From Salinimicrobium sp. (GTDB lineage: Archaea; Thermoplasmatota; Poseidoniia; Poseidoniales; Poseidoniaceae): a stretch of 64,000 nucleotides of DNA. This document shows, one piece after another, positions 1-64,000 of the stretch. The stretch covers positions 2,011 to 66,010 of the forward strand of contig CAXRAI010000058.1 in assembly GCA_964228865.1 (NCBI GenBank), written 5' to 3'. How positions within the stretch are numbered: the first letter of the stretch is position 1; each line of letters starts with the position of its first letter. The position numbers and the translations under genes are program-made. The notes beneath the pieces are model-generated. The model saw nothing but the letters and a program-made list of their open reading frames with translations. It was not told where the DNA came from and ran no database searches.

Positions 1-243
1 GTCATCGTTTGGAAAATCAGAACCCGTCTGGTCCGCGTTCAAGCGCCAGTGGAGCAGGCGAACCTCACCCGCCGATGACCGCTCCTCCAACGCCTCCAAG
101 GCATCGTGTTCACCCTCGCCGTGGAACCATTCGACGAGCGGGGCGTCGAGGTCGTCCTGCAACGGTGCCTCGCTGGCCCCTGCAAGCGGGGCAAGCAAGG
201 TGAGGAGGAAGAGCACCGCCAGTGGCAACGTGTGGCGCTTCAC
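1..243 (-). CDS. Partial CDS (first 81 codons; continues off the window) for a secreted or membrane-anchored hypothetical protein
   Basis: Absent from the ORF track because it runs off the edge. Minus-strand translation from GTG (243-241) gives VKRHTLPLAVLFLLTLLAPLAGASEAPLQDD..., a basic n-region plus hydrophobic core that looks like a signal peptide. The frame is open to position 1. The GTG overlaps the stop of the upstream gene (GTGA). Confidence 0.45.
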   Translation of the reverse strand, partial: MKRHTLPLAVLFLLTLLAPLAGASEAPLQDDLDAPLVEWFHGEGEHDALEALEERSSAGEVRLLHWRLNADQTGSDFPNDD

Positions 244-1910
244 TCCTCTTCCTCCGTGAAGGGCCGTTCAAACAGCCGAAGCGCCAAGGTGCGACGCTCC
301 ACATCGTCGAGCATCAAGGTGACTTTGGCTTGGACCCACACGGGCACGATGGCGCGGCCCGAGGGGTGATCGACCAGGAACAGCGTCGAGCCTCGTTCCA
401 CGTTCTCAGGAACCTCGTCCAGCTCCAGAGCATCGCCGGCCAACAGGCGTTCGATCAAGGGCAAATCAACGTCCACCCCCGCTGGAACGCCGTGGCGTTC
501 GATGACGGCAAGACCTTCCTGTCGAACCCGCCACACGCCGCGGTTTTCAGCAAAGGTGGGCAGCCCAACGTGAATGGCTTTCAACGGGTGGAAGGAACCT
601 CCGGGAAATCGTCCTCCCTTGCCGTCGGGTGTTTCCGGCGCCCACAACCGCTCCCGCATGCTCACCGGTGACACGGCGAGGCGCTTTCCACGCCGCCACC
701 ACGCCAAGGCATCGCTCAGACCATGTTTGGTGGCCAGTGGCTCGGACACGGCTGGGTCCACAGCATGCACGTCGTGACGGCTTGGGCCAGGCAGGTCACG
801 GAGGTAGGACGTCAGCCCTGGTCGCTTTGGAACCAGGGTTCTCGCCACGCCCTCGGGGGTCGCCTCCGGTCGATGACGGAGCAAGGCCACGTAGAAGCCC
901 CCAGTGTTGTTGTCTTCGGGATGAAGCCGTCGGGTCAATCGAAGCGCGTCCTGGAGCTCTGCCTCCACGGGCGGGGCGTGCTGGGTTTGAGCTTCTTCAG
1001 CCGTCATTTCGGTCCCGTCGTCGTGCAACATGGTCCACGTCGTCAGCCCTTCGCGCAAGGTCAGGCCTTCGAGCCGCCCTTGGGGAATCGGCACCGCCTC
1101 CATCCATGGGCATTGGCGAAGCATTTCTGCGATGACCGCCTCATTTTCCACTGGGTCCAAGGAACAGGTGGAGACCACCACGTGTCCTCCTGGGCGCACC
1201 AAACCGGCCGCGCGACGGGCGATGTCCACCTGCAAGCGGTGGAGGTCACGGCCTGAGGAAGGGCGCCACGACCACCACACTTCGCGGTTTTTTCTCATCG
1301 TGGCGGAACCTGTGCACGGGAGATCCGCGATGACCGCATCCACCCCGGGGGCAGGCGTTCGAGGGAAATGGCGTCCGTCGTGTTGCACGACGAGGACGTT
1401 CGCAAGGGAGACACGCCCCCGGTTGGACACGAGGGTGTTCACACGCCCCGACACCGGTTCATTGGCGATGACGGTGGTCAGGGGAAAGCGTTCTGCGATT
1501 TGTGTCGTCTTGGAACCCGGTGCGGCACAGAGGTCGACCACCACGTCGACGTCCTCCATGGGCAGCACTTCGACAGGAAGCATGGACGCGGCTTCTTGGC
1601 GCGTGATGCGCCCAGATTGGTGCAGGTGGGAAAGCAACGCACGGGCTTCACCTTCTGCATGCCCTCGGGGAAAGGGCATGGTGAAGGCCTCATGCAGGGA
1701 AATCCACGGCATATGTTCCCCTCCAATGGCCTTGATTTGCTCCACCGTCCAGGCCGAATCCCGGCGGCCGGGGGTGACGCGAAGGGTCTCAGGGAGTGGA
1801 TGTTCGACCACGTCCAACCAAGCGTGAACGTCGGCCCCGAGGGAGGCGGCAAGGCGAGCCAGCGGTGTGGAAGCCAATTCTTCTCGCGAGGTCGCCTCCC
1901 TCCAGACCAT
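240..1910 (-). CDS. NOL1/NOP2/Sun-family RNA cytosine-C5 methyltransferase
   Basis: SAM motif DLCAAPGSKT, catalytic motifs DLPCTGSATMRKN and VVSTCSLDPVENEAV. Start placed at the internal Met (MVWREATS...), which avoids the upstream low-quality extension. Confidence 0.88.
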   Translation of the reverse strand: MVWREATSREELASTPLARLAASLGADVHAWLDVVEHPLPETLRVTPGRRDSAWTVEQIKAIGGEHMPWISLHEAFTMPFPRGHAEGEARALLSHLHQSGRITRQEAASMLPVEVLPMEDVDVVVDLCAAPGSKTTQIAERFPLTTVIANEPVSGRVNTLVSNRGRVSLANVLVVQHDGRHFPRTPAPGVDAVIADLPCTGSATMRKNREVWWSWRPSSGRDLHRLQVDIARRAAGLVRPGGHVVVSTCSLDPVENEAVIAEMLRQCPWMEAVPIPQGRLEGLTLREGLTTWTMLHDDGTEMTAEEAQTQHAPPVEAELQDALRLTRRLHPEDNNTGGFYVALLRHRPEATPEGVARTLVPKRPGLTSYLRDLPGPSRHDVHAVDPAVSEPLATKHGLSDALAWWRRGKRLAVSPVSMRERLWAPETPDGKGGRFPGGSFHPLKAIHVGLPTFAENRGVWRVRQEGLAVIERHGVPAGVDVDLPLIERLLAGDALELDEVPENVERGSTLFLVDHPSGRAIVPVWVQAKVTLMLDDVERRTLALRLFERPFTEEEE

Positions 1911-1966
1911 CGCAACCGGTTCTGCCTTCGCGCATTCGGGTTCAAGCCTTCCCTTCTGGCGTCTGA

Positions 1967-3019
1967 TTGAAGGGGCGCACCCGCACCGTGCTGGGCATGG
2001 AGGGTACGCCACAAATCGCCCTCATGTTGCTGGTGCTTGGCCTGCTGACGTGGGCTTGGCCTCGAAGCCTCCCCAACCAAAGGATGGATGATCTTCGTCG
2101 CTGGCTGCCGTTGGTCGGTTGGACGTGGGCCATGCTCTCGCGCATCAGCGCGGCCTTCAACCCCACCCAGTGGCCTCATTTCGCCGCCAGGTTGGGGGCA
2201 GAAGCCACCGTGTTCGAGCGTTTGGCTGCGGTGGTCTCAGGAGACGGGCTTGTTCTCATCGGGATGGCCGTGCCGCTGTGGTGGACCGCCCTAGATCGCC
2301 ACGAGGACAGTGCTTGGCGACGGGCGGAAGTCGTCCTGCCCTTGGCGCTTCTCGCCATGCTTGGTCTCGAAGGCGGTCTGGAACACGTCGCATCCTCCCC
2401 GAACAGCGCCACAGTCGCTGCGACGTGGTGGGACGGGTTCCTCTGCCTGTTTGTGCTGGCTTTGGGTGCAGCGTGGATGGAATGGCGTCCTGCCGTCTCA
2501 ATGAGCCTTTGCGGACTGGCATCGCTGGCCACCCTTCTGGTGTTCTTACCGATGGTGGAGGCCGACCCTGGCCTGCAAGCAGCACGTGGACCTGGGTTGC
2601 TGGCCGCCTCCACAACCCTCGCGTTGGCCCCTCGCAGGTTCCCTCGTCCATCCATGGCCGCACCGCAAGGGTTGGCCGTATGGTTGGTCCTCAGCATGGT
2701 GCTGAGTGTCGTCGCGATGCTCGCCTTGCTGCCTCCCTATGGTGGATTTGAGGCGTGGGCGGTGGTCGGTGTTGTGCTGCGCACCGCCACGGTGGTTGCC
2801 GCCACCGCCATCGTCGCCCTACTCTCGTTGAGGCTTGGTCTGGACGCTCAAGCCCAAGCCACGTGGTCCATGGGTCGAAGGGCGTGGAGCATCACGCCCA
2901 TGATGTTGCTCGTGGTGTTGCCCGCAGTGCCGCTTGTGGCTGCCTCGATGCTCGTCGGTTCGTGGTCGGCATGGGCACTGCTTCGGTGGTGGCCTGTGGG
3001 TTCGGAAAACGGTGCTTGA
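1967..3019 (+). CDS. Polytopic membrane protein, unknown function
   Basis: 350-aa ORF made almost entirely of Leu/Ala/Val/Trp-rich hydrophobic segments (8 or more predicted TM spans). Divergent from the methyltransferase gene. Start uncertain. Confidence 0.5.
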   Translation: MKGRTRTVLGMEGTPQIALMLLVLGLLTWAWPRSLPNQRMDDLRRWLPLVGWTWAMLSRISAAFNPTQWPHFAARLGAEATVFERLAAVVSGDGLVLIGMAVPLWWTALDRHEDSAWRRAEVVLPLALLAMLGLEGGLEHVASSPNSATVAATWWDGFLCLFVLALGAAWMEWRPAVSMSLCGLASLATLLVFLPMVEADPGLQAARGPGLLAASTTLALAPRRFPRPSMAAPQGLAVWLVLSMVLSVVAMLALLPPYGGFEAWAVVGVVLRTATVVAATAIVALLSLRLGLDAQAQATWSMGRRAWSITPMMLLVVLPAVPLVAASMLVGSWSAWALLRWWPVGSENGA

Positions 3020-3102
3020 AACCCAAGGTAAGACCGAGCCGCTTATGAGCGAAAGGGGCAGGAAGGCTCGGGGCGTCTCCGGACGACCCGGATGGGATTT
3101 GC

Positions 3103-3456
3103 ATGGGTCGAGCCTTTCGCTGTGGCGTTGAAAACAAACGAAAATTGAACGCCAGAGCCACGGCCAAGCGATGGCCTGTTCGGGACCTTGCGCCCCTCAT
3201 TGCCCGGACTCAAGAATCTGGAAAAGCCATGGGGCCTGCAACGCCAATCGAGGCCCTGATCCGAATTGAGGGCGACTCGTGGATGTTTGAGCGCGCCGAT
3301 CCGAGCGCGTTGGCGGCCGCACGTCACCGCATTGTTGTGCATGAAAACGGGGCGCCGCTCAGCCTCGGCGGCTGCACAGACATGTCGACGGCGTTGGACG
3401 TCGCTCGGAAGATGGCCGAAGTTGACGGTCGTGTCGTGCTGATTCAGAACCTCTGA
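3103..3456 (+). CDS. Small hypothetical protein (117 aa; alternative start 3229 gives 75 aa)
   Basis: ORF only, no recognisable motif. The ATG at 3103 sits in a 17-nt context repeated at the start of the 35425 gene. Confidence 0.35.
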   Translation: MGRAFRCGVENKRKLNARATAKRWPVRDLAPLIARTQESGKAMGPATPIEALIRIEGDSWMFERADPSALAAARHRIVVHENGAPLSLGGCTDMSTALDVARKMAEVDGRVVLIQNL

Positions 3457-3645
3457 TCAGGCAATGGCGCGCCAAATGGCTTGGACGACGCCCATGTTGA
3501 CCATGTAGAAGAAGCCGGCCAAAATGATGCAAGCGGCGTACACCTGCAACTTGGTGATGCGCCAGGCGTGCTCCGATTCTTCATCGAAGTACCGGATGAG
3601 ACCTGCGGCTTGCTGAATGCCACCGCCGTCGTTCTTCTTCGCCAT
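3457..3645 (-). CDS. secG: Preprotein translocase subunit Sec61 beta (archaeal SecG)
   Basis: 62 aa. The AGLIRYFDEE motif followed by one C-terminal TM helix (VYAACIILAGFFYMV) is typical of archaeal Sec61beta. Confidence 0.72.
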   Translation of the reverse strand: MAKKNDGGGIQQAAGLIRYFDEESEHAWRITKLQVYAACIILAGFFYMVNMGVVQAIWRAIA

Positions 3646-3692
3646 GGTGCTCAGCCCTCCGAACCGCCTTCTCCTTATGAACGCGACGCGGC

Positions 3693-4571
3693 TTACGTCA
3701 GGTCCACCACGTCGAGGTCATCTTCCGTGCTCAGCACGGCCACGGCCCCTTCATGCACGAGGGCCATGGGGGCGTCGTCCAAGGGGTCCACTTCAATCAA
3801 GGCGGCTTCAGCTCGAGCCAAGGCGCGTTCCACCCCCGGTGCATGGTCCTCGCTGAGGGCTTTTCTCGCTCGCTCAAGGTCCTCATCGGCTTCCATGAGG
3901 CGATGTTGCCGCACGGTGGAGGTGGACTCATCGTCAACCTCATCCAACCATTCATGGAGGCGTTTGGCCACGGTCTCCCGTCGCTGTTCCATGGCGCGGA
4001 TGTCTTCCCGTAGGCCGTCCCGGCCACGCTGAACGGCTTCCTTCCAGGCCTTGGCATGGCTGGACCGGTTCAAGTCGAGGCTGCGGAGGATTCGGTCTGC
4101 CGCTGCAGGCCATGAAAACTCCCACGGCATGCGCCCGAGCGCAGAGGAGAGGTCGAACACCGCCCGGTCTTGAAGGGCCTCCGAACCCGAGAATTCCAAG
4201 ACGTTCAGGTAACCCTTGGTGAGCAGGCCAAAGCCCCAGTAGGGGCGTGAATGAATGCGGACGGTCAAGTCGCCCGCCTTGACCTCGAGCTCCCATCGCT
4301 GCTCATCGAATTTTGGCGCGCGGACCATGGTCAAGGTCGCTGCTTCTTGGAGCCCGTGGATCAACGCCGTTGCCACGTCGCCCAAGTAGACCACGCCCGG
4401 TGCTTTGCCGCCACGGCGTGGGCGAAGCCCGCCTTCGGCGTCCACCGAATGATGCGGCCCTGCCCGTACCACTTGGGCGGCCAAGCGCAGCGTGTTTGGC
4501 ATACAGCACGACCACGGGTCATTCGGTTCAAGGGTCCACCGGTGCCTCGATTCATCAGACAAGTTCTTCAA
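3693..4571 (-). CDS. Hypothetical protein with an acidic, helical C-terminal half
   Basis: 292-aa ORF with plausible composition and no recognised motif. The start may be an internal Met. Confidence 0.45.
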   Translation of the reverse strand: MKNLSDESRHRWTLEPNDPWSCCMPNTLRLAAQVVRAGPHHSVDAEGGLRPRRGGKAPGVVYLGDVATALIHGLQEAATLTMVRAPKFDEQRWELEVKAGDLTVRIHSRPYWGFGLLTKGYLNVLEFSGSEALQDRAVFDLSSALGRMPWEFSWPAAADRILRSLDLNRSSHAKAWKEAVQRGRDGLREDIRAMEQRRETVAKRLHEWLDEVDDESTSTVRQHRLMEADEDLERARKALSEDHAPGVERALARAEAALIEVDPLDDAPMALVHEGAVAVLSTEDDLDVVDLT

Positions 4572-4605
4572 CGTCTGAGCTCATCCTCCGCGCGGTGAGC
4601 CTGAC

Positions 4606-5040
4606 ATGGCAGGAAAAGACAGCGGCAAGGACCTGACGGACCTCCCCGGCGTGGGCGCGGCAACGGCGAAGAAACTCAAGGACGCGGGCCTGACCACCGT
4701 GGCCAAAATTCGCAAGGCAGGGCGAGACGGACTGACGGCGGCTGGCATCAGCACGCCGACGGCGGCCCGCATCCTCAAGGGCGTGGCACAAGAGGCCGGC
4801 ACCAAGGCAAAAGAGGCCGCCAAGAAGGCCACGACGAAGGCCTCCTCCGCTGCAGCAAAGACCGCAAAGAAGGCCACCAAGGCGGCCACCAAGGCCGTCG
4901 TCAAGCAATCCGTGAAGAAGGTCGTCAAGACGGCCGGTCGAACCGATCGCAAGGTCCTCTCTGCGAAGGAAGAAGGCCGAAAGGGCAAGACGCTGAAGAC
5001 CCCGTCCCTTCAGGACATCCTGAAGTCAAGGAAGAAGTGA
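4606..5040 (+). CDS. Helix-hairpin-helix DNA-binding protein with a Lys/Ala-rich histone-H1-like tail
   Basis: Two HhH motifs (LTDLPGVGAATAKKLKDAGL; LTAAGISTPTAARILKG) followed by AKEAAKKATTKASSAAAKTAKKATKAATKAVVK. Confidence 0.65.
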   Translation: MAGKDSGKDLTDLPGVGAATAKKLKDAGLTTVAKIRKAGRDGLTAAGISTPTAARILKGVAQEAGTKAKEAAKKATTKASSAAAKTAKKATKAATKAVVKQSVKKVVKTAGRTDRKVLSAKEEGRKGKTLKTPSLQDILKSRKK

Positions 5041-5262
5041 CGGAATCACTTAGCACCCTTCCACCCAATCCACGCCATGCCTCGACGGAAGTACGGCCGT
5101 CTCCGCAAGGCGGTTGAACTTCCTCCAAAGGAGAATTGTTCACGGTGCAGAGCAGGCAAATTTTGCCCCCTGCCCAACCATGCGGGCCAGAAGGTCTCTC
5201 CTTCTCGTTCGTGGGTTGGACCTGAGCGCATCCGGAAAAGGAAGCGCGGTGCTGGGAACTGA

Positions 5263-6342
5263 TCAGGCCTGTTCCAAACCGAGGACACTCGCCGAAGGCG
5301 TGACGTCTTCGAGCGTCTTCTCATCCACTCCGGTGGGCATGCTCGCTCGAGCGGCTTGCGCCCGGTGGTACACCTCCCGAAGGGTTTGATCGCCGATTTC
5401 GAGGTAGACGCGCGTGGTGGCGATGCTGGCGTGACCCAGCAAGCGTTGGATGCTGACCAAATCAGCACCTCGTTCCAACAACCCTGTGGCGAAATTGTGG
5501 CGCAAGACGTGCGGCGTGAGCCGGCCACGCGGCAAACCTGAGGCGACCGACAGATCCTCCATCAAGCGCTGAACGCTCCTCGGGGTCAATCGAGCGCCTC
5601 GTCGGTTGACCAAGACCGGTCCAGAGGCCTCTTCGGTGCGCAACGCGCGTTGCTCGAGCCACAGGTGAAGTTCATCCAGGGTGCGCTCTGTGAACAGCAC
5701 CAGGCGATCCTTGTCACCTTTGCCAGACCGCACCATGGCCGACTGGTCGTCCACGTCGACCGCGTCCAAATCCAAGTCACAGATTTCGCTTACACGCAAT
5801 CCCGTGTCGAGCATCATCGTCACCACGACACGCGCCAGAGGGTCCTCATGCCACCGAGCGGCCTCCAACACGTCACTGAGTTCTCGACGCGTCAGCGTTC
5901 GTGGCAAACGGCGACCGGTGCGGGCCCGGACCAGGTGTTCTGGCCACCGGTGGCCAAGCCAATGGAGCAGGTGACGAGCCGCGGCCAGTTTTGTGTTGAA
6001 CGATGAGGGTTTCAAGTCAGAGAGGCTGTGCACCCAGCGGTCCAAACGGCCGTTCAACGGTTCAACGCGTTCCGCCACTTCCCCCACGCTCAGTGCGTCC
6101 ACATCCTCCAAGTGCGGTTCACCAGGGAGCATGGTTTCCAGCATCGGCCGGATGGAGGTCAGGTAGGTTTTGCGGGTGTTTTCCGACTTTCCTTCAGTGC
6201 GCAGCTGCTGGAGGTAGCACTCCAACCAAGGCAAGCGAGAAAGGTGGTGAAGGCGAGGAGGCAAATCGACGTGCTGCCCCTCATCCAAACGACGTTGACT
6301 GGGTCGAAGTGCCCGTCGTTCTCGTGAAGGTCCCGCGTCCAT
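5263..6342 (-). CDS. xerA: Tyrosine recombinase, XerA/XerCD-like
   Basis: C-terminal catalytic signature HVLRHNFATGLLERGADLVSIQRLLGHASIATTRVYLEI (HxxR ... Y). N-terminal SAM-like core-binding region. Start uncertain. Confidence 0.8.
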   Translation of the reverse strand: MDAGPSRERRALRPSQRRLDEGQHVDLPPRLHHLSRLPWLECYLQQLRTEGKSENTRKTYLTSIRPMLETMLPGEPHLEDVDALSVGEVAERVEPLNGRLDRWVHSLSDLKPSSFNTKLAAARHLLHWLGHRWPEHLVRARTGRRLPRTLTRRELSDVLEAARWHEDPLARVVVTMMLDTGLRVSEICDLDLDAVDVDDQSAMVRSGKGDKDRLVLFTERTLDELHLWLEQRALRTEEASGPVLVNRRGARLTPRSVQRLMEDLSVASGLPRGRLTPHVLRHNFATGLLERGADLVSIQRLLGHASIATTRVYLEIGDQTLREVYHRAQAARASMPTGVDEKTLEDVTPSASVLGLEQA

Positions 6343-6430
6343 TTGGCGTCACCGCCTGCCGCCGAAGCGGCGTGCATCCCATGCCCGAAGGCGTTGGGCC
6401 ATGAGGCGGGGTGAACTTGAACGTTCGGCT

Positions 6431-7630
6431 TCAGACGGCCGCTTCGTCAGGGCCAGCGTCGAACGGGCTGTCGCTCACGCTCTCCGAACAGCGTACAACG
6501 GCTGCCCGGACGGTGCTGCGCAAGCTCGTGCGTGGTCCGGTGCAGAGGACGAGATCGTCAAACCGTAGGCGTGTGTCTGGCCCTGGGTTCCACATCATGT
6601 GTGAGTTTCGTGCGATGGCGAAGGTTTCGATTTCACCGTGAAACACGTCCTCAAGGCTGCGTCCAATCAACCCCGGGTGACGGCGGACCTGCAGCGTCAC
6701 CACGCCTTCGTCGGGCAGCATGCGAAGCAATCCGTCGATCTCGACGTCCCCGAAGCCGGCTTCCTGTATGGCGTGGTCCACGATGGCGCCCGCAACGTTC
6801 ACACCGCTGGCCATCTCGATGCCCTGCAAACCGGGGCTTGAGTTCACTTCGAGGACCATGGGGCCGTTGTTGCCCTCCAAGAGGTCAACGCCCGCGATGT
6901 TCAGGCCAAGCACGCGGGCAGCGCGCCGGGCCACGTCTGCAAACTCATCCGGCAAGTCGAGTGATTCGACGGTGCCGTTGAGGTGGAAGTTTGAGCGGAA
7001 TTCCCGTCCACGGGCGCGCCGGCGCATGGCGGCCACCACCTCGTCCCCGACGACGATGACTCGGACGTCACGGCCGTGGCTTTCTGCGACGTACTCCTGA
7101 ATCAAGACATCCCGGCGTGCGTGCAACAGACCCTGAACGAGGCTTTTGGCTTCGTAAGCCGTATGACGCAGGAAGACCCCTTGGCCTTGTGTGCCTTTGG
7201 TGACCTTGACCACCACAGGCAGCCCTCCGACCGCTTCGATGGCGTGGTCAACGTCCCTCACGTCCCTCACGTTCATGGTGCGAGGAATTGGGATGCGGTT
7301 CCGGGCCAGAATCTGGCTTGCACGGAGTTTGTCCCTGCTTTGCAGGATGCCCGCAGCACTGTTTGAGGACCAGACGCCCAGTTGATCCAAGTGGCGCAGC
7401 AACGCCGTACCGTGTCCGGTGATGGAATGCCCAATGCGAGGGATGACCGCTTCGTGCTCGAACGGCTCGCCGTTCACGAGGACCTCAACACGCCCCTCGT
7501 CGACAAACATCGAGCACGTCAACGGGTCGATGATCGCCACATCAAGGCCACGCTCACGGGCTTCCTCCACCAAACGGCGGGTGCTGTAGAGGCGAGGGCC
7601 CCTGGACAGCACGGCGAGGCGGAGGTCCAT
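6431..7630 (-). CDS. rimK: RimK-family ATP-grasp alpha-L-glutamate ligase with a C-terminal TrkA_C/RCK_C-like domain
   Basis: REFRSNFHLNG, LEVNSSPGLQGIE and the ATP-grasp core are present. The extra ~100 aa C-terminus (VVTLQVRRHPGLIGRSLEDV...DDLVLCTGP) resembles TrkA_C. Start at MDLRLAVLSRG. Confidence 0.8.
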   Translation of the reverse strand: MDLRLAVLSRGPRLYSTRRLVEEARERGLDVAIIDPLTCSMFVDEGRVEVLVNGEPFEHEAVIPRIGHSITGHGTALLRHLDQLGVWSSNSAAGILQSRDKLRASQILARNRIPIPRTMNVRDVRDVDHAIEAVGGLPVVVKVTKGTQGQGVFLRHTAYEAKSLVQGLLHARRDVLIQEYVAESHGRDVRVIVVGDEVVAAMRRRARGREFRSNFHLNGTVESLDLPDEFADVARRAARVLGLNIAGVDLLEGNNGPMVLEVNSSPGLQGIEMASGVNVAGAIVDHAIQEAGFGDVEIDGLLRMLPDEGVVTLQVRRHPGLIGRSLEDVFHGEIETFAIARNSHMMWNPGPDTRLRFDDLVLCTGPRTSLRSTVRAAVVRCSESVSDSPFDAGPDEAAV

Positions 7631-7726
7631 GCGGCCGGGCGGCACACGCTCCCTTTTCACCCCATCGTTCACAAATCAACATCCTCGGCCGAGGCTTTCA
7701 AGTGGTCGGCGAATCAGCAACATGGT

Positions 7727-8752
7727 ATGGACGATGTTGAACACGCCGACGCTTCCGAGACCCTAGAATCGGTCCCTTCTGAAGTGCTGGTCGATGAAGA
7801 CAGGGACGACATCTTGGAAGAGATGAGCCTTGAGCAACGCGAAGAGGCGCTCCAGCGGTCACGCTGGAACGTCTTCATGTTCCTTGGTATCGCCGTGATT
7901 TTGTTTGGGTTCGCCCTCTTCCCAATGCCCTTCTCTGCCGATTACCAAGCATCCCTTGGCGGCGCACAGGCCACCAAGGACGTAGGGCTCATCTGGGGTA
8001 TGCCCATTCCCGGTGACGACATCACCGACGTCCCCGTTCGCGTGGACATCGCCATCGATCAACCGCCGCCCACACACTCTGAGTTGGTTGCGTTCATGAT
8101 TCAAACTCCTGATTGCACGGACACAGCATCCTTGTCGGACGGTCAAGTGCAGGCTGAAAACGGGAGTTCAGACCACGGTTTTGCCACAACAATGGGCCGT
8201 GTGACGGGCGGCTCTGAGGAACAGTTCCGATTCCGTCTCGACCCCGGACAATACTGCCTCATCGTCAAATTCCGTGACATCGATGGCCTGAACGCCGATT
8301 CGGCGGGGACAGGGACCATCGAGATCGACGGTCGGGTGTGGCCGAACCAAGCCATTGCAGGCTTGTTTGGCGTGGTGGCCATCGTCTTGGCTGCGCTCTC
8401 ATTTGTTGGTGCTCAGCGCCACGGAAACGAGGTCAAGGCGATGAAACAGCCCAAAGAGGACTCTGTTGAGTCCACGGTGCTCGCCGCCGCTGGCCCCTCC
8501 GGTCCACCGGCCGCAGGGCCCAGCGGCCCTCCTTCTGCTGGTCCGAGCGGCCCGCCAAAGGCGACTGAGGCTCCCACTGAGGCACCTTCTGAGGAGACGG
8601 GCCCGACGGTGCTGCAACACGACGAGGATGGAACGACGTGGCTGGACGCAGGCAACGGTTACGTCCATCGGCGCATGCCAGACGGTGATTTCGATCAGAC
8701 GATTTTCGTTCCAAATCCAGATGGCGAAGGCTTTGTTCCTCACGAAGCATGA
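7727..8752 (+). CDS. Two-TM membrane protein with an acidic N-terminus and a Pro-rich repeat tail
   Basis: Start at MDDVEHADA. TM helices at WNVFMFLGIAVILFGFALF and AIAGLFGVVAIVLAALSFV. Tandem AGPSGPP x3. The upstream part of the track ORF (7382-) is antisense to rimK. Confidence 0.55.
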   Translation: MDDVEHADASETLESVPSEVLVDEDRDDILEEMSLEQREEALQRSRWNVFMFLGIAVILFGFALFPMPFSADYQASLGGAQATKDVGLIWGMPIPGDDITDVPVRVDIAIDQPPPTHSELVAFMIQTPDCTDTASLSDGQVQAENGSSDHGFATTMGRVTGGSEEQFRFRLDPGQYCLIVKFRDIDGLNADSAGTGTIEIDGRVWPNQAIAGLFGVVAIVLAALSFVGAQRHGNEVKAMKQPKEDSVESTVLAAAGPSGPPAAGPSGPPSAGPSGPPKATEAPTEAPSEETGPTVLQHDEDGTTWLDAGNGYVHRRMPDGDFDQTIFVPNPDGEGFVPHEA

Positions 8753-8772
8753 CGTGTGCGTGAGGTCAAAGC

Positions 8773-9393
8773 ATGAGCGGCGTGGACGTGTACGTCGCGG
8801 TCGCTCTTGGCGTAGGATTGGCCGCTGCAAGCGGTTTTCGCGTGTTCATCCCCCCGTTCCTCTACGGTCTTGCCACACGTTTTGACCTCAATCCTGCAGC
8901 CTTTGCAGGTTCGGACATGCAAGCATGGATGGCTTCTGACGTGGGGTTGACCGTCCTCGGAGCAGCGGTGTTGTGCGAACTCTTGGCCTACTACATCCCA
9001 TGGCTGGACAACCTGCTTGACACCATCGCGTCCCCTGCAGCGGTCTTGGGTGGGGTGGTGCTGATGTCGTCCTCGCTTGGAGAATTGGATCCTGTGCTGC
9101 GGTGGGCCACGAGCATCATCGTCGGGGGCACCACCAGCGGCACCGTTCAGGTCACCACCGTGGGGGTACGTGCCCTTTCGACGGCGTCCACCGGTGGCCT
9201 TGGAAACCCAATCGTGTCCACCGTCGAAGCAGGGGCTTGCTTGGTCTGCACCGTGCTGGCCCTGTTGCTGCCCCTGCTCGCCATGGCTTTGGTCGTCGCA
9301 GGGCTGGTCGTTGGCGGCCGTTGGTTGGTGCGTCGTCGAGCGCAAAAGGGGACGGATGGTGCTGCTTTGGTGCCCATCAACCCTCAGGCTTGA
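8773..9393 (+). CDS. DUF4126-like integral membrane protein
   Basis: Gly/Ala/Val-rich polytopic ORF starting ...AAASGFRVFIPPFLYGLATRF. The resemblance to DUF4126 is from memory. Confidence 0.5.
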   Translation: MSGVDVYVAVALGVGLAAASGFRVFIPPFLYGLATRFDLNPAAFAGSDMQAWMASDVGLTVLGAAVLCELLAYYIPWLDNLLDTIASPAAVLGGVVLMSSSLGELDPVLRWATSIIVGGTTSGTVQVTTVGVRALSTASTGGLGNPIVSTVEAGACLVCTVLALLLPLLAMALVVAGLVVGGRWLVRRRAQKGTDGAALVPINPQA

Positions 9394-9434
9394 AAACGGT
9401 CAACTGCGAGAAGTCCAATGGAGGGCGGTGAGCG

Positions 9435-11558
9435 TTGACGGATGCATCCCGCCTGACGGTCGCCAAACTCAAGGCGCTGTGTGTGCTTCACGACCTGCCA
9501 ACGGGTGGACGGAAAGCAGACTTGGTTGAGCGCCTCTTGGCGGCTGGCCTTGACCGCACCACCCTCGGTCTTTCTGAGGCTAAACCCCCAGAAGCGGGCG
9601 ATGAAGAAGTCATCTCACTCGAACCGGAACCAGAACCCGTCGCCGCGGAGGTGGAAGAGGTTTCATTGGAAGCGGACGTGCCCCTGCCTTCCGCCCGAGA
9701 GGACGAGGTGTTGGAAGCTGAGGTGCTGGAAGCCGAGATGCTCGACACAGAGGAAGAAGACCGGCTTGAACCCCCTCCTGTCGTGCCGCTCCCCGGGTCC
9801 AAACCCTCGGGGCCCACCACGCTGCTTGACATGGTCAAAACGCCAAAAGCTGCGGCCGTCGTTCTTGTGCTTCTGCTGGTCGGGGCCGGTGGCTGGTATT
9901 GGGTCGGCCAACAGCTTCAGCCGGTCACCGTTGATGCGCTTCGCTACGGTGACCAAATGGGCTTCATCCTCGTGGACGGGGAACTGACCGCAACCGAGGG
10001 CTTTGTTGAACCCGTGATCGAACAATTGGACATCGAAGACGACATCTGTCGGCTGGAGGTCTCATTTTCTGGCACTGGCGACGTGGCGGTGCACCAGGGC
10101 ACCATGCTCGACATTCCTTCGCAGGGCTCGGATGACCGTCTTCTCGGGACCGTGAGCGTGCGAGGAGCCCACGGTGCGGAGTGGTTGGCCGTGCAACAGG
10201 AAGCCACCTATGACCTCGATGAATTGGTCGTGAAGCGACATTTGCGCTCCATCGTTCCGGGCTCCAGCGATTGTTCCAGCAGTTCGGCTTCTGCCAGCGG
10301 CGCGGCTGAGCTCACATTGACCTCATGGACCGAAATTGGAGACCGTGTGAACCTCCGAACGAACGCAGATTGGGAGATTGACCTTGAGGGCGTGGTTCGT
10401 GGTTCAACCACCACCTACGGCGTCGGGGGCCTGCTTGGCTCCTTCGAAGTCTTCGCACCGGGCATCGCCATGTTGTCACAGCCTGTGGAATTGCAGTCCC
10501 TTGTGGGCACGGTACCGATCGAGAAAGGTGCGACAGGCACGGGTCTTGGTTGGGATTGGTCCGTGATTGGCGCCGAAGATTTTGCCGGGAAACGCATGTG
10601 GCGCATCGTGGCGACTCAACCGGATTTGAGCACCTATTGTTTGGGAAGCGCGACCCTTTCGATGTGGGTCGAGGCCGACAACCCTTGGGCCAGCCGGCAA
10701 ACGGTTGACGTGCGGTTGTCCGCCGACAACACAGGCCAACAGGATTGCTCAACCCTCTCGAAACAGCTCGGAGATGCGGTCCTTCCCGACGGAGAATTCC
10801 GACTGACCCATACCTTCGAGCGCACCTCGCTCAGCAGGGGCGACGACCGCTTGGACCTCGGCACGACCTATGTTGGTCGTCCAAGCCCAAGCGAACTCGG
10901 GGCACCGGAGGAGTCCTTGGTGACCTGGACGCGCAACGCCAGCCACGTCCCTGACGGGGCGCCGGCCGCCACCACCACCTTGGAGGACGCCGTCGCATGC
11001 TTGCGCTCTGTGGGCTCGTCTGCATCGGGTGCAAATGCTGCACTGGACAACGAGGGTTACATTTGGCGCTCCGTGGGCGATTCGGGTGGAGAAGTGGACG
11101 CTTGGAACCTCTCTTGGGTCGGTACGGACGATGCTCACGGCTGGGTCCGCGTGGACGTCGGTGCCGGTGAGAACGGAGGTTGTACCTTCGTGAGCAAAGA
11201 ATCGCAAGACCTCGGCATTGTGTGGAACCGTGATTCGGCACCGGCCGTGTTGACGATGGAGGAGGTCGAAGGCATGCTGATTGCCGAGGGGCGCTTCCCA
11301 GAATTCGTTGGGGCCAGTGGGCTGTTTGGGGCCAGCGGCGATCACAACGAAGGGCTACGACGGGGCGTGCTGGTGGCGGTCCCTGACGACGGATTGACGG
11401 GGCTGATCAGCGAATTGGTCGACGGAGACGCTGGAGCCACCACCTACGATTTCGTTCGGACTTGGGAAGCACAAGGATGGGAATCGACGCTGAGCGTGGC
11501 CGTTGACGCCAGCAGCGGCAGGGTGTTGGCGACCTCACTCGTCGAGCGGCCGGCGTGA
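9435..11558 (+). CDS. Single-pass membrane protein: N-terminal SAP/HeH motif, acidic linker, TM helix, ~540-aa extracytoplasmic domain
   Basis: LTVAKLKALCVLHDLPTGGRKADLVERLLAAGL matches the SAP motif pattern. It is followed by an E/P-rich linker and TM AAAVVLVLLLVGAGGWYWV. TTG start as given in the ORF track. Confidence 0.6.
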   Translation: MTDASRLTVAKLKALCVLHDLPTGGRKADLVERLLAAGLDRTTLGLSEAKPPEAGDEEVISLEPEPEPVAAEVEEVSLEADVPLPSAREDEVLEAEVLEAEMLDTEEEDRLEPPPVVPLPGSKPSGPTTLLDMVKTPKAAAVVLVLLLVGAGGWYWVGQQLQPVTVDALRYGDQMGFILVDGELTATEGFVEPVIEQLDIEDDICRLEVSFSGTGDVAVHQGTMLDIPSQGSDDRLLGTVSVRGAHGAEWLAVQQEATYDLDELVVKRHLRSIVPGSSDCSSSSASASGAAELTLTSWTEIGDRVNLRTNADWEIDLEGVVRGSTTTYGVGGLLGSFEVFAPGIAMLSQPVELQSLVGTVPIEKGATGTGLGWDWSVIGAEDFAGKRMWRIVATQPDLSTYCLGSATLSMWVEADNPWASRQTVDVRLSADNTGQQDCSTLSKQLGDAVLPDGEFRLTHTFERTSLSRGDDRLDLGTTYVGRPSPSELGAPEESLVTWTRNASHVPDGAPAATTTLEDAVACLRSVGSSASGANAALDNEGYIWRSVGDSGGEVDAWNLSWVGTDDAHGWVRVDVGAGENGGCTFVSKESQDLGIVWNRDSAPAVLTMEEVEGMLIAEGRFPEFVGASGLFGASGDHNEGLRRGVLVAVPDDGLTGLISELVDGDAGATTYDFVRTWEAQGWESTLSVAVDASSGRVLATSLVERPA

Positions 11559-11770
11559 GCCGTTGAGCCTCCGAACCCTGTTTGAAGCGGCGAGTTGGCC
11601 GTCACCTCCAAAGCCTCCGCGTCGCGCATGGTCCATCGATGGGAGAGCGCGGTCGTCAGGTGACCGTTGGCGAGGCAGAGTTTGAGGAGCTTCCTCAGGC
11701 CGCCCCTGCTGCCAGCACGGCCGACGAAATTGGGCCTGCGAAAATCCGCGCGCCGCTCGAGTTGCCGCCC

Positions 11771-12574
11771 ATGCAACCCTCCACCCAAGGTCTGGCACGC
11801 GTCGTCGCGGTAACCAACCAGAAGGGAGGGGTTGGAAAAACCACGACCGTGATCAACCTCGCCGCGAGTTTGGCGGCTTCAGGTCAGCGTGTGCTCGTGG
11901 TCGATCTGGATGCGCAAGGCAACTGTGCCACGGGCTTAGGCATCGACAAGTCGAGGGTTGACCTGACGACACGTGACCTCCTCCTCACGCCTGAACGGGC
12001 GGCTGAATGCAGGTATGCCACCCGAATCCCAACCCTCCATGTCGTGGTTGGCGACCGGAGGCTTGTGTCGGTAGAGGACGCGATTTTGTCGGATCTCGGA
12101 CGCGAATCACGCTTGGCAGAGGGGCTTGCACCCTTGCTGCCGCATTATGACCTGGTGCTCATCGATACGCCTCCCAACCTTGGTGTGCTGGCCATCAACG
12201 CCCTCTGTGCAGCCGATGGCGTGGTCGTGCCTGTGCAAACCGAATACTTCGCACTTGAAGGACTGGCCATGCTGCTGTCAACGGTTGAACAAGTGCGCCG
12301 TCGCTTGAATCCCGGGCTCGGCATCGACGGTGTGCTGATGACGATGCACGCGCCGACCCTCTTGAATCAGCAGGTGGCCAGTTTGTTGCGGGAACATTTG
12401 GGAGACGTGGTCGTTGAACCCCCCATCCGCCGGAACATCCGTTTGGCCGAAGCGACGAGCCGTGGCGAACCCATTCACGTCCACGCGCCCAATTCTAACG
12501 GCGGACAGGACCACCAAGCGGTGTCGAACGCCCTCGCCTCCCGGTGGGGCTTGGTCCGGGGGCGCGGAGCATGA
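11771..12574 (+). CDS. parA: ParA/Soj-family chromosome-partitioning ATPase
   Basis: Deviant Walker A NQKGGVGKTTT, DLDAQGNCATGLG, LIDTPPNLG. Start at MQPSTQGLARVVAV (the track ORF extends upstream to 11582). Confidence 0.88.
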   Translation: MQPSTQGLARVVAVTNQKGGVGKTTTVINLAASLAASGQRVLVVDLDAQGNCATGLGIDKSRVDLTTRDLLLTPERAAECRYATRIPTLHVVVGDRRLVSVEDAILSDLGRESRLAEGLAPLLPHYDLVLIDTPPNLGVLAINALCAADGVVVPVQTEYFALEGLAMLLSTVEQVRRRLNPGLGIDGVLMTMHAPTLLNQQVASLLREHLGDVVVEPPIRRNIRLAEATSRGEPIHVHAPNSNGGQDHQAVSNALASRWGLVRGRGA

Positions 12575-12966
12575 GCGAGCGTGGCTTGGGGCGTGGTCTC
12601 GATCACTTGATCGAACAAAACGCCACCGAACTTGGCTTCCTCGACGCTTACGGGCCCACTCCAGAAGAGGCCCTTGGTGAGATCTTCGATGCGGCATGCC
12701 ATGCCCTCAACGCGCTCAATGGAACACGGACCGAGGATGCGTACGAAACAGAAACCCTCCTGCTCCAAAGGGAGGCCGATGGGACACGGCTCACATGGCG
12801 TGGCCAGCATTTGCCGCTGGTGGCCAGTGATTTGCGGCTGCCCGGTATGCGCGAAGGCATGCTTTCAGACGCTCGGGACATGGCCGAGGTGACCTTCGTG
12901 GATTGGACGCTGGACGTTCGTCGCTGCTTGGAGCGGGTCGTCGAACACCACTCAGGGCCGCCGTGA
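12571..12966 (+). CDS. 131-aa protein with a ParB/Spo0J-type N-terminal peptide (RGLGRGLDHLI) but no ParB/HTH domain
   Basis: Its ATG overlaps the parA stop (ATGA). The N-terminus MSERGLGRGLDHLIEQ mirrors bacterial ParB N-termini. The remainder has no GxRRxRA or HTH motifs. Confidence 0.55.
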   Translation: MSERGLGRGLDHLIEQNATELGFLDAYGPTPEEALGEIFDAACHALNALNGTRTEDAYETETLLLQREADGTRLTWRGQHLPLVASDLRLPGMREGMLSDARDMAEVTFVDWTLDVRRCLERVVEHHSGPP

Positions 12967-13524
12967 GCGCCCACCGACGGTGGCCGCAGCCACGGTCAAG
13001 GCAACAAGGCTGAGTGCAAACCCTGCTCCGGGGCTCTCTTCCTCCTCGACGCAGCCGTCAGCGGTGGACGAGGGACCGCCCCAGCTGCCGTCGTTGAAGT
13101 AGCAGCTCGACCACGTCTTGTACCAGTCACCGAAGGGATGGTACTCGTCATCTCCGTCGGTGTAGGAGACCTTTGCCCGCCAGTTGACGTAACTGTGGTC
13201 CTCGGGAGGCGTCACCGAGATCGTGTAGGTTGAGCCATCATCAGACACGGTCGCCTCCTGTGCAACAGGGGGATCACACACGCCGTCGTTGGTGCAAATC
13301 TGCGTCGTGAGTTCCATCGTCGTGCCGTTGTCGACCGCAGCTTGGTCAAGGGTCACGGTCAAGGTCCATGTTTTGCCATCCACGGAAGGGGAGGTCGCTT
13401 GGTAGGCTGAGAACGGCGTTTCAGCCATGTCTGGGCCTGCATCCTGCCCCCCTGTTCCACCTGCCGTGGCCATGCCGACCATCATCAGCATCAGGGCGAC
13501 CAAGAGCACGTTGCGCATGGGCAT
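12952..13524 (-). CDS. Secreted protein with a PGF-CTERM-like C-terminal anchor
   Basis: Signal peptide MRNVLLVALMLMMVGMATAGG. C-terminus EEEESPGAGFALSLVALTVAAATVGGRSRRP (Pro-Gly...Phe, TM, basic tail). Confidence 0.55.
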   Translation of the reverse strand: MPMRNVLLVALMLMMVGMATAGGTGGQDAGPDMAETPFSAYQATSPSVDGKTWTLTVTLDQAAVDNGTTMELTTQICTNDGVCDPPVAQEATVSDDGSTYTISVTPPEDHSYVNWRAKVSYTDGDDEYHPFGDWYKTWSSCYFNDGSWGGPSSTADGCVEEEESPGAGFALSLVALTVAAATVGGRSRRP

Positions 13525-13564
13525 ACAGATGTGGCGTTCCTATATGGCGCTGTGGGCCAGAGGC

Positions 13565-14071
13565 TCACTCCATGTCCCACAGTTCGTCGCCGACCCAATG
13601 GATGGTCTTCACCGCCTTGCCTCCGGCGGCGTTCACCATGCCCTTCCCGGAGTCGAGCGCCCACCCTAACGCCAGAGGTCGTTGGTGGACCTCGTCGCGG
13701 ATCCACACCAAATCTCCCGCTTCAATGGCTTCGTCAGCACCTGAAATGCCAGCGGCCATGCAATCCGCCCCGTTCATCAGGAAACGGATGGCCCCGTGGT
13801 CCACTTCCACCCAGTGCCCCGCTTCGGCATGCTCCATCAACCCACGCAGGGTCAAGGCCGCGACGCGGTGACCGTCGGGGTGTTCAACTTCCACGGCTTT
13901 CGGTGTTTTTTCCACGAAGACGAGGTTCCAAGGGCCAAATTCTGCGGCTTCGAGGAAGGCGCCGTCCACCTGCAAATCGATGCCCAACGCCTCCTCGAGG
14001 TCGTTCAGCAAAGGAGCGATGGCTTTGCGTCGAATCGGGCGTCGTTTCCGGATGCTCCAATCCTTGACCAT
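13565..14071 (-). CDS. PUA-domain RNA-binding protein (MCT-1/Tma20-like)
   Basis: VEVDHGAIRFLMNGADCMAAGI...GDLVWIRDEVHQRPLALGWAL...GKAVKTIHWVGDELW is the classic pre-PUA/PUA pattern. Start at MVKDWSIRKR. Confidence 0.78.
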   Translation of the reverse strand: MVKDWSIRKRRPIRRKAIAPLLNDLEEALGIDLQVDGAFLEAAEFGPWNLVFVEKTPKAVEVEHPDGHRVAALTLRGLMEHAEAGHWVEVDHGAIRFLMNGADCMAAGISGADEAIEAGDLVWIRDEVHQRPLALGWALDSGKGMVNAAGGKAVKTIHWVGDELWDME

Positions 14072-14145
14072 GATGTCGGCTTTTTGTGGAGCGCTATGAC
14101 CGTTGCCGTGCGAGGGTCCAAGAATCGCTGCCATGTGGGTCCTTC

Positions 14146-14748
14146 ATGGCCATGTGGTGCGCGATTCGGACCTACGCAGCACACGCGGACGAACTTGGCA
14201 ACCCTCGACAGACGACGCCGATTTTCTTCACCAAACCCGACGCATGCCTGTCCACCGAGGACACCATTGACGTCAGCGGGCATGATGGGGAAATCCATCA
14301 CGAAGTGGAACTTGTGCTTCGTCTCGATCACGCAGGAGCCGTGTCTCACGTTGCTGTGGGCTTGGACCTGACCGACCGTGCTGCACAGCGGGAGTCCCGA
14401 CCTGAAGGCTTGCCGTGGGCGCGAGGGAAAGCTTTCCGTGGCGCGGCACGGGTTGGCGCGTTCGCTCCATGGAATCAGGATTCGGCCGTGCTGACCTCCT
14501 CAGGCCTTCACCTTGAGTTGCGCATCGATGGCGATGTCCGCCAGTCCTCGCCGGTTGAAGCGATGTCCATTCCTCCGTCCCAGTTGTTGGCCGATCTGCA
14601 GGCGTGGGCGCCGCTGACCGACGGAGATATGGTGTTCACAGGAACGCCCCCCGGCGTCGGTCCTTTGCGTCCGGGTCAGGCCCTTGAGGCCGTGTTGCGA
14701 GATGCAAACCATGCCGTCCTGTCGCGTTTGGACCTCCGGTGTGTTTGA
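14146..14748 (+). CDS. Fumarylacetoacetate hydrolase (FAH) family protein
   Basis: PIFFTKPDACL...HHEVELVLRL...GLDLTDRAAQ...LPWARGKAF are FAH-fold motifs. Start at MAMWCAIR. Confidence 0.78.
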   Translation: MAMWCAIRTYAAHADELGNPRQTTPIFFTKPDACLSTEDTIDVSGHDGEIHHEVELVLRLDHAGAVSHVAVGLDLTDRAAQRESRPEGLPWARGKAFRGAARVGAFAPWNQDSAVLTSSGLHLELRIDGDVRQSSPVEAMSIPPSQLLADLQAWAPLTDGDMVFTGTPPGVGPLRPGQALEAVLRDANHAVLSRLDLRCV

Positions 14749-14756
14749 GGGAGGCC

Positions 14757-14764
14757 TTCATATA
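14757..14764 (+). promoter_or_regulatory. Candidate TATA box (TTCATATA) upstream of rps8e
   Basis: AT-rich octamer ~40 nt upstream of the ATG at 14802 in otherwise GC-rich sequence. Confidence 0.3.
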
Positions 14765-14801
14765 CGCCGTGTCGGTCGGCAGCCTGCGAGGTGAACCTTT
14801 C

Positions 14802-15182
14802 ATGGCGCAGTGGCACGGCATTTCTCGACGCAAGACCAGCGGCGGTCGCCGTGTTCAAGCCCGCGGCAAGCGCAAGACGGAAATCTCCAGCGAGAAGCAA
14901 TTCGCCCTCGTCGGAGAACCCAAGCGCAAGATCTACCGCAAGGCCGGTGGCAACACCATGGTTCGCGTGATGGCCGAAAACCGCGTCGCGATCGCTGACC
15001 CTGCGAAGGGCACCACCCAGATGGGCACCATCATGAGCGTCGTCGAAAACGAATCCGACCCCAACTACGTGCGTCGGAACATCCTCGTCAAGGGCGCCAT
15101 CATCGAGACCGACAAGGGTCGCGTGCGCATCACCTCCCGACCCGGCAAGGACGGGGTCATCAACGGCGTGCTCGTCGAGTGA
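14802..15182 (+). CDS. rps8e: 30S ribosomal protein S8e
   Basis: MAQWHGISRRKTSGGRRVQARGKRKTEI is the typical S8e N-terminus. 126 aa. Confidence 0.9.
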   Translation: MAQWHGISRRKTSGGRRVQARGKRKTEISSEKQFALVGEPKRKIYRKAGGNTMVRVMAENRVAIADPAKGTTQMGTIMSVVENESDPNYVRRNILVKGAIIETDKGRVRITSRPGKDGVINGVLVE

Positions 15183-15236
15183 GGTCCCTGAACCGGGTCC
15201 AAACGGACCTGAACCACAGGAGCATGAGGCGGACAC

Positions 15237-15665
15237 ATGGACCATGATCCTGACCGCTTGACCTTGTGGCCGTCGTACTTCGACGTCCGCCGTTCGCGCC
15301 GTTCCGGCCGCCGCGTGGCGAAGGACGCCGCCGTCAAGAAACCCGATTTGGAAGGCCTTTACACGGCTGCGCGTGCGGTCGGGCTTCGAAAAATCAAGCG
15401 GGAGGCCAATGCCGCTCGGCCAAGCGACCCCCATGCGCGTGAAGGGCGCCTCATCGTGAGCCGTTCTGGCGCGGAGGCCGATGCCGGAGCGTCCTCGAAG
15501 GAGGAAATCATGCAGTTGATCGGCACCACCTGGCGGGAGCAGCGCAAGAAAGAGCACGAGCGCGCAGCAGCACCTGTGGCCACCCGGACCCAAGGCGGCA
15601 ATCGGCCTGCTGGGCAAGGAAAATCACGAGGAAACAACTCCCGCCGCCGCTCGTTCAAGCGTTGA
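15237..15665 (+). CDS. srp19: Signal recognition particle protein SRP19
   Basis: LWPSYFDVRRSRRSGRRVAKDAAVKKPDLEGL matches the SRP19 core. Confidence 0.85.
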   Translation: MDHDPDRLTLWPSYFDVRRSRRSGRRVAKDAAVKKPDLEGLYTAARAVGLRKIKREANAARPSDPHAREGRLIVSRSGAEADAGASSKEEIMQLIGTTWREQRKKEHERAAAPVATRTQGGNRPAGQGKSRGNNSRRRSFKR

Positions 15666-15692
15666 CGGACAGACTCCTGAGGCCCTGATGGA

Positions 15693-16886
15693 ATGGGAAC
15701 GGCTTTGAATCACGGTGTGCGCCACCACACCATGGCAGGTAACGGAAACGACTCCATCAACGTCGTCAACACCCTCTTCCTCGTGTTGACGCCCATCGCT
15801 TCCCTTGTCGGATTGTGGTGGCACGCCACGCAATTTGGTGTGACGTGGGTTGAGCCCCTTCTGTTCGTCATCTGGTACTTTGCCTGTGGACTGAGCATCA
15901 CCGTGGGCTACCACCGCTTGTTCAGCCACCGCAGCCACGAGGCATCGTGGCCCCTGCGTCTCTTCTACGCGCTCTTTGGCGCGGGTGCCTTCGAAAACAG
16001 CGCCTTGAACTGGTGCGCAGACCACCGCATCCACCACCGTCACACCGACAAGCCAGAGGACCCTTACTCCGCCACCCGCGGCTTTTGGTGGTCGCACATC
16101 TTGTGGGTGATGATCGACGAAGGGGGGGAGCGCGTCCATGATCTCTCACAGGTCAAGGACTTGCAGGAAGATCCCATCTTGCGTTTCCAGCACCGCTTCT
16201 ACCTCATCCTCGCCGTCGGCGTGGGGATGTTCCTCCCTGCCCTCATCGGCGGCCTGATCAGCGGCGTGCCTGGCGCGGTCGGCGGTTTCGTGTGGGCCGG
16301 TCTGGCCCGCACGGTGTTCACGCACCACGGGACCTTCCTCATCAACTCGGCCGCCCACATCTGGGGCACGCAACCCTACGGCGACGCCAACAGCAGCAAG
16401 GATTCGCCCATCCTCGCTTTCCTGACCTTTGGAGAGGGTTACCACAACTTCCACCACACCTTCCAGGCCGACTACCGCAACGGTCACCGATGGTACCACT
16501 TCGACCCTTCGAAGTGGTGGATCAAGGCCTTCTCCTTGGTCGGCCTGAAGCAGGGCCTGAAATCCACGCCAGACTGGCACATCGAGGACAAGCGCCGCCA
16601 AGCGAGCTTTGAATCCGCAGCCATCGCAGCAGCGTCCGATGACGGCCGTGACTTGACCGGGCTCCAAGAGCGCATGACCACCGCACGCTCCAACTTCAAG
16701 ACGCAGAGCCGTGCGCTGGACAAGTTGCTCGCCGAGCGCCGTGCCGCTCGCAAGGAACGACAGGCTGCGCGTCGACAGGAGATTGAGGATGCGATCGTGA
16801 AGCTCCGAGAGGACATCACGGCCATTCGCGCAGAATTCGCTCAAATCATGAACGATTTGACCTCGGCCAAACCGATGCTTGCCTGA
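15693..16886 (+). CDS. Membrane fatty-acid (acyl-CoA/acyl-lipid delta-9-type) desaturase
   Basis: Three histidine boxes: HRLFSH, HRIHHRH, HNFHHTF. TM pairs present, plus a C-terminal charged helical extension. Alternative start at 15732. Confidence 0.85.
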   Translation: MGTALNHGVRHHTMAGNGNDSINVVNTLFLVLTPIASLVGLWWHATQFGVTWVEPLLFVIWYFACGLSITVGYHRLFSHRSHEASWPLRLFYALFGAGAFENSALNWCADHRIHHRHTDKPEDPYSATRGFWWSHILWVMIDEGGERVHDLSQVKDLQEDPILRFQHRFYLILAVGVGMFLPALIGGLISGVPGAVGGFVWAGLARTVFTHHGTFLINSAAHIWGTQPYGDANSSKDSPILAFLTFGEGYHNFHHTFQADYRNGHRWYHFDPSKWWIKAFSLVGLKQGLKSTPDWHIEDKRRQASFESAAIAAASDDGRDLTGLQERMTTARSNFKTQSRALDKLLAERRAARKERQAARRQEIEDAIVKLREDITAIRAEFAQIMNDLTSAKPMLA

Positions 16887-16888
16887 TC

Positions 16889-17911
16889 TCAGCCGAGGTC
16901 AGGCACTTCGTGGAGCCATCCGAATTGATCCTCTTCCCGCTCGGCCTGAAGCCCCGTCAGGTGGGCATAGAGGTCCAGGGTCACAGGACCAGGCTTCCCG
17001 TCTCCGTAGGTCACGGTCCGTTCGCCGTGCGTGATGGACCCAATCGGTGAGATGACGGCGGCGGTTCCACAACAGAAGGCTTCGTCGGCTTCCATGGCCG
17101 CCTCGGCCGTCACCCGCTCTTCACGGACCTCAAGTCCACGGTGACGTGCGAGTTCGATGATCGATGCGCGGGTGATGCCCGGTAGGATGGTGCCCGTCAA
17201 GGAGGGCGTGCTCAAGACGCCGTCCTTCACGCAGAAAAAGTTCGCAGCACCCACCTCTTCGATGCAGGTGTGTGTTTCGGCGTCGAGGTAGATGACTTCG
17301 GCATACCCCGCCGCCTTGGCCGCATAGGAGGGCATCATGCCAGGCGCGTAATTTCCGATGGCCTTCACGCCACCTGAGCCGCCCGGTGCGGCACGATGGT
17401 GGTCGTCGGAGATGACCAGAGAAATCGCGTTCATGCCTCCTTTGAAGTACGGTCCAACCGGGGTGCAGTAGATCATGAACGTGAACGACGGAGCAGGCGC
17501 GACCCCCAACACTGGGCCGGAGCCAAAGAGAATGGGCCGCACGTAGAGCGCGCCTCGTCCACACGGCGGGACCCAACCTCGGTTGGCGTGCACGACCTGT
17601 TCGATGGCGTCCACGAAAATGGACTCTGGAACAGGCGGCATGCGGAGCCGGTCGGCACCGGCTTGCATGCGACGCGCGTTTTCTTCGGGGCGGAAGAACA
17701 CGATGCGATCTGCTTCGGTGCGGTACGCCTTCATGCCCTCGAAGAGGCCTTGGCCGTAGTTGAGCACGCCCGCCGCGGGGGAGATCGAGAATTCGGCGTA
17801 CGGCGTAAGGGCGCCCGGCATCCAAGGCTCGCCTGCGTTGACTTCGGCCACGTACATCCAATCGGTTGGGGTCAGCGAGAAGGTCAATGCGTCCCAGTCA
17901 ATGTCCTTCAT
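16889..17911 (-). CDS. ilvE: Branched-chain amino acid aminotransferase
   Basis: Class IV aminotransferase pattern (GQGLFEGMKAY, ALYVRPILFG, GVKAIGNYA, GITRASIIEL). Start at MKDIDWDAL. Confidence 0.88.
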   Translation of the reverse strand: MKDIDWDALTFSLTPTDWMYVAEVNAGEPWMPGALTPYAEFSISPAAGVLNYGQGLFEGMKAYRTEADRIVFFRPEENARRMQAGADRLRMPPVPESIFVDAIEQVVHANRGWVPPCGRGALYVRPILFGSGPVLGVAPAPSFTFMIYCTPVGPYFKGGMNAISLVISDDHHRAAPGGSGGVKAIGNYAPGMMPSYAAKAAGYAEVIYLDAETHTCIEEVGAANFFCVKDGVLSTPSLTGTILPGITRASIIELARHRGLEVREERVTAEAAMEADEAFCCGTAAVISPIGSITHGERTVTYGDGKPGPVTLDLYAHLTGLQAEREEDQFGWLHEVPDLG

Positions 17912-18036
17912 TCCACGCCCTCCATGGTCCCGGTTGTTCCTCACCTGAGCGCGGTATCAAGACTTTGCGCGTCGTCCCGTCGGCCTTGGATGGTCGGTGC
18001 GAAGGGCTGAAGGAGGCCAAAGCGGAGGCCCACACG

Positions 18037-20697
18037 ATGGCCTCCAACCGATGGGAAGGCCGCATCGGCGTGGTCAGTTCCCGCTACAGGTCCATTGGAG
18101 AAGGGGCCGAAGGCGTCACCGTGGTGGAGCTCTTCGGCCGCGCCGCCAGTGGAGAAAGCGTGTGCGTGCTGGTGCACGGTCTTCGTCCGCACATCGAGGT
18201 CGCGCCCATCGGACGATGGTCGAGCGGGCTGGATCTTCCCGAAGCACTGGTCGACGCTGCGGCCCGGCTCAAGGCCCGCGATCAGGTTCGGGCGGTGACT
18301 GGCCCAGAACTTCGCTGGACCGACCTCGGTTGGAAACCGGTGTGGCGTGTTGAGGTGCACCAGCCCTTCATGGTGCCAGAACTTCGCCGGTCCTTGGAAG
18401 GCGCATGGTCCCTCTTCGCAGCCGACATTCCGTTCACGAACCGCCTTCTTCTGGAAGCCGACTTGGGCATGCACGTTGCGGTGACCGGGGACGTCGTGGC
18501 TTTGCGCTCAGACGGTGAAGACGCCGAAACCGCGGTCCGCACCGCCGGCGGTGGCGGTGTGTATGCCGTGGACCTGACCCTTCGCTGCAACCTTGAGGAC
18601 CTTCAGCCCACAGAGGCCTTCCCGGTCCCCTTCCGGATGTTGTCTTTTGACCTGGAGACCAGCATCGCTGACAACAGCATCCTTTGTGCAGCCGCCGTGA
18701 TGGAAGACCTGGGCACTGGAGAGCGTACCGTGCACACGTGGCGTGACGATGAGTCTGCTTTGTTGGAAGGGATGACACAACTCATCATCGAGCGCGACCC
18801 TGACATCATCACAGGGTACAACATCGACAACTTCGATTTGCCCCGCATCGCCGAACGTGTGGAAGCCCTCGGCGGTCGCAAGAACACAGAGCGACGCTTG
18901 GCGATGTTCGGATGGGGCCGAACCCCTCAGGATGCTTCGGACCTCAGAAGGCAACGTGATTCCGTCGTCCCTAAGCGCGCCAGCACCCGTGCGTGGACCC
19001 TCGGCGGCCGCTGTGTGATGGACGCTTGGTGGCAAGCGCGGATGGCCTTGCGTCCGCAGCGAGAGACCTTGGCCTTCGTCAGCGCCTTGCTGTTTCCAGA
19101 GGACGCGGAACGGCAGAAGATGGACGTGGACGCCTCACGCATGGACGAGGAATGGGCGGCTCGACCCGACGTGGTGCTCGAGTATTGCCGCCGCGATGCA
19201 GAACTGCCGCTCGACATTTTGCAAGCCCTGCAGATCGTGCGCAGAAAGGAAGCCGTGGCCGCCGTGGCCAAGGTGCCCTTCGAAACCGCCAGCAACGGAA
19301 GCACCAGCCAACTCATCGATTCCCTTGTGATTCGCCGCGCGGACCGGACCGCCATCGCCGTGCCCATGACTGGAAGTGCGGAGCCCAAGGAAGGTCAGAT
19401 CACGGGAGGATACGTCCACGACGTGGAAGCGGGTTTGCACCCGTGGATTGCCGTGTTGGACTTCAAGAGCATGTATCCAAGCATCATGATCGGGCACAAC
19501 ATTTGCTACACCACGCGTGTGGACCCCGCTCATCCCGAGCAACCGTCGGACGGTGACGAAGTCCATACCGCCCCGACCGGTGTGCGCTTTTGGAGCGACG
19601 GTCACAGGACAGGCCTTGTCCCCTACCTGCTTCGAGACTTGATGGCTCAGCGCGACCGGCACAAACAGGGCATGCGGGATGCGGGCGATGAGGCGGAGCG
19701 GGCTTTTCACGACGCCATGCAGTACGCGGTGAAGATCCTGATGAACTCCTTCTACGGGGTCTTTGCCTCAGGGTTCTATCGCTTCACGCACCGTGATTTG
19801 GGTTCGTCCATTACCGCATGGGCCAGGCACAACATCAAGGCCGTCATCGCCGATTTGGAGGCGCAAGGGCACCCGGTGGTCTACTCGGACACGGACTCCA
19901 TCTTCGTCAAGTCCCCCATCGAGGGTGACGTGCCCGGTGCGATCCCAGCGCAGGCGAGAACTGCAGCAGAGGATGGCGATGCCGAGGCCCAAGCCACCGT
20001 CGGGCGGTGGGAAGCCGCCAAGGACGCGATGGTGGCCTTTGGCCTCGATTTGGCCGAACGCTACAGCCGCGATGCGGCCGTTCTGGAATTCGAGAAAGGC
20101 CTCTCCGTGTTCTTCTCTCACGGGGCCAAAAAGAGGTATGTCGGACAAGTGGTTTGGCCGAATGAGGACATGCTCATTCGCGGTTATGAGACGCAACGAA
20201 CCGATTCGTTCGCCTTCCTGGTGGAAAGCATGCACACGGTCATGGAACACGCCTTGGCCGACGAGGGCGAAGCCTTGGTCGCCTACGCGTTGGAACAGGT
20301 GATGGCGCTCAAAACCCAGCAGGTCGAAGCCGATCGCCTCATTCTTGCCAAATCATGCAAAGGGAAGGTGCGCCGCGATGGAACCGTGGACTTTGCTTCA
20401 GCCTATGCCAATCCGGACAGCATGGCGCAGGTCCGTGCGGCTAAGCAGCGCATCGAATTGGGCCTTCCTTTCACCTCGGGGATGAAGGTCTCCTTCGTGG
20501 TCACCGACGCCAGCCAGCGCCCGATGCAAGTGGGAGCATGGCTCGAAGAACAGGACGACGGTGGCGTTGAGGGCTACGATGGACGCTTCTACGCCGAACG
20601 CCTTGCAGCAGCCCTTGGTCGCATCACGGAGGCTTTTGGATGGACGGCTCAAGACCTGATGCGCGGCAGCCGACAAACGTCCCTCTTCTCCTTTTGA
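18037..20697 (+). CDS. polB: Family B DNA polymerase
   Basis: Exo I FDLETS, DFKSMYPSIMIGHNI, catalytic YSDTDSIFV. 886 aa from MASNRWEG, a length consistent with no intein. Confidence 0.92.
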   Translation: MASNRWEGRIGVVSSRYRSIGEGAEGVTVVELFGRAASGESVCVLVHGLRPHIEVAPIGRWSSGLDLPEALVDAAARLKARDQVRAVTGPELRWTDLGWKPVWRVEVHQPFMVPELRRSLEGAWSLFAADIPFTNRLLLEADLGMHVAVTGDVVALRSDGEDAETAVRTAGGGGVYAVDLTLRCNLEDLQPTEAFPVPFRMLSFDLETSIADNSILCAAAVMEDLGTGERTVHTWRDDESALLEGMTQLIIERDPDIITGYNIDNFDLPRIAERVEALGGRKNTERRLAMFGWGRTPQDASDLRRQRDSVVPKRASTRAWTLGGRCVMDAWWQARMALRPQRETLAFVSALLFPEDAERQKMDVDASRMDEEWAARPDVVLEYCRRDAELPLDILQALQIVRRKEAVAAVAKVPFETASNGSTSQLIDSLVIRRADRTAIAVPMTGSAEPKEGQITGGYVHDVEAGLHPWIAVLDFKSMYPSIMIGHNICYTTRVDPAHPEQPSDGDEVHTAPTGVRFWSDGHRTGLVPYLLRDLMAQRDRHKQGMRDAGDEAERAFHDAMQYAVKILMNSFYGVFASGFYRFTHRDLGSSITAWARHNIKAVIADLEAQGHPVVYSDTDSIFVKSPIEGDVPGAIPAQARTAAEDGDAEAQATVGRWEAAKDAMVAFGLDLAERYSRDAAVLEFEKGLSVFFSHGAKKRYVGQVVWPNEDMLIRGYETQRTDSFAFLVESMHTVMEHALADEGEALVAYALEQVMALKTQQVEADRLILAKSCKGKVRRDGTVDFASAYANPDSMAQVRAAKQRIELGLPFTSGMKVSFVVTDASQRPMQVGAWLEEQDDGGVEGYDGRFYAERLAAALGRITEAFGWTAQDLMRGSRQTSLFSF

Positions 20698-20747
20698 TGC
20701 CGCAACGGAGCATAGGGTTCTTGGGGACGCGATGGACACCTTTCCTC

Positions 20748-21926
20748 ATGGGACGATGGCCGGTGGCTGCGAGCCTCATGCTGTTGATGGTGGCCTCGAG
20801 TTTGGCCGGATGCGTGACCGAAGGCGGAGATGACACCGGCTTAGACGCCGTGTTCACCCTGTCTCCGGCCAACAACATCCGGGTGGGCGATACCGTGGCC
20901 TTCGACGCTTCTGGCTCCTTGCCGAACGATGGTTCCCTAAGTTACCGTTGGGATTTCGATGGAAACGGCACCGTGGACGCGACCGGCCGAACGGCCGAGT
21001 GGACCTTTGGGGTCGCGGGCAGTTTCACGGTGGTGCTGACCATCTCTGATGGCGTTCGTTCCGCGGAAGCGAGCCGTACGGTGGACGTGGTTGAAGCTTC
21101 AGCCGAGGCACCCACCGCGACCATCGGCCTGGATGCATCCTCTGAATTCGACTGCTTGGGCGAGGACGTTTCGGCCAGCTCCTACATCCTGATTTGGATC
21201 TGCGAAGACGACAAGGAAACCTCAGACCGTCGCATTTCTGCCACCACCACGGTGGCCCTCGACGCGAGCGATTCCGAGGCGGCCACCTCCGACGATTACA
21301 TCACGGAATGGACGTGGGACCTTGCGCCGTCGGAAGACGACGACGGTGACGGCGACGCCGAGAACGATGCCGACCTTACGGGTGAGACGGTGGATTGGAC
21401 CTCTGTGGCGCCAGGCGAGTATGAAGTGGTCCTCACGGTCAAGAGCAGCAAGGGCTTGACGAGCACGGACGAGGTCAAGGTGCACGTGAACTACGCCGGA
21501 ACGTGGACCGACTTTGAGATGGGGGGCAACAGCTCCTCCGGACCGGCACAACTGGACTTCGACGTGACGGTGGTCTACGACCGCGACAGCGGCAACACCA
21601 TCCGCAAAGCCATCGCTGAATTGACCTACCCCAAGCAAGACGACGACTGGGTCGTCGGCGGCGGGCAGCAGCAGAACAACAACCGCCTGGAGATTTACGT
21701 GCTTGACGAGGACAACGACGAAGTGGTGAACTCCTCGGAAATCGGCGACGATCAGCGTGAAGACGGGGAATGCGACAGCGACGATTACTGCCTGAGCCTG
21801 CCCCTGTCCTCCTACCTCATGACCGATACCACGCATGGAGACGGCGAGTGGACCATGCGCATTCACAACGACCGCTGGAACGACATCAAGGTCAACCAAT
21901 TCCGCATCGTCTTGGAGTACAAGTGA
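20748..21926 (+). CDS. Secreted lipoprotein-like PKD-domain protein
   Basis: Signal plus lipobox-like LMLLMVASSLAGC. PKD signature FDASGS...YRWDFDGNGTVD...GSFTVVLTISDG. Asp-rich C-terminal domain. Confidence 0.7.
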   Translation: MGRWPVAASLMLLMVASSLAGCVTEGGDDTGLDAVFTLSPANNIRVGDTVAFDASGSLPNDGSLSYRWDFDGNGTVDATGRTAEWTFGVAGSFTVVLTISDGVRSAEASRTVDVVEASAEAPTATIGLDASSEFDCLGEDVSASSYILIWICEDDKETSDRRISATTTVALDASDSEAATSDDYITEWTWDLAPSEDDDGDGDAENDADLTGETVDWTSVAPGEYEVVLTVKSSKGLTSTDEVKVHVNYAGTWTDFEMGGNSSSGPAQLDFDVTVVYDRDSGNTIRKAIAELTYPKQDDDWVVGGGQQQNNNRLEIYVLDEDNDEVVNSSEIGDDQREDGECDSDDYCLSLPLSSYLMTDTTHGDGEWTMRIHNDRWNDIKVNQFRIVLEYK

Positions 21927-22016
21927 AGCCAAATTCCCGCGCAAGGCTTCGACCGAGGGCAGCGTGGAGTTCAAATAGGGGAGTTCAGTCGGCGAGTCGC
22001 ACAGGAGTGTATTACC

Positions 22017-23312
22017 ATGGCATCGCAGTGGGAAGACAAGAGCAAGCCACACCGTAACATCGTTTTCGTCGGTCACGTTGACCACGGAAAGTCGACGACC
22101 GTCGGTCGTCTCCTTCTTGACTCCGGTCACATCGAAGGACACGTCATCGAGAAGAACGAGAAGCTCGCCGCCGAGCAAGGAAAGGCCGGTTTCGGTCTCG
22201 CCTACGTGATGGACGGGCTCAAGGAAGAGCGCGAGCGTGGAATCACCATCGACGTCGCCCACAAGGAGTTCTTCACCCCCAAGTACTACTGGACCGTCAT
22301 CGACGCTCCAGGTCACCGTGACTTCGTGAAGAACATGATCACCGGTGCCTCTCAGGCCGACACCGCGGTGCTTCTCTGCGCCGCGAACGACGGTGTGAAC
22401 GCCCAGACCAAGGAACACGCCTTCCTGGCCCGTGTGCTCGGTGTGAAGGAACTCATCGTCCACGTCAACAAGATGGACATCTCCGGTGTCGACTGGGCCG
22501 AAGAGAAGTACAACGCCACCAAGACCGAGGTGTCCAACCTCCTCAAGATGGCTGGCTTCGGCGGTCAACTCGACCGGATCCCCTTCATCCCCGCGTCCAG
22601 CCTCAACGGCGACAACGTGTTTGAGAAGTCGGCCAACTGCCCCTGGTACAGCGGCCCCACCCTCTTCGAGGCCATCGACGCTGCCGCCATGCCCGACAAG
22701 CCTGTGGACAAGGCCCTCCGCCTGCCCATTCAGGACGTCTACAAGATCGGCGGCATCGGTACCGTGCCCGTCGGCAAGGTCGAGACCGGTGTGCTGAACG
22801 TCGGCAAGACCGTCGTGTTCAACCCCAGCCAGAAGTCGGCTGAGGTCAAGTCCATCGAGATGCACCACACCATGGTGCAGAAGGCTGAGCCCGGCGACAA
22901 CGTCGGTTTCAACGTCCGTGGCCTCGCCGCCACCGACATCCGCCGTGGTGACGTGGCCGGCTACGCCGAGAGCGAGCCCACCTACGTCCGCCACGACGAG
23001 ACCTTCGTCGGACAGATCCAGCTCATGGACATCCCCAAGGCGGTCTCCGTTGGTTACACCCCCGTGTTCCACGCCCACACCGCTCAGGTCGCTGTGCGCT
23101 TCCAGGAACTCCTCGAGAAGACGAACAAGGCCGGAAAGGAGGCCAACCCCTCCTTCCTGAAGACCGGTGACGCCTGCCTCATCCGCTTCCAGCCGACCAA
23201 GCCGATGGCGATTGAAGCCATGGAGACCTTCCCTGAGCTCTCCCGCTTCGCCATCCGTGACATGGGCAAGACCGTCGCTGCCGGCGTCTGCCTCAAGATC
23301 GAGAAGAAGTGA
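22017..23312 (+). CDS. tuf: Translation elongation factor aEF-1 alpha
   Basis: GHVDHGKSTTVGRLL, DAPGHRDF, NKMD. Full-length 431 aa. Confidence 0.97.
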   Translation: MASQWEDKSKPHRNIVFVGHVDHGKSTTVGRLLLDSGHIEGHVIEKNEKLAAEQGKAGFGLAYVMDGLKEERERGITIDVAHKEFFTPKYYWTVIDAPGHRDFVKNMITGASQADTAVLLCAANDGVNAQTKEHAFLARVLGVKELIVHVNKMDISGVDWAEEKYNATKTEVSNLLKMAGFGGQLDRIPFIPASSLNGDNVFEKSANCPWYSGPTLFEAIDAAAMPDKPVDKALRLPIQDVYKIGGIGTVPVGKVETGVLNVGKTVVFNPSQKSAEVKSIEMHHTMVQKAEPGDNVGFNVRGLAATDIRRGDVAGYAESEPTYVRHDETFVGQIQLMDIPKAVSVGYTPVFHAHTAQVAVRFQELLEKTNKAGKEANPSFLKTGDACLIRFQPTKPMAIEAMETFPELSRFAIRDMGKTVAAGVCLKIEKK

Positions 23313-23346
23313 GCCTCAACGAGGCATGAACTGAGGAGGGTCGTCG

Positions 23347-23676
23347 ATGGCTGCGGTCACCGTGATCAAGTTGACCGGTGAGAACCACCGAGACATCGAT
23401 CAGGTGGCCCAGCAAATCAAGCTGATTTGCGACTCCGGTGGTGTCAAGCTCCGCGGTCCCATTCCGTTGCCCACACGCCGCTTGGTGGTGCCCGTTCGTC
23501 GAGCACCCGACGGTGAAGGCAGCGAGACCTACGACCACTTCGAGATGCGTGTGCACAAGCGCCTGCTTGAGATGGACATCACCTCGGGCAAGGACGAATC
23601 CGCGCTGCGCAACGTGGCTCGAATCGACATCCCCGACACGGTCAGCATCGAAATTTCGATGCGCAGCGTCAACTGA
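23347..23676 (+). CDS. rps10: 30S ribosomal protein S10
   Basis: 109 aa directly downstream of tuf (conserved archaeal order). LRGPIPLPT...HKRLLEMD motif. Confidence 0.92.
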   Translation: MAAVTVIKLTGENHRDIDQVAQQIKLICDSGGVKLRGPIPLPTRRLVVPVRRAPDGEGSETYDHFEMRVHKRLLEMDITSGKDESALRNVARIDIPDTVSIEISMRSVN

Positions 23677-23767
23677 GCCCGGCTTTACCGCGCGCTTGCG
23701 ACTCCACGTGTGGTGCAACCGCGCAGAGCGGTTCTCATCGCCTCTTGCGGTGAGCGTCAGGATGGCG

Positions 23768-24748
23768 TCACAGATTTGCAGCCTCGGCCACGCCTGAAGC
23801 GATCAAGATGTCCGCAACGTCGGGCGTCAGCATGTGCACATCGCCTGATGAAAGCACGATTTCCTCGCCACTGGGCCCAAGGATCGGGTCCTCCATCGAT
23901 GCGAGGATGCGCACGCGAGAAAGCGGGGCTTCTTTGGGTTCAACGACCGGTACGGCTTCCTCTTCGAGGGGGGTCGATTCCGAGACGGGGGCTGGGGCCA
24001 GTTCCAACGCAGCCGAGTGTCGACCTTCCTTGGAGGGCTTCGGGGCAGGCTCCGGGTGGTCGAACAGGTAATCCTCCTCCGGCCAATCGTCCAACCGCTC
24101 TGAAAGGAGCTGTTCCTCTTCGTCCATGTGTCCGTCTCGGATGGACGGTGGCACAGGGTCTTCAAAGGCCAAAGCAGGGGGCGGGCTGCCCGTCAGACCC
24201 TTCGAGCCATCGGTGAACGCGTCGAGCTGGGTCGTGCCCCTGGGGGCGAGATCTGCAGCAGCAGGACGGGACGATGCGGCTTCTGCGGGGAGGCCGTTTT
24301 GCATCGAGGCCCAGTCCACGGCGCGTTTGAAGCGGTCCATTTGCTCCTTCATTGCGGTGTAAAATTCACGCTCAGCAGGGTCATGCCGGCTCCAATCCAA
24401 GGATGGAAGTTCGTTGGGTTGACTGGCCGGTGAGGGCGAGCGCAGCGATTGACTCGAAGCATGTTGCATCATCGCCACCAAGCGTCGTCGAGCCAATTCG
24501 CTGGCGACGCGACGGATGGTGGCTTGCCTCCGCTGAAGGTTCTGAACCCGGAGGTCAAACCCATGTTTCCTCACCGCCTCATGCAGTTCCAAATCAATGG
24601 ACTGGAGGAGCCGGCTCACCGCATTCCAAAAGTCCGGACGCGGCAGTGGAATTGGAATTCGCCGGTTGATTTGTTGGCGATGTGTGGTCGTCAGTTGCTC
24701 TTCGACCTCTCGGGCAGCGGCCTCGTCGAGGGGACCTGCTGCACTCAT
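23768..24748 (-). CDS. GINS (Gins51-like) replication protein with a long disordered linker
   Basis: N-terminal helical A-domain pattern (IPLPRPDFWNAV...IRRVASELARRRLVAMM). C-terminal B-domain pattern (RVRILASMEDPILGPSGEEIVLSSGDVHMLTPDVADILIASGVAE). Start at MSAAGPLDE. Assignment is by eye only. Confidence 0.5.
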   Translation of the reverse strand: MSAAGPLDEAAAREVEEQLTTTHRQQINRRIPIPLPRPDFWNAVSRLLQSIDLELHEAVRKHGFDLRVQNLQRRQATIRRVASELARRRLVAMMQHASSQSLRSPSPASQPNELPSLDWSRHDPAEREFYTAMKEQMDRFKRAVDWASMQNGLPAEAASSRPAAADLAPRGTTQLDAFTDGSKGLTGSPPPALAFEDPVPPSIRDGHMDEEEQLLSERLDDWPEEDYLFDHPEPAPKPSKEGRHSAALELAPAPVSESTPLEEEAVPVVEPKEAPLSRVRILASMEDPILGPSGEEIVLSSGDVHMLTPDVADILIASGVAEAANL

Positions 24749-24845
24749 CACCTGCTCGTCGTGACGAGACCACTTGAAACCTTCAATCCAAGCGGTGCAC
24801 GCCAAGAACGAGCGTTCAAGTTCATCCGTGGTTGTCGTCCAACGG

Positions 24846-27800
24846 ATGGAGGCCCTGCAGCAACGGCAACGTGCGTCCTTTGGGATGCTGCTGGTGCTGT
24901 TGCTTCCGCTTTTTCTTCCTGTGGCCTCAGCAGCGCTCGGACCCGTCCGAGAGGTGAGCAGCCCCACCGTGACCGTTGCTCCGCTGGGCGGTGGTGGCGG
25001 CATCACGTCGGCCAACGTGACCTCGCTCACCGTACCTGCCAACCACACCGTGATCGACGCCGGTCTCACGGTGGGTACGCTGTGGAGCGACGACGGGACG
25101 AATGGCACGCAATTTGCTCACGACGTGAGAACCGGTTTCTCCGGTGGACTGCACGATCGCACGGAAGGGTTGCTGAGGGGCGGACGCCTGACCCTTGCTT
25201 CACCGGCCTCGAACAACGACGTGGAAGATTTCGAAGACCCGGTGCTGACACCGGACGGTTGGTTGGCCATCGGAAGCGCCGACCGTGCTTGGTCCACGGT
25301 GAACCTCTCCACCGTCTCGTTGAACACGTCCTTGGCCTCAAGCGCTTATCTCGGGCACCGTGCCCTTCTCCTCGGTGGGCCGAACGCGACGTTGGATTCG
25401 CAGATGGCGGGATGTTTCGTCAGTCCGCAGGTGGACGGCCCGCGCGTGGTTCGAAACATGACGGTGAGGTTCCGCTCTTCGGCCGACCTCGGGCCAAACG
25501 ACGTGCGTTGGGTCGAATGGCGCAGCGAGGCCACCACCACGTGGTCTGCATTGACGCCATCGGGCGGATATCCACACCAGGTCAGCGGCAGCTTCCCGGC
25601 CGGTTTGGTCCCCAACCCCCAGGCGCTCAGCACCGCGTGGGTCGGTGACGAGGGTCAAGGATGGACCTTGCATGAGTTGCCGTTGGACGGCCACCTCGGC
25701 TCTGCAGAGGCGTGGTACCAACTTCGGTTTTGTTTCGCAACGACCAACGACACGGCCCCTCGAACCGGTTGGCTGCTCGACGGCCTCAGCGTTCACAACG
25801 AAGGGGATCCTGGTGGCGCGTGGTTCCATGGGAACCTCTCAGGGGCCTACGCACCTGATGCCGACGGGTGGGTGGTGCTGGACACCGACCTCTCCGGCCT
25901 GTCGTCCCCGACCGAACTGGCCTTCCGAGCGCATTGGGACATGGAAGGCGGGTGGCAGGACAGCATGACCACCCTGCTGAGCCTCGATCACGGGGCCTCC
26001 TGGACCTTGTTGTCCCAAGCCCCAGGCCTTCCCGGGAACGGTGTGCTCTGGCAGGGCGGCTGGCTCACGCAAGAATCAGGCGAGTGGGTGGACATCGAGT
26101 ACAGCCTTCCTCCGGGGGTGTTCACGTCCCCGAATGCGTCTTCTGCCCAACTGGCGTTTCGGGTCATCACCGACGCCAACGTGGGCTATGGAAATGCGGG
26201 GGTGGACGGCTGGGAAGGCATCGCCATCGACGACTTGCGGGCCGTGACCTACGGCGGGCCCGGCAACACCACGGTACGCATGCTGGACAACTTCACGACC
26301 TCGCCGGTGCTCGGCCAAGGGGTCAACCTCAGCCAAAGCAACAGCACCAACGAGTGGGTGTGGACACAAGCCATCGGAGCCAACGGTCCAACGTGGTGGA
26401 ACGCCTCCTTTGAATCGGGCAGGATGGTGCCACGAGGATGGTCGATCGCCCTCGAGCGTGGCCAAGGATGGGACGTGGGCATTCTCCCCAACGGGACGAC
26501 GGCCGGGCCACGCGCATGGCCTTCCGGCCAACAGGGTGCTGGCATTGTGTTGACCGGAGACTATGCCGCAGAAAGCTTGGCCTATCTGACCTCTCCGAGT
26601 TACAGCCTTCCTGACAACAGCAGTGCACGCTTGTCCTTCCGCTCATGGGTGTGCACGGAAACGGATTGGGACGGAGGAGCGGTGCAGATTTCGGTGGACG
26701 ACGGAGCCTCCTGGTGGTTCCCTCCCTACCACAGCCACACGCACCATACCCTGTCGAGGATGAATCCATACTCGCCCTTCTACGGCGAGGGCATCTACGA
26801 CGGTTCAATTCACACCGGTGGTTGCCCAACACGTTCGCAGGCCTTCGATGCGGAAACCATCGACGTCAGCAACCTCTCCGGGCAAGAGGTACGGTTCAGG
26901 TACGTCTTCTTCTCGGACACCTGGGTGGAAAAAGACGGTTGGTACATCGACGACGCTGGGGTAGAAATCGACCTTTTCTTGGATGAAGGCACATGGACAT
27001 CGCCGTCATTCAGCGCACCAAACCAAGCGATGTGGGGTCTGTTGGACGGTCATGCACGTCTTCCTCCGGGCACCAACCTCACGGTGGATTTGCTCCATCC
27101 GAACGGTTCGATCGTGCCCGGATGGGCTGGGTTGACCTTGCCCACGCACGTGACCCTCTCGACCAGCGACGTCCCTGTCCTCAAAATGCGCGTCAACATG
27201 TCGACCACGTCGTCGTTGGCCACGCCCATCCTCGAGCGGCTCACGCTGGGCAGCGTGACCCACTTGGACGCAGCACATGTGGCCTCCAACGCACCAAGCG
27301 GCCTCGTGATTGGGCAAGACGGAACGATGCAAAACGTGGCCGCCCAAGCCCGGGTTCTCACCTTCCCTGCTTGGCCCGCCTGCCCTCACCAGCAAGCCAC
27401 GGTCCATGTCGTCGGTCAAGGCGCTCGGCCGGTCGCGCCCAGTGCAGCAATCACCTCGCTTGGCAACGCTTCTGGTGTGGAGACGTTCAGCGTGGAATGG
27501 ACCGCGTTGAGGCTTCAATCCAACCTTGGCGTGGAATTGCCACCGGCGACCAGCCTCGAAGAAGCGCGCGCAGAGGTCACCTGCTTGCATTCAGCTTCTG
27601 GAGTCCGGGTCGGTCTGGATGCACAAGCCTACGAGGTCTTTGACGTGGTCTCGTTGGGGTACGGCGATGTTCTCGGCTCATCGGATGCTTTGGCTTCGTT
27701 CGTCAACCTCAGCGACGGTGCCTTGCTCTGGGAGGAGAACAGCACCGTTTCAGGAGCAACGGTCGGTGCGAATCAGAGCGTGGAAGTCCAATGGTACGTC

Positions 27801-30800
27801 GAGGGAGGACCGTCGAGCACGACCTCTTCCGTACCGTTTGGTTTGGTGCTTGGCGTGGACGCCTCGGGCATGGCCCTGTCCCACCCTGCCGGGGCCAACA
27901 CGCTCACCCACCTCAGCAACGGTGCCAATCAGGTTCACGTCTTGGGCACGGCCTCGTGCCAACGGCACGTGGACGCTCCGTCGCCCTACGGTCACCGGTG
28001 CAGCACGACGCTGCGCGCGTGGTCCTCGACGGCGTTGATCCCCCTTGAATTCACGGCGTTGAGCCCTGTGAACGACCGCCGCATCGCCTTGAACCTGGAC
28101 GTTCTTGATGCTGCGTTGAACGAACGAAGGCAGAGCAGCACCGCTTCTGAACATCCCTTGGAAGTGTGGGTCGTCACCGATCACGGAGCCGTTGACGTCA
28201 CGTTCGACCTCGCCTCAAGGGCGAGGTTGCACGACGCTTTCCTGAGCCTCCCGAGCACAACGTGGACTCCAGGGACCAGCATCACGGTCGTCACCGAGCA
28301 CGAACGCACCGACGTTCGCGATGCGTCGGCCACCGTCCCCCCTATCGAATCGATCACGCTCGCCTTCGGTCCTTCTCCCTCCATGCCCCTTGGTGAGGTG
28401 ATTGTTGATCGGTTGGACGAAGGTCTTGCCCGGTTCAGGCAACCTTCTGGAGCAGGTTTGGCCGCGCTTCAAGGCACCAGCACCGCCTCGTGCGACGCCC
28501 GTTCCTGTGAGGTGTCATGGACCTTCATCTCATCATGGTCCTTTGACGACGTGCCGCAATTGCACTGGTGGACGGCGGCCACGGATGCGGATGGACTGCA
28601 GACTGGGCCGGCGGTCCAATCCATGAACGTCCAAGGCAACGACGTGGAGAACGACCTCGAAGTGATTTCGTTGGAGGTTTTCGATGACCGAGGCCGAGCC
28701 CTGCACGATTGGACCAAACCGTTGTGGCCGTTCGAAGTCAGTGCAGATCGGAACTTGGAGGTCCGCGGTCAGCTCAGGGTGGAAGGCGTCCAAGGCATCC
28801 ATCCAAGGGCTGGAGAAGCGTCCATCAGCCTTGAATTGCGGAACGGATCCTGGATGGACAGCGTTTTGGTCAACGTTCAGGACAATGGACGGTTCAACGG
28901 GACCCTCACCACGCCTTCTCCCGGCACCTTACCCAGCGGAGCACCACTGACCGTTGAGGCACGCATCATCCGGTTTGGTCCGGCGAACGCGCCATCGACC
29001 ACAAGCCAGCAGCGAGGCAACTCTCCCGTGGTGGATCTGGTCTACGACGACGTCCTCCCACAGTTCGTTGGTCTCGACGTCCTTGACCCCGGTGGACGAC
29101 AACCTGCCGATGGGCACGTGCTTCCGTCGGACTCGAACGTGGCCCTTGTGTTGAGCCTGAGCGACGATCAAGGCTTGGATGGGCCCGCCTATGTGTGGTC
29201 CTGGCTGGAATCGCGTGATGACGTGGACGACGACGGGGTCAGCGACCTCGAAGAATGGGTTCGGATGGTCGTTCCGCTGGCCGAAGGACGGAAGGAACAA
29301 TCCCTCGATCTGCCCTTGATTCAATCCTCCGACATCGTCCCAAACGGGGCGGACCTCGGGCTTGCTCGCTTCGTGGTTGAGGCATACGATGTCGCGGGCC
29401 ACGCCCTCCCAGGAGGAGGCGCGCTTGAGGGGCCATTTGCCGCAGAACTGCGGCTTGAGGCACGACGCCCCACCACCGTACCGACGTCTAGCCTGATGCT
29501 CGATACAGACCAAGGCCGTCTGTATCCCGGACATGTGCACACCTTCTCCACTGTGATTCAGGACGCCAACGGGCTGACCACGCTCGACGCCATCGAGGTG
29601 GCCTTGCTTGGCCAAAACGAGGATGCATGCCGGATTGTTTACGTTCCCAGAACTGGAGAAACCAAGCCCGATGTCGGCTGTTTCCTTGGTGCGCCTGAGG
29701 TCATGGTGCTTCCTCTGACGGGGGCCTCATGGCGGCTGGACATCGCCTTCAGGTTGCGTTGGGACATCGCCACGACCCACGCCGACGTGGACCACGTCCC
29801 CGCGCTGTTTGTGCGTGATGAGGGCCAAGACCTGGGTTTGGGATTCGGTCGCATCAGTGCGTTGACCTGGTGGACCAACGCCTCGGTTGATCTCCGCGTG
29901 GAGACCGTAAGCGACACAACCCCACCCTTCGGATCCTACGCGAATGGAGCCATCTATGCTCAGCGCGGTGATGTCATCAACGTCGGATTCCGCGTGGTCC
30001 ATTCCAACTCAAACCATACCGCAGAGCGTCTGCCCGGCACCGTCGGTCTCGATTGGTTCGTCACCGATGGAGCCCGGACCGACAGCGGTTCAATGGACGT
30101 GCCGAACGATGGGGAACCTACGCTACGAATTTCATTGGACCCGTCCCTCTTTGTCCGGACCTCAGGCCATCTCGAGGCTTCGCTCTCGGGATGGTCGGAA
30201 GGTGAACGCACGCAGCGCGTCTCGGTTCACATCGACGAGCATGAACCGCGTTTGTTGGTCACCGCCATCCAATTCATGCAGGTGAACAGCACTTCGCTCG
30301 ACGATGTTGCGCTGGAAGTGACCGTTCAAGACGTGGAACGTCCCGTGGAGGATGGGGTCGTGGCCCACTGGAGGATGCTCCGACAAGGCCGTGTGATGGA
30401 GGGTTCTTCGGGGTCGAGTCCTCTGACGCTTGATGCCTTGGCCGGAAGTTCCGCGGTCCATTCGGGCAGGGTCGATCTTCGGCCAGCGACCCTTGAGGTC
30501 ATGGAAGGTGACGTGTGGCAGGTTTGGTTCACCGCAACGGATGCTGCGGGACGAACAGCGGTTGGCGAGGGAAGCCCCAGCGAGCCGGTCACCGTCACCA
30601 TGCGCTGGATCGCCTACCAACCCGCACTTGTTTCCTTGGTGGCTGACCCCTTCCGCCCAACCCTTGGGGAGGTCGTGAACGTGGAATTCGAAGTGGCCAA
30701 CGGCGGCGTTCTTCCTGGGGCCACTTCGGTCCGGTTGATCGACGACAAGGGCATGACGTTGGCTGAACAGGACGTTTCACTGGCGCCAGGAGAACGTCAA

Positions 30801-31079
30801 CGCATCACGTGGAGCATAGAGGCATGGGCCATTGGCGACCTCGGACTTCGTCTTCAACTCGACAACGGAAGCGTGAGCGATGTTCCCGTGCCGTTGGCGG
30901 ACGTCAGCGCCGCCAGCGAAGGCGTAAGCGGCAGCAACGTTGGATGGACGAGCCTTGGAGCACTCGCTCTGATCCTTGCCGTGGCCAGCCTTGTGTTGGT
31001 GCGCGTTCAGGGCAGATCCAGAACCCTCGGAAAGCCCGTGGTGGAGCTTGAAGATTCGGCCTTTGATGAGGAAGAATGA
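24846..31079 (+). CDS. Giant (2077 aa) type-I membrane surface protein
   Basis: Signal peptide MEALQQRQRASFGMLLVLLLPLFLPVASA. Repeated beta-sandwich end motifs (GWLLDGLSV, GIAIDDLRA, GWYIDDAGVEI). CARDB-like module near the C-terminus. TM LGALALILAVASLVLV and an acidic tail. Confidence 0.8.
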   Translation: MEALQQRQRASFGMLLVLLLPLFLPVASAALGPVREVSSPTVTVAPLGGGGGITSANVTSLTVPANHTVIDAGLTVGTLWSDDGTNGTQFAHDVRTGFSGGLHDRTEGLLRGGRLTLASPASNNDVEDFEDPVLTPDGWLAIGSADRAWSTVNLSTVSLNTSLASSAYLGHRALLLGGPNATLDSQMAGCFVSPQVDGPRVVRNMTVRFRSSADLGPNDVRWVEWRSEATTTWSALTPSGGYPHQVSGSFPAGLVPNPQALSTAWVGDEGQGWTLHELPLDGHLGSAEAWYQLRFCFATTNDTAPRTGWLLDGLSVHNEGDPGGAWFHGNLSGAYAPDADGWVVLDTDLSGLSSPTELAFRAHWDMEGGWQDSMTTLLSLDHGASWTLLSQAPGLPGNGVLWQGGWLTQESGEWVDIEYSLPPGVFTSPNASSAQLAFRVITDANVGYGNAGVDGWEGIAIDDLRAVTYGGPGNTTVRMLDNFTTSPVLGQGVNLSQSNSTNEWVWTQAIGANGPTWWNASFESGRMVPRGWSIALERGQGWDVGILPNGTTAGPRAWPSGQQGAGIVLTGDYAAESLAYLTSPSYSLPDNSSARLSFRSWVCTETDWDGGAVQISVDDGASWWFPPYHSHTHHTLSRMNPYSPFYGEGIYDGSIHTGGCPTRSQAFDAETIDVSNLSGQEVRFRYVFFSDTWVEKDGWYIDDAGVEIDLFLDEGTWTSPSFSAPNQAMWGLLDGHARLPPGTNLTVDLLHPNGSIVPGWAGLTLPTHVTLSTSDVPVLKMRVNMSTTSSLATPILERLTLGSVTHLDAAHVASNAPSGLVIGQDGTMQNVAAQARVLTFPAWPACPHQQATVHVVGQGARPVAPSAAITSLGNASGVETFSVEWTALRLQSNLGVELPPATSLEEARAEVTCLHSASGVRVGLDAQAYEVFDVVSLGYGDVLGSSDALASFVNLSDGALLWEENSTVSGATVGANQSVEVQWYVEGGPSSTTSSVPFGLVLGVDASGMALSHPAGANTLTHLSNGANQVHVLGTASCQRHVDAPSPYGHRCSTTLRAWSSTALIPLEFTALSPVNDRRIALNLDVLDAALNERRQSSTASEHPLEVWVVTDHGAVDVTFDLASRARLHDAFLSLPSTTWTPGTSITVVTEHERTDVRDASATVPPIESITLAFGPSPSMPLGEVIVDRLDEGLARFRQPSGAGLAALQGTSTASCDARSCEVSWTFISSWSFDDVPQLHWWTAATDADGLQTGPAVQSMNVQGNDVENDLEVISLEVFDDRGRALHDWTKPLWPFEVSADRNLEVRGQLRVEGVQGIHPRAGEASISLELRNGSWMDSVLVNVQDNGRFNGTLTTPSPGTLPSGAPLTVEARIIRFGPANAPSTTSQQRGNSPVVDLVYDDVLPQFVGLDVLDPGGRQPADGHVLPSDSNVALVLSLSDDQGLDGPAYVWSWLESRDDVDDDGVSDLEEWVRMVVPLAEGRKEQSLDLPLIQSSDIVPNGADLGLARFVVEAYDVAGHALPGGGALEGPFAAELRLEARRPTTVPTSSLMLDTDQGRLYPGHVHTFSTVIQDANGLTTLDAIEVALLGQNEDACRIVYVPRTGETKPDVGCFLGAPEVMVLPLTGASWRLDIAFRLRWDIATTHADVDHVPALFVRDEGQDLGLGFGRISALTWWTNASVDLRVETVSDTTPPFGSYANGAIYAQRGDVINVGFRVVHSNSNHTAERLPGTVGLDWFVTDGARTDSGSMDVPNDGEPTLRISLDPSLFVRTSGHLEASLSGWSEGERTQRVSVHIDEHEPRLLVTAIQFMQVNSTSLDDVALEVTVQDVERPVEDGVVAHWRMLRQGRVMEGSSGSSPLTLDALAGSSAVHSGRVDLRPATLEVMEGDVWQVWFTATDAAGRTAVGEGSPSEPVTVTMRWIAYQPALVSLVADPFRPTLGEVVNVEFEVANGGVLPGATSVRLIDDKGMTLAEQDVSLAPGERQRITWSIEAWAIGDLGLRLQLDNGSVSDVPVPLADVSAASEGVSGSNVGWTSLGALALILAVASLVLVRVQGRSRTLGKPVVELEDSAFDEEE

Positions 31080-31109
31080 AATTCAGGCTCATGAGGCGGT
31101 GAATCATAC

Positions 31110-31193
31110 GACGGAGTTCCCGAGCGGTCAAAGGGGGTGGACTCAAGATCCTCTGCTAAGGCTTCGCAGGTTCGAATCCTGCCTCCGTCACCA
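31110..31193 (+). tRNA. tRNA-Leu (anticodon CAA), class II with a long variable arm, CCA encoded
   Basis: Acceptor GACGGAG/CTCCGTC, anticodon loop CTCAAGA, T-arm GCAGG-TTCGAAT-CCTGC, then A-CCA. One U-U mismatch in the anticodon stem. Confidence 0.8.
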
Positions 31194-31272
31194 CTCTCAC
31201 TGCCCAATCATGCTCCAACCGTGCCGAATCTGACGCCAAAACGTGGCCATAGAGGCGATGTAACAACGAAAG

Positions 31273-31356
31273 TGCGGGGAGCAGGATTCGAACCTGCGAA
31301 CCGTTGAGGACTGCGACCTGAACGCAGCGCCGTTGACCAAGCTGGGCGATCCCCGC
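31273..31356 (-). tRNA. tRNA-Leu (anticodon CAG), class II
   Basis: The minus strand reads GCGGGGA..CTGCG-TTCAGGT-CGCAG..GCAGG-TTCGAAT-CCTGC-TCCCCGC-A. All stems are perfect. Confidence 0.88.
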
Positions 31357-31389
31357 GTGGTTCAAACGCCGTGCTGTTCGGTTATCAAG

Positions 31390-32118
31390 TCACCCCTCGA
31401 TGCTTTTCTGAGCCAAAATCGCGTCCACCAACGGCGGGAAGGTGGCGCCATGAGGTTCGGCAGAGCAGACCGAAGCCACAGCTTGCAGTTCGGGGAAGGC
31501 GCCACCCACCGCGACCGACCAACCGACCAACTCGAACATGCTGAGATCGTTGGGGGCATCACCCACGGCCAAGACGTCCTCTGCGGCCACCCCAAGGCGT
31601 TCAAGCACGGCGGAAAGGCCCTGTCCCTTCGACAGGCAGGGGTCCATCACGTGGATTGCAAACCCGGTTCGTAGCACGGTAAGGTGTGACCACCTCGAAT
31701 CGGCCAAAGCAGCCTGGATGGCCTCCATGTCCTCGTCGGTCTTCAGGCACCATTCGGATTCCCTCCAGCGGTTGGTGGCGATACCGTCTGCGTCAATGCC
31801 GGGGATGTGCTCGGCGACCCAACGGCATGCTTCTTCGGCTTCTCGCCCTTCTGCACGCAGCACGACCTCACCGTCAGGGTACCACAACACACCGCCGTTT
31901 TCACACACCAAGGGGCCGCTCAGGCCAATGAAGCGCCACAGACCATAGGCGATTGGGCGGGTGTTTCCCGTGCAAATGATCACGGGAATCCCGGCAGCTT
32001 CCAAGGCTCGTAATGCTTCGACGGCTCCAACGTGCAGCAGCTTGTTCGCATCGGTAAGGGTTCCATCAATGTCCACCGCCACCAGCGACGGTGTCCATCC
32101 TTCGGGAAGCCAAGCCAT
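31390..32118 (-). CDS. HAD-IIB hydrolase (archaeal phosphoglycolate phosphatase-like)
   Basis: VAVDIDGTLTD (motif I) and GDAPNDLSMF (motif IV). Start at MAWLPEGW. The upstream 340 codons of the track ORF are antisense to the ATPase gene. Confidence 0.8.
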   Translation of the reverse strand: MAWLPEGWTPSLVAVDIDGTLTDANKLLHVGAVEALRALEAAGIPVIICTGNTRPIAYGLWRFIGLSGPLVCENGGVLWYPDGEVVLRAEGREAEEACRWVAEHIPGIDADGIATNRWRESEWCLKTDEDMEAIQAALADSRWSHLTVLRTGFAIHVMDPCLSKGQGLSAVLERLGVAAEDVLAVGDAPNDLSMFELVGWSVAVGGAFPELQAVASVCSAEPHGATFPPLVDAILAQKSIEG

Positions 32119-32241
32119 GTGGGCGAGGGGGCTGGCCTCCTCCTTAGGGGTTCGCGCAGGAACGCGACCGGACAAGCCGATGGTGGGAGCATTGATGTGA
32201 ATCGGACACCACCGCGGTGCATGGTGGATGAAGATGAGGTG

Positions 32242-34875
32242 TTTATCGACATCGTCGATGGTGCCGTAAAGGCCACGACCATCCCCACAACACCGGCACC
32301 AGAGCCGACCGTTGAGCCGACATCGGCCACGGTCGAGGTTGATGCAGGTGCGTCGGTGCTCGAGGCCGAAATCGTCACACAAGCAACAGGGCAGTACGAG
32401 GTCACTTGGCCGCTGTTGGGCATGGATTGCCCAGATTGTGCATCCAAAGCCACTCGCGCTCTGAAACACTTGGATCAGGTCTGGGCCCCACAGGTTTCTC
32501 CCACCGCCGGAGAAGTTCGTGTACAGATTGACCTGTCCGTGGGAACCGTTGCGGAAGCGGCCCGCGTTCTCCGGTCCCTCGGGCATGCTCCAAACGTACC
32601 TCACCAGCAGCTGAAGGGCGTGTCGGCGTCCTCGCTGGCGACCAAGAGGGGGGTGCCTGTGGCACGTTTGGACCGTCTGCTCAGGCAACAGCCAGGCGTG
32701 CTGGACGCCGAGGTCACCCGGGACGACCGCGTGCTCCTCCAATTGCTTCCTGACACGCCTGAAGGCTTGGAGGCCGACCGGGACGCGGCGTTGACCGATT
32801 TGCTTGGAGCGGCCCCCAGCCTCGGGTTGGCCGATTCGGACCGGCTTCGCCCGGACCAACGCCGTTTGGTGGGCGGAGCCTTTGCCTTCGCCCTCTTTCC
32901 CATCGTGATCCTCATGGAGGTGCTTCATGCGCCTGAAGTTCTCCTTGGTGGACTCGCCGTCCTCGCGGTCATCATCGGTGGAGCAGAGATGTTCCGTGAA
33001 GCCATGGCAGGTCTTCGAAACCGACAAATCGGCTTCCAAGTCCTCACCTCGATGGCGGTCATCGGTGCTGTGCTGTTGACCATGTGGGAAGAAGCGCTGA
33101 TCGTGGTCATCCTCGTCGCCTTCACCCAACATCTGGAAGGCGACGCCTTGGTGCGGGCCCGGGAGGCCATGCAGGGTGGCTTGGACCGTTTGCCACGAAC
33201 CGCTCGACGTTCAAACAAGCCTCACAAACACACCATTGCGCAGCCTAAGGGCTTCAGTTTAGCCCCCTCCACCATGTCGCCGATGCAGGCTCCTCCGCCC
33301 GCGGTGGAAGAGTGGGAAGAAGTGCCCATCGATCTTGTTCGGGCCGGGGACAAACTGCAGATCCGTTCTGGAGAACTCATTCCCGCAGACGGCCGTATTG
33401 TGGCCGGGTCGGGCAGCCTCGACATGGCACCGCTCACCGGTGAGTCGGTGCCCGTGGACGTCGAATCTGGCGATGAACTCAACGCTGGTCTTGTGCTGCA
33501 GCGAGGACCTGTGGAAATCGAGGTCACCGCAACAGGTGACGAAACGCGCTTGTCGGGCCTCATCGAAGCCGTGCACACCTTCCGCGAAGAACCCCCTCGC
33601 CTCCAAGGCCTCGTTGAGCGCTTCACCACGATTTGGGTCCCCATCGTGCTCTTCGGTTCAGTGGTCATTTGGCGTGTCTTCTACCCCAACGACATCACGA
33701 CGATGTTGCTCCTTTGGGTCGTCGCTTGCCCCTGCGCGCTCCTGCTGGCGGCTCCAATGCCGCACGCCGCAATCCTCGCCCGTGCCGCACACCTCGGCGC
33801 CATTGTGCGTGGTGGGCATGCCATGGAGCGCCTGGCGAAAGTCGACCACGTTTTGCTTGACAAAACAGGGACCTTGACCAGCGGGCGCCCCACCATCGGG
33901 GCCGTTACGGTGGCCAAAGGACGACGCCGAGACACCGCCATCCGCCTGGCGGGCGGGTTGGAGGTGGCGTCTTCGCATCCGTACGCCCTTGCCGTGGGAG
34001 ACCTGCTTGAAGAGGAGAACCTGAAACCTACCGCGGTTCAGGAACTGAAGGACGTGCACGCTGGCGTCGAAGGTCAGGTGAGGGGAGAATTGGTTGGTTT
34101 GTACCGCCCTGACCGCTTGCCCTCAGGCGTCAGCCTCGAGGGCGAGTTGGCAGCCGCATTGGTTGTCTCGAGCAAGGAAGGCCATGGTGCGAGCGTGTTG
34201 GTCCGAGGCACCGAATGCATCGCTCTGTTCACCTTCGTGCACGACGACGGACGCTCCGGGTCCGATGAGGTGGTGAAGGAACTCTACGCCCGAGGCGTGA
34301 ACGTCGAAATTTTGTCCGGAGACCTGCAGTCTGCGGTCGATCAGTTCGCCACGCGTGTGGGGATGTCCACCAATGCAGCGCATGGTGAGTTGACCCCCGA
34401 GGACAAAGTCCGCTTCGTGGAGCAACGCAGCAGCACGCACGTGACGATGATGGTCGGTGACGGCTTCAACGATGCGGGCGCCTTGGCCAAAGCCGATGTT
34501 GGCGTGGCCGTGGGCACCGGGGAGCAGGTGAACCTCGAGGCCGCGGACGTGTTGATTCCCGGCGATGATCCTCGCCTCATCACCACACTGATCTCACTCG
34601 CACGTTCTGCCAACCGCACCCTGTGGGCCAACCTCTTGTTCTCCATTGGGGTCACGGTGACCTTGGTCTTCGCGGTCATCAACAACTGGTACGACAACCT
34701 CTGGGTTGGCGTGTTGGTGCACGAAATGTCCGTCATCATCGTCATCCTCAACGGTGCCCGTTTGGCGGGAAGTGACGGCTGGTGGGCCTTGATCAAGGGC
34801 ACCTTCTCGGGCATCATCGGTGACACCCGTGAGTCCTTGTCGCTCTTCGCCTCTCGGTTCCGCTCCTCGTCGTGA
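32242..34875 (+). CDS. Heavy-metal-translocating P1B-type ATPase
   Basis: HMA-like GMDCPDCA, transmembrane CPC (VVACPCALLLAAP), DKTGTLT, GDGFNDAGAL. Start at MVDEDEV. Confidence 0.9.
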   Translation, partial: FIDIVDGAVKATTIPTTPAPEPTVEPTSATVEVDAGASVLEAEIVTQATGQYEVTWPLLGMDCPDCASKATRALKHLDQVWAPQVSPTAGEVRVQIDLSVGTVAEAARVLRSLGHAPNVPHQQLKGVSASSLATKRGVPVARLDRLLRQQPGVLDAEVTRDDRVLLQLLPDTPEGLEADRDAALTDLLGAAPSLGLADSDRLRPDQRRLVGGAFAFALFPIVILMEVLHAPEVLLGGLAVLAVIIGGAEMFREAMAGLRNRQIGFQVLTSMAVIGAVLLTMWEEALIVVILVAFTQHLEGDALVRAREAMQGGLDRLPRTARRSNKPHKHTIAQPKGFSLAPSTMSPMQAPPPAVEEWEEVPIDLVRAGDKLQIRSGELIPADGRIVAGSGSLDMAPLTGESVPVDVESGDELNAGLVLQRGPVEIEVTATGDETRLSGLIEAVHTFREEPPRLQGLVERFTTIWVPIVLFGSVVIWRVFYPNDITTMLLLWVVACPCALLLAAPMPHAAILARAAHLGAIVRGGHAMERLAKVDHVLLDKTGTLTSGRPTIGAVTVAKGRRRDTAIRLAGGLEVASSHPYALAVGDLLEEENLKPTAVQELKDVHAGVEGQVRGELVGLYRPDRLPSGVSLEGELAAALVVSSKEGHGASVLVRGTECIALFTFVHDDGRSGSDEVVKELYARGVNVEILSGDLQSAVDQFATRVGMSTNAAHGELTPEDKVRFVEQRSSTHVTMMVGDGFNDAGALAKADVGVAVGTGEQVNLEAADVLIPGDDPRLITTLISLARSANRTLWANLLFSIGVTVTLVFAVINNWYDNLWVGVLVHEMSVIIVILNGARLAGSDGWWALIKGTFSGIIGDTRESLSLFASRFRSSS

Positions 34876-34906
34876 AGACCTTAGGGGAGAAGGCCCTGCT
34901 CGTGGC

Positions 34907-35299
34907 ATGAGCGAGCGGTTGGAAGTCGAGTCTTCCATTGCCCCCCCAGGATTGACATGCCCTCGCTGCAACGGCTTGCTTCCAATCGGCCTTGGCGAGA
35001 TGGCCTGCACCCTGTGCGAAGCCAAGGTCAAGGTCGATCATCCCGCCACCCGCCGAGCATGGCGCGAGGAGAAGGTCGCTTGCCCCTCCTGCCACAAGGT
35101 CTTGATCAGCGGTGTTGACGAGCGGCCCGCACTCCTTCGTTGCGGTTCATGCGACGAAGAGTTCGTCGTGACGCCGGCCGTTCCGAAAGTGGAGGTGTCC
35201 TGTCCGTCATGCGAACGTCGTCTCCGGATGCGACGCCGCCCTGGGCGACGTGAGATCGACTGTCCAGCGTGCGACACGCGGTTTGCGGTCAACTTTTGA
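34907..35299 (+). CDS. Triple zinc-ribbon protein (MJ0042-type CxxC fingers)
   Basis: 130 aa with six CxxC pairs: CPRC/CTLC, CPSC/CGSC, CPSC/CPAC. Ends IDCPACDTRFAVNF. Confidence 0.6.
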   Translation: MSERLEVESSIAPPGLTCPRCNGLLPIGLGEMACTLCEAKVKVDHPATRRAWREEKVACPSCHKVLISGVDERPALLRCGSCDEEFVVTPAVPKVEVSCPSCERRLRMRRRPGRREIDCPACDTRFAVNF

Positions 35300-35424
35300 C
35301 GTGTTCCGCGGTCGGTCACTGCTCCCAAACCGCTGCGCAGTGTGGCCTTCGTGGGCAGTCACCTTATGTATGAAGAGACGAGGATGGGCACCAACGGCGG
35401 CCCTGCTGCCGGGATGGGATTTGC

Positions 35425-37941
35425 ATGGTGCATTCGAGGCCAACCGGTGACGGACCCGACCGTCGCAGCCTCTCGGCTTTGCGTGGGCAATTCACTCGGG
35501 CCCACAGCACCAGCGCCGAACAAGAAGGCCACGTCAGCGCTCGATATCACGAAGAGGAGCGTCTTCGTGGCGAAGTGCGTCGTGAGCGTCGTCTCCGTCA
35601 CCAGGAACTCCGCGAGCGTGTTCTCGCACAGCAGAGCAACCTCGTGATGCGCTATGAACTCGAACGCGAGCGCACGTTGCAACAAGTTGAGCGTGAAATG
35701 CGTGAGGCGATGGAAACGGAATTGGCCGAGGAAGGCCGAGAAGCCATCGCGCGCGAGGAGAGCCGCTTGCGGGACGAGCATCTGATGCGCCTCGAGCGTG
35801 AAATGGCCGTGCTGCGGCAGCGCTACGAGGTGGAAACCGATCGACGGATGGAAGAGGAGAAGCAGCGCATTGAGCATGACCTTCGCCTGCAGCTCGAGGA
35901 AGAGCATGAACATCGACTTGAGGTGGCCAAGCAGCGCCTTCAATTGGAGCAAAACCAACGCCTCCACCGACGCATTCGGGCCCTTGAGGAAGACATCGCA
36001 GAGGAGATGGAATCCCGTTACAAAGCCCTTGAATCCCTTGAAGTTGACCGGTTGAAGGACGAACAAGAATCTGTGCTCGCAGAACGTGAAGAGCAACTCC
36101 GGCACGGCATCCGTACGCGCCTCGAGCAGCAGGTCCGTCAACGCCTCAGCCACCGTGAAGCGGCGCTCCGTGCGGAGTACGCCCGACGCAGTCAGCGGCT
36201 TGAAGCCGACCTTGGATCTGAAATTCAACAGGAACTCGAGGTCCGCCTTCGACAGGACACCGAAGACCTCGAACAACGCATGCGTGAGGACGTGGAACTG
36301 GCCATCGCACGACGTCGTGACGAGTTGCGGCATGAAGTTGAGCAGCAACTCGAGGAACGTTTCGCAGAGCGCCTTTCCGACCGTAAGGCACGGCTTCGTG
36401 AGCGCTTCGACCTCAGTTACGGCAAAGCGATTGACGAGGTTGAACACGCCCTTCGCTCCCAGGTTGAAGAGGAGCTCGAAGCCAGCACCAACGAGGATTT
36501 CGAACGGTACCGTGAAGCACGCGAATCCGAGATTCAGAACCGTCTTGCTCGGTTCCGATACGAGCGTGAAGCACAACTTCGCGAAGAATTGGAGGCCAAG
36601 CATGCAACCAAGCGCGAAGAATGGACTGAGCGCCTCGAACTCGAATTCCAGAGCCGTGAAGCTGCTGCACGAAAGGCCATCATGTCTGAGGTGGACGCCA
36701 GCCTGCGCAACGAACGCTTGGCCTGGGACACAGACCTTGACTTGCTGAAGGAAGAGACGGTTCTCGAACTTGAGTTGGACATGGAAGAGCGCCTGTCCGC
36801 CTTCCGCGAGCGGAAGATGGACGAGGTCGCCACCCAGCTCGAGCGTCAACTCGACAAGCGCGAGGAGATCATGCGCAACAAGGCCCTCATCGACGTGCGC
36901 CGAAAGGAAGCACGCATCCGGGCAGAAATCGAGGCCCAACTCGGCCTCAAGCGTGCTGAAATCCGTGACCGCATCTCCGGTTTGTCCAAGAAGATGGACG
37001 AATTCAAGACCATGGCCGAGGAACGGATGCGCGAGAGCATCACCTCGCAAATCGAGGGTGAGATTGCCACCGATGAGGCCACCCTCGCCGAGCGCGAGGC
37101 GGAGATGCGTCAACTTCAGAGTCAGGATCAGCGCATCGACAAGCGTCAGCAGTGGCTCGCGTCCATTTCAGGGCAAGGCGGTGCAGCCGCCGCGCCTGCG
37201 GACGCAGCAGCTCTTGGGGCGCGCCCAGATTCCTTGGGAGCATCGGCCGGCCGAGCCCTCCGAGGCCCAATGGCACAGGCTGCACAAGCCCAACAACCAC
37301 GCATGGGGCTCGCAGGCATGCGGGCTCCCACTTCATCCGCGCGAGCCTTGGCTCCCTCAGCCCCCGCTCCTGTCGTCAAGGCCGTCAAGCAGGTCAAAAC
37401 ACCCGTCGTGGCTCCAGCCGCGCCCGTGCAATCTCCCGTGTCTTCGGTCGAGCCTGAAGCAGGGCTGCCCTCCAACGTTGTTCCAGTCTCGCCGGCGAGC
37501 GATGCTTCGGCGGCCGAGCCTCCCGAGGCTTCTCCCGCCATCGAGCCGGCCGTCAGCGAGGAAGACAACACGCTCCCGACGCCGGTGCAGACCACGGAAC
37601 TCGCCATGGACGCCGTCCTTGAGGAGGCCCACGGTGACGTGGCCGAAGCCGAGATGGAGGCCATGCTCGATGAGTCCAACGGTCAACCGGCTGAAGCGGT
37701 CCTTCCAACCCCCGTATCCACGCCCGTCAAGGCCGGTGGAGAGGTCTTCGGCGATCGGCCCATCCTCAAGCCAATCCGCACAATGCATGCCCTTGGCACG
37801 CCCCGTTCCACCGCGACGCTGAAACCTGCCATGCCGGTTCTTTCCGTGGCCGGTGAAACGCCCGTGCTCCAACCGGTCACGACCATGACGCCCCAACAGC
37901 TGACTCCTGTTGAGCGCCTCGAACCGTCCGATGAGGACTGA
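35425..37941 (+). CDS. 838-aa protein: ~570-residue Glu/Arg-rich charged helical region plus an Ala/Pro/Val-rich low-complexity tail
   Basis: Continuous E/R/Q/L-rich sequence (e.g. RLEREMAVLRQRYEVETDRRMEEEKQRIEHDLRLQLEEEHEHRLEVAKQRL). The antisense 584-aa ORF is an artefact. Confidence 0.65.
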   Translation: MVHSRPTGDGPDRRSLSALRGQFTRAHSTSAEQEGHVSARYHEEERLRGEVRRERRLRHQELRERVLAQQSNLVMRYELERERTLQQVEREMREAMETELAEEGREAIAREESRLRDEHLMRLEREMAVLRQRYEVETDRRMEEEKQRIEHDLRLQLEEEHEHRLEVAKQRLQLEQNQRLHRRIRALEEDIAEEMESRYKALESLEVDRLKDEQESVLAEREEQLRHGIRTRLEQQVRQRLSHREAALRAEYARRSQRLEADLGSEIQQELEVRLRQDTEDLEQRMREDVELAIARRRDELRHEVEQQLEERFAERLSDRKARLRERFDLSYGKAIDEVEHALRSQVEEELEASTNEDFERYREARESEIQNRLARFRYEREAQLREELEAKHATKREEWTERLELEFQSREAAARKAIMSEVDASLRNERLAWDTDLDLLKEETVLELELDMEERLSAFRERKMDEVATQLERQLDKREEIMRNKALIDVRRKEARIRAEIEAQLGLKRAEIRDRISGLSKKMDEFKTMAEERMRESITSQIEGEIATDEATLAEREAEMRQLQSQDQRIDKRQQWLASISGQGGAAAAPADAAALGARPDSLGASAGRALRGPMAQAAQAQQPRMGLAGMRAPTSSARALAPSAPAPVVKAVKQVKTPVVAPAAPVQSPVSSVEPEAGLPSNVVPVSPASDASAAEPPEASPAIEPAVSEEDNTLPTPVQTTELAMDAVLEEAHGDVAEAEMEAMLDESNGQPAEAVLPTPVSTPVKAGGEVFGDRPILKPIRTMHALGTPRSTATLKPAMPVLSVAGETPVLQPVTTMTPQQLTPVERLEPSDED

Positions 37942-37985
37942 GCGAAGAAACGAGCCATTCAAGGCCTTGAGGTCCATCGACGGCC

Positions 37986-40388
37986 ATGCGAGCGCTTCGT
38001 GCGGTCCTGCTCACCGTCTTGTTTCTTCTCGGGACCTTCGCCCTGTCGGCGTCGGCTTCCCTGATTGATGGGGGTGTGATTCACCAAGGTCCAGACCCCG
38101 TGGAGTTGTGGTACTCCTCCGGTGGGGATGAAGTGTTGAGCCTCGACGATGAAGGGGTGTTCATGGCGCTTCGCTGGAACGGAGGGGCCTATCAGGTGAC
38201 CCGAGCCGTTGACCTGAACGTCACCGTCAACGCGGTACGTTTGGACATCGATGCCTCCTTGTTGGCGGTCGGTCACGCAGGCGGCGCTTTGGTGCTCGAC
38301 CTTGACACCGATCAAGTGACCTTCGAAGTCTCCCTTCCCGATCCTGTGGACGACATCGATTGGGACAACGACGGTGACTTGTGGGTCGTGCACAACGGTG
38401 GCTTGCGCCAAGCCATTGAGCATGAGACTGGAGGCCCCTCTGGTGTGCGGACCAGCGTCATGAGCGCAGGCATCTGTTCGCTGCTCATTCTTGACGATGG
38501 CCGTGTGTTGACGGGTGGATTTGACGCTCGTCTGCGCGTCCACACGAACGATGGCATCCTGGATCAGGATTTGACCGGCCTTGGTGGCGCACCAACCCAA
38601 CTCATCGGCGCCGGTGACCAGGTCTGGGCCGGTCTTTCCAACGGAGATGTGGTGCGTTGGAACACCACCACGTGGTCGTCCGAGGAGGTGAACAGCGGGT
38701 CAGCGCCGGTCTCATCGCTCACGCTCGACGGAGAAGGCGGTGTGTGGGTGGGCCACCAAAACGGCGTGACGGTTCACTTGGACAGCACCTTGACGTCCAC
38801 CCAGGAACACCAAACGACGGGGAAAGTCATCAGTGTGGTCAACAAGGACGACGGGACGGTCCACTTGGTTAGCATCACCTCCACCAGCACACGTGTGCGT
38901 TTGCTCGACCTCGATGCAGACGGTGATGGCGTGGCGGATGCGGTGGACGCCTTCCCTGATGATGCAGGACAAACGGTGGACAGCGACGGGGACGGCTACG
39001 GAGACAACACCGCCCTCTCGGGCGGTGACGCCTTCCCAAACGACCCCACTCAATGGGCGGACCGTGACGGGGACGGGTATGGCGATGAAGCAGATGGCAC
39101 CAACGGTGACGTGTTCCCTGACAATCCCGATCAATGGGAAGACGCTGACGGCGACGGTGTCGGCGACAACCAAGCGGACCCGGACGGCGATGCCTTCCCT
39201 GAAGATCCAACCCAATGGGCGGACCGTGACCGTGACGGATTTGGCGACGCTGCAAACGGCGTCCGGCCGGACGATTGTCCAGACGCCAACGGCTTTTCCT
39301 CCAACGACCGTCGGGGTTGTCCAGATCAGGATTTGGACGGTTGGTCCGACCCTGACGCCAACTGGCTGCTGGCCCAGGGCGCGGATGCCTTCCCCTCCGA
39401 CAAGACCCAATGGGAGGATTTCGATGGTGACGGGTATGGGGACAACCCCGACGGCACGACGCCTGATGCTTGCATGACCGCGGGCGGCACCTCCGTACGG
39501 GCGCTTGTGCCCGAACTTGGGGCCACCACGAAGTACGTCAGCGAAGCCCACTACGGTTGCCCTGACCTGGACGGCGATGGATGGGCTGACGCTTCTGAAG
39601 TGGGCGAGGGCATGGCCTCAAACCCTGACGAGCACATGGACCTCGACGGAGATGGCGTCGGCTCCAACACCGACTACAACGACACGAACCCCCTGGTCAT
39701 CGACATCGAAGACCATTGCCTGCTCAGTTTCGACGACCTTCGGGAAGTGTGCCTCGGCTGGAGGAGCACGGAGTACCAAGAGTACCTGTCCACGTTGAAC
39801 GAATCTGAACGCAACCGCATGTCGTACAATTACTGGAACCAGAGCCTTGCCGGTACGTCCTCCAGTGGAGGCTTGGACATGGCCTTGGTCACAGAAGTTG
39901 GAATTGTTGCGGCGGGTGTCTTCGTGGTGTGTTCTGTGGTGGTGGTCCTGCTCGGAGCCATGACCAAGCGCGTCAAGCGCCCCTCAGAGGAGAAAGCCTT
40001 CTCGTCGTTTGAATTCGATGGGAATGCAAACGAAGAAGCGTTGACCGGCAAGGCTGGCCTTTCGGCCATCGGCGGGCTCGATGATGATCTCTGGGGCGAT
40101 GACCAACCCGCTCCACCCCTTGAAGCCCCGGCTGAAGGCGAGGAGAAGGATGTGCCTGAGGTCACCTCCATGGTCGAGGACGTGGTGCTCCAGACCGAGG
40201 ACGCCATCTCGCCGGCGCCTGAACCAGCGGCAGAGGCCACGAATTCAAGCCCCGCAGAGCCCTCAAACGAGGGTGAGCCAGAGCAGGAGGCTCCCCCGGT
40301 GCCCGAGGGCGGATTGCCAGATGGCTGGACGATGGACCAGTGGAAATGGTACGGCCATCAATGGCTTGAGCAAAATCAGGAATCCTGA
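37986..40388 (+). CDS. Surface protein: signal peptide, beta-propeller-like region, thrombospondin type-3 (Ca-binding) repeats, TM, acidic cytoplasmic tail
   Basis: MRALRAVLLTVLFLLGTFALSASA. About 10 DxDGDGxxD repeats (DSDGDGYGDN, DRDGDGYGDE, DADGDGVGDN...). TM VGIVAAGVFVVCSVVVVLLGA. C-terminal LPDGWTMDQWKWYGHQWL. Confidence 0.75.
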   Translation: MRALRAVLLTVLFLLGTFALSASASLIDGGVIHQGPDPVELWYSSGGDEVLSLDDEGVFMALRWNGGAYQVTRAVDLNVTVNAVRLDIDASLLAVGHAGGALVLDLDTDQVTFEVSLPDPVDDIDWDNDGDLWVVHNGGLRQAIEHETGGPSGVRTSVMSAGICSLLILDDGRVLTGGFDARLRVHTNDGILDQDLTGLGGAPTQLIGAGDQVWAGLSNGDVVRWNTTTWSSEEVNSGSAPVSSLTLDGEGGVWVGHQNGVTVHLDSTLTSTQEHQTTGKVISVVNKDDGTVHLVSITSTSTRVRLLDLDADGDGVADAVDAFPDDAGQTVDSDGDGYGDNTALSGGDAFPNDPTQWADRDGDGYGDEADGTNGDVFPDNPDQWEDADGDGVGDNQADPDGDAFPEDPTQWADRDRDGFGDAANGVRPDDCPDANGFSSNDRRGCPDQDLDGWSDPDANWLLAQGADAFPSDKTQWEDFDGDGYGDNPDGTTPDACMTAGGTSVRALVPELGATTKYVSEAHYGCPDLDGDGWADASEVGEGMASNPDEHMDLDGDGVGSNTDYNDTNPLVIDIEDHCLLSFDDLREVCLGWRSTEYQEYLSTLNESERNRMSYNYWNQSLAGTSSSGGLDMALVTEVGIVAAGVFVVCSVVVVLLGAMTKRVKRPSEEKAFSSFEFDGNANEEALTGKAGLSAIGGLDDDLWGDDQPAPPLEAPAEGEEKDVPEVTSMVEDVVLQTEDAISPAPEPAAEATNSSPAEPSNEGEPEQEAPPVPEGGLPDGWTMDQWKWYGHQWLEQNQES

Positions 40389-40652
40389 TCAGGACCACTT
40401 GACGGGCAGGTCTGCACGTAACTTGGCCAATTCCTCACCGGAATAGAGGGGTCGCCCTCCTTCCTTGACGGTGCTTTGAATGAGCCAAAGGACGCCGTTC
40501 CAAGCGCTACGCGATGCGGTGATTTCGACGTCACCCCGGGCGGCGACGTTCATGAGCTCGGCTTCAGCCGTGGTCGAATCAAAGAGGGCCTTGACGAGAT
40601 GACGGGTCTCGAAGGCCACCTGAGGTGGCTTCCAACTCATCATGGCGTTCAC
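40389..40652 (-). CDS. Small hypothetical protein (87 aa), translationally coupled to the upstream RHH gene
   Basis: Its GTG start overlaps the RHH gene stop (GTGA); alternative ATGs lie 6-9 nt downstream. No recognised motif and no PIN signature. Confidence 0.45.
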   Translation of the reverse strand: MNAMMSWKPPQVAFETRHLVKALFDSTTAEAELMNVAARGDVEITASRSAWNGVLWLIQSTVKEGGRPLYSGEELAKLRADLPVKWS

Positions 40653-40891
40653 ACCCTGAACGGAGCGAGGTTCAACCGCTCGACGAGGTGGTCGACATCG
40701 ACGTCAGCCGTGGCTTTGGCGCGTTCACGCAGCAGCTCGAGGCTACCGTCCATACGCGCCATGCGCTGGTGACGAATGAGGTCGAGCAGGACCTCATTCA
40801 CGCTCTTGTAACCGCCCAGCGAGCGCAAGGTGTTCAACTGTCTTCGTACTTCGTAGCTCACGCTCACCGAGGTCATTCCCTTCGCTGTCAT
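40649..40891 (-). CDS. Ribbon-helix-helix (CopG/VapB-antitoxin-like) small DNA-binding protein
   Basis: TSVSVSYEVRRQLNTLRSLGGYKSVNEVLLDLIRH fits a beta-strand-helix-helix pattern. 80 aa, immediately downstream of a parA homologue. Confidence 0.55.
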   Translation of the reverse strand: MTAKGMTSVSVSYEVRRQLNTLRSLGGYKSVNEVLLDLIRHQRMARMDGSLELLRERAKATADVDVDHLVERLNLAPFRV

Positions 40892-40920
40892 CGTGCATCC
40901 CGCTTGGTCGTGCCCTCTTT

Positions 40921-40938
40921 GCGCTACTTAAGGCGCGC
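40921..40938. promoter_or_regulatory. Imperfect 18-bp palindrome GCGCTACTTAAGGCGCGC in the parA-RHH intergenic spacer
   Basis: 14 of 18 positions are self-complementary around a CTTAAG centre. It lies 30-50 nt upstream of the RHH start, so it is a candidate operator or centromere-like site. Confidence 0.3.
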
Positions 40939-40981
40939 GTGAGCCGATTCCGCCGGAGTGCGATTTGTGGACCCTTTCCGT

Positions 40982-41944
40982 TTAGCGGCGCCCTTGTGCC
41001 TCAAGGGAGACCCTGGACGGGTCGCGGACACCAAATTCTCGTCGCATGTCCTGCACACGCCGATGGAATTCACGGGCCAAGGTCCAGTATTCGAGGGACC
41101 CCGCACCTGCTCCAGAGGAGGTCGGCTTGTTGAGCAACACCGTGGGTGCGCCCGACCAAGGAGCTTCTGCCACGTTCACCAGGCGCCGAATGGAAGTACT
41201 GAACAGCTTGTTCGGGATGCTCAGCGCCACCTGATCGCACACGTGGCGGGAAAGTTTCGAGCGCGCGTCCACCATGGTCATGACCACGCCGAAAATCTTC
41301 AGGTTCCGGTTGATTCGACGCTGAATCATCTTGACCGAGTTCATCAGCATGCTGAACCCTTCCAACGAGTAGTACTCCGCTTGGACGGGAACCATGACCC
41401 AGTTCGCAGCGCTGAGGGCGTTGATGGAGAGCAAGCCAAGGGAAGGTGGTGTGTCGATGATGATGTAATCAAAATGATCGATGATGGGAGCCAAGGCCTC
41501 TTTGAGGCGCGTTTCGCGACCGATCTTGTGCGACAATTCAATTTCAGCCCCAGAGAGGTGAATGTCGCTGGGCAACAACCAGAGGTTCTCGGTGGTCAAA
41601 GTCGCTGGAGGGCGGCCTTTCTCGTTGCGCAGCATCCACGCGTTGCGCATCGAAGCCGTAAGGTCCTCAGGGCCGATGAGGTACTCGTCCATCAGTGGGA
41701 GTTCTTCTCCGAGATCGTTGGTCAGAAGGTCGTAGGCCGTCTTCTTCACGCGCTTCTTTTCGATGCCGAATGAGGTGGCGCAGTTGCCTTGCGGATCCAA
41801 GTCGATGAGCAACACCTTCGCAGGAGGCAAGCCCATTTTTTGATGGCCACGTGCCAAGGCAGCGGCAAGGTTGACCGCCGTGGTCGTCTTTGCGCAGCCG
41901 CCCTTCTGGTTGGCGACAGCGATGACCATCTTGTACGGGTCCAT
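40982..41944 (-). CDS. ParA/MinD-superfamily ATPase (second copy, 320 aa, with insertions and a basic C-terminal tail)
   Basis: Deviant Walker A NQKGGCAKTTT, DLDPQGNCATSFG, IIDTPPSLG. Confidence 0.82.
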   Translation of the reverse strand: MDPYKMVIAVANQKGGCAKTTTAVNLAAALARGHQKMGLPPAKVLLIDLDPQGNCATSFGIEKKRVKKTAYDLLTNDLGEELPLMDEYLIGPEDLTASMRNAWMLRNEKGRPPATLTTENLWLLPSDIHLSGAEIELSHKIGRETRLKEALAPIIDHFDYIIIDTPPSLGLLSINALSAANWVMVPVQAEYYSLEGFSMLMNSVKMIQRRINRNLKIFGVVMTMVDARSKLSRHVCDQVALSIPNKLFSTSIRRLVNVAEAPWSGAPTVLLNKPTSSGAGAGSLEYWTLAREFHRRVQDMRREFGVRDPSRVSLEAQGRR

Positions 41945-42005
41945 GCCTTCACTCCCGGGACGTGGAACTCCGGCTCTCCCCTATCAACCCCGGCCTCAAT
42001 CCGCA

Positions 42006-42989
42006 TCAAACGGGCTGAACAACGGGGACGGGAACTTCGGACAGGATCTTGCGAACGATGTGACCGCCGGTGATACCTCGAATCTTGGCCTCGGGCTTCA
42101 TGACGATCCTGTGGCTGATCACCTGCATCGCGACGCTCTTGATGTCGTCAGGAACAACGTAGGTTCGCCCGGCGATTGCGGCCGAGGCTCGACCGGTCTT
42201 GAAGAGGGCTTGCGAGGCACGGGGCGACGCGCCGTTGACCACACGGTGGTCCTCACGCGTGCGCTGCACGATTTCGACGATGTAGGCGAGGATGGACGGG
42301 TCAACGTGGACGCCTTCCAAGGCCCGTTGCATGGCGACGACTTTCTTGGGTTCTGTGACCTGAGCAACCTCGTGGTCGTCCTTTCCACGCATCTTTCGGC
42401 GGGCGAGGATCGCCTTCTCTTCGGCGCGGTCCGGGTAGCCCATGCTCATCTTCATCAGGAAGCGGTCCATTTGAGCCTCGGGCAGAGGGTAGGTTCCTTC
42501 CTGCTCGATGGGGTTCTGAGTGGCCAACACCACGAATGGGGCTGGGAGTTTGTGGGTGATGCCTTCGATCGTCACCTGCTTTTCTTCCATGGCCTCAAGC
42601 AACGCCGCTTGGGTCTTTGGAGGGGCACGGTTGATTTCGTCAGCCAGCAGGATGTTGGAAAAGAGCGGCCCCGCTCGGAGTTTGAAATCACCCGACTTCT
42701 GGTCGTACATGTAGGTCCCCATGATGTCCGAGGGCAACAGGTCAGGCGTGAACTGAACACGCTTGAACTTGCATCCCAAGGCACGGGCGAAGGTGTTTGC
42801 AAGCAGGGTCTTGGCAAGACCCGGAAAGTCCTCGAGCAACATGTTGCCGTTGGAGAGGATGCCGACGCTGACACGTCGGAGGTTCTCTTCCTTTCCAATG
42901 ATGACCTTCCCAACCTCGCTCATGAGGTCGTTTGCAATTTGGGAAACGGTGCTGATGATTTTCGCGGTGTTCGCATCGGCGGCCTGCAT
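42006..42989 (-). CDS. MoxR-family AAA+ ATPase
   Basis: GLAKTLLANTFA (Walker A variant), LLADEINRAPPKTQAALLEAMEE, ATQNPIEQEGTYPLPEAQMDRF. Confidence 0.88.
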   Translation of the reverse strand: MQAADANTAKIISTVSQIANDLMSEVGKVIIGKEENLRRVSVGILSNGNMLLEDFPGLAKTLLANTFARALGCKFKRVQFTPDLLPSDIMGTYMYDQKSGDFKLRAGPLFSNILLADEINRAPPKTQAALLEAMEEKQVTIEGITHKLPAPFVVLATQNPIEQEGTYPLPEAQMDRFLMKMSMGYPDRAEEKAILARRKMRGKDDHEVAQVTEPKKVVAMQRALEGVHVDPSILAYIVEIVQRTREDHRVVNGASPRASQALFKTGRASAAIAGRTYVVPDDIKSVAMQVISHRIVMKPEAKIRGITGGHIVRKILSEVPVPVVQPV

Positions 42990-43066
42990 CCTATCACCTA
43001 TTCATCACAGTACGGCTGTCCATCCATATTTGAACGTGCTTGCGGGCCACGTCACCCCTGCATCAC

Positions 43067-44899
43067 TCAACGGGCCCAGAAGTGGTTCTCTTTTCTGTGC
43101 AGCCGCACGATTTCGTCGAGGATTTCCTCCTCCACGGCCGTCAATTCCACTTTGCGGAGCCGACGTGCATGTGATTCAGGGACGTCCACCAGGAACTCAT
43201 CGCCTTCGTTGATGTGTCGGCCGACCGTCGGGCCTTGGATGGCGCAGGCGACCTCATCACCTTGGTTCGCTTCACGTACGTCTTCGCTGTCGCGGGTCCG
43301 AAGGGACTTCACTTGGCCGACCTGTGATCCGTCGGGGCGCATGAGGCGTTGGCCGATGTGCACCCGTCCTCCGATGACCCTTACACCGATGATGGCGGGA
43401 TCACGGCCGCGGAAGGTGTGGTTTTCGAGGTAAAGCAAGCGACCGGGGTGGACCAGATCTTCCCGTGCCGCTGCCTCGGCGGCTGCTTTGGTGTCCGCTC
43501 GCCAGGTTTCGATTTCATCGATGATGTGGTAGATGATCTCCCCCGCCACGAATTTGACTGGAGCATCCTCTGCGGTCAGTCGGTCGGCAACCTCACGGTT
43601 TGGAGCGATGGAAAAACCTGCAATGATTCGATTGAGGGGATCTTTGGCGGATTCCGCGGTCAGGATGTCCCGCTTGTTCACGGGTCCAACGGTCGCCATG
43701 CGAATGGGGATGTCCAGTTGTCCCAGCTCGAAGGCCAGGGCTTCCAACCCACCGATGGTGTCTGCCTTGATGACGACGCCTTCCTCTTGCAGATCGATGT
43801 CGACACGGCATTCCTCGTGGCAAGCAGCGATGGCCGCCTCGAGGGCCGCTTCGTCCTTGGCCAATCGGACGGTCGTTCCCGCCAAGGCACGCTCCAAGCC
43901 TTGAGCGACGATTTTGACGCCACAGGCCGCTTCGACGTGATCGACGGATTCCCATCGGTCGCCCGCATCCCGCATCTCAGCCATGCCTCGTGGTCGCTTC
44001 AGGCCCTTGATGCGCGTCGTGGCAGGGCCGTCGGAAGTGGCGAACACAATCCGATCGCCGGTACGCAGGATACCACGGGACAGGATGACGTCAATGGTTT
44101 TGCTCATCCCCACTTCGTCCTTCATTTCGAGGATGGTCCCCTCCGCATCGCCGAGGGTGTCCGTCAACCGGTCCTCAAGGAAACGTTCAGCCAAACCCAC
44201 GGTCACCGTCAGCAGGTCCTGAAGGCCCTCGCCTTCCTTGGCCGACATCGGGACCAGGGCCACATCGCTGCGGAAATCCTTGATGCGGTCGTAGCGTTCG
44301 AGGTTGAATCCATGTTCGCCAAACATGCCGACGAGTTTCCAGAATCGATCCTCGAAGAGCGCCTGCACGTCTTTGCGTTGGTCGTGGAAGGACGCGATGA
44401 AGGCACGCCCTCGCTCCGAAGACCATCCGTGCAAACGATCCACTTTGTTGCCCGCGACCACGAAGGGTGTTCGGGTTCGACGGAGGATTTCCAGGCTCTC
44501 AATGGTTTGAGGCTGGAGACCTTCCATGATGTCCACCACGAGGATGGCGATGTCGGCCAACTGCCCGCCACGGGAGCGGAGTGACGTGAACGAGTGATGG
44601 CCGGGGGTGTCGATAAACAACAGGCCGGGTGACTTGAAACTCCGTCCTCCCATCATGGCGGCACACGTGTCGTTCAACACGTCAGCAGGAACTTCAGTCG
44701 CGCCGATGTGCTGCGTGATACCACCCGCTTCCCGGTCCATGACCGAGGCTTGGCGGTCCACGCCGATGGAACGGACCAAGTCGAGAAGGCTGGTCTTGCC
44801 GTGATCGACGTGCCCGAGCACGCTGACGATCGGTTGTCGGTTTTCACCGCGTTCTGGGGTTTCCTCTTCAGGGGCGGGTGATTCCGCCTCGTCAGACAT
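43067..44899 (-). CDS. infB: Translation initiation factor aIF5B (IF-2 homologue)
   Basis: VLGHVDHGKTSLLD, DTPGHHSF, GNKVDR. 610 aa. Confidence 0.93.
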   Translation of the reverse strand: MSDEAESPAPEEETPERGENRQPIVSVLGHVDHGKTSLLDLVRSIGVDRQASVMDREAGGITQHIGATEVPADVLNDTCAAMMGGRSFKSPGLLFIDTPGHHSFTSLRSRGGQLADIAILVVDIMEGLQPQTIESLEILRRTRTPFVVAGNKVDRLHGWSSERGRAFIASFHDQRKDVQALFEDRFWKLVGMFGEHGFNLERYDRIKDFRSDVALVPMSAKEGEGLQDLLTVTVGLAERFLEDRLTDTLGDAEGTILEMKDEVGMSKTIDVILSRGILRTGDRIVFATSDGPATTRIKGLKRPRGMAEMRDAGDRWESVDHVEAACGVKIVAQGLERALAGTTVRLAKDEAALEAAIAACHEECRVDIDLQEEGVVIKADTIGGLEALAFELGQLDIPIRMATVGPVNKRDILTAESAKDPLNRIIAGFSIAPNREVADRLTAEDAPVKFVAGEIIYHIIDEIETWRADTKAAAEAAAREDLVHPGRLLYLENHTFRGRDPAIIGVRVIGGRVHIGQRLMRPDGSQVGQVKSLRTRDSEDVREANQGDEVACAIQGPTVGRHINEGDEFLVDVPESHARRLRKVELTAVEEEILDEIVRLHRKENHFWAR

Positions 44900-44914
44900 C
44901 CCCCTTCACCCCGG

Positions 44915-45370
44915 TCATTCGTAGACCCAGCGCTGGCCGTCTTGGGTCCATTCCATGACGCCTTCAGGGAACCAGAGGGCCAGTTCTGCCGCAGCGGTGT
45001 CTTCGCCGTCCGAGCCATGAATCATGTTGTACCCCATGTCCATGCCGTAATCGCCACGGATGGTGCCGGGATCGGCCTCGCGACCGTTGGTGGAACCAAT
45101 GAGGCGTCGGGCCACGGCAATGGCGTCAACCCCTTGCCAAGCCATGCACACCACGGGCCCGGAGGTCACGAAGCTGATGAGGCCCTCAAAGAAGGGGCGC
45201 TCAGCGTGCACAGCATAGTGGGTGCGGGCGATGGTTTGGTCTGGAATCATGGACTTCATGCCCACGAGTTGGAGGCCTTTGCGTTCGAATCGGTTGATGA
45301 TTTCACCGACCAAGCCGCGTTGGACACCGTCGGGCTTGATCATGACGTACGTGGTCTGCATGGTTTTCAC
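44915..45370 (-). CDS. ndk: Nucleoside diphosphate kinase
   Basis: [19 protein letters not shown] and the NMIHGSD active-site motif. Confidence 0.95.
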
Positions 45371-45420
45371 CTAAACCGGCGACCAAGCCGCCCTTCAAGA
45401 AGCATCCTATGGCCGGTGGC

Positions 45421-45612
45421 TCACTGGATGCCGCCCTTCACGTAGTGACGGGTCCACTTGACACGGCGCGCGTTGCGCTTGAGGTGCACCATGTTCTTGC
45501 GGGCCTTGGAGTTCTTGAACCACAAGATGCTCCCGTCACGACGGACGTACATCGTGCCCGTACCGGGCTCGATCTCGTCTCCAGAGAAACTGCAAACACG
45601 TCGTTCTGGCAT
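45421..45612 (-). CDS. rpl24e: 50S ribosomal protein L24e
   Basis: [32 protein letters not shown] is the L24e zinc-ribbon-type N-terminus. Confidence 0.9.
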
Positions 45613-45617
45613 GAAAT

Positions 45618-45842
45618 TCACCTCGCGTTCAGCTTGCGGGCCTCGCGACCCGTGTCCTTGAGCATCAGGATGTCACCGACACGAACGGGGCCAAGCACGT
45701 TGCGCGTGATGATCCGACCGACGTCACGGGGGTTCGGGGCGTCGTTGACACGGACCTTGACCTGGGTGGCTTCACCGGTCATGCCGGTCCGACCGACGAC
45801 TTCGACGACCTCTGCGGGCCATCCTCCGAGTTCTTCGCTCAT
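45618..45842 (-). CDS. rps28e: 30S ribosomal protein S28e
   Basis: [24 protein letters not shown]...[27 protein letters not shown]. Confidence 0.9.
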
Positions 45843-45856
45843 GTGGATCCCTCCAA

Positions 45857-46228
45857 TCAAGCCCGCAGGCCCTTGATGAGTTCGAGGACTTCATCGAGCA
45901 TTTCCTGAGCGGCTTTGGGCACATCCATGATGGCCAAGCTTGCGGCCTTCACACCGGCCTCCATGCCGGCTTCTTTGGCCAAGAATTCCTGAGAAGGGAC
46001 GTAGCCGAAGGGGATGCTGTTGTCGTCGCAGATGAGGGGGATGTGGTTCACGAGCTCGGGAGGGTTCACGTCCTCTGCAAGGACGACAAAGGCCGCCGTC
46101 TTGCGAAGGGCGACTTTCGTCACTTCGTTCGAACCACGCTTGATGCGGCCGCCGTTGCAGGCTTGCACCAATTCGTAGATTTTGTTGCTGACGTCTTCGG
46201 GGGTCTCGTATCGCACGTGCACACTCAT
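45857..46228 (-). CDS. rpl7ae: 50S ribosomal protein L7Ae (K-turn binding)
   Basis: [49 protein letters not shown]. Start at MSVHVRYE, preceded by GGAGG. The longer track ORF is an upstream extension. Confidence 0.9.
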
Positions 46229-46272
46229 CGGATATCCTCCTCGTGTAGGTAAGCCGTGCGCCACGTGGTCCG

Positions 46273-46280
46273 GATATAAA
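46273..46280 (-). promoter_or_regulatory. Candidate TATA box TTTATATC for the rpl7ae-rps28e-rpl24e-ndk-infB gene string
   Basis: Near-consensus archaeal TATA element ~45-50 nt upstream of the rpl7ae ATG, in the short gap after prs. Confidence 0.4.
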
Positions 46281-46304
46281 CGCACCGGCACACGTCGGCG
46301 GCGT

Positions 46305-47243
46305 TCAGGACCACGTTTTGAGGATGGATTTGACCCCCCGCGCGAGCGCAGGGCCTCCCTGAATGACGCCTCGCGGGTTGGGCAGGCTGCCAGTGGCGTG
46401 TACGCCATCCACGAAACTGGACAGGCGGTGGATGGCTCCACCGGTGAACAATCCGTGGCAGCATGCTGCGTGGACGGCAAGGGCACCTTGGGCGCGGAGG
46501 GCTTCTGCTGCGCGGCAGATGGTACCGCCTGTGGCGATCATGTCGTCCACAATCGCCACAATTTTGCCGTCAACGTCCAGATCCTTGGCCTGGTGAACGA
46601 TGGTGTGTGCATCGATGCGCGTTTTCTCAAGGTAGGAGAATCCACACCCGATGGCTTCAGCCACCGACGAGGCTCGATCGATGGCCCCCTTGTCTGGGGA
46701 GAGCACAAAGTCAGGTCGAACCGTGGATTGCAAGTGGGCCGCAAGTTCAGGCATCGCGCTGGTGAAGGCCACCGGCACGGGCAAATCTTCCAGCACCGCC
46801 GGTGCATGGAGGTCGAGGACGACCATGGCATCACAGTGCGAAGCGAGGAGACGGCCGATGGCTTTGGCTGAAATCGGCTCACCGGGCTTGAATCGCTTGT
46901 CTTGACGTGCGTATCCATAGTACGGAATGGCCAAAATAACGCCAGATCCGACGTCATCCATGGCCTGAGGGCCGATATTTCGCAAATTTTCCATGTGCCC
47001 TGCGCGGAGGTCCCGGATCAAGTCGAGCAAAAGGAGGGTTTCGACAATCCCAGCGTCGGGGAAGGTGTTGGACACCACGACGACGGGCTCACTCCGAATG
47101 GCTTCGATGTGTTCCTCTGGCATCCGGACGTATCCTTCGGTGTCTGGGAATCTCCTGGACTCTGCGGGGATGTAGGCCCACCCCAGGGCGGTGGCCAGTT
47201 CCTCTGCGATGGCCCGCGCGTTGCTGCTGGAGACGACCGCCAC
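46305..47243 (-). CDS. prs: Ribose-phosphate pyrophosphokinase
   Basis: PRPP-binding loop IVDDMIATGGTI. N-terminal ...ELATALG...RFPDTEGYVR pattern. Confidence 0.88.
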   Translation of the reverse strand: MAVVSSSNARAIAEELATALGWAYIPAESRRFPDTEGYVRMPEEHIEAIRSEPVVVVSNTFPDAGIVETLLLLDLIRDLRAGHMENLRNIGPQAMDDVGSGVILAIPYYGYARQDKRFKPGEPISAKAIGRLLASHCDAMVVLDLHAPAVLEDLPVPVAFTSAMPELAAHLQSTVRPDFVLSPDKGAIDRASSVAEAIGCGFSYLEKTRIDAHTIVHQAKDLDVDGKIVAIVDDMIATGGTICRAAEALRAQGALAVHAACCHGLFTGGAIHRLSSFVDGVHATGSLPNPRGVIQGGPALARGVKSILKTWS

Positions 47244-47294
47244 GTTCAGGGCTTCAGCCGACGCTTGAAGGGCTTTCCCGTGGAAGAGGAGGAG

Positions 47295-47368
47295 TGCGCG
47301 AGGCAGGACTCGAACCTGCGACCTCCCGGTTATCAGCCGGGTGCTCCAACCGACTAAGCTACCCGCGC
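47295..47368 (-). tRNA. tRNA-Ile (anticodon GAT)
   Basis: The minus strand reads GCGCGGG-TA-GCTT..GAGC-A-CCCGG-CTGATAA-CCGGG-AGGTC-GCAGG-TTCGAGT-CCTGC-CTCGCGC-A. Confidence 0.9.
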
Positions 47369-47419
47369 TTGGGCAGGCCGCCGACCTGACGTGTCATCAA
47401 AAGGATGACGGTGAGGCAT

Positions 47420-48013
47420 TCACTCAAATTCAGAGGCGTCCATCTCGTTGAGCGCGATGTAAGAAGGCAACTGCATGGCACGTTCGAAGGTACGACCCAG
47501 CACCACCTCATCGAGTCGATCGCGTGTGCGGGCGATGGCCGTGAGCGGCAAGCGGATGGTTGGTCCAAGTTCGAAGCGTTGTTGGACGCCAATGCGCAAG
47601 GTGACGATGAAGCCCTTGTACGTCCGCTTGACCTTGAGCAATCCAGTGATGATGCCGACCTCATTGCCCTGGTTGTCGAGCACGGCGCGGTCAAGCATTT
47701 CATCGGGCGCGTAGAGTTGTTCGTCAATCCGGACCGTGTTCCGCCACCGGCGTTGCAGTTCACGCATGGACTTCGAAAGACGCACGGAGCCGTCGTCGTT
47801 GATGCTGTGCACCAATTCCTTGGGCAGCGGTGCATATTCGGCGGGTTTGCGCATGAATTCGCCCGCGACGTCCGTTTCGACCAGCATGCGCATGGATCGA
47901 ACACGGGACTCGTTTGGATGGTGGCGTTCACCGATGATGGTGCCCACCTTCGTGTCCTTCACGTATACGTCCCGTTGCATCAGCTCCTGAATGTGGTAGT
48001 CTGTTGGTGCCAT
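47420..48013 (-). CDS. Hypothetical protein, possibly with two PRC-barrel-like modules
   Basis: LMQRDVYVKDTKVGTIIG and MLDRAVLDNQGNEVGIITGLL resemble PRC-barrel N-terminal strands. Weak assignment. Confidence 0.45.
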   Translation of the reverse strand: MAPTDYHIQELMQRDVYVKDTKVGTIIGERHHPNESRVRSMRMLVETDVAGEFMRKPAEYAPLPKELVHSINDDGSVRLSKSMRELQRRWRNTVRIDEQLYAPDEMLDRAVLDNQGNEVGIITGLLKVKRTYKGFIVTLRIGVQQRFELGPTIRLPLTAIARTRDRLDEVVLGRTFERAMQLPSYIALNEMDASEFE

Positions 48014-48081
48014 GTTTTCCCTTCCCGTTGCACGGCCTGTGATGAGGGGGACACTTAATGTCTTCGACGGATAATGTAACT

Positions 48082-48330
48082 GTTCAATTGAGAATAGTCG
48101 TATTCTTGAGTAATTTCAATTGGAGATTCACGAAAATCGGCATGTCGCATAATCCATTCTGGTAACTGAATGCTGGCAGGATTCAATCTTGATTGGTGTC
48201 AAATTCCAATTGAAATCCCTCAAATATTCTGCGTCAGCACTGCCACGCCGACACGATCTGCCGCTCTGCCTGGCCGATGCCCTGGTGGAACGGGTGAATG
48301 CGCCAGAAAAAGAGCAATTTCCAATTGAAA
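48082..48330. repeat. Cluster of four TTYCAATTGRRA palindromic 12-mers in an AT-rich divergent intergenic region
   Basis: GTTCAATTGAGA 48082-48093, TTTCAATTGGAG 48114-48125, TTCCAATTGAAA 48204-48215, TTCCAATTGAAA 48319-48330. Confidence 0.7.
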
Positions 48331-48394
48331 CACGCCGGTATTCGCTCATGGTTGTGGCGGCGACCTCATTAGGGAAAAGCCACGACCTGCAAGC

Positions 48395-49081
48395 ATGGTG
48401 GCCATCGGTCTTGGTGGCTTGCACCCGAGGTTGGCCGCAACGGTCCTGCTTCACGCTGCGCGAAAAGGTCAGGCCGTATGTGGCGCCGTGCCGGCCGCAC
48501 GGCAACTGGCTCACGCCCGGGACCCCCTCGGTGCATCGTCTGTGGTCGAATCAAGCGAGGCCACGGTCCATCTTTTCGGTCCGGGCGACCACCACCGCTT
48601 GGCCCTGAGCCGCGGCGATCACGTGCTGACGGTGCTACCACTGGACGTTATTCCCACCCTTACTGCTGGGGTGTGGCCGGTCGTCCACCTGGACGACAAC
48701 GTTCGAGACGGATGGTGGGTCGCTGAACACGACGTCATTGACGCCATCTTACATCTGGCCCAGGTGCCGTTCTCAACCGGAACGGTGGTCATGAGCGGGC
48801 GCCGGCTTTGGCAAGCCTCTGAGCTGGTTCAAGAGGCCTCCATGCTTCATCGCCGTTGGTCGGCGGGCCTCGACGGGGCCTTTTCTGTCGACGTTCTTGC
48901 CGAACCACAACGGCCGCCCGTGCGCGTCCAAACGATCCTTTCAGGGGAATCGGAACCTGACCTTCGGCCGCTGCACGAGCTTCTTCTTGCTCAACGGGCC
49001 GAAGGCTGGCGTCCCCAAATGACCGTGAGGGAGGCCCTGATGCACCATTTGGCCTTGAACGAAGGGCTCAACCGTGCGTGA
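48395..49081 (+). CDS. Hypothetical protein (start and frame at the 5' end uncertain)
   Basis: 228-aa ORF with plausible composition from about residue 45 onward. An overlapping ORF (48189-48608) in another frame looks coding in its first ~60 codons. Confidence 0.4.
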   Translation: MVAIGLGGLHPRLAATVLLHAARKGQAVCGAVPAARQLAHARDPLGASSVVESSEATVHLFGPGDHHRLALSRGDHVLTVLPLDVIPTLTAGVWPVVHLDDNVRDGWWVAEHDVIDAILHLAQVPFSTGTVVMSGRRLWQASELVQEASMLHRRWSAGLDGAFSVDVLAEPQRPPVRVQTILSGESEPDLRPLHELLLAQRAEGWRPQMTVREALMHHLALNEGLNRA

Positions 49082-50075
49082 ACAGATCCGCGCCCAACAG
49101 CGGAAGAAGGACGCTCGCATCACCTTCGACGCAAACGTTCGGAGCCTCTGCTCGCATCTTCCCCCAGGAGATGGCTTCCCGAAGGCGCGCGCCGGACAAA
49201 GATCCGTCATGCTCTGGCGCGGTGGTGATGTACACGGCCGCGTCAAGACCACCCCGGTATTGGTTCCACCAGATGACGTGGTGTTTGGAAATACCACCGC
49301 CCACCATCAGCGCGTTTGAGGTCTCGACGTCCCACGTCAGGTCGCTCATCACCTGCTCGTCGGCCAAAGTGTCGAGATGGAAATCACGGTATTTCTGCCG
49401 GAACATGAACAACTGTGCACCGATGGACCCGTCCGTGATGCCAGGGATGCACACCGGGATGCGGTGCTTTGCTGCCCAATGGATGAGCGAATCCTCCGTT
49501 CCGATTTTTTCCCCCAAGGCCCAGACCAGATGAATGGACCCGAATCCAAGCCACGCGTCTGCGCCGGTCAACCCGGTTTCGGCCAAACGCTCGGCCCTGA
49601 TTTCTTCGAGCGCGGGCATGACCACCGCTTCGATGATCTCCCCGTAGGATGAGGTCGGGACGATGACGTTGCCTAAACGCATCAAATCGTGCTCGCCCAA
49701 CTCGATGTCGTCCAACTCGAATGCACCGTGATAGTACGCTGCATGGGCTCGGGCAATGTCGTGGTCCAGGGTGCCGCAGGTCGTTGAAACCACGTTGAAC
49801 ATCTTCCGCCGTAGGGCTTCGACAAAGAATCCACGCGTTCCTGTGGCGCACAAACAGGCAGGAAAGGACAGCCAGTTCAGCATCCTCGCTGGGTCATGGT
49901 CAACCCCTGTCAGGTCCTGGTGCATGTCCTTGAGGATGTTCCGGGCCATGGCCAGCTTGGTCGCAGTAAAGCCTCCTGCGGAGGCCATCTGATCGATGAG
50001 TCCACGCGGGGTGTTCGCCGACGCAAAGTCGTAATCGGCAACAGGCACGTCGAACTGAGTGGGGTCAATGGCCAT
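49068..50075 (-). CDS. dys: Deoxyhypusine synthase
   Basis: MVGGGISKHHVIWWN and TTAPEHDGSLSGARLREAISWGK are DHS signatures. Start at MAIDPTQF. Confidence 0.9.
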   Translation of the reverse strand: MAIDPTQFDVPVADYDFASANTPRGLIDQMASAGGFTATKLAMARNILKDMHQDLTGVDHDPARMLNWLSFPACLCATGTRGFFVEALRRKMFNVVSTTCGTLDHDIARAHAAYYHGAFELDDIELGEHDLMRLGNVIVPTSSYGEIIEAVVMPALEEIRAERLAETGLTGADAWLGFGSIHLVWALGEKIGTEDSLIHWAAKHRIPVCIPGITDGSIGAQLFMFRQKYRDFHLDTLADEQVMSDLTWDVETSNALMVGGGISKHHVIWWNQYRGGLDAAVYITTAPEHDGSLSGARLREAISWGKMRAEAPNVCVEGDASVLLPLLGADLFTHG

Positions 50076-50100
50076 GGCACGGCCTCGTCGATGCTCCCCT

Positions 50101-52404
50101 TCAATCAATCCCTGCTGCATCGAGCCGGTCGTTGATCAGCATCAAGCGATCGCGCAGCCGCGCAGCCTCTTCGAAATCGAGGGCCTTCGCGGCATCTTCC
50201 ATGGCGGACTTCACTTCTGAGGCCAGTTCTGCTAAGGCCTCTTGGTTGGAAGGAAGTTCATTGTCGGTTTCCAATTGAGAATCGTAATGTTCAATTGAAA
50301 TCCGCTGGTCATTGTCTGTCCCACCGTTCGCTGCCATAAACGTGGGTCCTGCACCTTCTGCGCGACCACCTCGGCGGGCCACCAAGCGCTTACCACCGCG
50401 ACCTGCAGCGGTGGTTCCTTCGACAAGACCCTCAGATTCTTGGCCCATCTGCGGAAGGGCCTTGACGATGGTTCTCGGCACGATGCCACGCCGCTGATTG
50501 TCCTGTTCTTGACGTTCGCGACGTTCCAGCGTTTGACGGATGGCCGCGGTCATCGAAGGCGACACGCTGTCTGCATACAGCAAGACTGAGCCGTTGGCGT
50601 TGCGGGCCGCACGGCCGATGGTTTGCAACAGGGAGCGTTCGTTGCGAAGGAAGCCTTGCCGGTCGGCGTCAAAGATGGCCACCAAACTGACCTCCGGGAT
50701 GTCGAGGCCCTCGCGGAGGAGGTTGATGCCGACGATGACGTCAATGAGTCCCAAACGAAGGGCATTGATGATCTCGGTTCGCTCGATGGTGTCGATTTCT
50801 GAGTGCAGGTGATGGGCCTTGACGCCCATGCGGCTGAGGTAGGCCGCGACTTCCTCTGCGAACTTGATGGTCAGCACGGTGACCAAGGTCCGTTCACCTC
50901 GCTCGATGCGGGCGTTGATTTCGGACAGCAAGTCGGCCACCTGGCCTTCCGTGGGACGGACTTCGATGCCTGGATCCAACAGCCCAGTCGGCCGAATTTC
51001 CATCCGAGGCAGGTGGTCGATGCTTTGCAGCATCTCGTACATCGAGGGCGAGCCCTGGATTTTCTTTGCCACATCGGCAGGGCCTGCTCCACCTTGCGAC
51101 GCGACGTGCAACAGGCCCTCGGGCACCGCCTGCCCCGTGACTTCACACAGATGACGCAGTTCCCGCTCCCCGGGGGTGGCCGAGACGTACACCATTTGCG
51201 GCACGAGGCTCTGGAATTCAGGGAGCTTCAGCGGCCGGTTGTCTGCAGCAGAAGGCAGACGGAAGCCATGTTCGATGAGGTTCTCCTTGCGTGCCCGGTC
51301 GCCGTGGTACATGCCACCGACCTGGGGCAAGGTCACGTGAGATTCGTCCATGATGACGAGGAAGCGGCTGGGGTCGCCGTGGAACTGCCGAGCACACGCC
51401 GCGAAGAAGTCCAGCAAGCAGTACGGTCGCTCTCCCGCATCACGGCCGTCGAAATGCCGTGAGTAGTTCTCAATCGCCAAGCAATGCCCCACTTCACGCA
51501 GCATTTCGAGGTCGTACTCGGTGCGTTGCTCCAGCCGGTGCCGCTTCACCACTTCATTTGTGCCGTCGAAGTGCTTCAGACGGCCGTTCAACTCGTTCTC
51601 GATGCGCTCGAGGGCGATTTCGAAGCGTTCCGGGCTGGTCATGAAGAATTCCTTCGGGTGAATCCAAGCTTCCTCCAACTCGTCAAGCACCTCCCAACTG
51701 ACCGGATCGCACACGGCCACGGCGACAACGCCGTCGAAATCGAAGCGGATGCGCAACGGGTCGTCGCGGCTCGGCATCCACACGTCCAACACTTCGCCGC
51801 GCAAGCGGGCTTGTCCTCGCTCAAGGTCCGTGTTGGTCCGCGCGTACTGCAGCCCGACCAGGGCCTTCATCAGATCCTGCGGCTCGATGGCCTGACCCAC
51901 GTGCACCCTGAGGTGGTGCTCAAGGAAGGTCTCGGGCGGGTTCAGCCCGTAAATGCACGAGACAGAGGACACGATGACGCAATCCGGCCGGGACACCAAA
52001 CTGGCCACGGCCGAGAAGCGCTCCTGCTCGATGCGCTCGTTGATGGAGAGTTCCTTGTCGATGTACAGGTCCCGCTTGGGCAGGTAGGCTTCAGGTTGGT
52101 AGTAGTCGTAATGCGACACGAAGTACTCCACGGCATTCTCCGGGAAGTAGCCCGCCAATTCGTGGTGCAACTGTCGCGCGAGCGTTTTGTTGTGCGACAT
52201 GATCAGCGTGGGAAGGTTCAGCCGCTCGATGACGTTCGCCATGGCGAAGGTCTTGCCTGACCCCGTCACACCAAGCAGCACGCACCGTTCTTGACCACCC
52301 TCAATTTGCTGGACCAGGTGCTCGATGGCTTCCGGCTGATCACCGGCGGGAGCATGTTCCGAATGCAGCACAAAGCGGCTGACCTCCGGGCGGAGGTGCT
52401 CCAT
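50101..52404 (-). CDS. uvrB: Excinuclease ABC subunit B
   Basis: FVLHSEHAPAGDQPEAI, GVTGSGKTF, QTIGRAARN, C-terminal UVR motif AKALDFEEAARLRDRL. An alternative start at 52524 would add a 40-aa acidic extension. Confidence 0.93.
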   Translation of the reverse strand: MEHLRPEVSRFVLHSEHAPAGDQPEAIEHLVQQIEGGQERCVLLGVTGSGKTFAMANVIERLNLPTLIMSHNKTLARQLHHELAGYFPENAVEYFVSHYDYYQPEAYLPKRDLYIDKELSINERIEQERFSAVASLVSRPDCVIVSSVSCIYGLNPPETFLEHHLRVHVGQAIEPQDLMKALVGLQYARTNTDLERGQARLRGEVLDVWMPSRDDPLRIRFDFDGVVAVAVCDPVSWEVLDELEEAWIHPKEFFMTSPERFEIALERIENELNGRLKHFDGTNEVVKRHRLEQRTEYDLEMLREVGHCLAIENYSRHFDGRDAGERPYCLLDFFAACARQFHGDPSRFLVIMDESHVTLPQVGGMYHGDRARKENLIEHGFRLPSAADNRPLKLPEFQSLVPQMVYVSATPGERELRHLCEVTGQAVPEGLLHVASQGGAGPADVAKKIQGSPSMYEMLQSIDHLPRMEIRPTGLLDPGIEVRPTEGQVADLLSEINARIERGERTLVTVLTIKFAEEVAAYLSRMGVKAHHLHSEIDTIERTEIINALRLGLIDVIVGINLLREGLDIPEVSLVAIFDADRQGFLRNERSLLQTIGRAARNANGSVLLYADSVSPSMTAAIRQTLERRERQEQDNQRRGIVPRTIVKALPQMGQESEGLVEGTTAAGRGGKRLVARRGGRAEGAGPTFMAANGGTDNDQRISIEHYDSQLETDNELPSNQEALAELASEVKSAMEDAAKALDFEEAARLRDRLMLINDRLDAAGID
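50269..50300. repeat. Pair of TTYCAATTGRRA 12-mers 20 bp apart inside the uvrB linker
   Basis: TTCCAATTGAGA 50269-50280 and GTTCAATTGAAA 50289-50300, bracketed by the 8-bp direct repeat TCATTGTC (50258-50265, 50309-50316). Confidence 0.7.
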
Positions 52405-52565
52405 GGAGGCCCCCTCGAGGGCACGGGACAAGTCGAAGGGGTCCCGCTCCTGCAGGTCCACCTCGCCCACGTCGAGGTTGGCACGGGCCTCGAAGGACCC
52501 GTCATCGTCCCAGTCATCGACCACGAATCAGGGCGGTCGGGCGCCGGTTTGAACCCTTGTGGGAC

Positions 52566-53297
52566 TCAGGGGAGGTAGAGTCCACCGTTCACGTGCAGCA
52601 CGGCACCGGTCATGTAGGCGCTGTCTTCGCCGACGAGGAACGAGACCGCTCCGGCCATGTCGTCCGGCGAGCCCAGCCGCCGCAAGGGGACCTCAGCCTC
52701 CCTCACGCGTCGCTTCTCCGGCGTGTCGGCCGACAACAGGTCCGTGTCCACGTATCCGGGCGCGAGGACGTTGACGCGCTGGCCACGCGGACCTGCGTCT
52801 TGGGCCAACGAGCGTGCCCATGCTTGCAAGGCCGCTTTGGACGCGCTGTAATCGGCACCATGCGGCGAGCCTCGGGTGCCGAGTTGCGAACCGACGACCA
52901 CGATGCGTGCGCCCTCAGCCAGATGCGGCTGAACCGCGGCCCAAACGAGGAAGGCGCCTCGAAAGTTCACGGCCATGGTGCGGTCGAGATGCGCAACGTC
53001 CAGCTCGCCCGCTGGAACCCGGTCGTAACGCCCGTGGTTCAGCACCAGGGCATCCACGGTACGGGCCATCCAAGGATGGCTGGCCAGCAAGGCGACCTCG
53101 TCTTCGGCGGCGCAATCGATCTTCACGGCAAGCGCGTCGCCGCCGGCCTCTCGGATGGCGTCCACCACGAATTCTGCCGGGCGAGAGGAGGTCGTGTAGG
53201 TCAGCAGGACGTCGTAGCCGTCCTTGGCCAAGCGCGTGCAGACGGCGGCACCGATGCCCCGGCCTCCGCCGGTGACGAGCGCCACGGGACGGCTCAC
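52566..53297 (-). CDS. Short-chain dehydrogenase/reductase (FabG-like)
   Basis: TGGGRGIGAA cofactor motif and YSASKAAL catalytic YxxxK. The GTG start overlaps the upstream stop (GTGA). Confidence 0.85.
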   Translation of the reverse strand: MSRPVALVTGGGRGIGAAVCTRLAKDGYDVLLTYTTSSRPAEFVVDAIREAGGDALAVKIDCAAEDEVALLASHPWMARTVDALVLNHGRYDRVPAGELDVAHLDRTMAVNFRGAFLVWAAVQPHLAEGARIVVVGSQLGTRGSPHGADYSASKAALQAWARSLAQDAGPRGQRVNVLAPGYVDTDLLSADTPEKRRVREAEVPLRRLGSPDDMAGAVSFLVGEDSAYMTGAVLHVNGGLYLP

Positions 53298-53692
53298 GCC
53301 TGCTCCTCCATGTGCTTCGCGAGGATGGCGCCAAGTTCGGGTGGCGTCCAGCCCTCAGGCTTCATGACCTTCCCGTCTTCACGTCGCAGGACCTTTCCGT
53401 CCACCAGCTTGGCCATGTTTGAGCGGTGGACTTCAGCAAAGGCCTCGTCGTAGAGGCCATGCAGGCCGTGGTTGATGACCGAGCCTGCGAGGATGTAGCC
53501 GATGTCCGCGAGCGCGTCGAGGACCTCGACCAGGTCTCCGTCGGCGAGGGCCTGCGCGTATTCCTCCACTTCTTCGCGCAGGAGTTTGACACGCAGTTCG
53601 GCCAAGTCCTGCGGGCCGAGTCCGGGCGCGTCCAACTTCGGGATCTCGAAGGCCTGGTTGAACTCGAGCAGGGCCGTCAGCATCGGATTCAT
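53294..53692 (-). CDS. MazG-like nucleotide pyrophosphohydrolase-fold protein
   Basis: LREEVEEYAQAL...EVLDALADIGYIL... has the EExE/D helical pattern of the all-alpha NTP-PPase family. Confidence 0.65.
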   Translation of the reverse strand: MNPMLTALLEFNQAFEIPKLDAPGLGPQDLAELRVKLLREEVEEYAQALADGDLVEVLDALADIGYILAGSVINHGLHGLYDEAFAEVHRSNMAKLVDGKVLRREDGKVMKPEGWTPPELGAILAKHMEEQA

Positions 53693-53744
53693 GCGTCGAA
53701 GCGGGGCTTTGCGGCACTTGAGCAATCCGCTTCAGGGGTTCAGC

Positions 53745-54623
53745 TCAATCGAGGCTCACCAAGGGTTCGGTTGCATATCCTAAGGCAAGCGCGGCGAGCA
53801 ACACCCAGCCGGTCAGCATCGAGACGCGGAACAACGTGGTCTGGAAGTCCTTCAGACGGTCCATCCGCAACACGACGGCGATGTTGGCCAACGCCATGAC
53901 ACCCGCTGCGGCGAGGAACCAGATGCTCTCGACCGGGTCCGACACGGCAAAGCACGCGAACCAGAGGAGGGAGAGTTGGACGGTGGTTCGGGTCGTGGCC
54001 CGCTCGTCAAAACGTGACGGGAAGGAATGGATGCCCTGTTCCCGATCGCTTTCAACGTCCATGCGGGCATAGTTGATGTCGAAGGCCGCGATCCAGAAGG
54101 CCACGCCCAGGGAGATGGGCAGGACGGTGGGCGCCCACAGGGCGTCCGTGATGGCGGCCCAGCCGTGCACGTCGGCGGCCATGGCCACCCAAGCGCCCGC
54201 AGGAGCCAGACCGAGACAGAGGCCGAGCCAGAAGTGGCACAGCCACGTGAAGCGCTTCATGTATGGATAGACGACGAAGGTCAGGACCGGCAGCCAGGCC
54301 ATCATCAGCGCCACCCGGTTCAACAGGCCGGCACTGATGAGGAGCATCGCGAGGAAGACGGCCGACAAGATCCACGCCGTTTGCATGCTCATGCTGCCTG
54401 AGACCAAGTGACGGCCCTGCGTTCGTGGGTTGGCGGCGTCGATGTCACGGTCGATGATGCGGTTCAGGGCCATCGCAAGGCCACGTGCACCGACCGCGGC
54501 GAGGAGGATCCACATGAGGTCAAGGCCGGGTTCAAGGTCGAATTGGTCGAGGGCGAGCAGGTACCCCATGAGCACGAAAGGCAGCGAGAAGAGGGTGTGC
54601 TCCACCTTCACGAATTCGAGCAC
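53745..54623 (-). CDS. ubiA: UbiA-family aromatic prenyltransferase (4-hydroxybenzoate polyprenyltransferase-like)
   Basis: NRIIDRDIDAANPRT (NxxxDxxxD) plus 8-9 TM segments. Confidence 0.85.
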   Translation of the reverse strand: MLEFVKVEHTLFSLPFVLMGYLLALDQFDLEPGLDLMWILLAAVGARGLAMALNRIIDRDIDAANPRTQGRHLVSGSMSMQTAWILSAVFLAMLLISAGLLNRVALMMAWLPVLTFVVYPYMKRFTWLCHFWLGLCLGLAPAGAWVAMAADVHGWAAITDALWAPTVLPISLGVAFWIAAFDINYARMDVESDREQGIHSFPSRFDERATTRTTVQLSLLWFACFAVSDPVESIWFLAAAGVMALANIAVVLRMDRLKDFQTTLFRVSMLTGWVLLAALALGYATEPLVSLD

Positions 54624-54639
54624 GCTGCGTACGTCGATG

Positions 54640-56601
54640 TCAGGCCCCTCCGTTCGGGAAACGAAGGTGTGGAGGCCATGAATAGTCCGCCAATTCTGGG
54701 TGGGATGCGACCTTTTCCAAGGTCTCCGGGCTGTGCAGCGTCACGGCAGGCCAACGGCGCACGCCATGCGACTCAGAGGGGATGGGTGTCGTGGCGTCCC
54801 AACACAACCGTGCCTTTCCTTCGTCGAAGGTCAGGCCTCGGCCCACGTCGAAACGGCAAAACAGCTGCCAAAGCATGCGACGGCGAGCCTTTGGCCCGTG
54901 CAGGTCGAGATCATCATCGGTGATGATGAGCCAGCGCAAATCCTTGGCTTCTTTCAATTGCCAAATTTGATTTTTCAATTGAAGAATCTTTTCTTGACGG
55001 GCCGCCTCAAGCGCATCGCCTTCTGGCGTCACTTCCGATCCCGTGCGGGGTGAGGGCCTGCCTTCGATGGCCACGCTGACCACCAGCATGCTGTTGCGCA
55101 GCAGCCGCGCATCCTCAGCACCATCGAGGGCCAACACGGACGACAGATCGTCCCCAGCCCATCCAGGGGCTTCGGCCCCGCCACGTCGCCACTCAGGAGT
55201 CGCTTGCTTGAATGAGCCCAGCAGAGGTGCTTCTCCAGAGCGTGGATCCGTCGACGGAATGGACGTCGCATCGATGATGACCTTGTCGTGGACGTTTTCG
55301 TACGGGCTTGCTGCTTCAAGCGCGTCTGCGACCATGCCTTCGAGGACAATGACGTCCTCGGCGGGATCGACCTTGTCGTTGAGGTCATCGAGGAATCCCT
55401 CGAGGTCCTTCGGGTCGCGGTCAGGGTCGACGACGACCATCGACTTCAGGAACATCATTTGTCCAGCGCCCATCAGGCCGATGGCCGTCTTCCGACCCTG
55501 GCGAGGGTACCGTTGCTTTGAGGCGACGATGGCGAGGTTGTGGAAGCCGGTCTCCAACGGGAGATGCACGCTGACCACGTCACGGTGCTGGAAGCGAAGG
55601 ACGGGGCTGAACTGACGCCCAATGGCCTCGCCGAGGAAGCCGTCCTCCATGGGCGGGAGCCCCACGATGGTCGCCGGCAACATCGCGTCGGCACGGCGGG
55701 TCACGGCGGTGACGTTTAGCACGGGGTAGTGGCCGGTCAGGGAGTAGAAGCCGTAGTGGTCACCGAAGGGTCCTTCGACGCGCAGATCGGTCGGGTCGGT
55801 CCACCCCTCGATGACGATGTCCGCTTCTGCAGGGATCCACAGGTCCTGCGTGGCGGCTTTGGTCAGAGGGAGGCGTCGGCGACCGAGGATACCTGCGAAT
55901 TGGTACTCCGACAGGTTATCGGGAAGCGGGGAAATCGCTGAGAAAATCAGCTCAGGCGGACCTCCAAGGCAGATCGCTACCGGCATCTTCAGCCCGGCTG
56001 CGGCGTGGTCTGCGCCGTGCTTGTGCACTTGCCAATGCAAGCCTGCTTCTTTCGGTCCAAAGATTTGCGAGCGGTACATGCCAAGGTTGTGTTCGCCTGA
56101 GGCCAGGTCACGGGTGACCACCAGCGGGAGCGTGATGTAGGCTCCTCCGTCCATCGGCCATGTCGTTGGAATGGGGAGTTTGGTCAGGTCAGGGTCGGTG
56201 TCGACGATGCGCTGAACGCGGCCACGGCGCTTTCGCTTCGGGGCGAACGCCAGCGCGTCCATGGCCAGCGGTAGGGCTTCCCAAGGTCGCTTGAGGTACC
56301 GCGGCACGTCCGGCTTCATCATGGCAACCATGCGGTCGCCGATGGCCGTCTCGGTCTCAACGCCCAGAGCGCGCAAGGTCCTGTCCTCGCTTCCAAAGAG
56401 GTTCATCACCAGCGGAACCTCGCTGATGCTGCCGTCCGCAAGGCGGGGTTGCTCAAAGATCACGGCAGGGCCGTCGTTCTTCACAAGCAGGTCGGCGATG
56501 GCGCCGGCTTCGTGAACGACGTCAACGGGACGGGGGATGCGCAACACCTCACCGCGCTGCTCAAGGTGGTCCACCCACCGCTTGAGCGTCCTCCATGCCA
56601 T
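54640..56601 (-). CDS. ubiD: UbiD-family (prenyl-FMN-dependent) decarboxylase with an extended C-terminus
   Basis: N-terminus WRTLKRWVDHLEQRGEVLRI, YRSQIFGPKE...HW and a VVVDPDRD-type segment. 653 aa from MAWRTLK. Confidence 0.82.
   Translation of the reverse strand: MAWRTLKRWVDHLEQRGEVLRIPRPVDVVHEAGAIADLLVKNDGPAVIFEQPRLADGSISEVPLVMNLFGSEDRTLRALGVETETAIGDRMVAMMKPDVPRYLKRPWEALPLAMDALAFAPKRKRRGRVQRIVDTDPDLTKLPIPTTWPMDGGAYITLPLVVTRDLASGEHNLGMYRSQIFGPKEAGLHWQVHKHGADHAAAGLKMPVAICLGGPPELIFSAISPLPDNLSEYQFAGILGRRRLPLTKAATQDLWIPAEADIVIEGWTDPTDLRVEGPFGDHYGFYSLTGHYPVLNVTAVTRRADAMLPATIVGLPPMEDGFLGEAIGRQFSPVLRFQHRDVVSVHLPLETGFHNLAIVASKQRYPRQGRKTAIGLMGAGQMMFLKSMVVVDPDRDPKDLEGFLDDLNDKVDPAEDVIVLEGMVADALEAASPYENVHDKVIIDATSIPSTDPRSGEAPLLGSFKQATPEWRRGGAEAPGWAGDDLSSVLALDGAEDARLLRNSMLVVSVAIEGRPSPRTGSEVTPEGDALEAARQEKILQLKNQIWQLKEAKDLRWLIITDDDLDLHGPKARRRMLWQLFCRFDVGRGLTFDEGKARLCWDATTPIPSESHGVRRWPAVTLHSPETLEKVASHPELADYSWPPHLRFPNGGA
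54952..54984. repeat. Pair of TTTCAATTG-type 12-mers 21 bp apart inside ubiD
   Basis: TTTCAATTGCCA 54952-54963 and TTTCAATTGAAG 54973-54984, within a local AT-rich patch. Confidence 0.6.
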
Positions 56602-56670
56602 GTGTTGCTGTCTACGGTTTTGCCTTTGGACCTTCGCCGAGGCCCACGCCATGGAGCAGACGCACCATTG

Positions 56671-57939
56671 ATGGACTCCGTGGGCTCACCATGCAGCATG
56701 GCAGCGGAGCCGGAGGTCGACGTTGACCTCGTGGTCATTGGTGCTGGCCCGGGAGGAGGTTCAGCTGCCTTGCATGCCTCGAGGCTCGGCCTCTCTGTGA
56801 TGGTCCTTGAGGCCGACCCAGAAATTGGAACCCCCGTACATTGCGGCGAGTGCTTGTCGCACCTCGCCACCGAACAACTCGAACTCGATCTTCCCGACCA
56901 CGTCATCGCCTTGGCCGTGGATGGAGTGCGCGTGATTTTCCCTGACGGCACGGCGAAATTGTTGACCGAACCGGGGTACGTGCTGGAGAAGCACCTGTTT
57001 GAGCGGTGGATCATGGAGCAGGCCGAGGAACGCGGTGCAGGCATTTACCTCGGCCATCGCGTGACCAAAATGGAACGTGAATTCAATAGCGAAAATCAAT
57101 TTTCCAATTGGAGTCTCGATGGAAGAGGCGACGCTTTCCCCATCCGATGCCGTGGCGTCATCGATGCTTCAGGCGTGCATGGAGCGGCTTCGAAGATCCT
57201 TGGAATGCCCGGTGAGGTGGAGGTCATCGCGGGCTTTCAGTACGAGCTGAACGACGTGCCGAACGACGGCTACCTGGACTTTTACATCCAGCCTGAATAC
57301 GCTCCTCACGGCTATGTGTGGATGATTCCAAAGGCGGGTGAACGCGCCAACGTTGGGTTGGTCACCACCGACAAAAAGGGGGCGGTCAAGTACCTCGACC
57401 AATTCATTGACGACACCTACCTCAAAGGGAAACCACACGTGAATCCTCCTTGGCGCAAGGAGGGCATCAAGGTCAGACCTTTCGGCGGGACCATTCCCAT
57501 CTCGGGACCCAGGGCAAGCACGGTGGAAGACGGATTGCTGCTGGTCGGTGACGCAGCAGGATTCACGTCTCCGCTCTTCGAAGGAGGCACACACCTTGCG
57601 TTGTGGTCGGGTCGCGCAGCGGCTGAAACCTTTGCAGAAGCCATCGCAGCAGGTTTGCCGACCAAAGACCGTCTGTCGGGCTATCAGCGCAGATGGAAAG
57701 GTGCCTTCCCTCCTTACCACAAGATCTTGCGAGGGAAAACGGCCCTGTACGATTTGAGCGACGATGAAATGTCGGCGATGGCCAGGTGCTTGCCTGAGGA
57801 ACTCGGGTCGATGTCACCGCTGCAAAAGCTTGGCATTGGCATGAAGATCCTCGTGCGTCGCCCCGCGCTGTTGACCAAGCGCGTGATTTCTGTGCTTCTT
57901 TCGTTTGGCTATTCACGGGCCAAACACTTCGGTTGGTGA
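56671..57939 (+). CDS. Geranylgeranyl reductase-family FAD-dependent oxidoreductase
   Basis: DLVVIGAGPGGGSAA (GxGxxG) and LLVGDAAGFTSPLFEGG. Alternative start at 56698. Confidence 0.85.
   Translation: MDSVGSPCSMAAEPEVDVDLVVIGAGPGGGSAALHASRLGLSVMVLEADPEIGTPVHCGECLSHLATEQLELDLPDHVIALAVDGVRVIFPDGTAKLLTEPGYVLEKHLFERWIMEQAEERGAGIYLGHRVTKMEREFNSENQFSNWSLDGRGDAFPIRCRGVIDASGVHGAASKILGMPGEVEVIAGFQYELNDVPNDGYLDFYIQPEYAPHGYVWMIPKAGERANVGLVTTDKKGAVKYLDQFIDDTYLKGKPHVNPPWRKEGIKVRPFGGTIPISGPRASTVEDGLLLVGDAAGFTSPLFEGGTHLALWSGRAAAETFAEAIAAGLPTKDRLSGYQRRWKGAFPPYHKILRGKTALYDLSDDEMSAMARCLPEELGSMSPLQKLGIGMKILVRRPALLTKRVISVLLSFGYSRAKHFGW
57102..57113. repeat. Single TTCCAATTGGAG 12-mer inside the reductase gene
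   Basis: The bottom strand reads CTCCAATTGGAA. It is embedded in an AT-rich patch (GAAAATCAATTTTCCAATTGGAG). Confidence 0.5.
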
Positions 57940-60482
57940 CCCTTGCGCCGGAGGCAAGGTTCACGACGTGGGCCTCATCCATCCGACCAATGGGGTGGTT
58001 TGCGCTCGGGCTTGGCCTGACGGGTTGCCTCATGGTGATGTTGCCGTGGGGGCGTTGGCAAAAGGCCGAGGCCCCGTCCCCCCTTCCGACCCTCGGCGTT
58101 TTGCTTGCTTGGGTGCCTTTTCTGGTGTTGGTGCAGCGTTTTGTCACCAATGACCTCAGCGTGGCCGTGGTCAATGCCTCGGGCGGAGGTGACATGCCCT
58201 TGTTGTACCGGGTGGCCGCCACGTGGTCGGCCCGAACCGGCCCCCTCCTGCTCTGGGCAGGGTTTACGGCGACGTTGGCGTGGTGGTGGCGCCGTCCCAT
58301 GGAACGGGAAACCGTGGCCATGTCTGAACGTCGCGTGGGCTTGCTGGGAGGTTTTGCCGCACTTCTGATGCTGCTCGCCATCCACCTCAAGCCCTTTGCG
58401 GCCACCCTCCCCGGCGCTCTGCCCGGAGAACTCAGCCCTTTGCTCCAAACCGACTTGATGGTGGTTCACCCTCCGCTCGTGTTCCTTGCTTACGCGTATT
58501 GCCTGTCCATCGCCGCAACCGCGGCATCGTCGGTCGGGCAGGACGATTCTGGCTTGCTTGAGCGCATGGTCCTTCAGGCCCGACCGGCCTTTTTCGTGAC
58601 GACCTTGGCCATTGGACTGGGTGGACTTTGGGCGTACCTGATCCTGGACTGGGGCGGATATTGGGCATGGGACCCCGTCGAAACAGCCTCTTTCCTTCCG
58701 TGGCTCGCCTTGGCCACTCTTTCGCATCTGCGAACCGTGCCAAGGAAAGTGCCAGCCGTGGTCCTCCGTGGCGTTGGGCTGTTGACCGGTGCCCTCGCGC
58801 TCTTTGCCACCTTGGTCACCCGAGCGGGTGGAGCTTGGGCTTCGTCGGTGCACACCTTCGTGGTGGACGCAGAAGGAAGCGCACCTCCTGATGCCTTTGG
58901 GCGCATTGTGGCGTTGGCCATCGATGCCGGCCCGGGCATCGAAGTCATGACCTATCTTCTTGTCTTGCTCACCCTTGTTGGATGGTGGCTGGTCGACGTG
59001 GCCTGCAACGCCGGCCTACGTCGCAAAACCCGCCCGCTCGCGACCGATTGCGCCGTGCCTTTGCTGGTGCTCTTTGCCGTTCTCCTCGAAGCCATCAGCG
59101 ATGCTCCGGTCGCGGTGTTGAGTTTGCAGGGCCTGCCGTGGTTGTGGGTCTTTGTTGTCATGCTCCCCATGGCTCTCTCAAGCCAGCGCGTACCCGATGA
59201 GGAACGTGACGTGCGTCCTTTTGGTCGTCCGTACGGCGTTCCGTTTGACCTGATCCTGGCCGTCTTGATCGGTGTGCTTGGAGGCGACGTGTTCCTTGCG
59301 GTGCTGTGGCTTGCCCTCATCACACCGATCGCCCTGTCCTCCACGCCGACCGAGGCATGGCCTGCCGCGGTGCTTGGGGTGGGCTTGGCGTTGGCAGCGG
59401 CATGGACGGATTTGGCCGAGGTCGGCGTGGCGGTCCTGATGCTCCTCCCCTTCCTCCTTCCATGGTTGCTCGAAGGCGACAGCGAGTCGGACGGGTCGAA
59501 CGCGCCGACCTTGACGCGCTCGATGCTCCGTGCTTCGCTGTGGGCTGGGGCAGGCCTCTCAGGCTTGGTGCTGGTGCTCACCCTCGTCATCTTGCTGGGC
59601 TCCATCGATCAAATTCACTTCGCGGCCCATGAGGTCTACACCTCCGTGCTGATCGCGGCCGCTGGCGGGGCCTTCGTCATCTACGGCACCCGTGAAGAGG
59701 CCCCGAAGCATCGCTTGCAATGGCTCGCCGCCGTCTTCATCGTCAGCGCCCTTGGGCTTTGGCTCGCTCCCGGCTGGTGGGGAGGTGACGCGTTGGAGCC
59801 CCTCAGCAGCTTGGTGCTTCGTGGACACGTGGCGTGGATCGTGCTGCCCGTCGTGCTCATGGCCGTCCCCATCATCGCCAGAGAACTCGCACGAAAGGCG
59901 AGGGCCACGTCTTCAACCCAACTTTGGCGCCGCATCCCGGTTCAAGCCCACCTCATCCACCTCGGGCTGCTCCTCCTTTTGATCGGCCACGTTTTCACCA
60001 CGACCTTGGTCGACCGGGGTGACCCCATCCATCGCATCACCATGTTGCAGGACGAAGCAGTGGTCGTGGACGGCCTAAGTTACACCTTCACCGACCTGAC
60101 CTTGGTGCCCGAGGAAGACCTGCGTGTTGGCGATGGGGGCATCTTCGCCACCATCGACGTGCACGACGGCGAGCGCAAGATCGGGACGGTCGAACCGGGC
60201 ATGGTCCGGTTTGACGCCACAGGATTCCCACGTTCAGAGGTGGACGTGCTCCGCCGATGGTCCGGAGACATTGTGTTCATTTTCGATTACTCCCAAGCGG
60301 ACACCTTGATGCCTCAAACGATTGAAGGTGGCACAGAGGGGGTGGACGCGGTGCGCATCACGGTCTATCGCCTCCCACAAAGTCATCTGGTGTGGCTTGG
60401 TTGGGGCATGATGTTGCTCGGCATGGCCGCATTGGGATTGCGTCGTGTTGGGGCGAATCCTTCCTCCACACCGGCCGTTTGA
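57933..60482 (+). CDS. ccmF: Cytochrome c-type biogenesis protein CcmF-like (heme lyase/heme-handling)
   Basis: Trp-rich WWD motif DWGGYWAWDPVETASFLPWL. More than 12 TM segments. The start overlaps the reductase stop; alternative start at 57990. Confidence 0.78.
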   Translation: MVTLAPEARFTTWASSIRPMGWFALGLGLTGCLMVMLPWGRWQKAEAPSPLPTLGVLLAWVPFLVLVQRFVTNDLSVAVVNASGGGDMPLLYRVAATWSARTGPLLLWAGFTATLAWWWRRPMERETVAMSERRVGLLGGFAALLMLLAIHLKPFAATLPGALPGELSPLLQTDLMVVHPPLVFLAYAYCLSIAATAASSVGQDDSGLLERMVLQARPAFFVTTLAIGLGGLWAYLILDWGGYWAWDPVETASFLPWLALATLSHLRTVPRKVPAVVLRGVGLLTGALALFATLVTRAGGAWASSVHTFVVDAEGSAPPDAFGRIVALAIDAGPGIEVMTYLLVLLTLVGWWLVDVACNAGLRRKTRPLATDCAVPLLVLFAVLLEAISDAPVAVLSLQGLPWLWVFVVMLPMALSSQRVPDEERDVRPFGRPYGVPFDLILAVLIGVLGGDVFLAVLWLALITPIALSSTPTEAWPAAVLGVGLALAAAWTDLAEVGVAVLMLLPFLLPWLLEGDSESDGSNAPTLTRSMLRASLWAGAGLSGLVLVLTLVILLGSIDQIHFAAHEVYTSVLIAAAGGAFVIYGTREEAPKHRLQWLAAVFIVSALGLWLAPGWWGGDALEPLSSLVLRGHVAWIVLPVVLMAVPIIARELARKARATSSTQLWRRIPVQAHLIHLGLLLLLIGHVFTTTLVDRGDPIHRITMLQDEAVVVDGLSYTFTDLTLVPEEDLRVGDGGIFATIDVHDGERKIGTVEPGMVRFDATGFPRSEVDVLRRWSGDIVFIFDYSQADTLMPQTIEGGTEGVDAVRITVYRLPQSHLVWLGWGMMLLGMAALGLRRVGANPSSTPAV

Positions 60483-60531
60483 CTTATGAGGAGGGCTCCG
60501 GTGGCTCGGCGCACCGTAAGGTGGCAACATC

Positions 60532-61380
60532 ATGGAAGAAGGCACCATTGTCCACGTTGACTACGAACTCTACGACGGCGTCACAGGCGACCTGATTGAG
60601 ACGACCCGCGAGTCGGTCGCCCAAGAGCATGAAACCCACCAAGAGGGCCGCGACTACACGCCTTTGGTGTGCGTCGTCGGCTCGGGGAACCTCATCCCAG
60701 GCTTCGAAGCAGCGCTGCTGGAAGCCGACGCAGACGTCGAAATCGACGTCACCATCCCTGCCGTGGACGCATACGGCGAAAAGGATCCAACCTTGGTCGA
60801 AACGATCAGCATCGACAAGCTCCTTCGTTCGGTTCGTGACCGCAACCAACTCTACCTTGGTGCGCCAGTGAACGTCGGTGGGCGTCAGGGCTACTTGTCC
60901 TACCTCGCGGCCGGGCGTGCTCGCATCGATTACAACCCCCCGATGGCGGGCAAGGACCTTCGCTACAGCTTCAAGATCGTCAAGGTCGTTGAAGGCCGTG
61001 AAGCGACCGTTGAGGCCCTGTTGCAGTCCAACACCGGGCACAGCGACTTTGGCGTGACCTTTGACGGTGATGACGTCAGCATCGTGCTTCCACAGACCAT
61101 GCTGTTTGACACCAACGCGGCCATGATGAAGTTCCGTCTTGTGACCGCCATCCGTGACGCGATGGACGACGTGGCCAAGGTCACCTTCCTCGAGGTCCAT
61201 GAGCCCCGAGGCTTCGGTGCCGAAACGGATGCTGAGGACGACGATGGCGACGTTGAGGACCTGTCCGGTCTTTCCGTGGCTGAACTCAAGGAGCGCTGCA
61301 AGGCGGCCGGCCTGAAGGTCGGCGGCACGAAGGCGGACCTCATCGCGCGCCTCGAAGAGGCGTCTGGCGAGGAAGAGTGA
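60532..61380 (+). CDS. Long-type FKBP peptidyl-prolyl isomerase (SlyD/FKBP26-like) with a C-terminal SAP motif
   Basis: VHVDYELYDG...GSGNLIPGFEAALL...DYNPPMAGKDL is the FKBP core with an IF insert. The C-terminus is LSVAELKERCKAAGLKVGGTKADLIARLEEA. Confidence 0.82.
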   Translation: MEEGTIVHVDYELYDGVTGDLIETTRESVAQEHETHQEGRDYTPLVCVVGSGNLIPGFEAALLEADADVEIDVTIPAVDAYGEKDPTLVETISIDKLLRSVRDRNQLYLGAPVNVGGRQGYLSYLAAGRARIDYNPPMAGKDLRYSFKIVKVVEGREATVEALLQSNTGHSDFGVTFDGDDVSIVLPQTMLFDTNAAMMKFRLVTAIRDAMDDVAKVTFLEVHEPRGFGAETDAEDDDGDVEDLSGLSVAELKERCKAAGLKVGGTKADLIARLEEASGEEE

Positions 61381-61432
61381 TTCCCTCTGGCCAAGCCTCT
61401 TGAGGCGGGCCGTTGAGCGAACGTTGAGGCTG

Positions 61433-62818
61433 ATGGACGCGTCGAGTGATTCAGCACCCGCCGAAGAAGGCGGAGCCCTTCCCGACGAGGTTTACTCGAA
61501 GCTTGAGTCGACGATCCTTTGGGCGCTTTTGCTCATCGGGATTGGCACAGCGGTTGGTTTGGTCGTCTCTCCTGAAACCGTCTGGGACGAAGGTCTTGCA
61601 CCGGTGGTCTGGGACCCGATCGTCGAAGACGCAAGCGAAACCGGTGACGCGGGCTACAATCCTTGGAACACGACCCTCTACACCCTCGGTTTGTTTGCTG
61701 CTGTCCTGGCCCTGCAAGCCGTGTTCCGCCGGTGGCGCCTCCCGAGCGACGACCTCATGGTCCTCGCGTTGACCTCGTGGGTGATCCTTGCGCCGGTACT
61801 CCGGGTCTTGGAAGACGCTCACTTGTTTCCAGAGGGCAAGGACTTGCTCTACATCTCTCCGTTGATTCATCTCCATCTTGCGGCGTGGTTGGTGGGTGTC
61901 GGACTCATCGTCCACCGACTTGACGTTGCCGTGGCTCGAGCCTTGCGGCCAAGCGTGGTGGAGCGTCGCGTTCATCATGCCCTTCTGTTCGGTTTGCCGC
62001 TCGGCTTGGCAGGTTTTTGGGCGTGGGTGTTGCGACCGATTCACGAGACTGACGTTGCCCTTGATGCCGTTCCCTTGGTGGTCAGCGCCTTCGTGGCCTT
62101 GGTGGGCGTCACCCTCATCCTGATGCGCACCACGCACGCAGCGGCGCTCACCCGTGGCCTCCTCGCTTTCGGTACAGGAGCCGTCATCCTCTCACTGGGG
62201 TACTACGTCGCGCTGGCCATGCATTTGTCCGAAGCCTACGTGGACGACCCGTACAACAGCATCGTGCTTTGGCCTGTCTTGGTGGGCGTGGTGTTGCCGT
62301 GTTTGGTCGGTGTTGTGCTCCACCGCATGGGTGCCTCGGATCTGCGCCACCTCCGCGCAAGCGGCCATGAGCCTGGGGTGCTCCCGGCCGGAATCAGCCT
62401 CGACCAGTGGGAATCTGATCCTGATGCTGTGGCGCACCACCCCATTGAGCGCTTGTCCAACCGTGCCATGTTGGCCTCACCCCTTGTCATCCTCATGGTC
62501 ATCGGACAACTGTCAGACGGTTTGGCCACCTTCCTTGGTTTGGACGTTTTCGGGTATGGAGAAAAGCACGTGGCCAGCCAAGGCGTCATTGACATCGGTG
62601 CCCGAATCAATGCCCGACTCGGCATCGAATTCGGCGTTGGAGCATGGTTCTTCGCGGTCATAAAAATCACCTTGGTCAGCGCCATCGTGCTCTTGTTCAG
62701 CCGTATGCGGGTCGAACAACGCCAGCAGCACCTCCGCGTCTTGGTCGTGCTGGCGGTGATGGTCGTCGGGCTCGCTCCAGGGCTTCGCGACATTGGGCGG
62801 CTCATTCTCGACGTGTGA
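61433..62818 (+). CDS. DUF63-like archaeal integral membrane protein
   Basis: About 10 TM segments. The C-terminal part GQLSDGLATFLGLDVFGYGEKHV...WFFAVIKITLV resembles DUF63, recalled from memory. Confidence 0.5.
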   Translation: MDASSDSAPAEEGGALPDEVYSKLESTILWALLLIGIGTAVGLVVSPETVWDEGLAPVVWDPIVEDASETGDAGYNPWNTTLYTLGLFAAVLALQAVFRRWRLPSDDLMVLALTSWVILAPVLRVLEDAHLFPEGKDLLYISPLIHLHLAAWLVGVGLIVHRLDVAVARALRPSVVERRVHHALLFGLPLGLAGFWAWVLRPIHETDVALDAVPLVVSAFVALVGVTLILMRTTHAAALTRGLLAFGTGAVILSLGYYVALAMHLSEAYVDDPYNSIVLWPVLVGVVLPCLVGVVLHRMGASDLRHLRASGHEPGVLPAGISLDQWESDPDAVAHHPIERLSNRAMLASPLVILMVIGQLSDGLATFLGLDVFGYGEKHVASQGVIDIGARINARLGIEFGVGAWFFAVIKITLVSAIVLLFSRMRVEQRQQHLRVLVVLAVMVVGLAPGLRDIGRLILDV

Positions 62819-62877
62819 GCCGATGGCGTCGGATGCTTGAAGCGCACTTCTGTGCTCCCCGTGAATGAGGCAGCGAC

Positions 62878-64000
62878 ATGGACCGTCTTCCAAGCCGATT
62901 TTCGCCCAACACGGAGGAGGCCACCGCACGCCGTGCCGCCAACCTCGCACTGGTGGAGGATCTCCGGGAACGGTTGGCGCAGGCACGGGCTGGCGGCAGC
63001 CCTCGTGCCGTCGAGCGGCATCGTGCGCGTGACAAGATGCTTCCACGGGAGCGAATTGAGGCCATCATCGATCCAGGCACGGCCTTCCTCGAGACCTCCC
63101 CATTGGCGGCCAACGGCTTGTACGGCGACGGCGCTCCAAGCGCGGGCATCGTCACCGGGATTGGTGTGGTGCACGGCCGCGAATGCCTCTTCGTGGCCAA
63201 CGATGCCACCGTGAAGGGTGGTTCTTACTTCCCCATGACCGTCAAGAAACACATCCGCGCGCAGGTCATCGCGCATGAAAATCACCTGCCGTGCGTGTAC
63301 TTGGTCGACTCCGGTGGGGCCTTCCTGCCGATGCAGGACGAGGTTTTCCCCGACATCGACCACTTTGGACGGATCTTCCGGAACCAAGCGAAGATGTCTG
63401 CAGACGGCATTCCGCAGGTTGCGGCCGTCCTCGGCTCCTGCACGGCCGGTGGCGCCTACGTGCCGGCGATGTCCGACGAGTCGATCATCGTCAAAGGCAA
63501 CGGCACGATTTTCCTCGCAGGCCCTCCCTTGGTGAAGGCCGCGACCGGTGAAGAAGTCACAGCGGAAGACCTCGGTGGTGCCGACGTGCACACCGCGACC
63601 TCCGGCGTTGCCGACCATTTCGCGGAAAACGAGCAGGAGGCTTTGCGCAAGGTGCGCAACGTCATCGAAAACCTCGGGCCGCGCACCCTTGCACCGGCCG
63701 CCGGGGCAGAGCCAGAAGACCCGCATTACGATCCGGACGAGTTGTTGTCCATCGTTCCCGAGGACAACCGTACACCCATCGACGTGCGTGAAATCATCGC
63801 CCGCATGGTGGACGGTTCCCGCTTCCACGAGTTCAAACCAAGGTATGGTACCACCCTGGTGTGCGGCTTTGCTCGCATTCACGGCCATCTGGTTGGCATC
63901 GTGGCGAACAACGGCATCCTCTTCTCCGAATCCAGCCTCAAAGGCGCCCATTTCGTGCAATTGTGCGGTCAGCGCCAAGTGCCGCTGGTGTTCCTTCAGA
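62878..64000 (+). CDS. Acyl-CoA carboxylase carboxyltransferase (beta) subunit, methylcrotonoyl-CoA carboxylase-like; partial, continues off the window
   Basis: Absent from the ORF track because there is no stop in the window. Translation from ATG 62878 gives MDRLPSRF...[27 protein letters not shown]...[45 protein letters not shown]...[16 protein letters not shown]. The listed 580-aa minus-strand ORF is its antisense artefact. Confidence 0.88.

What the first reader, a model, noticed from the sequence alone, without database searches (positions are those of the whole stretch)
50258..50316. In-frame 17-codon AT-rich unit inside uvrB with two copies of the same palindrome, bracketed by an exact 8-bp direct repeat
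The patch lies in the poorly conserved linker between the UvrB helicase core and the C-terminal UVR hairpin. It holds TTCCAATTGAGA (50269-50280) and GTTCAATTGAAA (50289-50300), 20 bp apart. CAATTGAGAAT is shared with the 48082 copy, and the 12-nt CAATTGAAATCC with the 48204 copy. The patch is bracketed by TCATTGTC at 50258-50265 and 50309-50316. These repeats are exactly 51 bp (17 codons) apart, so the protein reads TDND-QRISIEHYDSQLE-TDNE. One reading is a small in-frame insertion with a target-site-like duplication, analogous in principle to Rickettsia palindromic elements. The other is a protein-binding DNA site maintained in a tolerant linker, as many bacterial parS sites are intragenic.
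Basis: seen in the sequence. Interest (0 to 1): 0.62.

Follow-up and report, generated by a model that had tools for sequence, protein, structure and literature searches.

The report
Conserved palindromic DNA element inside uvrB
The AT-rich patch in this marine archaeon's uvrB gene is one copy of a previously undescribed 26-base palindromic DNA element that occurs tens of times per genome throughout the order Poseidoniales and is preserved at the DNA level even where it forces the protein sequence, so it is most likely a binding site for an unknown protein and not an inserted mobile element.

Summary
The window comes from a Poseidoniaceae (Marine Group IIa) archaeon, and uvrB is 50101-52524 on the minus strand.

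The two CAATTG boxes (50272-77 and 50292-97, 20 bp apart) are not chance. In 81 uvrB orthologues with 70-100% amino-acid identity, they hold the only invariant synonymous positions in the gene. The amino acids change (S/P/A, E/G, Q/E/K) while the bases stay fixed.

There is no indel in any orthologue. The bracketing 8-bp repeat occurs in this sequence only and is a chance match. The insertion reading with a target-site duplication is therefore rejected.

The pair is one copy of an element found across the order, CAATTG-RAAAW-TYRA-WTTTY-CAATTG. Other copies lie at gene junctions, next to tRNA-Leu, in frame in uvrB's N-terminus, in a phosphopantetheinyl transferase and in ubiD, clustered upstream of a PRC-barrel-like gene, and in putative viruses.

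The element shows no arm covariation, no flanking duplications and no sense-strand terminator bias.

The best reading is a site for a sequence-specific double-stranded-DNA-binding protein that has not been identified. A hairpin role like that of REP elements is the main rival.

The parts
50272..50297 (.). Copy 'D' of the 26-bp palindromic element. The CAATTG boxes are at 50272-50277 and 50292-50297 with a 14-bp spacer. On the coding (minus) strand it reads TCA ATT GAA CAT TAC GAT TCT CAA TTG, that is S-I-E-H-Y-D-S-Q-L. The central block is degraded in this genome (TACG instead of the TYRA consensus).
   Evidence: NCA, ATT, CAA and TTG are fixed in 71-79 of 81 orthologues. All four choices together are seen in 62, against 1.5 expected from codon usage.
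50101..52524 (-). uvrB (807 aa), the host gene. The element lies 171-196 nt upstream of the stop codon, in the linker before the UVR domain.
50258..50265 (.). Left copy of the 8-bp direct repeat TCATTGTC. It is a chance match and not part of the element.
50309..50316 (.). Right copy of the 8-bp direct repeat TCATTGTC. It is a chance match and not part of the element.
54955..54981 (.). Copy 'B', with CAATTG boxes 21 bp apart (54955-60 and 54976-81). It is in frame in the roughly 200-aa C-terminal extension of the UbiD-family gene 54640-56652 (minus strand) and reads L-Q-L-K-N-Q-I-W-Q-L-K.
   Evidence: In the loci that hold ubiD, the pair is kept at the orthologous place in about 14 and a single box in about 9.
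57105..57110 (.). Single box 'A' (TTCCAATTGGAG, 57102-57113) inside the FAD-dependent reductase-like gene on the plus strand. A CAATTG box sits at the orthologous position in roughly 20 of the related loci that reach that far, across several genera.
48085..48122 (.). Proximal boxes of cluster 'E' (48085-90 and 48117-22, 32 bp apart). They lie 72-109 bp upstream of the ATG of the PRC-barrel-like gene 47420-48013 (minus strand). A box pair with 32-33 bp spacing recurs at this place in other Poseidoniaceae genera (one box degenerate in some).
48207..48212 (.). Third box of cluster 'E' (TTCCAATTGAAA, 48204-48215).
48322..48327 (.). Fourth box of cluster 'E' (TTCCAATTGAAA, 48319-48330), about 65 bp upstream of the ATG of the divergent gene orf228 (48395-49081, plus strand).
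48014..48394 (.). Divergent intergenic region that holds cluster 'E'. It also carries a second conserved repeat, ATTATGCGACA (48142-48153 on the minus strand).

Best explanation
The patch is one copy of a 26-bp palindromic element, CAATTG-RAAAW-TYRA-WTTTY-CAATTG, found across the order Poseidoniales.

Shown here:
- The element is dispersed at roughly tens of copies per genome in both families, MGIIa and MGIIb.
- The uvrB copy has been held by purifying selection on the DNA itself throughout the Poseidoniaceae. The bases are fixed while the encoded residues vary.
- Copies arise and decay in place by point substitution, not by insertion.

Inferred:
- The element is the recognition site of a sequence-specific double-stranded-DNA-binding protein.
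- The protein probably binds as a dimer of dimers, or otherwise as a multimer, along one face of the helix. It would contact the two CAATTG boxes two helical turns apart and the central TYRA block one turn from each. The A- and T-tracts may help by bending the DNA.
- Because these genomes have almost no spacer DNA, sites that must sit at a given chromosomal place are written into tolerant coding segments such as the uvrB linker. There the reading frame nCA-ATT-GAA ... CAA-TTG yields the peptide [S/P/A]-I-[E/G]-x-S-x-x-Q-L.

Not determined: what the bound protein does. It could be a global regulator of the Lrp/AsnC kind, a roadblock or looping factor, or a nucleoid-organising factor of the MatP/Noc/SlmA kind.
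For: - In the codon alignment of 81 orthologues, the first box is always NCA-ATT-GNA although the residues are S, P or A and E or G. The second box is NAA-TTG (Q, E or K, then L).
- Among 814 third-codon positions, and leaving aside Met and Trp codons, the only two with zero entropy are in the two boxes. The next best columns include I744 ATT (79/81) and L751 TTG (78/81).
- Under a codon-usage null, 1.5 of 81 orthologues are expected to make all four synonymous choices; 62 do. In genomes with GC3 above 0.6, 0.17 of 27 are expected and 22 are observed.
- The neighbouring conserved peptide TYDEPDD varies freely at its third positions.
- The spacer is also constrained, for example Ser is TCR in 78 of 80. 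In the position table the unconstrained centre has T at position 12 in 91% and A at position 15 in 95% of copies.
- Consecutive CAATTG boxes in 1.77 Mb of Poseidoniales DNA are spaced 20 bp apart 239 times, 21 bp 35 times, 27 bp 16 times and 32-33 bp 39 times. Every other spacing up to 70 bp occurs at most 6 times.
About 70 of the 80 rows displayed are Poseidoniales or MGII MAGs, although the order is a very small part of the species scanned.
- There is no covariation between the arms. Positions 7/20 form Watson-Crick pairs 117 times against 128 expected under independence, and positions 13/14 72 times against 100.
- Flanking direct repeats are no more common than in controls.
- Copies occur at co-directional (40), convergent (11) and divergent (9) junctions and inside ORFs (48).
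- The same frame and peptide recur in uvrB site C (AIEKLISQLEN), in a phosphopantetheinyl transferase (..SIENSxFQLE..) and in uvrB site D.
- Sites turn over within the uvrB linker: a displaced pair with 21-bp spacing in L212, L243 and L253, a half-decayed copy in L270 and none in L309.
- A cluster of 4 boxes lies in a divergent promoter region that is conserved across genera.
Against: - No binding protein was identified. orf228, next to the densest cluster, gave a medium-confidence model with no fold match, and no family search named a candidate.
- The element can form a stable RNA or DNA hairpin: -12.2 kcal/mol with z = -5.1 for the consensus, and -12.8 kcal/mol with z = -3.1 for the window's sense strand.
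- Many copies sit 0-9 nt after a stop codon or fill the spacer between convergent genes. That is where terminators and REP-like elements sit.
- About half of the collected copies were found with a pattern that fixes RAAA and TTTY, so the conservation seen at those spacer positions is partly circular.
- The orthologues are phylogenetically related, so the counts are not independent events.
- No transcript or occupancy data could be obtained. Only assembled contigs were available.
Confidence: 0.58

Rival explanations
1. A hairpin element acting on RNA, or as a DNA cruciform, comparable to REP/BIME. The palindrome would fold in transcripts and act as a bidirectional terminator, a 3'-end stabiliser or a processing site. 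The coding copies would be tolerated passengers or attenuators.
For: - Hairpins are stable.
- 57 of about 150 flank measurements place a stop codon of an ORF of at least 80 aa within 9 nt of the element or overlapping its end. 11 copies are the whole spacer between convergent genes. 9 copies abut the 3' CCA of tRNA-Leu(CAA).
- The element carries T-runs on both strands.
Against: - The arms do not covary, and mismatches at positions 7/20 are not compensated.
- The specific bases, not the pairing potential, are conserved across all copies.
- In 36 copies that follow a stop codon on one side only, the sense-strand T-run is shorter than the antisense one (mean 4.0 against 4.6; shorter in 21, longer in 9). 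That is the opposite of a sense terminator.
- Copies sit between a stop codon and the Shine-Dalgarno sequence and ATG of the next gene in apparent operons, and twice inside uvrB including near its 5' end. Termination there would be harmful.
- Single boxes and arrays with 32-33 bp spacing are also conserved.
Confidence: 0.2
2. The boxes are mini-ORB-like sites for Orc1/Cdc6, and the uvrB, ubiD and intergenic clusters mark a replication origin or an Orc1-type regulon. Alternatively they are parS-like centromere sites for a partition protein.
For: - TTCCAATTGAAAT matches the invariant TTCC-N4-GAA core of Pyrococcus mini-ORBs, for example TTCCAGTGGAACT.
- Pyrococcus has a conserved intragenic ORB cluster in dp1 that Cdc6 binds (PMC1904270).
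- The core resembles parS TTTCAC|GTGAAA (from my own knowledge).
- Two ParA-like ATPases are encoded in the window.
- Within the window the boxes are concentrated in 48-57 kb around a long AT-rich intergenic region.
Against: - No orc1/cdc6 gene and no canonical ParB gene were found among the window ORFs tested.
- Copies are dispersed over many unrelated loci, one of them about 80 kb from uvrB on the same contig.
- Many copies read TTTC rather than TTCC.
- The cumulative GC skew shows no turn at 48 kb.
- The unit is a 26-bp palindrome with a conserved centre, unlike ORB or parS.
Confidence: 0.1
3. A small mobile palindromic element inserted in frame (RPE-like or MITE-like), with TCATTGTC as the target-site duplication.
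For: - The element is multi-copy, palindromic and AT-rich in a GC-rich genome.
- It occurs in frame in several genes.
- Presence and absence differ between lineages at several loci, such as uvrB site C and the tRNA-Leu flank.
Against: - There is no indel in any orthologue.
- The flanking repeat is present in 1 of 81 sequences and is statistically ordinary.
- 113 copies show no flanking duplications.
- uvrB site C lies in a helicase motif of unchanged length. The comparison with E. coli AIRRLEEGLEDG is from my own knowledge.
- Orthologous copies are kept across saturated synonymous divergence.
Confidence: 0.04
4. The constraint is on the protein or on translation. The peptide S-I-E-N-S-N-S-Q-L would be a functional linear motif of UvrB, or the rare AT-rich codons would be a programmed pause between domains.
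For: - A related peptide (S-V-x-S-N-I-S-Q-P) is present in lineages that lack the DNA element.
- The patch lies at a domain boundary.
- The codons are rare in this 62% GC genome.
Against: - Residues vary (S/P/A, E/G, Q/E/K) while the bases are fixed.
- The same codons are kept in 40% GC genomes, where they are not rare.
- The identical 26-bp string recurs in non-coding DNA and in unrelated proteins.
Confidence: 0.03

Closest known systems
Chromosome-wide palindromic protein sites that are often intragenic: matS/MatP, NBS/Noc, SBS/SlmA and parS/ParB in bacteria
   Same: These are short palindromes present at tens of copies per chromosome. Many lie inside genes and are conserved at the DNA level. 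They are read by a dimeric DNA-binding protein and are independent of local transcription direction (from my own knowledge of these systems).
   Different: This element is archaeal. It is a composite 26-bp unit with two boxes and a conserved centre. No cognate protein is known, and the distribution along the chromosome was not mapped. The sequence differs; against parS the central CG is AT.
Intragenic mini-ORB/ORB cluster in the dp1 gene of Thermococcales, bound by Cdc6/Orc1 (PMC1904270)
   Same: An archaeal precedent for protein-binding repeats that are conserved inside a coding gene. Both share the TTCC-N4-GAA core.
   Different: The Pyrococcus clusters lie within 5 kb of oriC and cdc6. Here no orc1 gene is nearby, and copies are dispersed genome-wide as exact 20-bp pairs.
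REP/BIME elements of enterobacteria and pseudomonads
   Same: Imperfect palindromes of roughly 30 bp at gene 3' ends and between convergent genes, in many copies, with a family-specific sequence.
   Different: REPs are extragenic, are spread by RAYT transposases and are poorly conserved at orthologous sites across genera. This element also sits in frame in genes, shows purifying selection across a family and shows no arm covariation.
Rickettsia palindromic elements (RPE)
   Same: A palindromic repeat found in frame inside protein-coding genes, in tolerant parts of the proteins.
   Different: RPEs are 100-150 bp insertions seen as indels between orthologues. Here the unit is 26 bp, there is no indel and no duplication, and at least one copy was built by substitution inside a conserved motif.
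DNA uptake sequences (DUS/USS) of Neisseria and Pasteurellaceae
   Same: A short DNA motif selected for its own sake. It occurs as inverted pairs near gene ends and also inside genes in preferred frames and tolerant positions, shaping peptides, with a reported bias towards genome-maintenance genes (from my own knowledge).
   Different: DUS and USS occur at about 1 per kb, are not palindromes and serve natural transformation. Nothing here points to DNA uptake.

Membership tests
Rickettsia-type palindromic element or MITE (in-frame insertion) | Presence or absence appears as an indel between orthologues. | tested here: not met
   All 80 orthologues, and MGIIb-type UvrB, have a segment of the same length.
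Rickettsia-type palindromic element or MITE (in-frame insertion) | A target-site duplication flanks the copies. | tested here: not met
   The 8-bp repeat is present in 1 of 81 sequences. Flanking repeats at 113 copies are no more frequent than in controls.
Rickettsia-type palindromic element or MITE (in-frame insertion) | Multiple dispersed copies, some of them in frame in genes. | tested here: met
REP/BIME-like extragenic palindrome | Extragenic location at 3' ends and between convergent genes. | tested here: inconclusive
   Many copies hug stop codons. However, 48 of 113 lie inside stop-to-stop ORFs. Several of these sit at the very start of the ORF and are probably upstream of the true start codon. 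The uvrB and phosphopantetheinyl-transferase copies are clearly within coding sequence.
REP/BIME-like extragenic palindrome | The stem is maintained, so the arms covary. | tested here: not met
   Watson-Crick pairs at variable positions are at or below the number expected under independence.
REP/BIME-like extragenic palindrome | An associated RAYT (IS200/IS605-type) transposase. | not testable with these tools
   Whole genomes could not be scanned. None was seen in the window ORFs tested.
parS/ParB centromere | A 16-bp palindrome TGTTNCACGTGAAACA. | tested here: not met
   The core is TTTCAATTGAAA, with central AT instead of CG, and the unit is 26 bp.
parS/ParB centromere | A ParB (HTH) protein is encoded, and the sites cluster near the origin. 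| tested here: not met
   Only ParA-like ATPases with small partners of unknown family were found. Copies are dispersed.
ORB / mini-ORB (Orc1/Cdc6 site) | A TTCC-N4-GAA core. | tested here: inconclusive
   The core is met by TTCCAATTGAAA copies, but many copies read TTTC or GTTC.
ORB / mini-ORB (Orc1/Cdc6 site) | Clustered at an origin next to orc1/cdc6. | tested here: not met
   No Orc1 or Cdc6 domain was found in the window ORFs tested. Copies are dispersed.
ORB / mini-ORB (Orc1/Cdc6 site) | Bound by Orc1/Cdc6. | not testable with these tools
   This needs EMSA or ChIP.
Operator or architectural site of a sequence-specific dsDNA-binding protein | A palindromic consensus with positions specified independently, and fixed helical phasing between boxes. 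| tested here: met
   Spacings of 20/21 and 32/33 bp dominate.
Operator or architectural site of a sequence-specific dsDNA-binding protein | Purifying selection on the DNA at orthologous sites, with site turnover. | tested here: met
Operator or architectural site of a sequence-specific dsDNA-binding protein | A cognate protein binds it. | not testable with these tools
   No candidate was identified.
Archaeal oligo-T intrinsic terminator | A sense-strand T-run just downstream of the stop codon. | tested here: not met
   In 36 copies that follow a stop codon on one side only, the sense T-run is shorter than the antisense one in 21 and longer in 9. Copies also lie inside operons and genes.

The most novel reading that the evidence does not exclude
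Poseidoniales, among the most abundant planktonic archaea of the surface ocean, carry a lineage-specific system of 26-bp palindromic sites at tens of copies per chromosome. An as-yet-unknown DNA-binding protein, either a global regulator or a nucleoid-organising factor, would read these sites. Its demand for sites at fixed chromosomal places would be strong enough to dictate amino-acid sequence in housekeeping proteins: UvrB twice, a phosphopantetheinyl transferase and UbiD. Viruses of these archaea would also carry a copy in their replication module.
Probability: 0.5. Interest if true: 0.78.

Novelty: new variant of a known kind. Interest (0 to 1): 0.68.

Why it matters
No member of the Poseidoniales has been cultured, and I found no described cis-element for the order. 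Full-text searches found nothing on this motif.

A defined 26-bp element with clear DNA-level selection gives a concrete handle. The oligonucleotide can be used to fish out its binding protein from expressed metagenomic genes. The sites can be mapped on long MAG contigs to ask about chromosome organisation or a regulon. The element may also serve as a lineage marker: contigs carrying it turned up in MAGs labelled as bacteria.

It is also a clean natural example of a non-coding signal overriding protein-coding choices. This matters for anyone who reads conserved linker peptides as protein motifs.

Tried and rejected
- Rfam at gathering thresholds found only tRNAs in the window.
- Pfam and NCBIfam on the neighbours of the densest cluster (47420-48013 and orf228) and on the small partners of the two ParA-like genes found nothing.
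- The AlphaFold2 model of orf228 (pLDDT 71) had no PDB fold match at E <= 0.001. It is therefore not usable as a candidate binder.
- Searches for sequencing runs gave only assembled contigs. Laying them on 47.2-52.6 kb showed no informative transcript ends.
- An internal promoter for dhs was considered. The element is kept in lineages where a different gene follows uvrB, and no TATA-like sequence lies between it and the dhs ATG.
- Upstream regions of 20 window genes showed no recognisable promoter consensus to compare with.
- An origin of replication at 48.0-48.4 kb was considered because the region is AT-rich, repeat-rich and unusually long in relatives. No orc1 gene is nearby and the skew does not turn there. 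This remains open but unsupported.
- A restriction-modification explanation (CAATTG is the MunI/MfeI site) was considered. CAATTG is not depleted outside the elements.
Full report
**What is there.** The window is about 62% GC. Its uvrB gene lies at 50101-52524 on the minus strand. Every string and coordinate in the finding is correct. On the coding strand the patch reads ACA GAC AAT GAC CAG CGG ATT TCA ATT GAA CAT TAC GAT TCT CAA TTG GAA ACC GAC AAT GAA. One CAATTG therefore comes from S-I-E (TCA ATT GAA). The other comes from Q-L (CAA TTG), 20 bp away and in a different codon phase. The patch has about the lowest GC3 of any 24-codon window in the gene: 0.375 against 0.75.

**Which part is more than chance.** CAATTG alone is not enriched in the window. 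The 12-mer TTYCAATTGARA is enriched: 25 matches with up to 2 mismatches against 10 expected, with 0 of 100 shuffles reaching 25. It clusters in three places:
- 48082-48330, intergenic, four boxes
- 50269-50300, in uvrB
- 54952-54984, a second pair 21 bp apart, inside a UbiD-family gene

The bracketing TCATTGTC repeat is ordinary. The window has 200 such 8-mer repeats at offsets of 20-80 bp, and uvrB alone has six such loci. In the alignment of 81 orthologues only the window has both copies; its 96%-identical relatives read GACAACGA in the first copy.

**Orthologues.** A scan of one genome per species returned 80 loci from Poseidoniales, Marine Group II. Their UvrB proteins are 70-96% identical to the window's, and gene order is conserved: ubiD, ubiA, SDR, uvrB, dhs, orf228 on the opposite strand, an intergenic region, a PRC-barrel-like gene, then prs. 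None of them has an indel at the 17 codons. Representatives at 60-65% identity, which are MGIIb-type, have a segment of equal length reading ..V-L-S-N-L-S-Q-P... This removes the insertion reading.

**The constraint is on the DNA.** In the codon alignment the first box is always NCA ATT GNA. The residue before Ile is Ser, Pro or Ala, and the residue after it is Glu or Gly. The second box is NAA TTG with Gln, Glu or Lys. Non-synonymous first positions change while third positions are frozen.
- Over all 814 third-codon columns of the gene, and leaving aside Met and Trp, the only two with zero entropy are these two. ATT (79/81), TTG (78/81) and GNA (74/81) rank close behind.
- From each genome's own codon usage, 1.5 of 81 sequences should make all four synonymous choices; 62 do. 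In the 27 genomes with GC3 above 0.6, the expectation is 0.17 and 22 are observed.
- The adjacent conserved peptide TYDEPDD shows freely varying third positions. Synonymous sites are therefore saturated at this depth, and shared ancestry alone does not explain the frozen boxes.

**A much larger family.** The related loci showed further conserved pairs:
- near the uvrB N-terminus, about 2.04 kb from the linker pair, present in most lineages but lost in the window's clade
- in the C-terminal extension of ubiD
- a single box in the reductase-like gene upstream of ubiD
- the cluster upstream of the PRC-barrel-like gene

A scan of all 185,579 species genomes for CAATTGAAAAN{10,11}CAATTG gave about 18 Poseidoniales loci among the 120 returned. 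In 1.77 Mb of Poseidoniales DNA, consecutive CAATTG boxes are 20 bp apart 239 times, 21 bp 35 times, 27 bp 16 times and 32-33 bp 39 times; no other spacing up to 70 bp occurs more than 6 times.

The consensus is a 26-bp palindrome, CAATTG-RAAAW-TYRA-WTTTY-CAATTG. The symmetry usually stops at the 26-bp edge (78 of 113 copies). In the flanks of loci found by the pattern, further pairs occur about once per 44 kb, which implies some tens of copies per genome. CAATTG boxes outside the conserved clusters show no flank signal.

**Where copies sit.** Of 113 perfect copies:
- 48 lie inside stop-to-stop ORFs
- 40 lie at co-directional junctions
- 11 lie at convergent junctions, where the element is essentially the whole spacer
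- 9 lie at divergent junctions

Recurrent orthologous places:
- directly after the CCA end of tRNA-Leu(CAA)
- between a stop codon and the Shine-Dalgarno sequence and ATG of the next gene
- 162 nt before the stop of a 4'-phosphopantetheinyl transferase, where the element reads [S/P/A]-I-[E/G]-N-x-x-F-Q-L
- the uvrB N-terminal motif A-I-E-K-L-I-S-Q-L-E-N

That last motif has the same length as E. coli AIRRLEEGLEDG (my own knowledge of the E. coli sequence), so this copy was written by substitutions into a conserved helicase motif. In the third reading frame CAATTGA gives a TGA stop, which explains why coding copies use only two frames.

Within the uvrB linker the site turns over. One MGIIa lineage has a pair with 21-bp spacing eight codons further on (Q-P-I-E-E..F-S-I-E-E). 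One MGIIb genome has a half-decayed copy at the original place. Another has none. The window's own copy has intact boxes but a degraded centre, TACG.

**Mechanism.** What is shown is selection on the DNA string, fixed helical phasing, origin in place and dispersal across the order. What is inferred is that a protein reads the duplex.

Against a hairpin:
- The variable positions of the two arms do not covary. Positions 7/20 form 117 Watson-Crick pairs against 128 expected, and positions 13/14 form 72 against 100.
- In copies that follow a stop codon on one side only, the sense-strand T-run is shorter than the antisense one, in 21 cases against 9.
- Copies lie within operons and genes.

For a hairpin:
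- The fold is stable.
- The element prefers stop-proximal positions.

I put the protein-site reading at about 0.6 and the hairpin or REP-like reading at about 0.2. ORB-like and parS-like identities are attractive by sequence: the TTCC-N4-GAA core, and the Pyrococcus dp1 precedent. They fail on context, because no orc1 or parB gene was found and the copies are dispersed. I could not name the binding protein. orf228 gave no fold match.

**Viruses.** Twelve IMG/VR contigs carry a perfect copy. Eight of them have it at one orthologous position, right after the stop of a gene resembling the primase large subunit, beside a DNA methylase gene and an ERCC4-HhH nuclease gene. This fits viruses of these archaea using a host factor or host signal. 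It does not discriminate between the models.

**Novelty.** Full-text searches found nothing on this motif or on cis-elements of Poseidoniales. The general kind, dispersed palindromic sites that are sometimes intragenic, is known from bacteria and from Thermococcales origins. This particular element, its lineage and the degree to which it dictates protein sequence appear to be new.

**Verdict.** The insertion reading with a target-site duplication is rejected. The reading as a binding site in a tolerant linker is supported and greatly extended.

Noticed in passing
window 11582-12966: A ParA-like ATPase (11582-12574) is followed by a 140-aa ORF (12544-12966) with no family hit. Its N-terminus, RGLGRGLDHLI, resembles the ParA-stimulating N-terminal peptide of ParB.
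   Followed up: partly
window 40649-41944: A second ParA-like ATPase (40982-41944, minus strand) is followed by an 80-aa ORF (40649-40891) that looks like a ribbon-helix-helix protein. This may be a SegAB-like or ParA/ParG-like pair. No Pfam or NCBIfam hit was found.
   Followed up: partly
window 48014-48394 and related loci (upstream of the PRC-barrel-like gene): A second conserved repeat, ATTATGCGACA (window 48142-48153 on the minus strand, with a degenerate copy at 48064-48075), occurs twice in most relatives, each time followed by a CAATTG box. A TATA-like sequence (tataag) and a conserved leader (..taagccgaaca..ggagagatggg ATG) follow. The intergenic region reaches about 0.8-1 kb in some genera, which is unusual for these compact genomes.
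   Followed up: partly
window 47420-48013 (minus strand): This is a highly conserved 197-aa protein, at least 68% identical among the 120 closest database homologues listed. JGI names 87%-identical homologues 'YlmC with PRC-barrel domain', but Pfam and NCBIfam found nothing here. It lies directly downstream of the densest cluster of boxes.
   Followed up: partly
window 48395-49081 (plus strand): orf228 has homologues only down to 55% identity, none with a Pfam domain or an informative name. The AlphaFold2 model has a mean pLDDT of 71 and no PDB fold match.
   Followed up: yes
window 52250-52330 (uvrB codons ~66-80) against L025-L080: The N-terminal uvrB copy of the element (AIEKLISQLEN) is present in most Poseidoniales, including an MGIIb genome. 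It is lost in the window's clade, which reads AIEHLVQQIEGG, with no change in length.
   Followed up: yes
window 31110-31356: The tRNA-Leu(CAA) and tRNA-Leu(CAG) genes are convergent, 78 bp apart. In at least nine other Poseidoniales genomes the 26-bp element abuts the CCA end of tRNA-Leu(CAA). Here it is absent. ARAGORN calls both tRNAs, but Rfam at gathering thresholds reports only the first.
   Followed up: partly
window 54640-56652 (minus strand): The UbiD-family decarboxylase carries a C-terminal extension of about 200 aa (residues 463-670) with no domain hit. The second in-frame copy of the element sits in this extension.
   Followed up: partly
L327 4889-4914, L328 4459-4484 and ten other IMG/VR contigs: Putative viral contigs of 2-101 kb carry a perfect copy of the element. 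Eight have it at one orthologous spot after a gene resembling the primase large subunit, next to an N6/N4 DNA methylase gene and an ERCC4-HhH nuclease gene.
   Followed up: partly
L015, L211 and L030: Contigs with typical Poseidoniales gene order and the element belong to MAGs labelled Rhodobiaceae (ERR599054_bin.37) and Opitutia (ARS1007). This is probably mis-binning or mislabelling.
   Followed up: no
window 5263-6342 (minus strand) and 24774-31079 (plus strand): The first ORF is a XerC/D-type tyrosine recombinase (Phage_integrase domain). The second is a 2101-aa ORF that was not examined.
   Followed up: no
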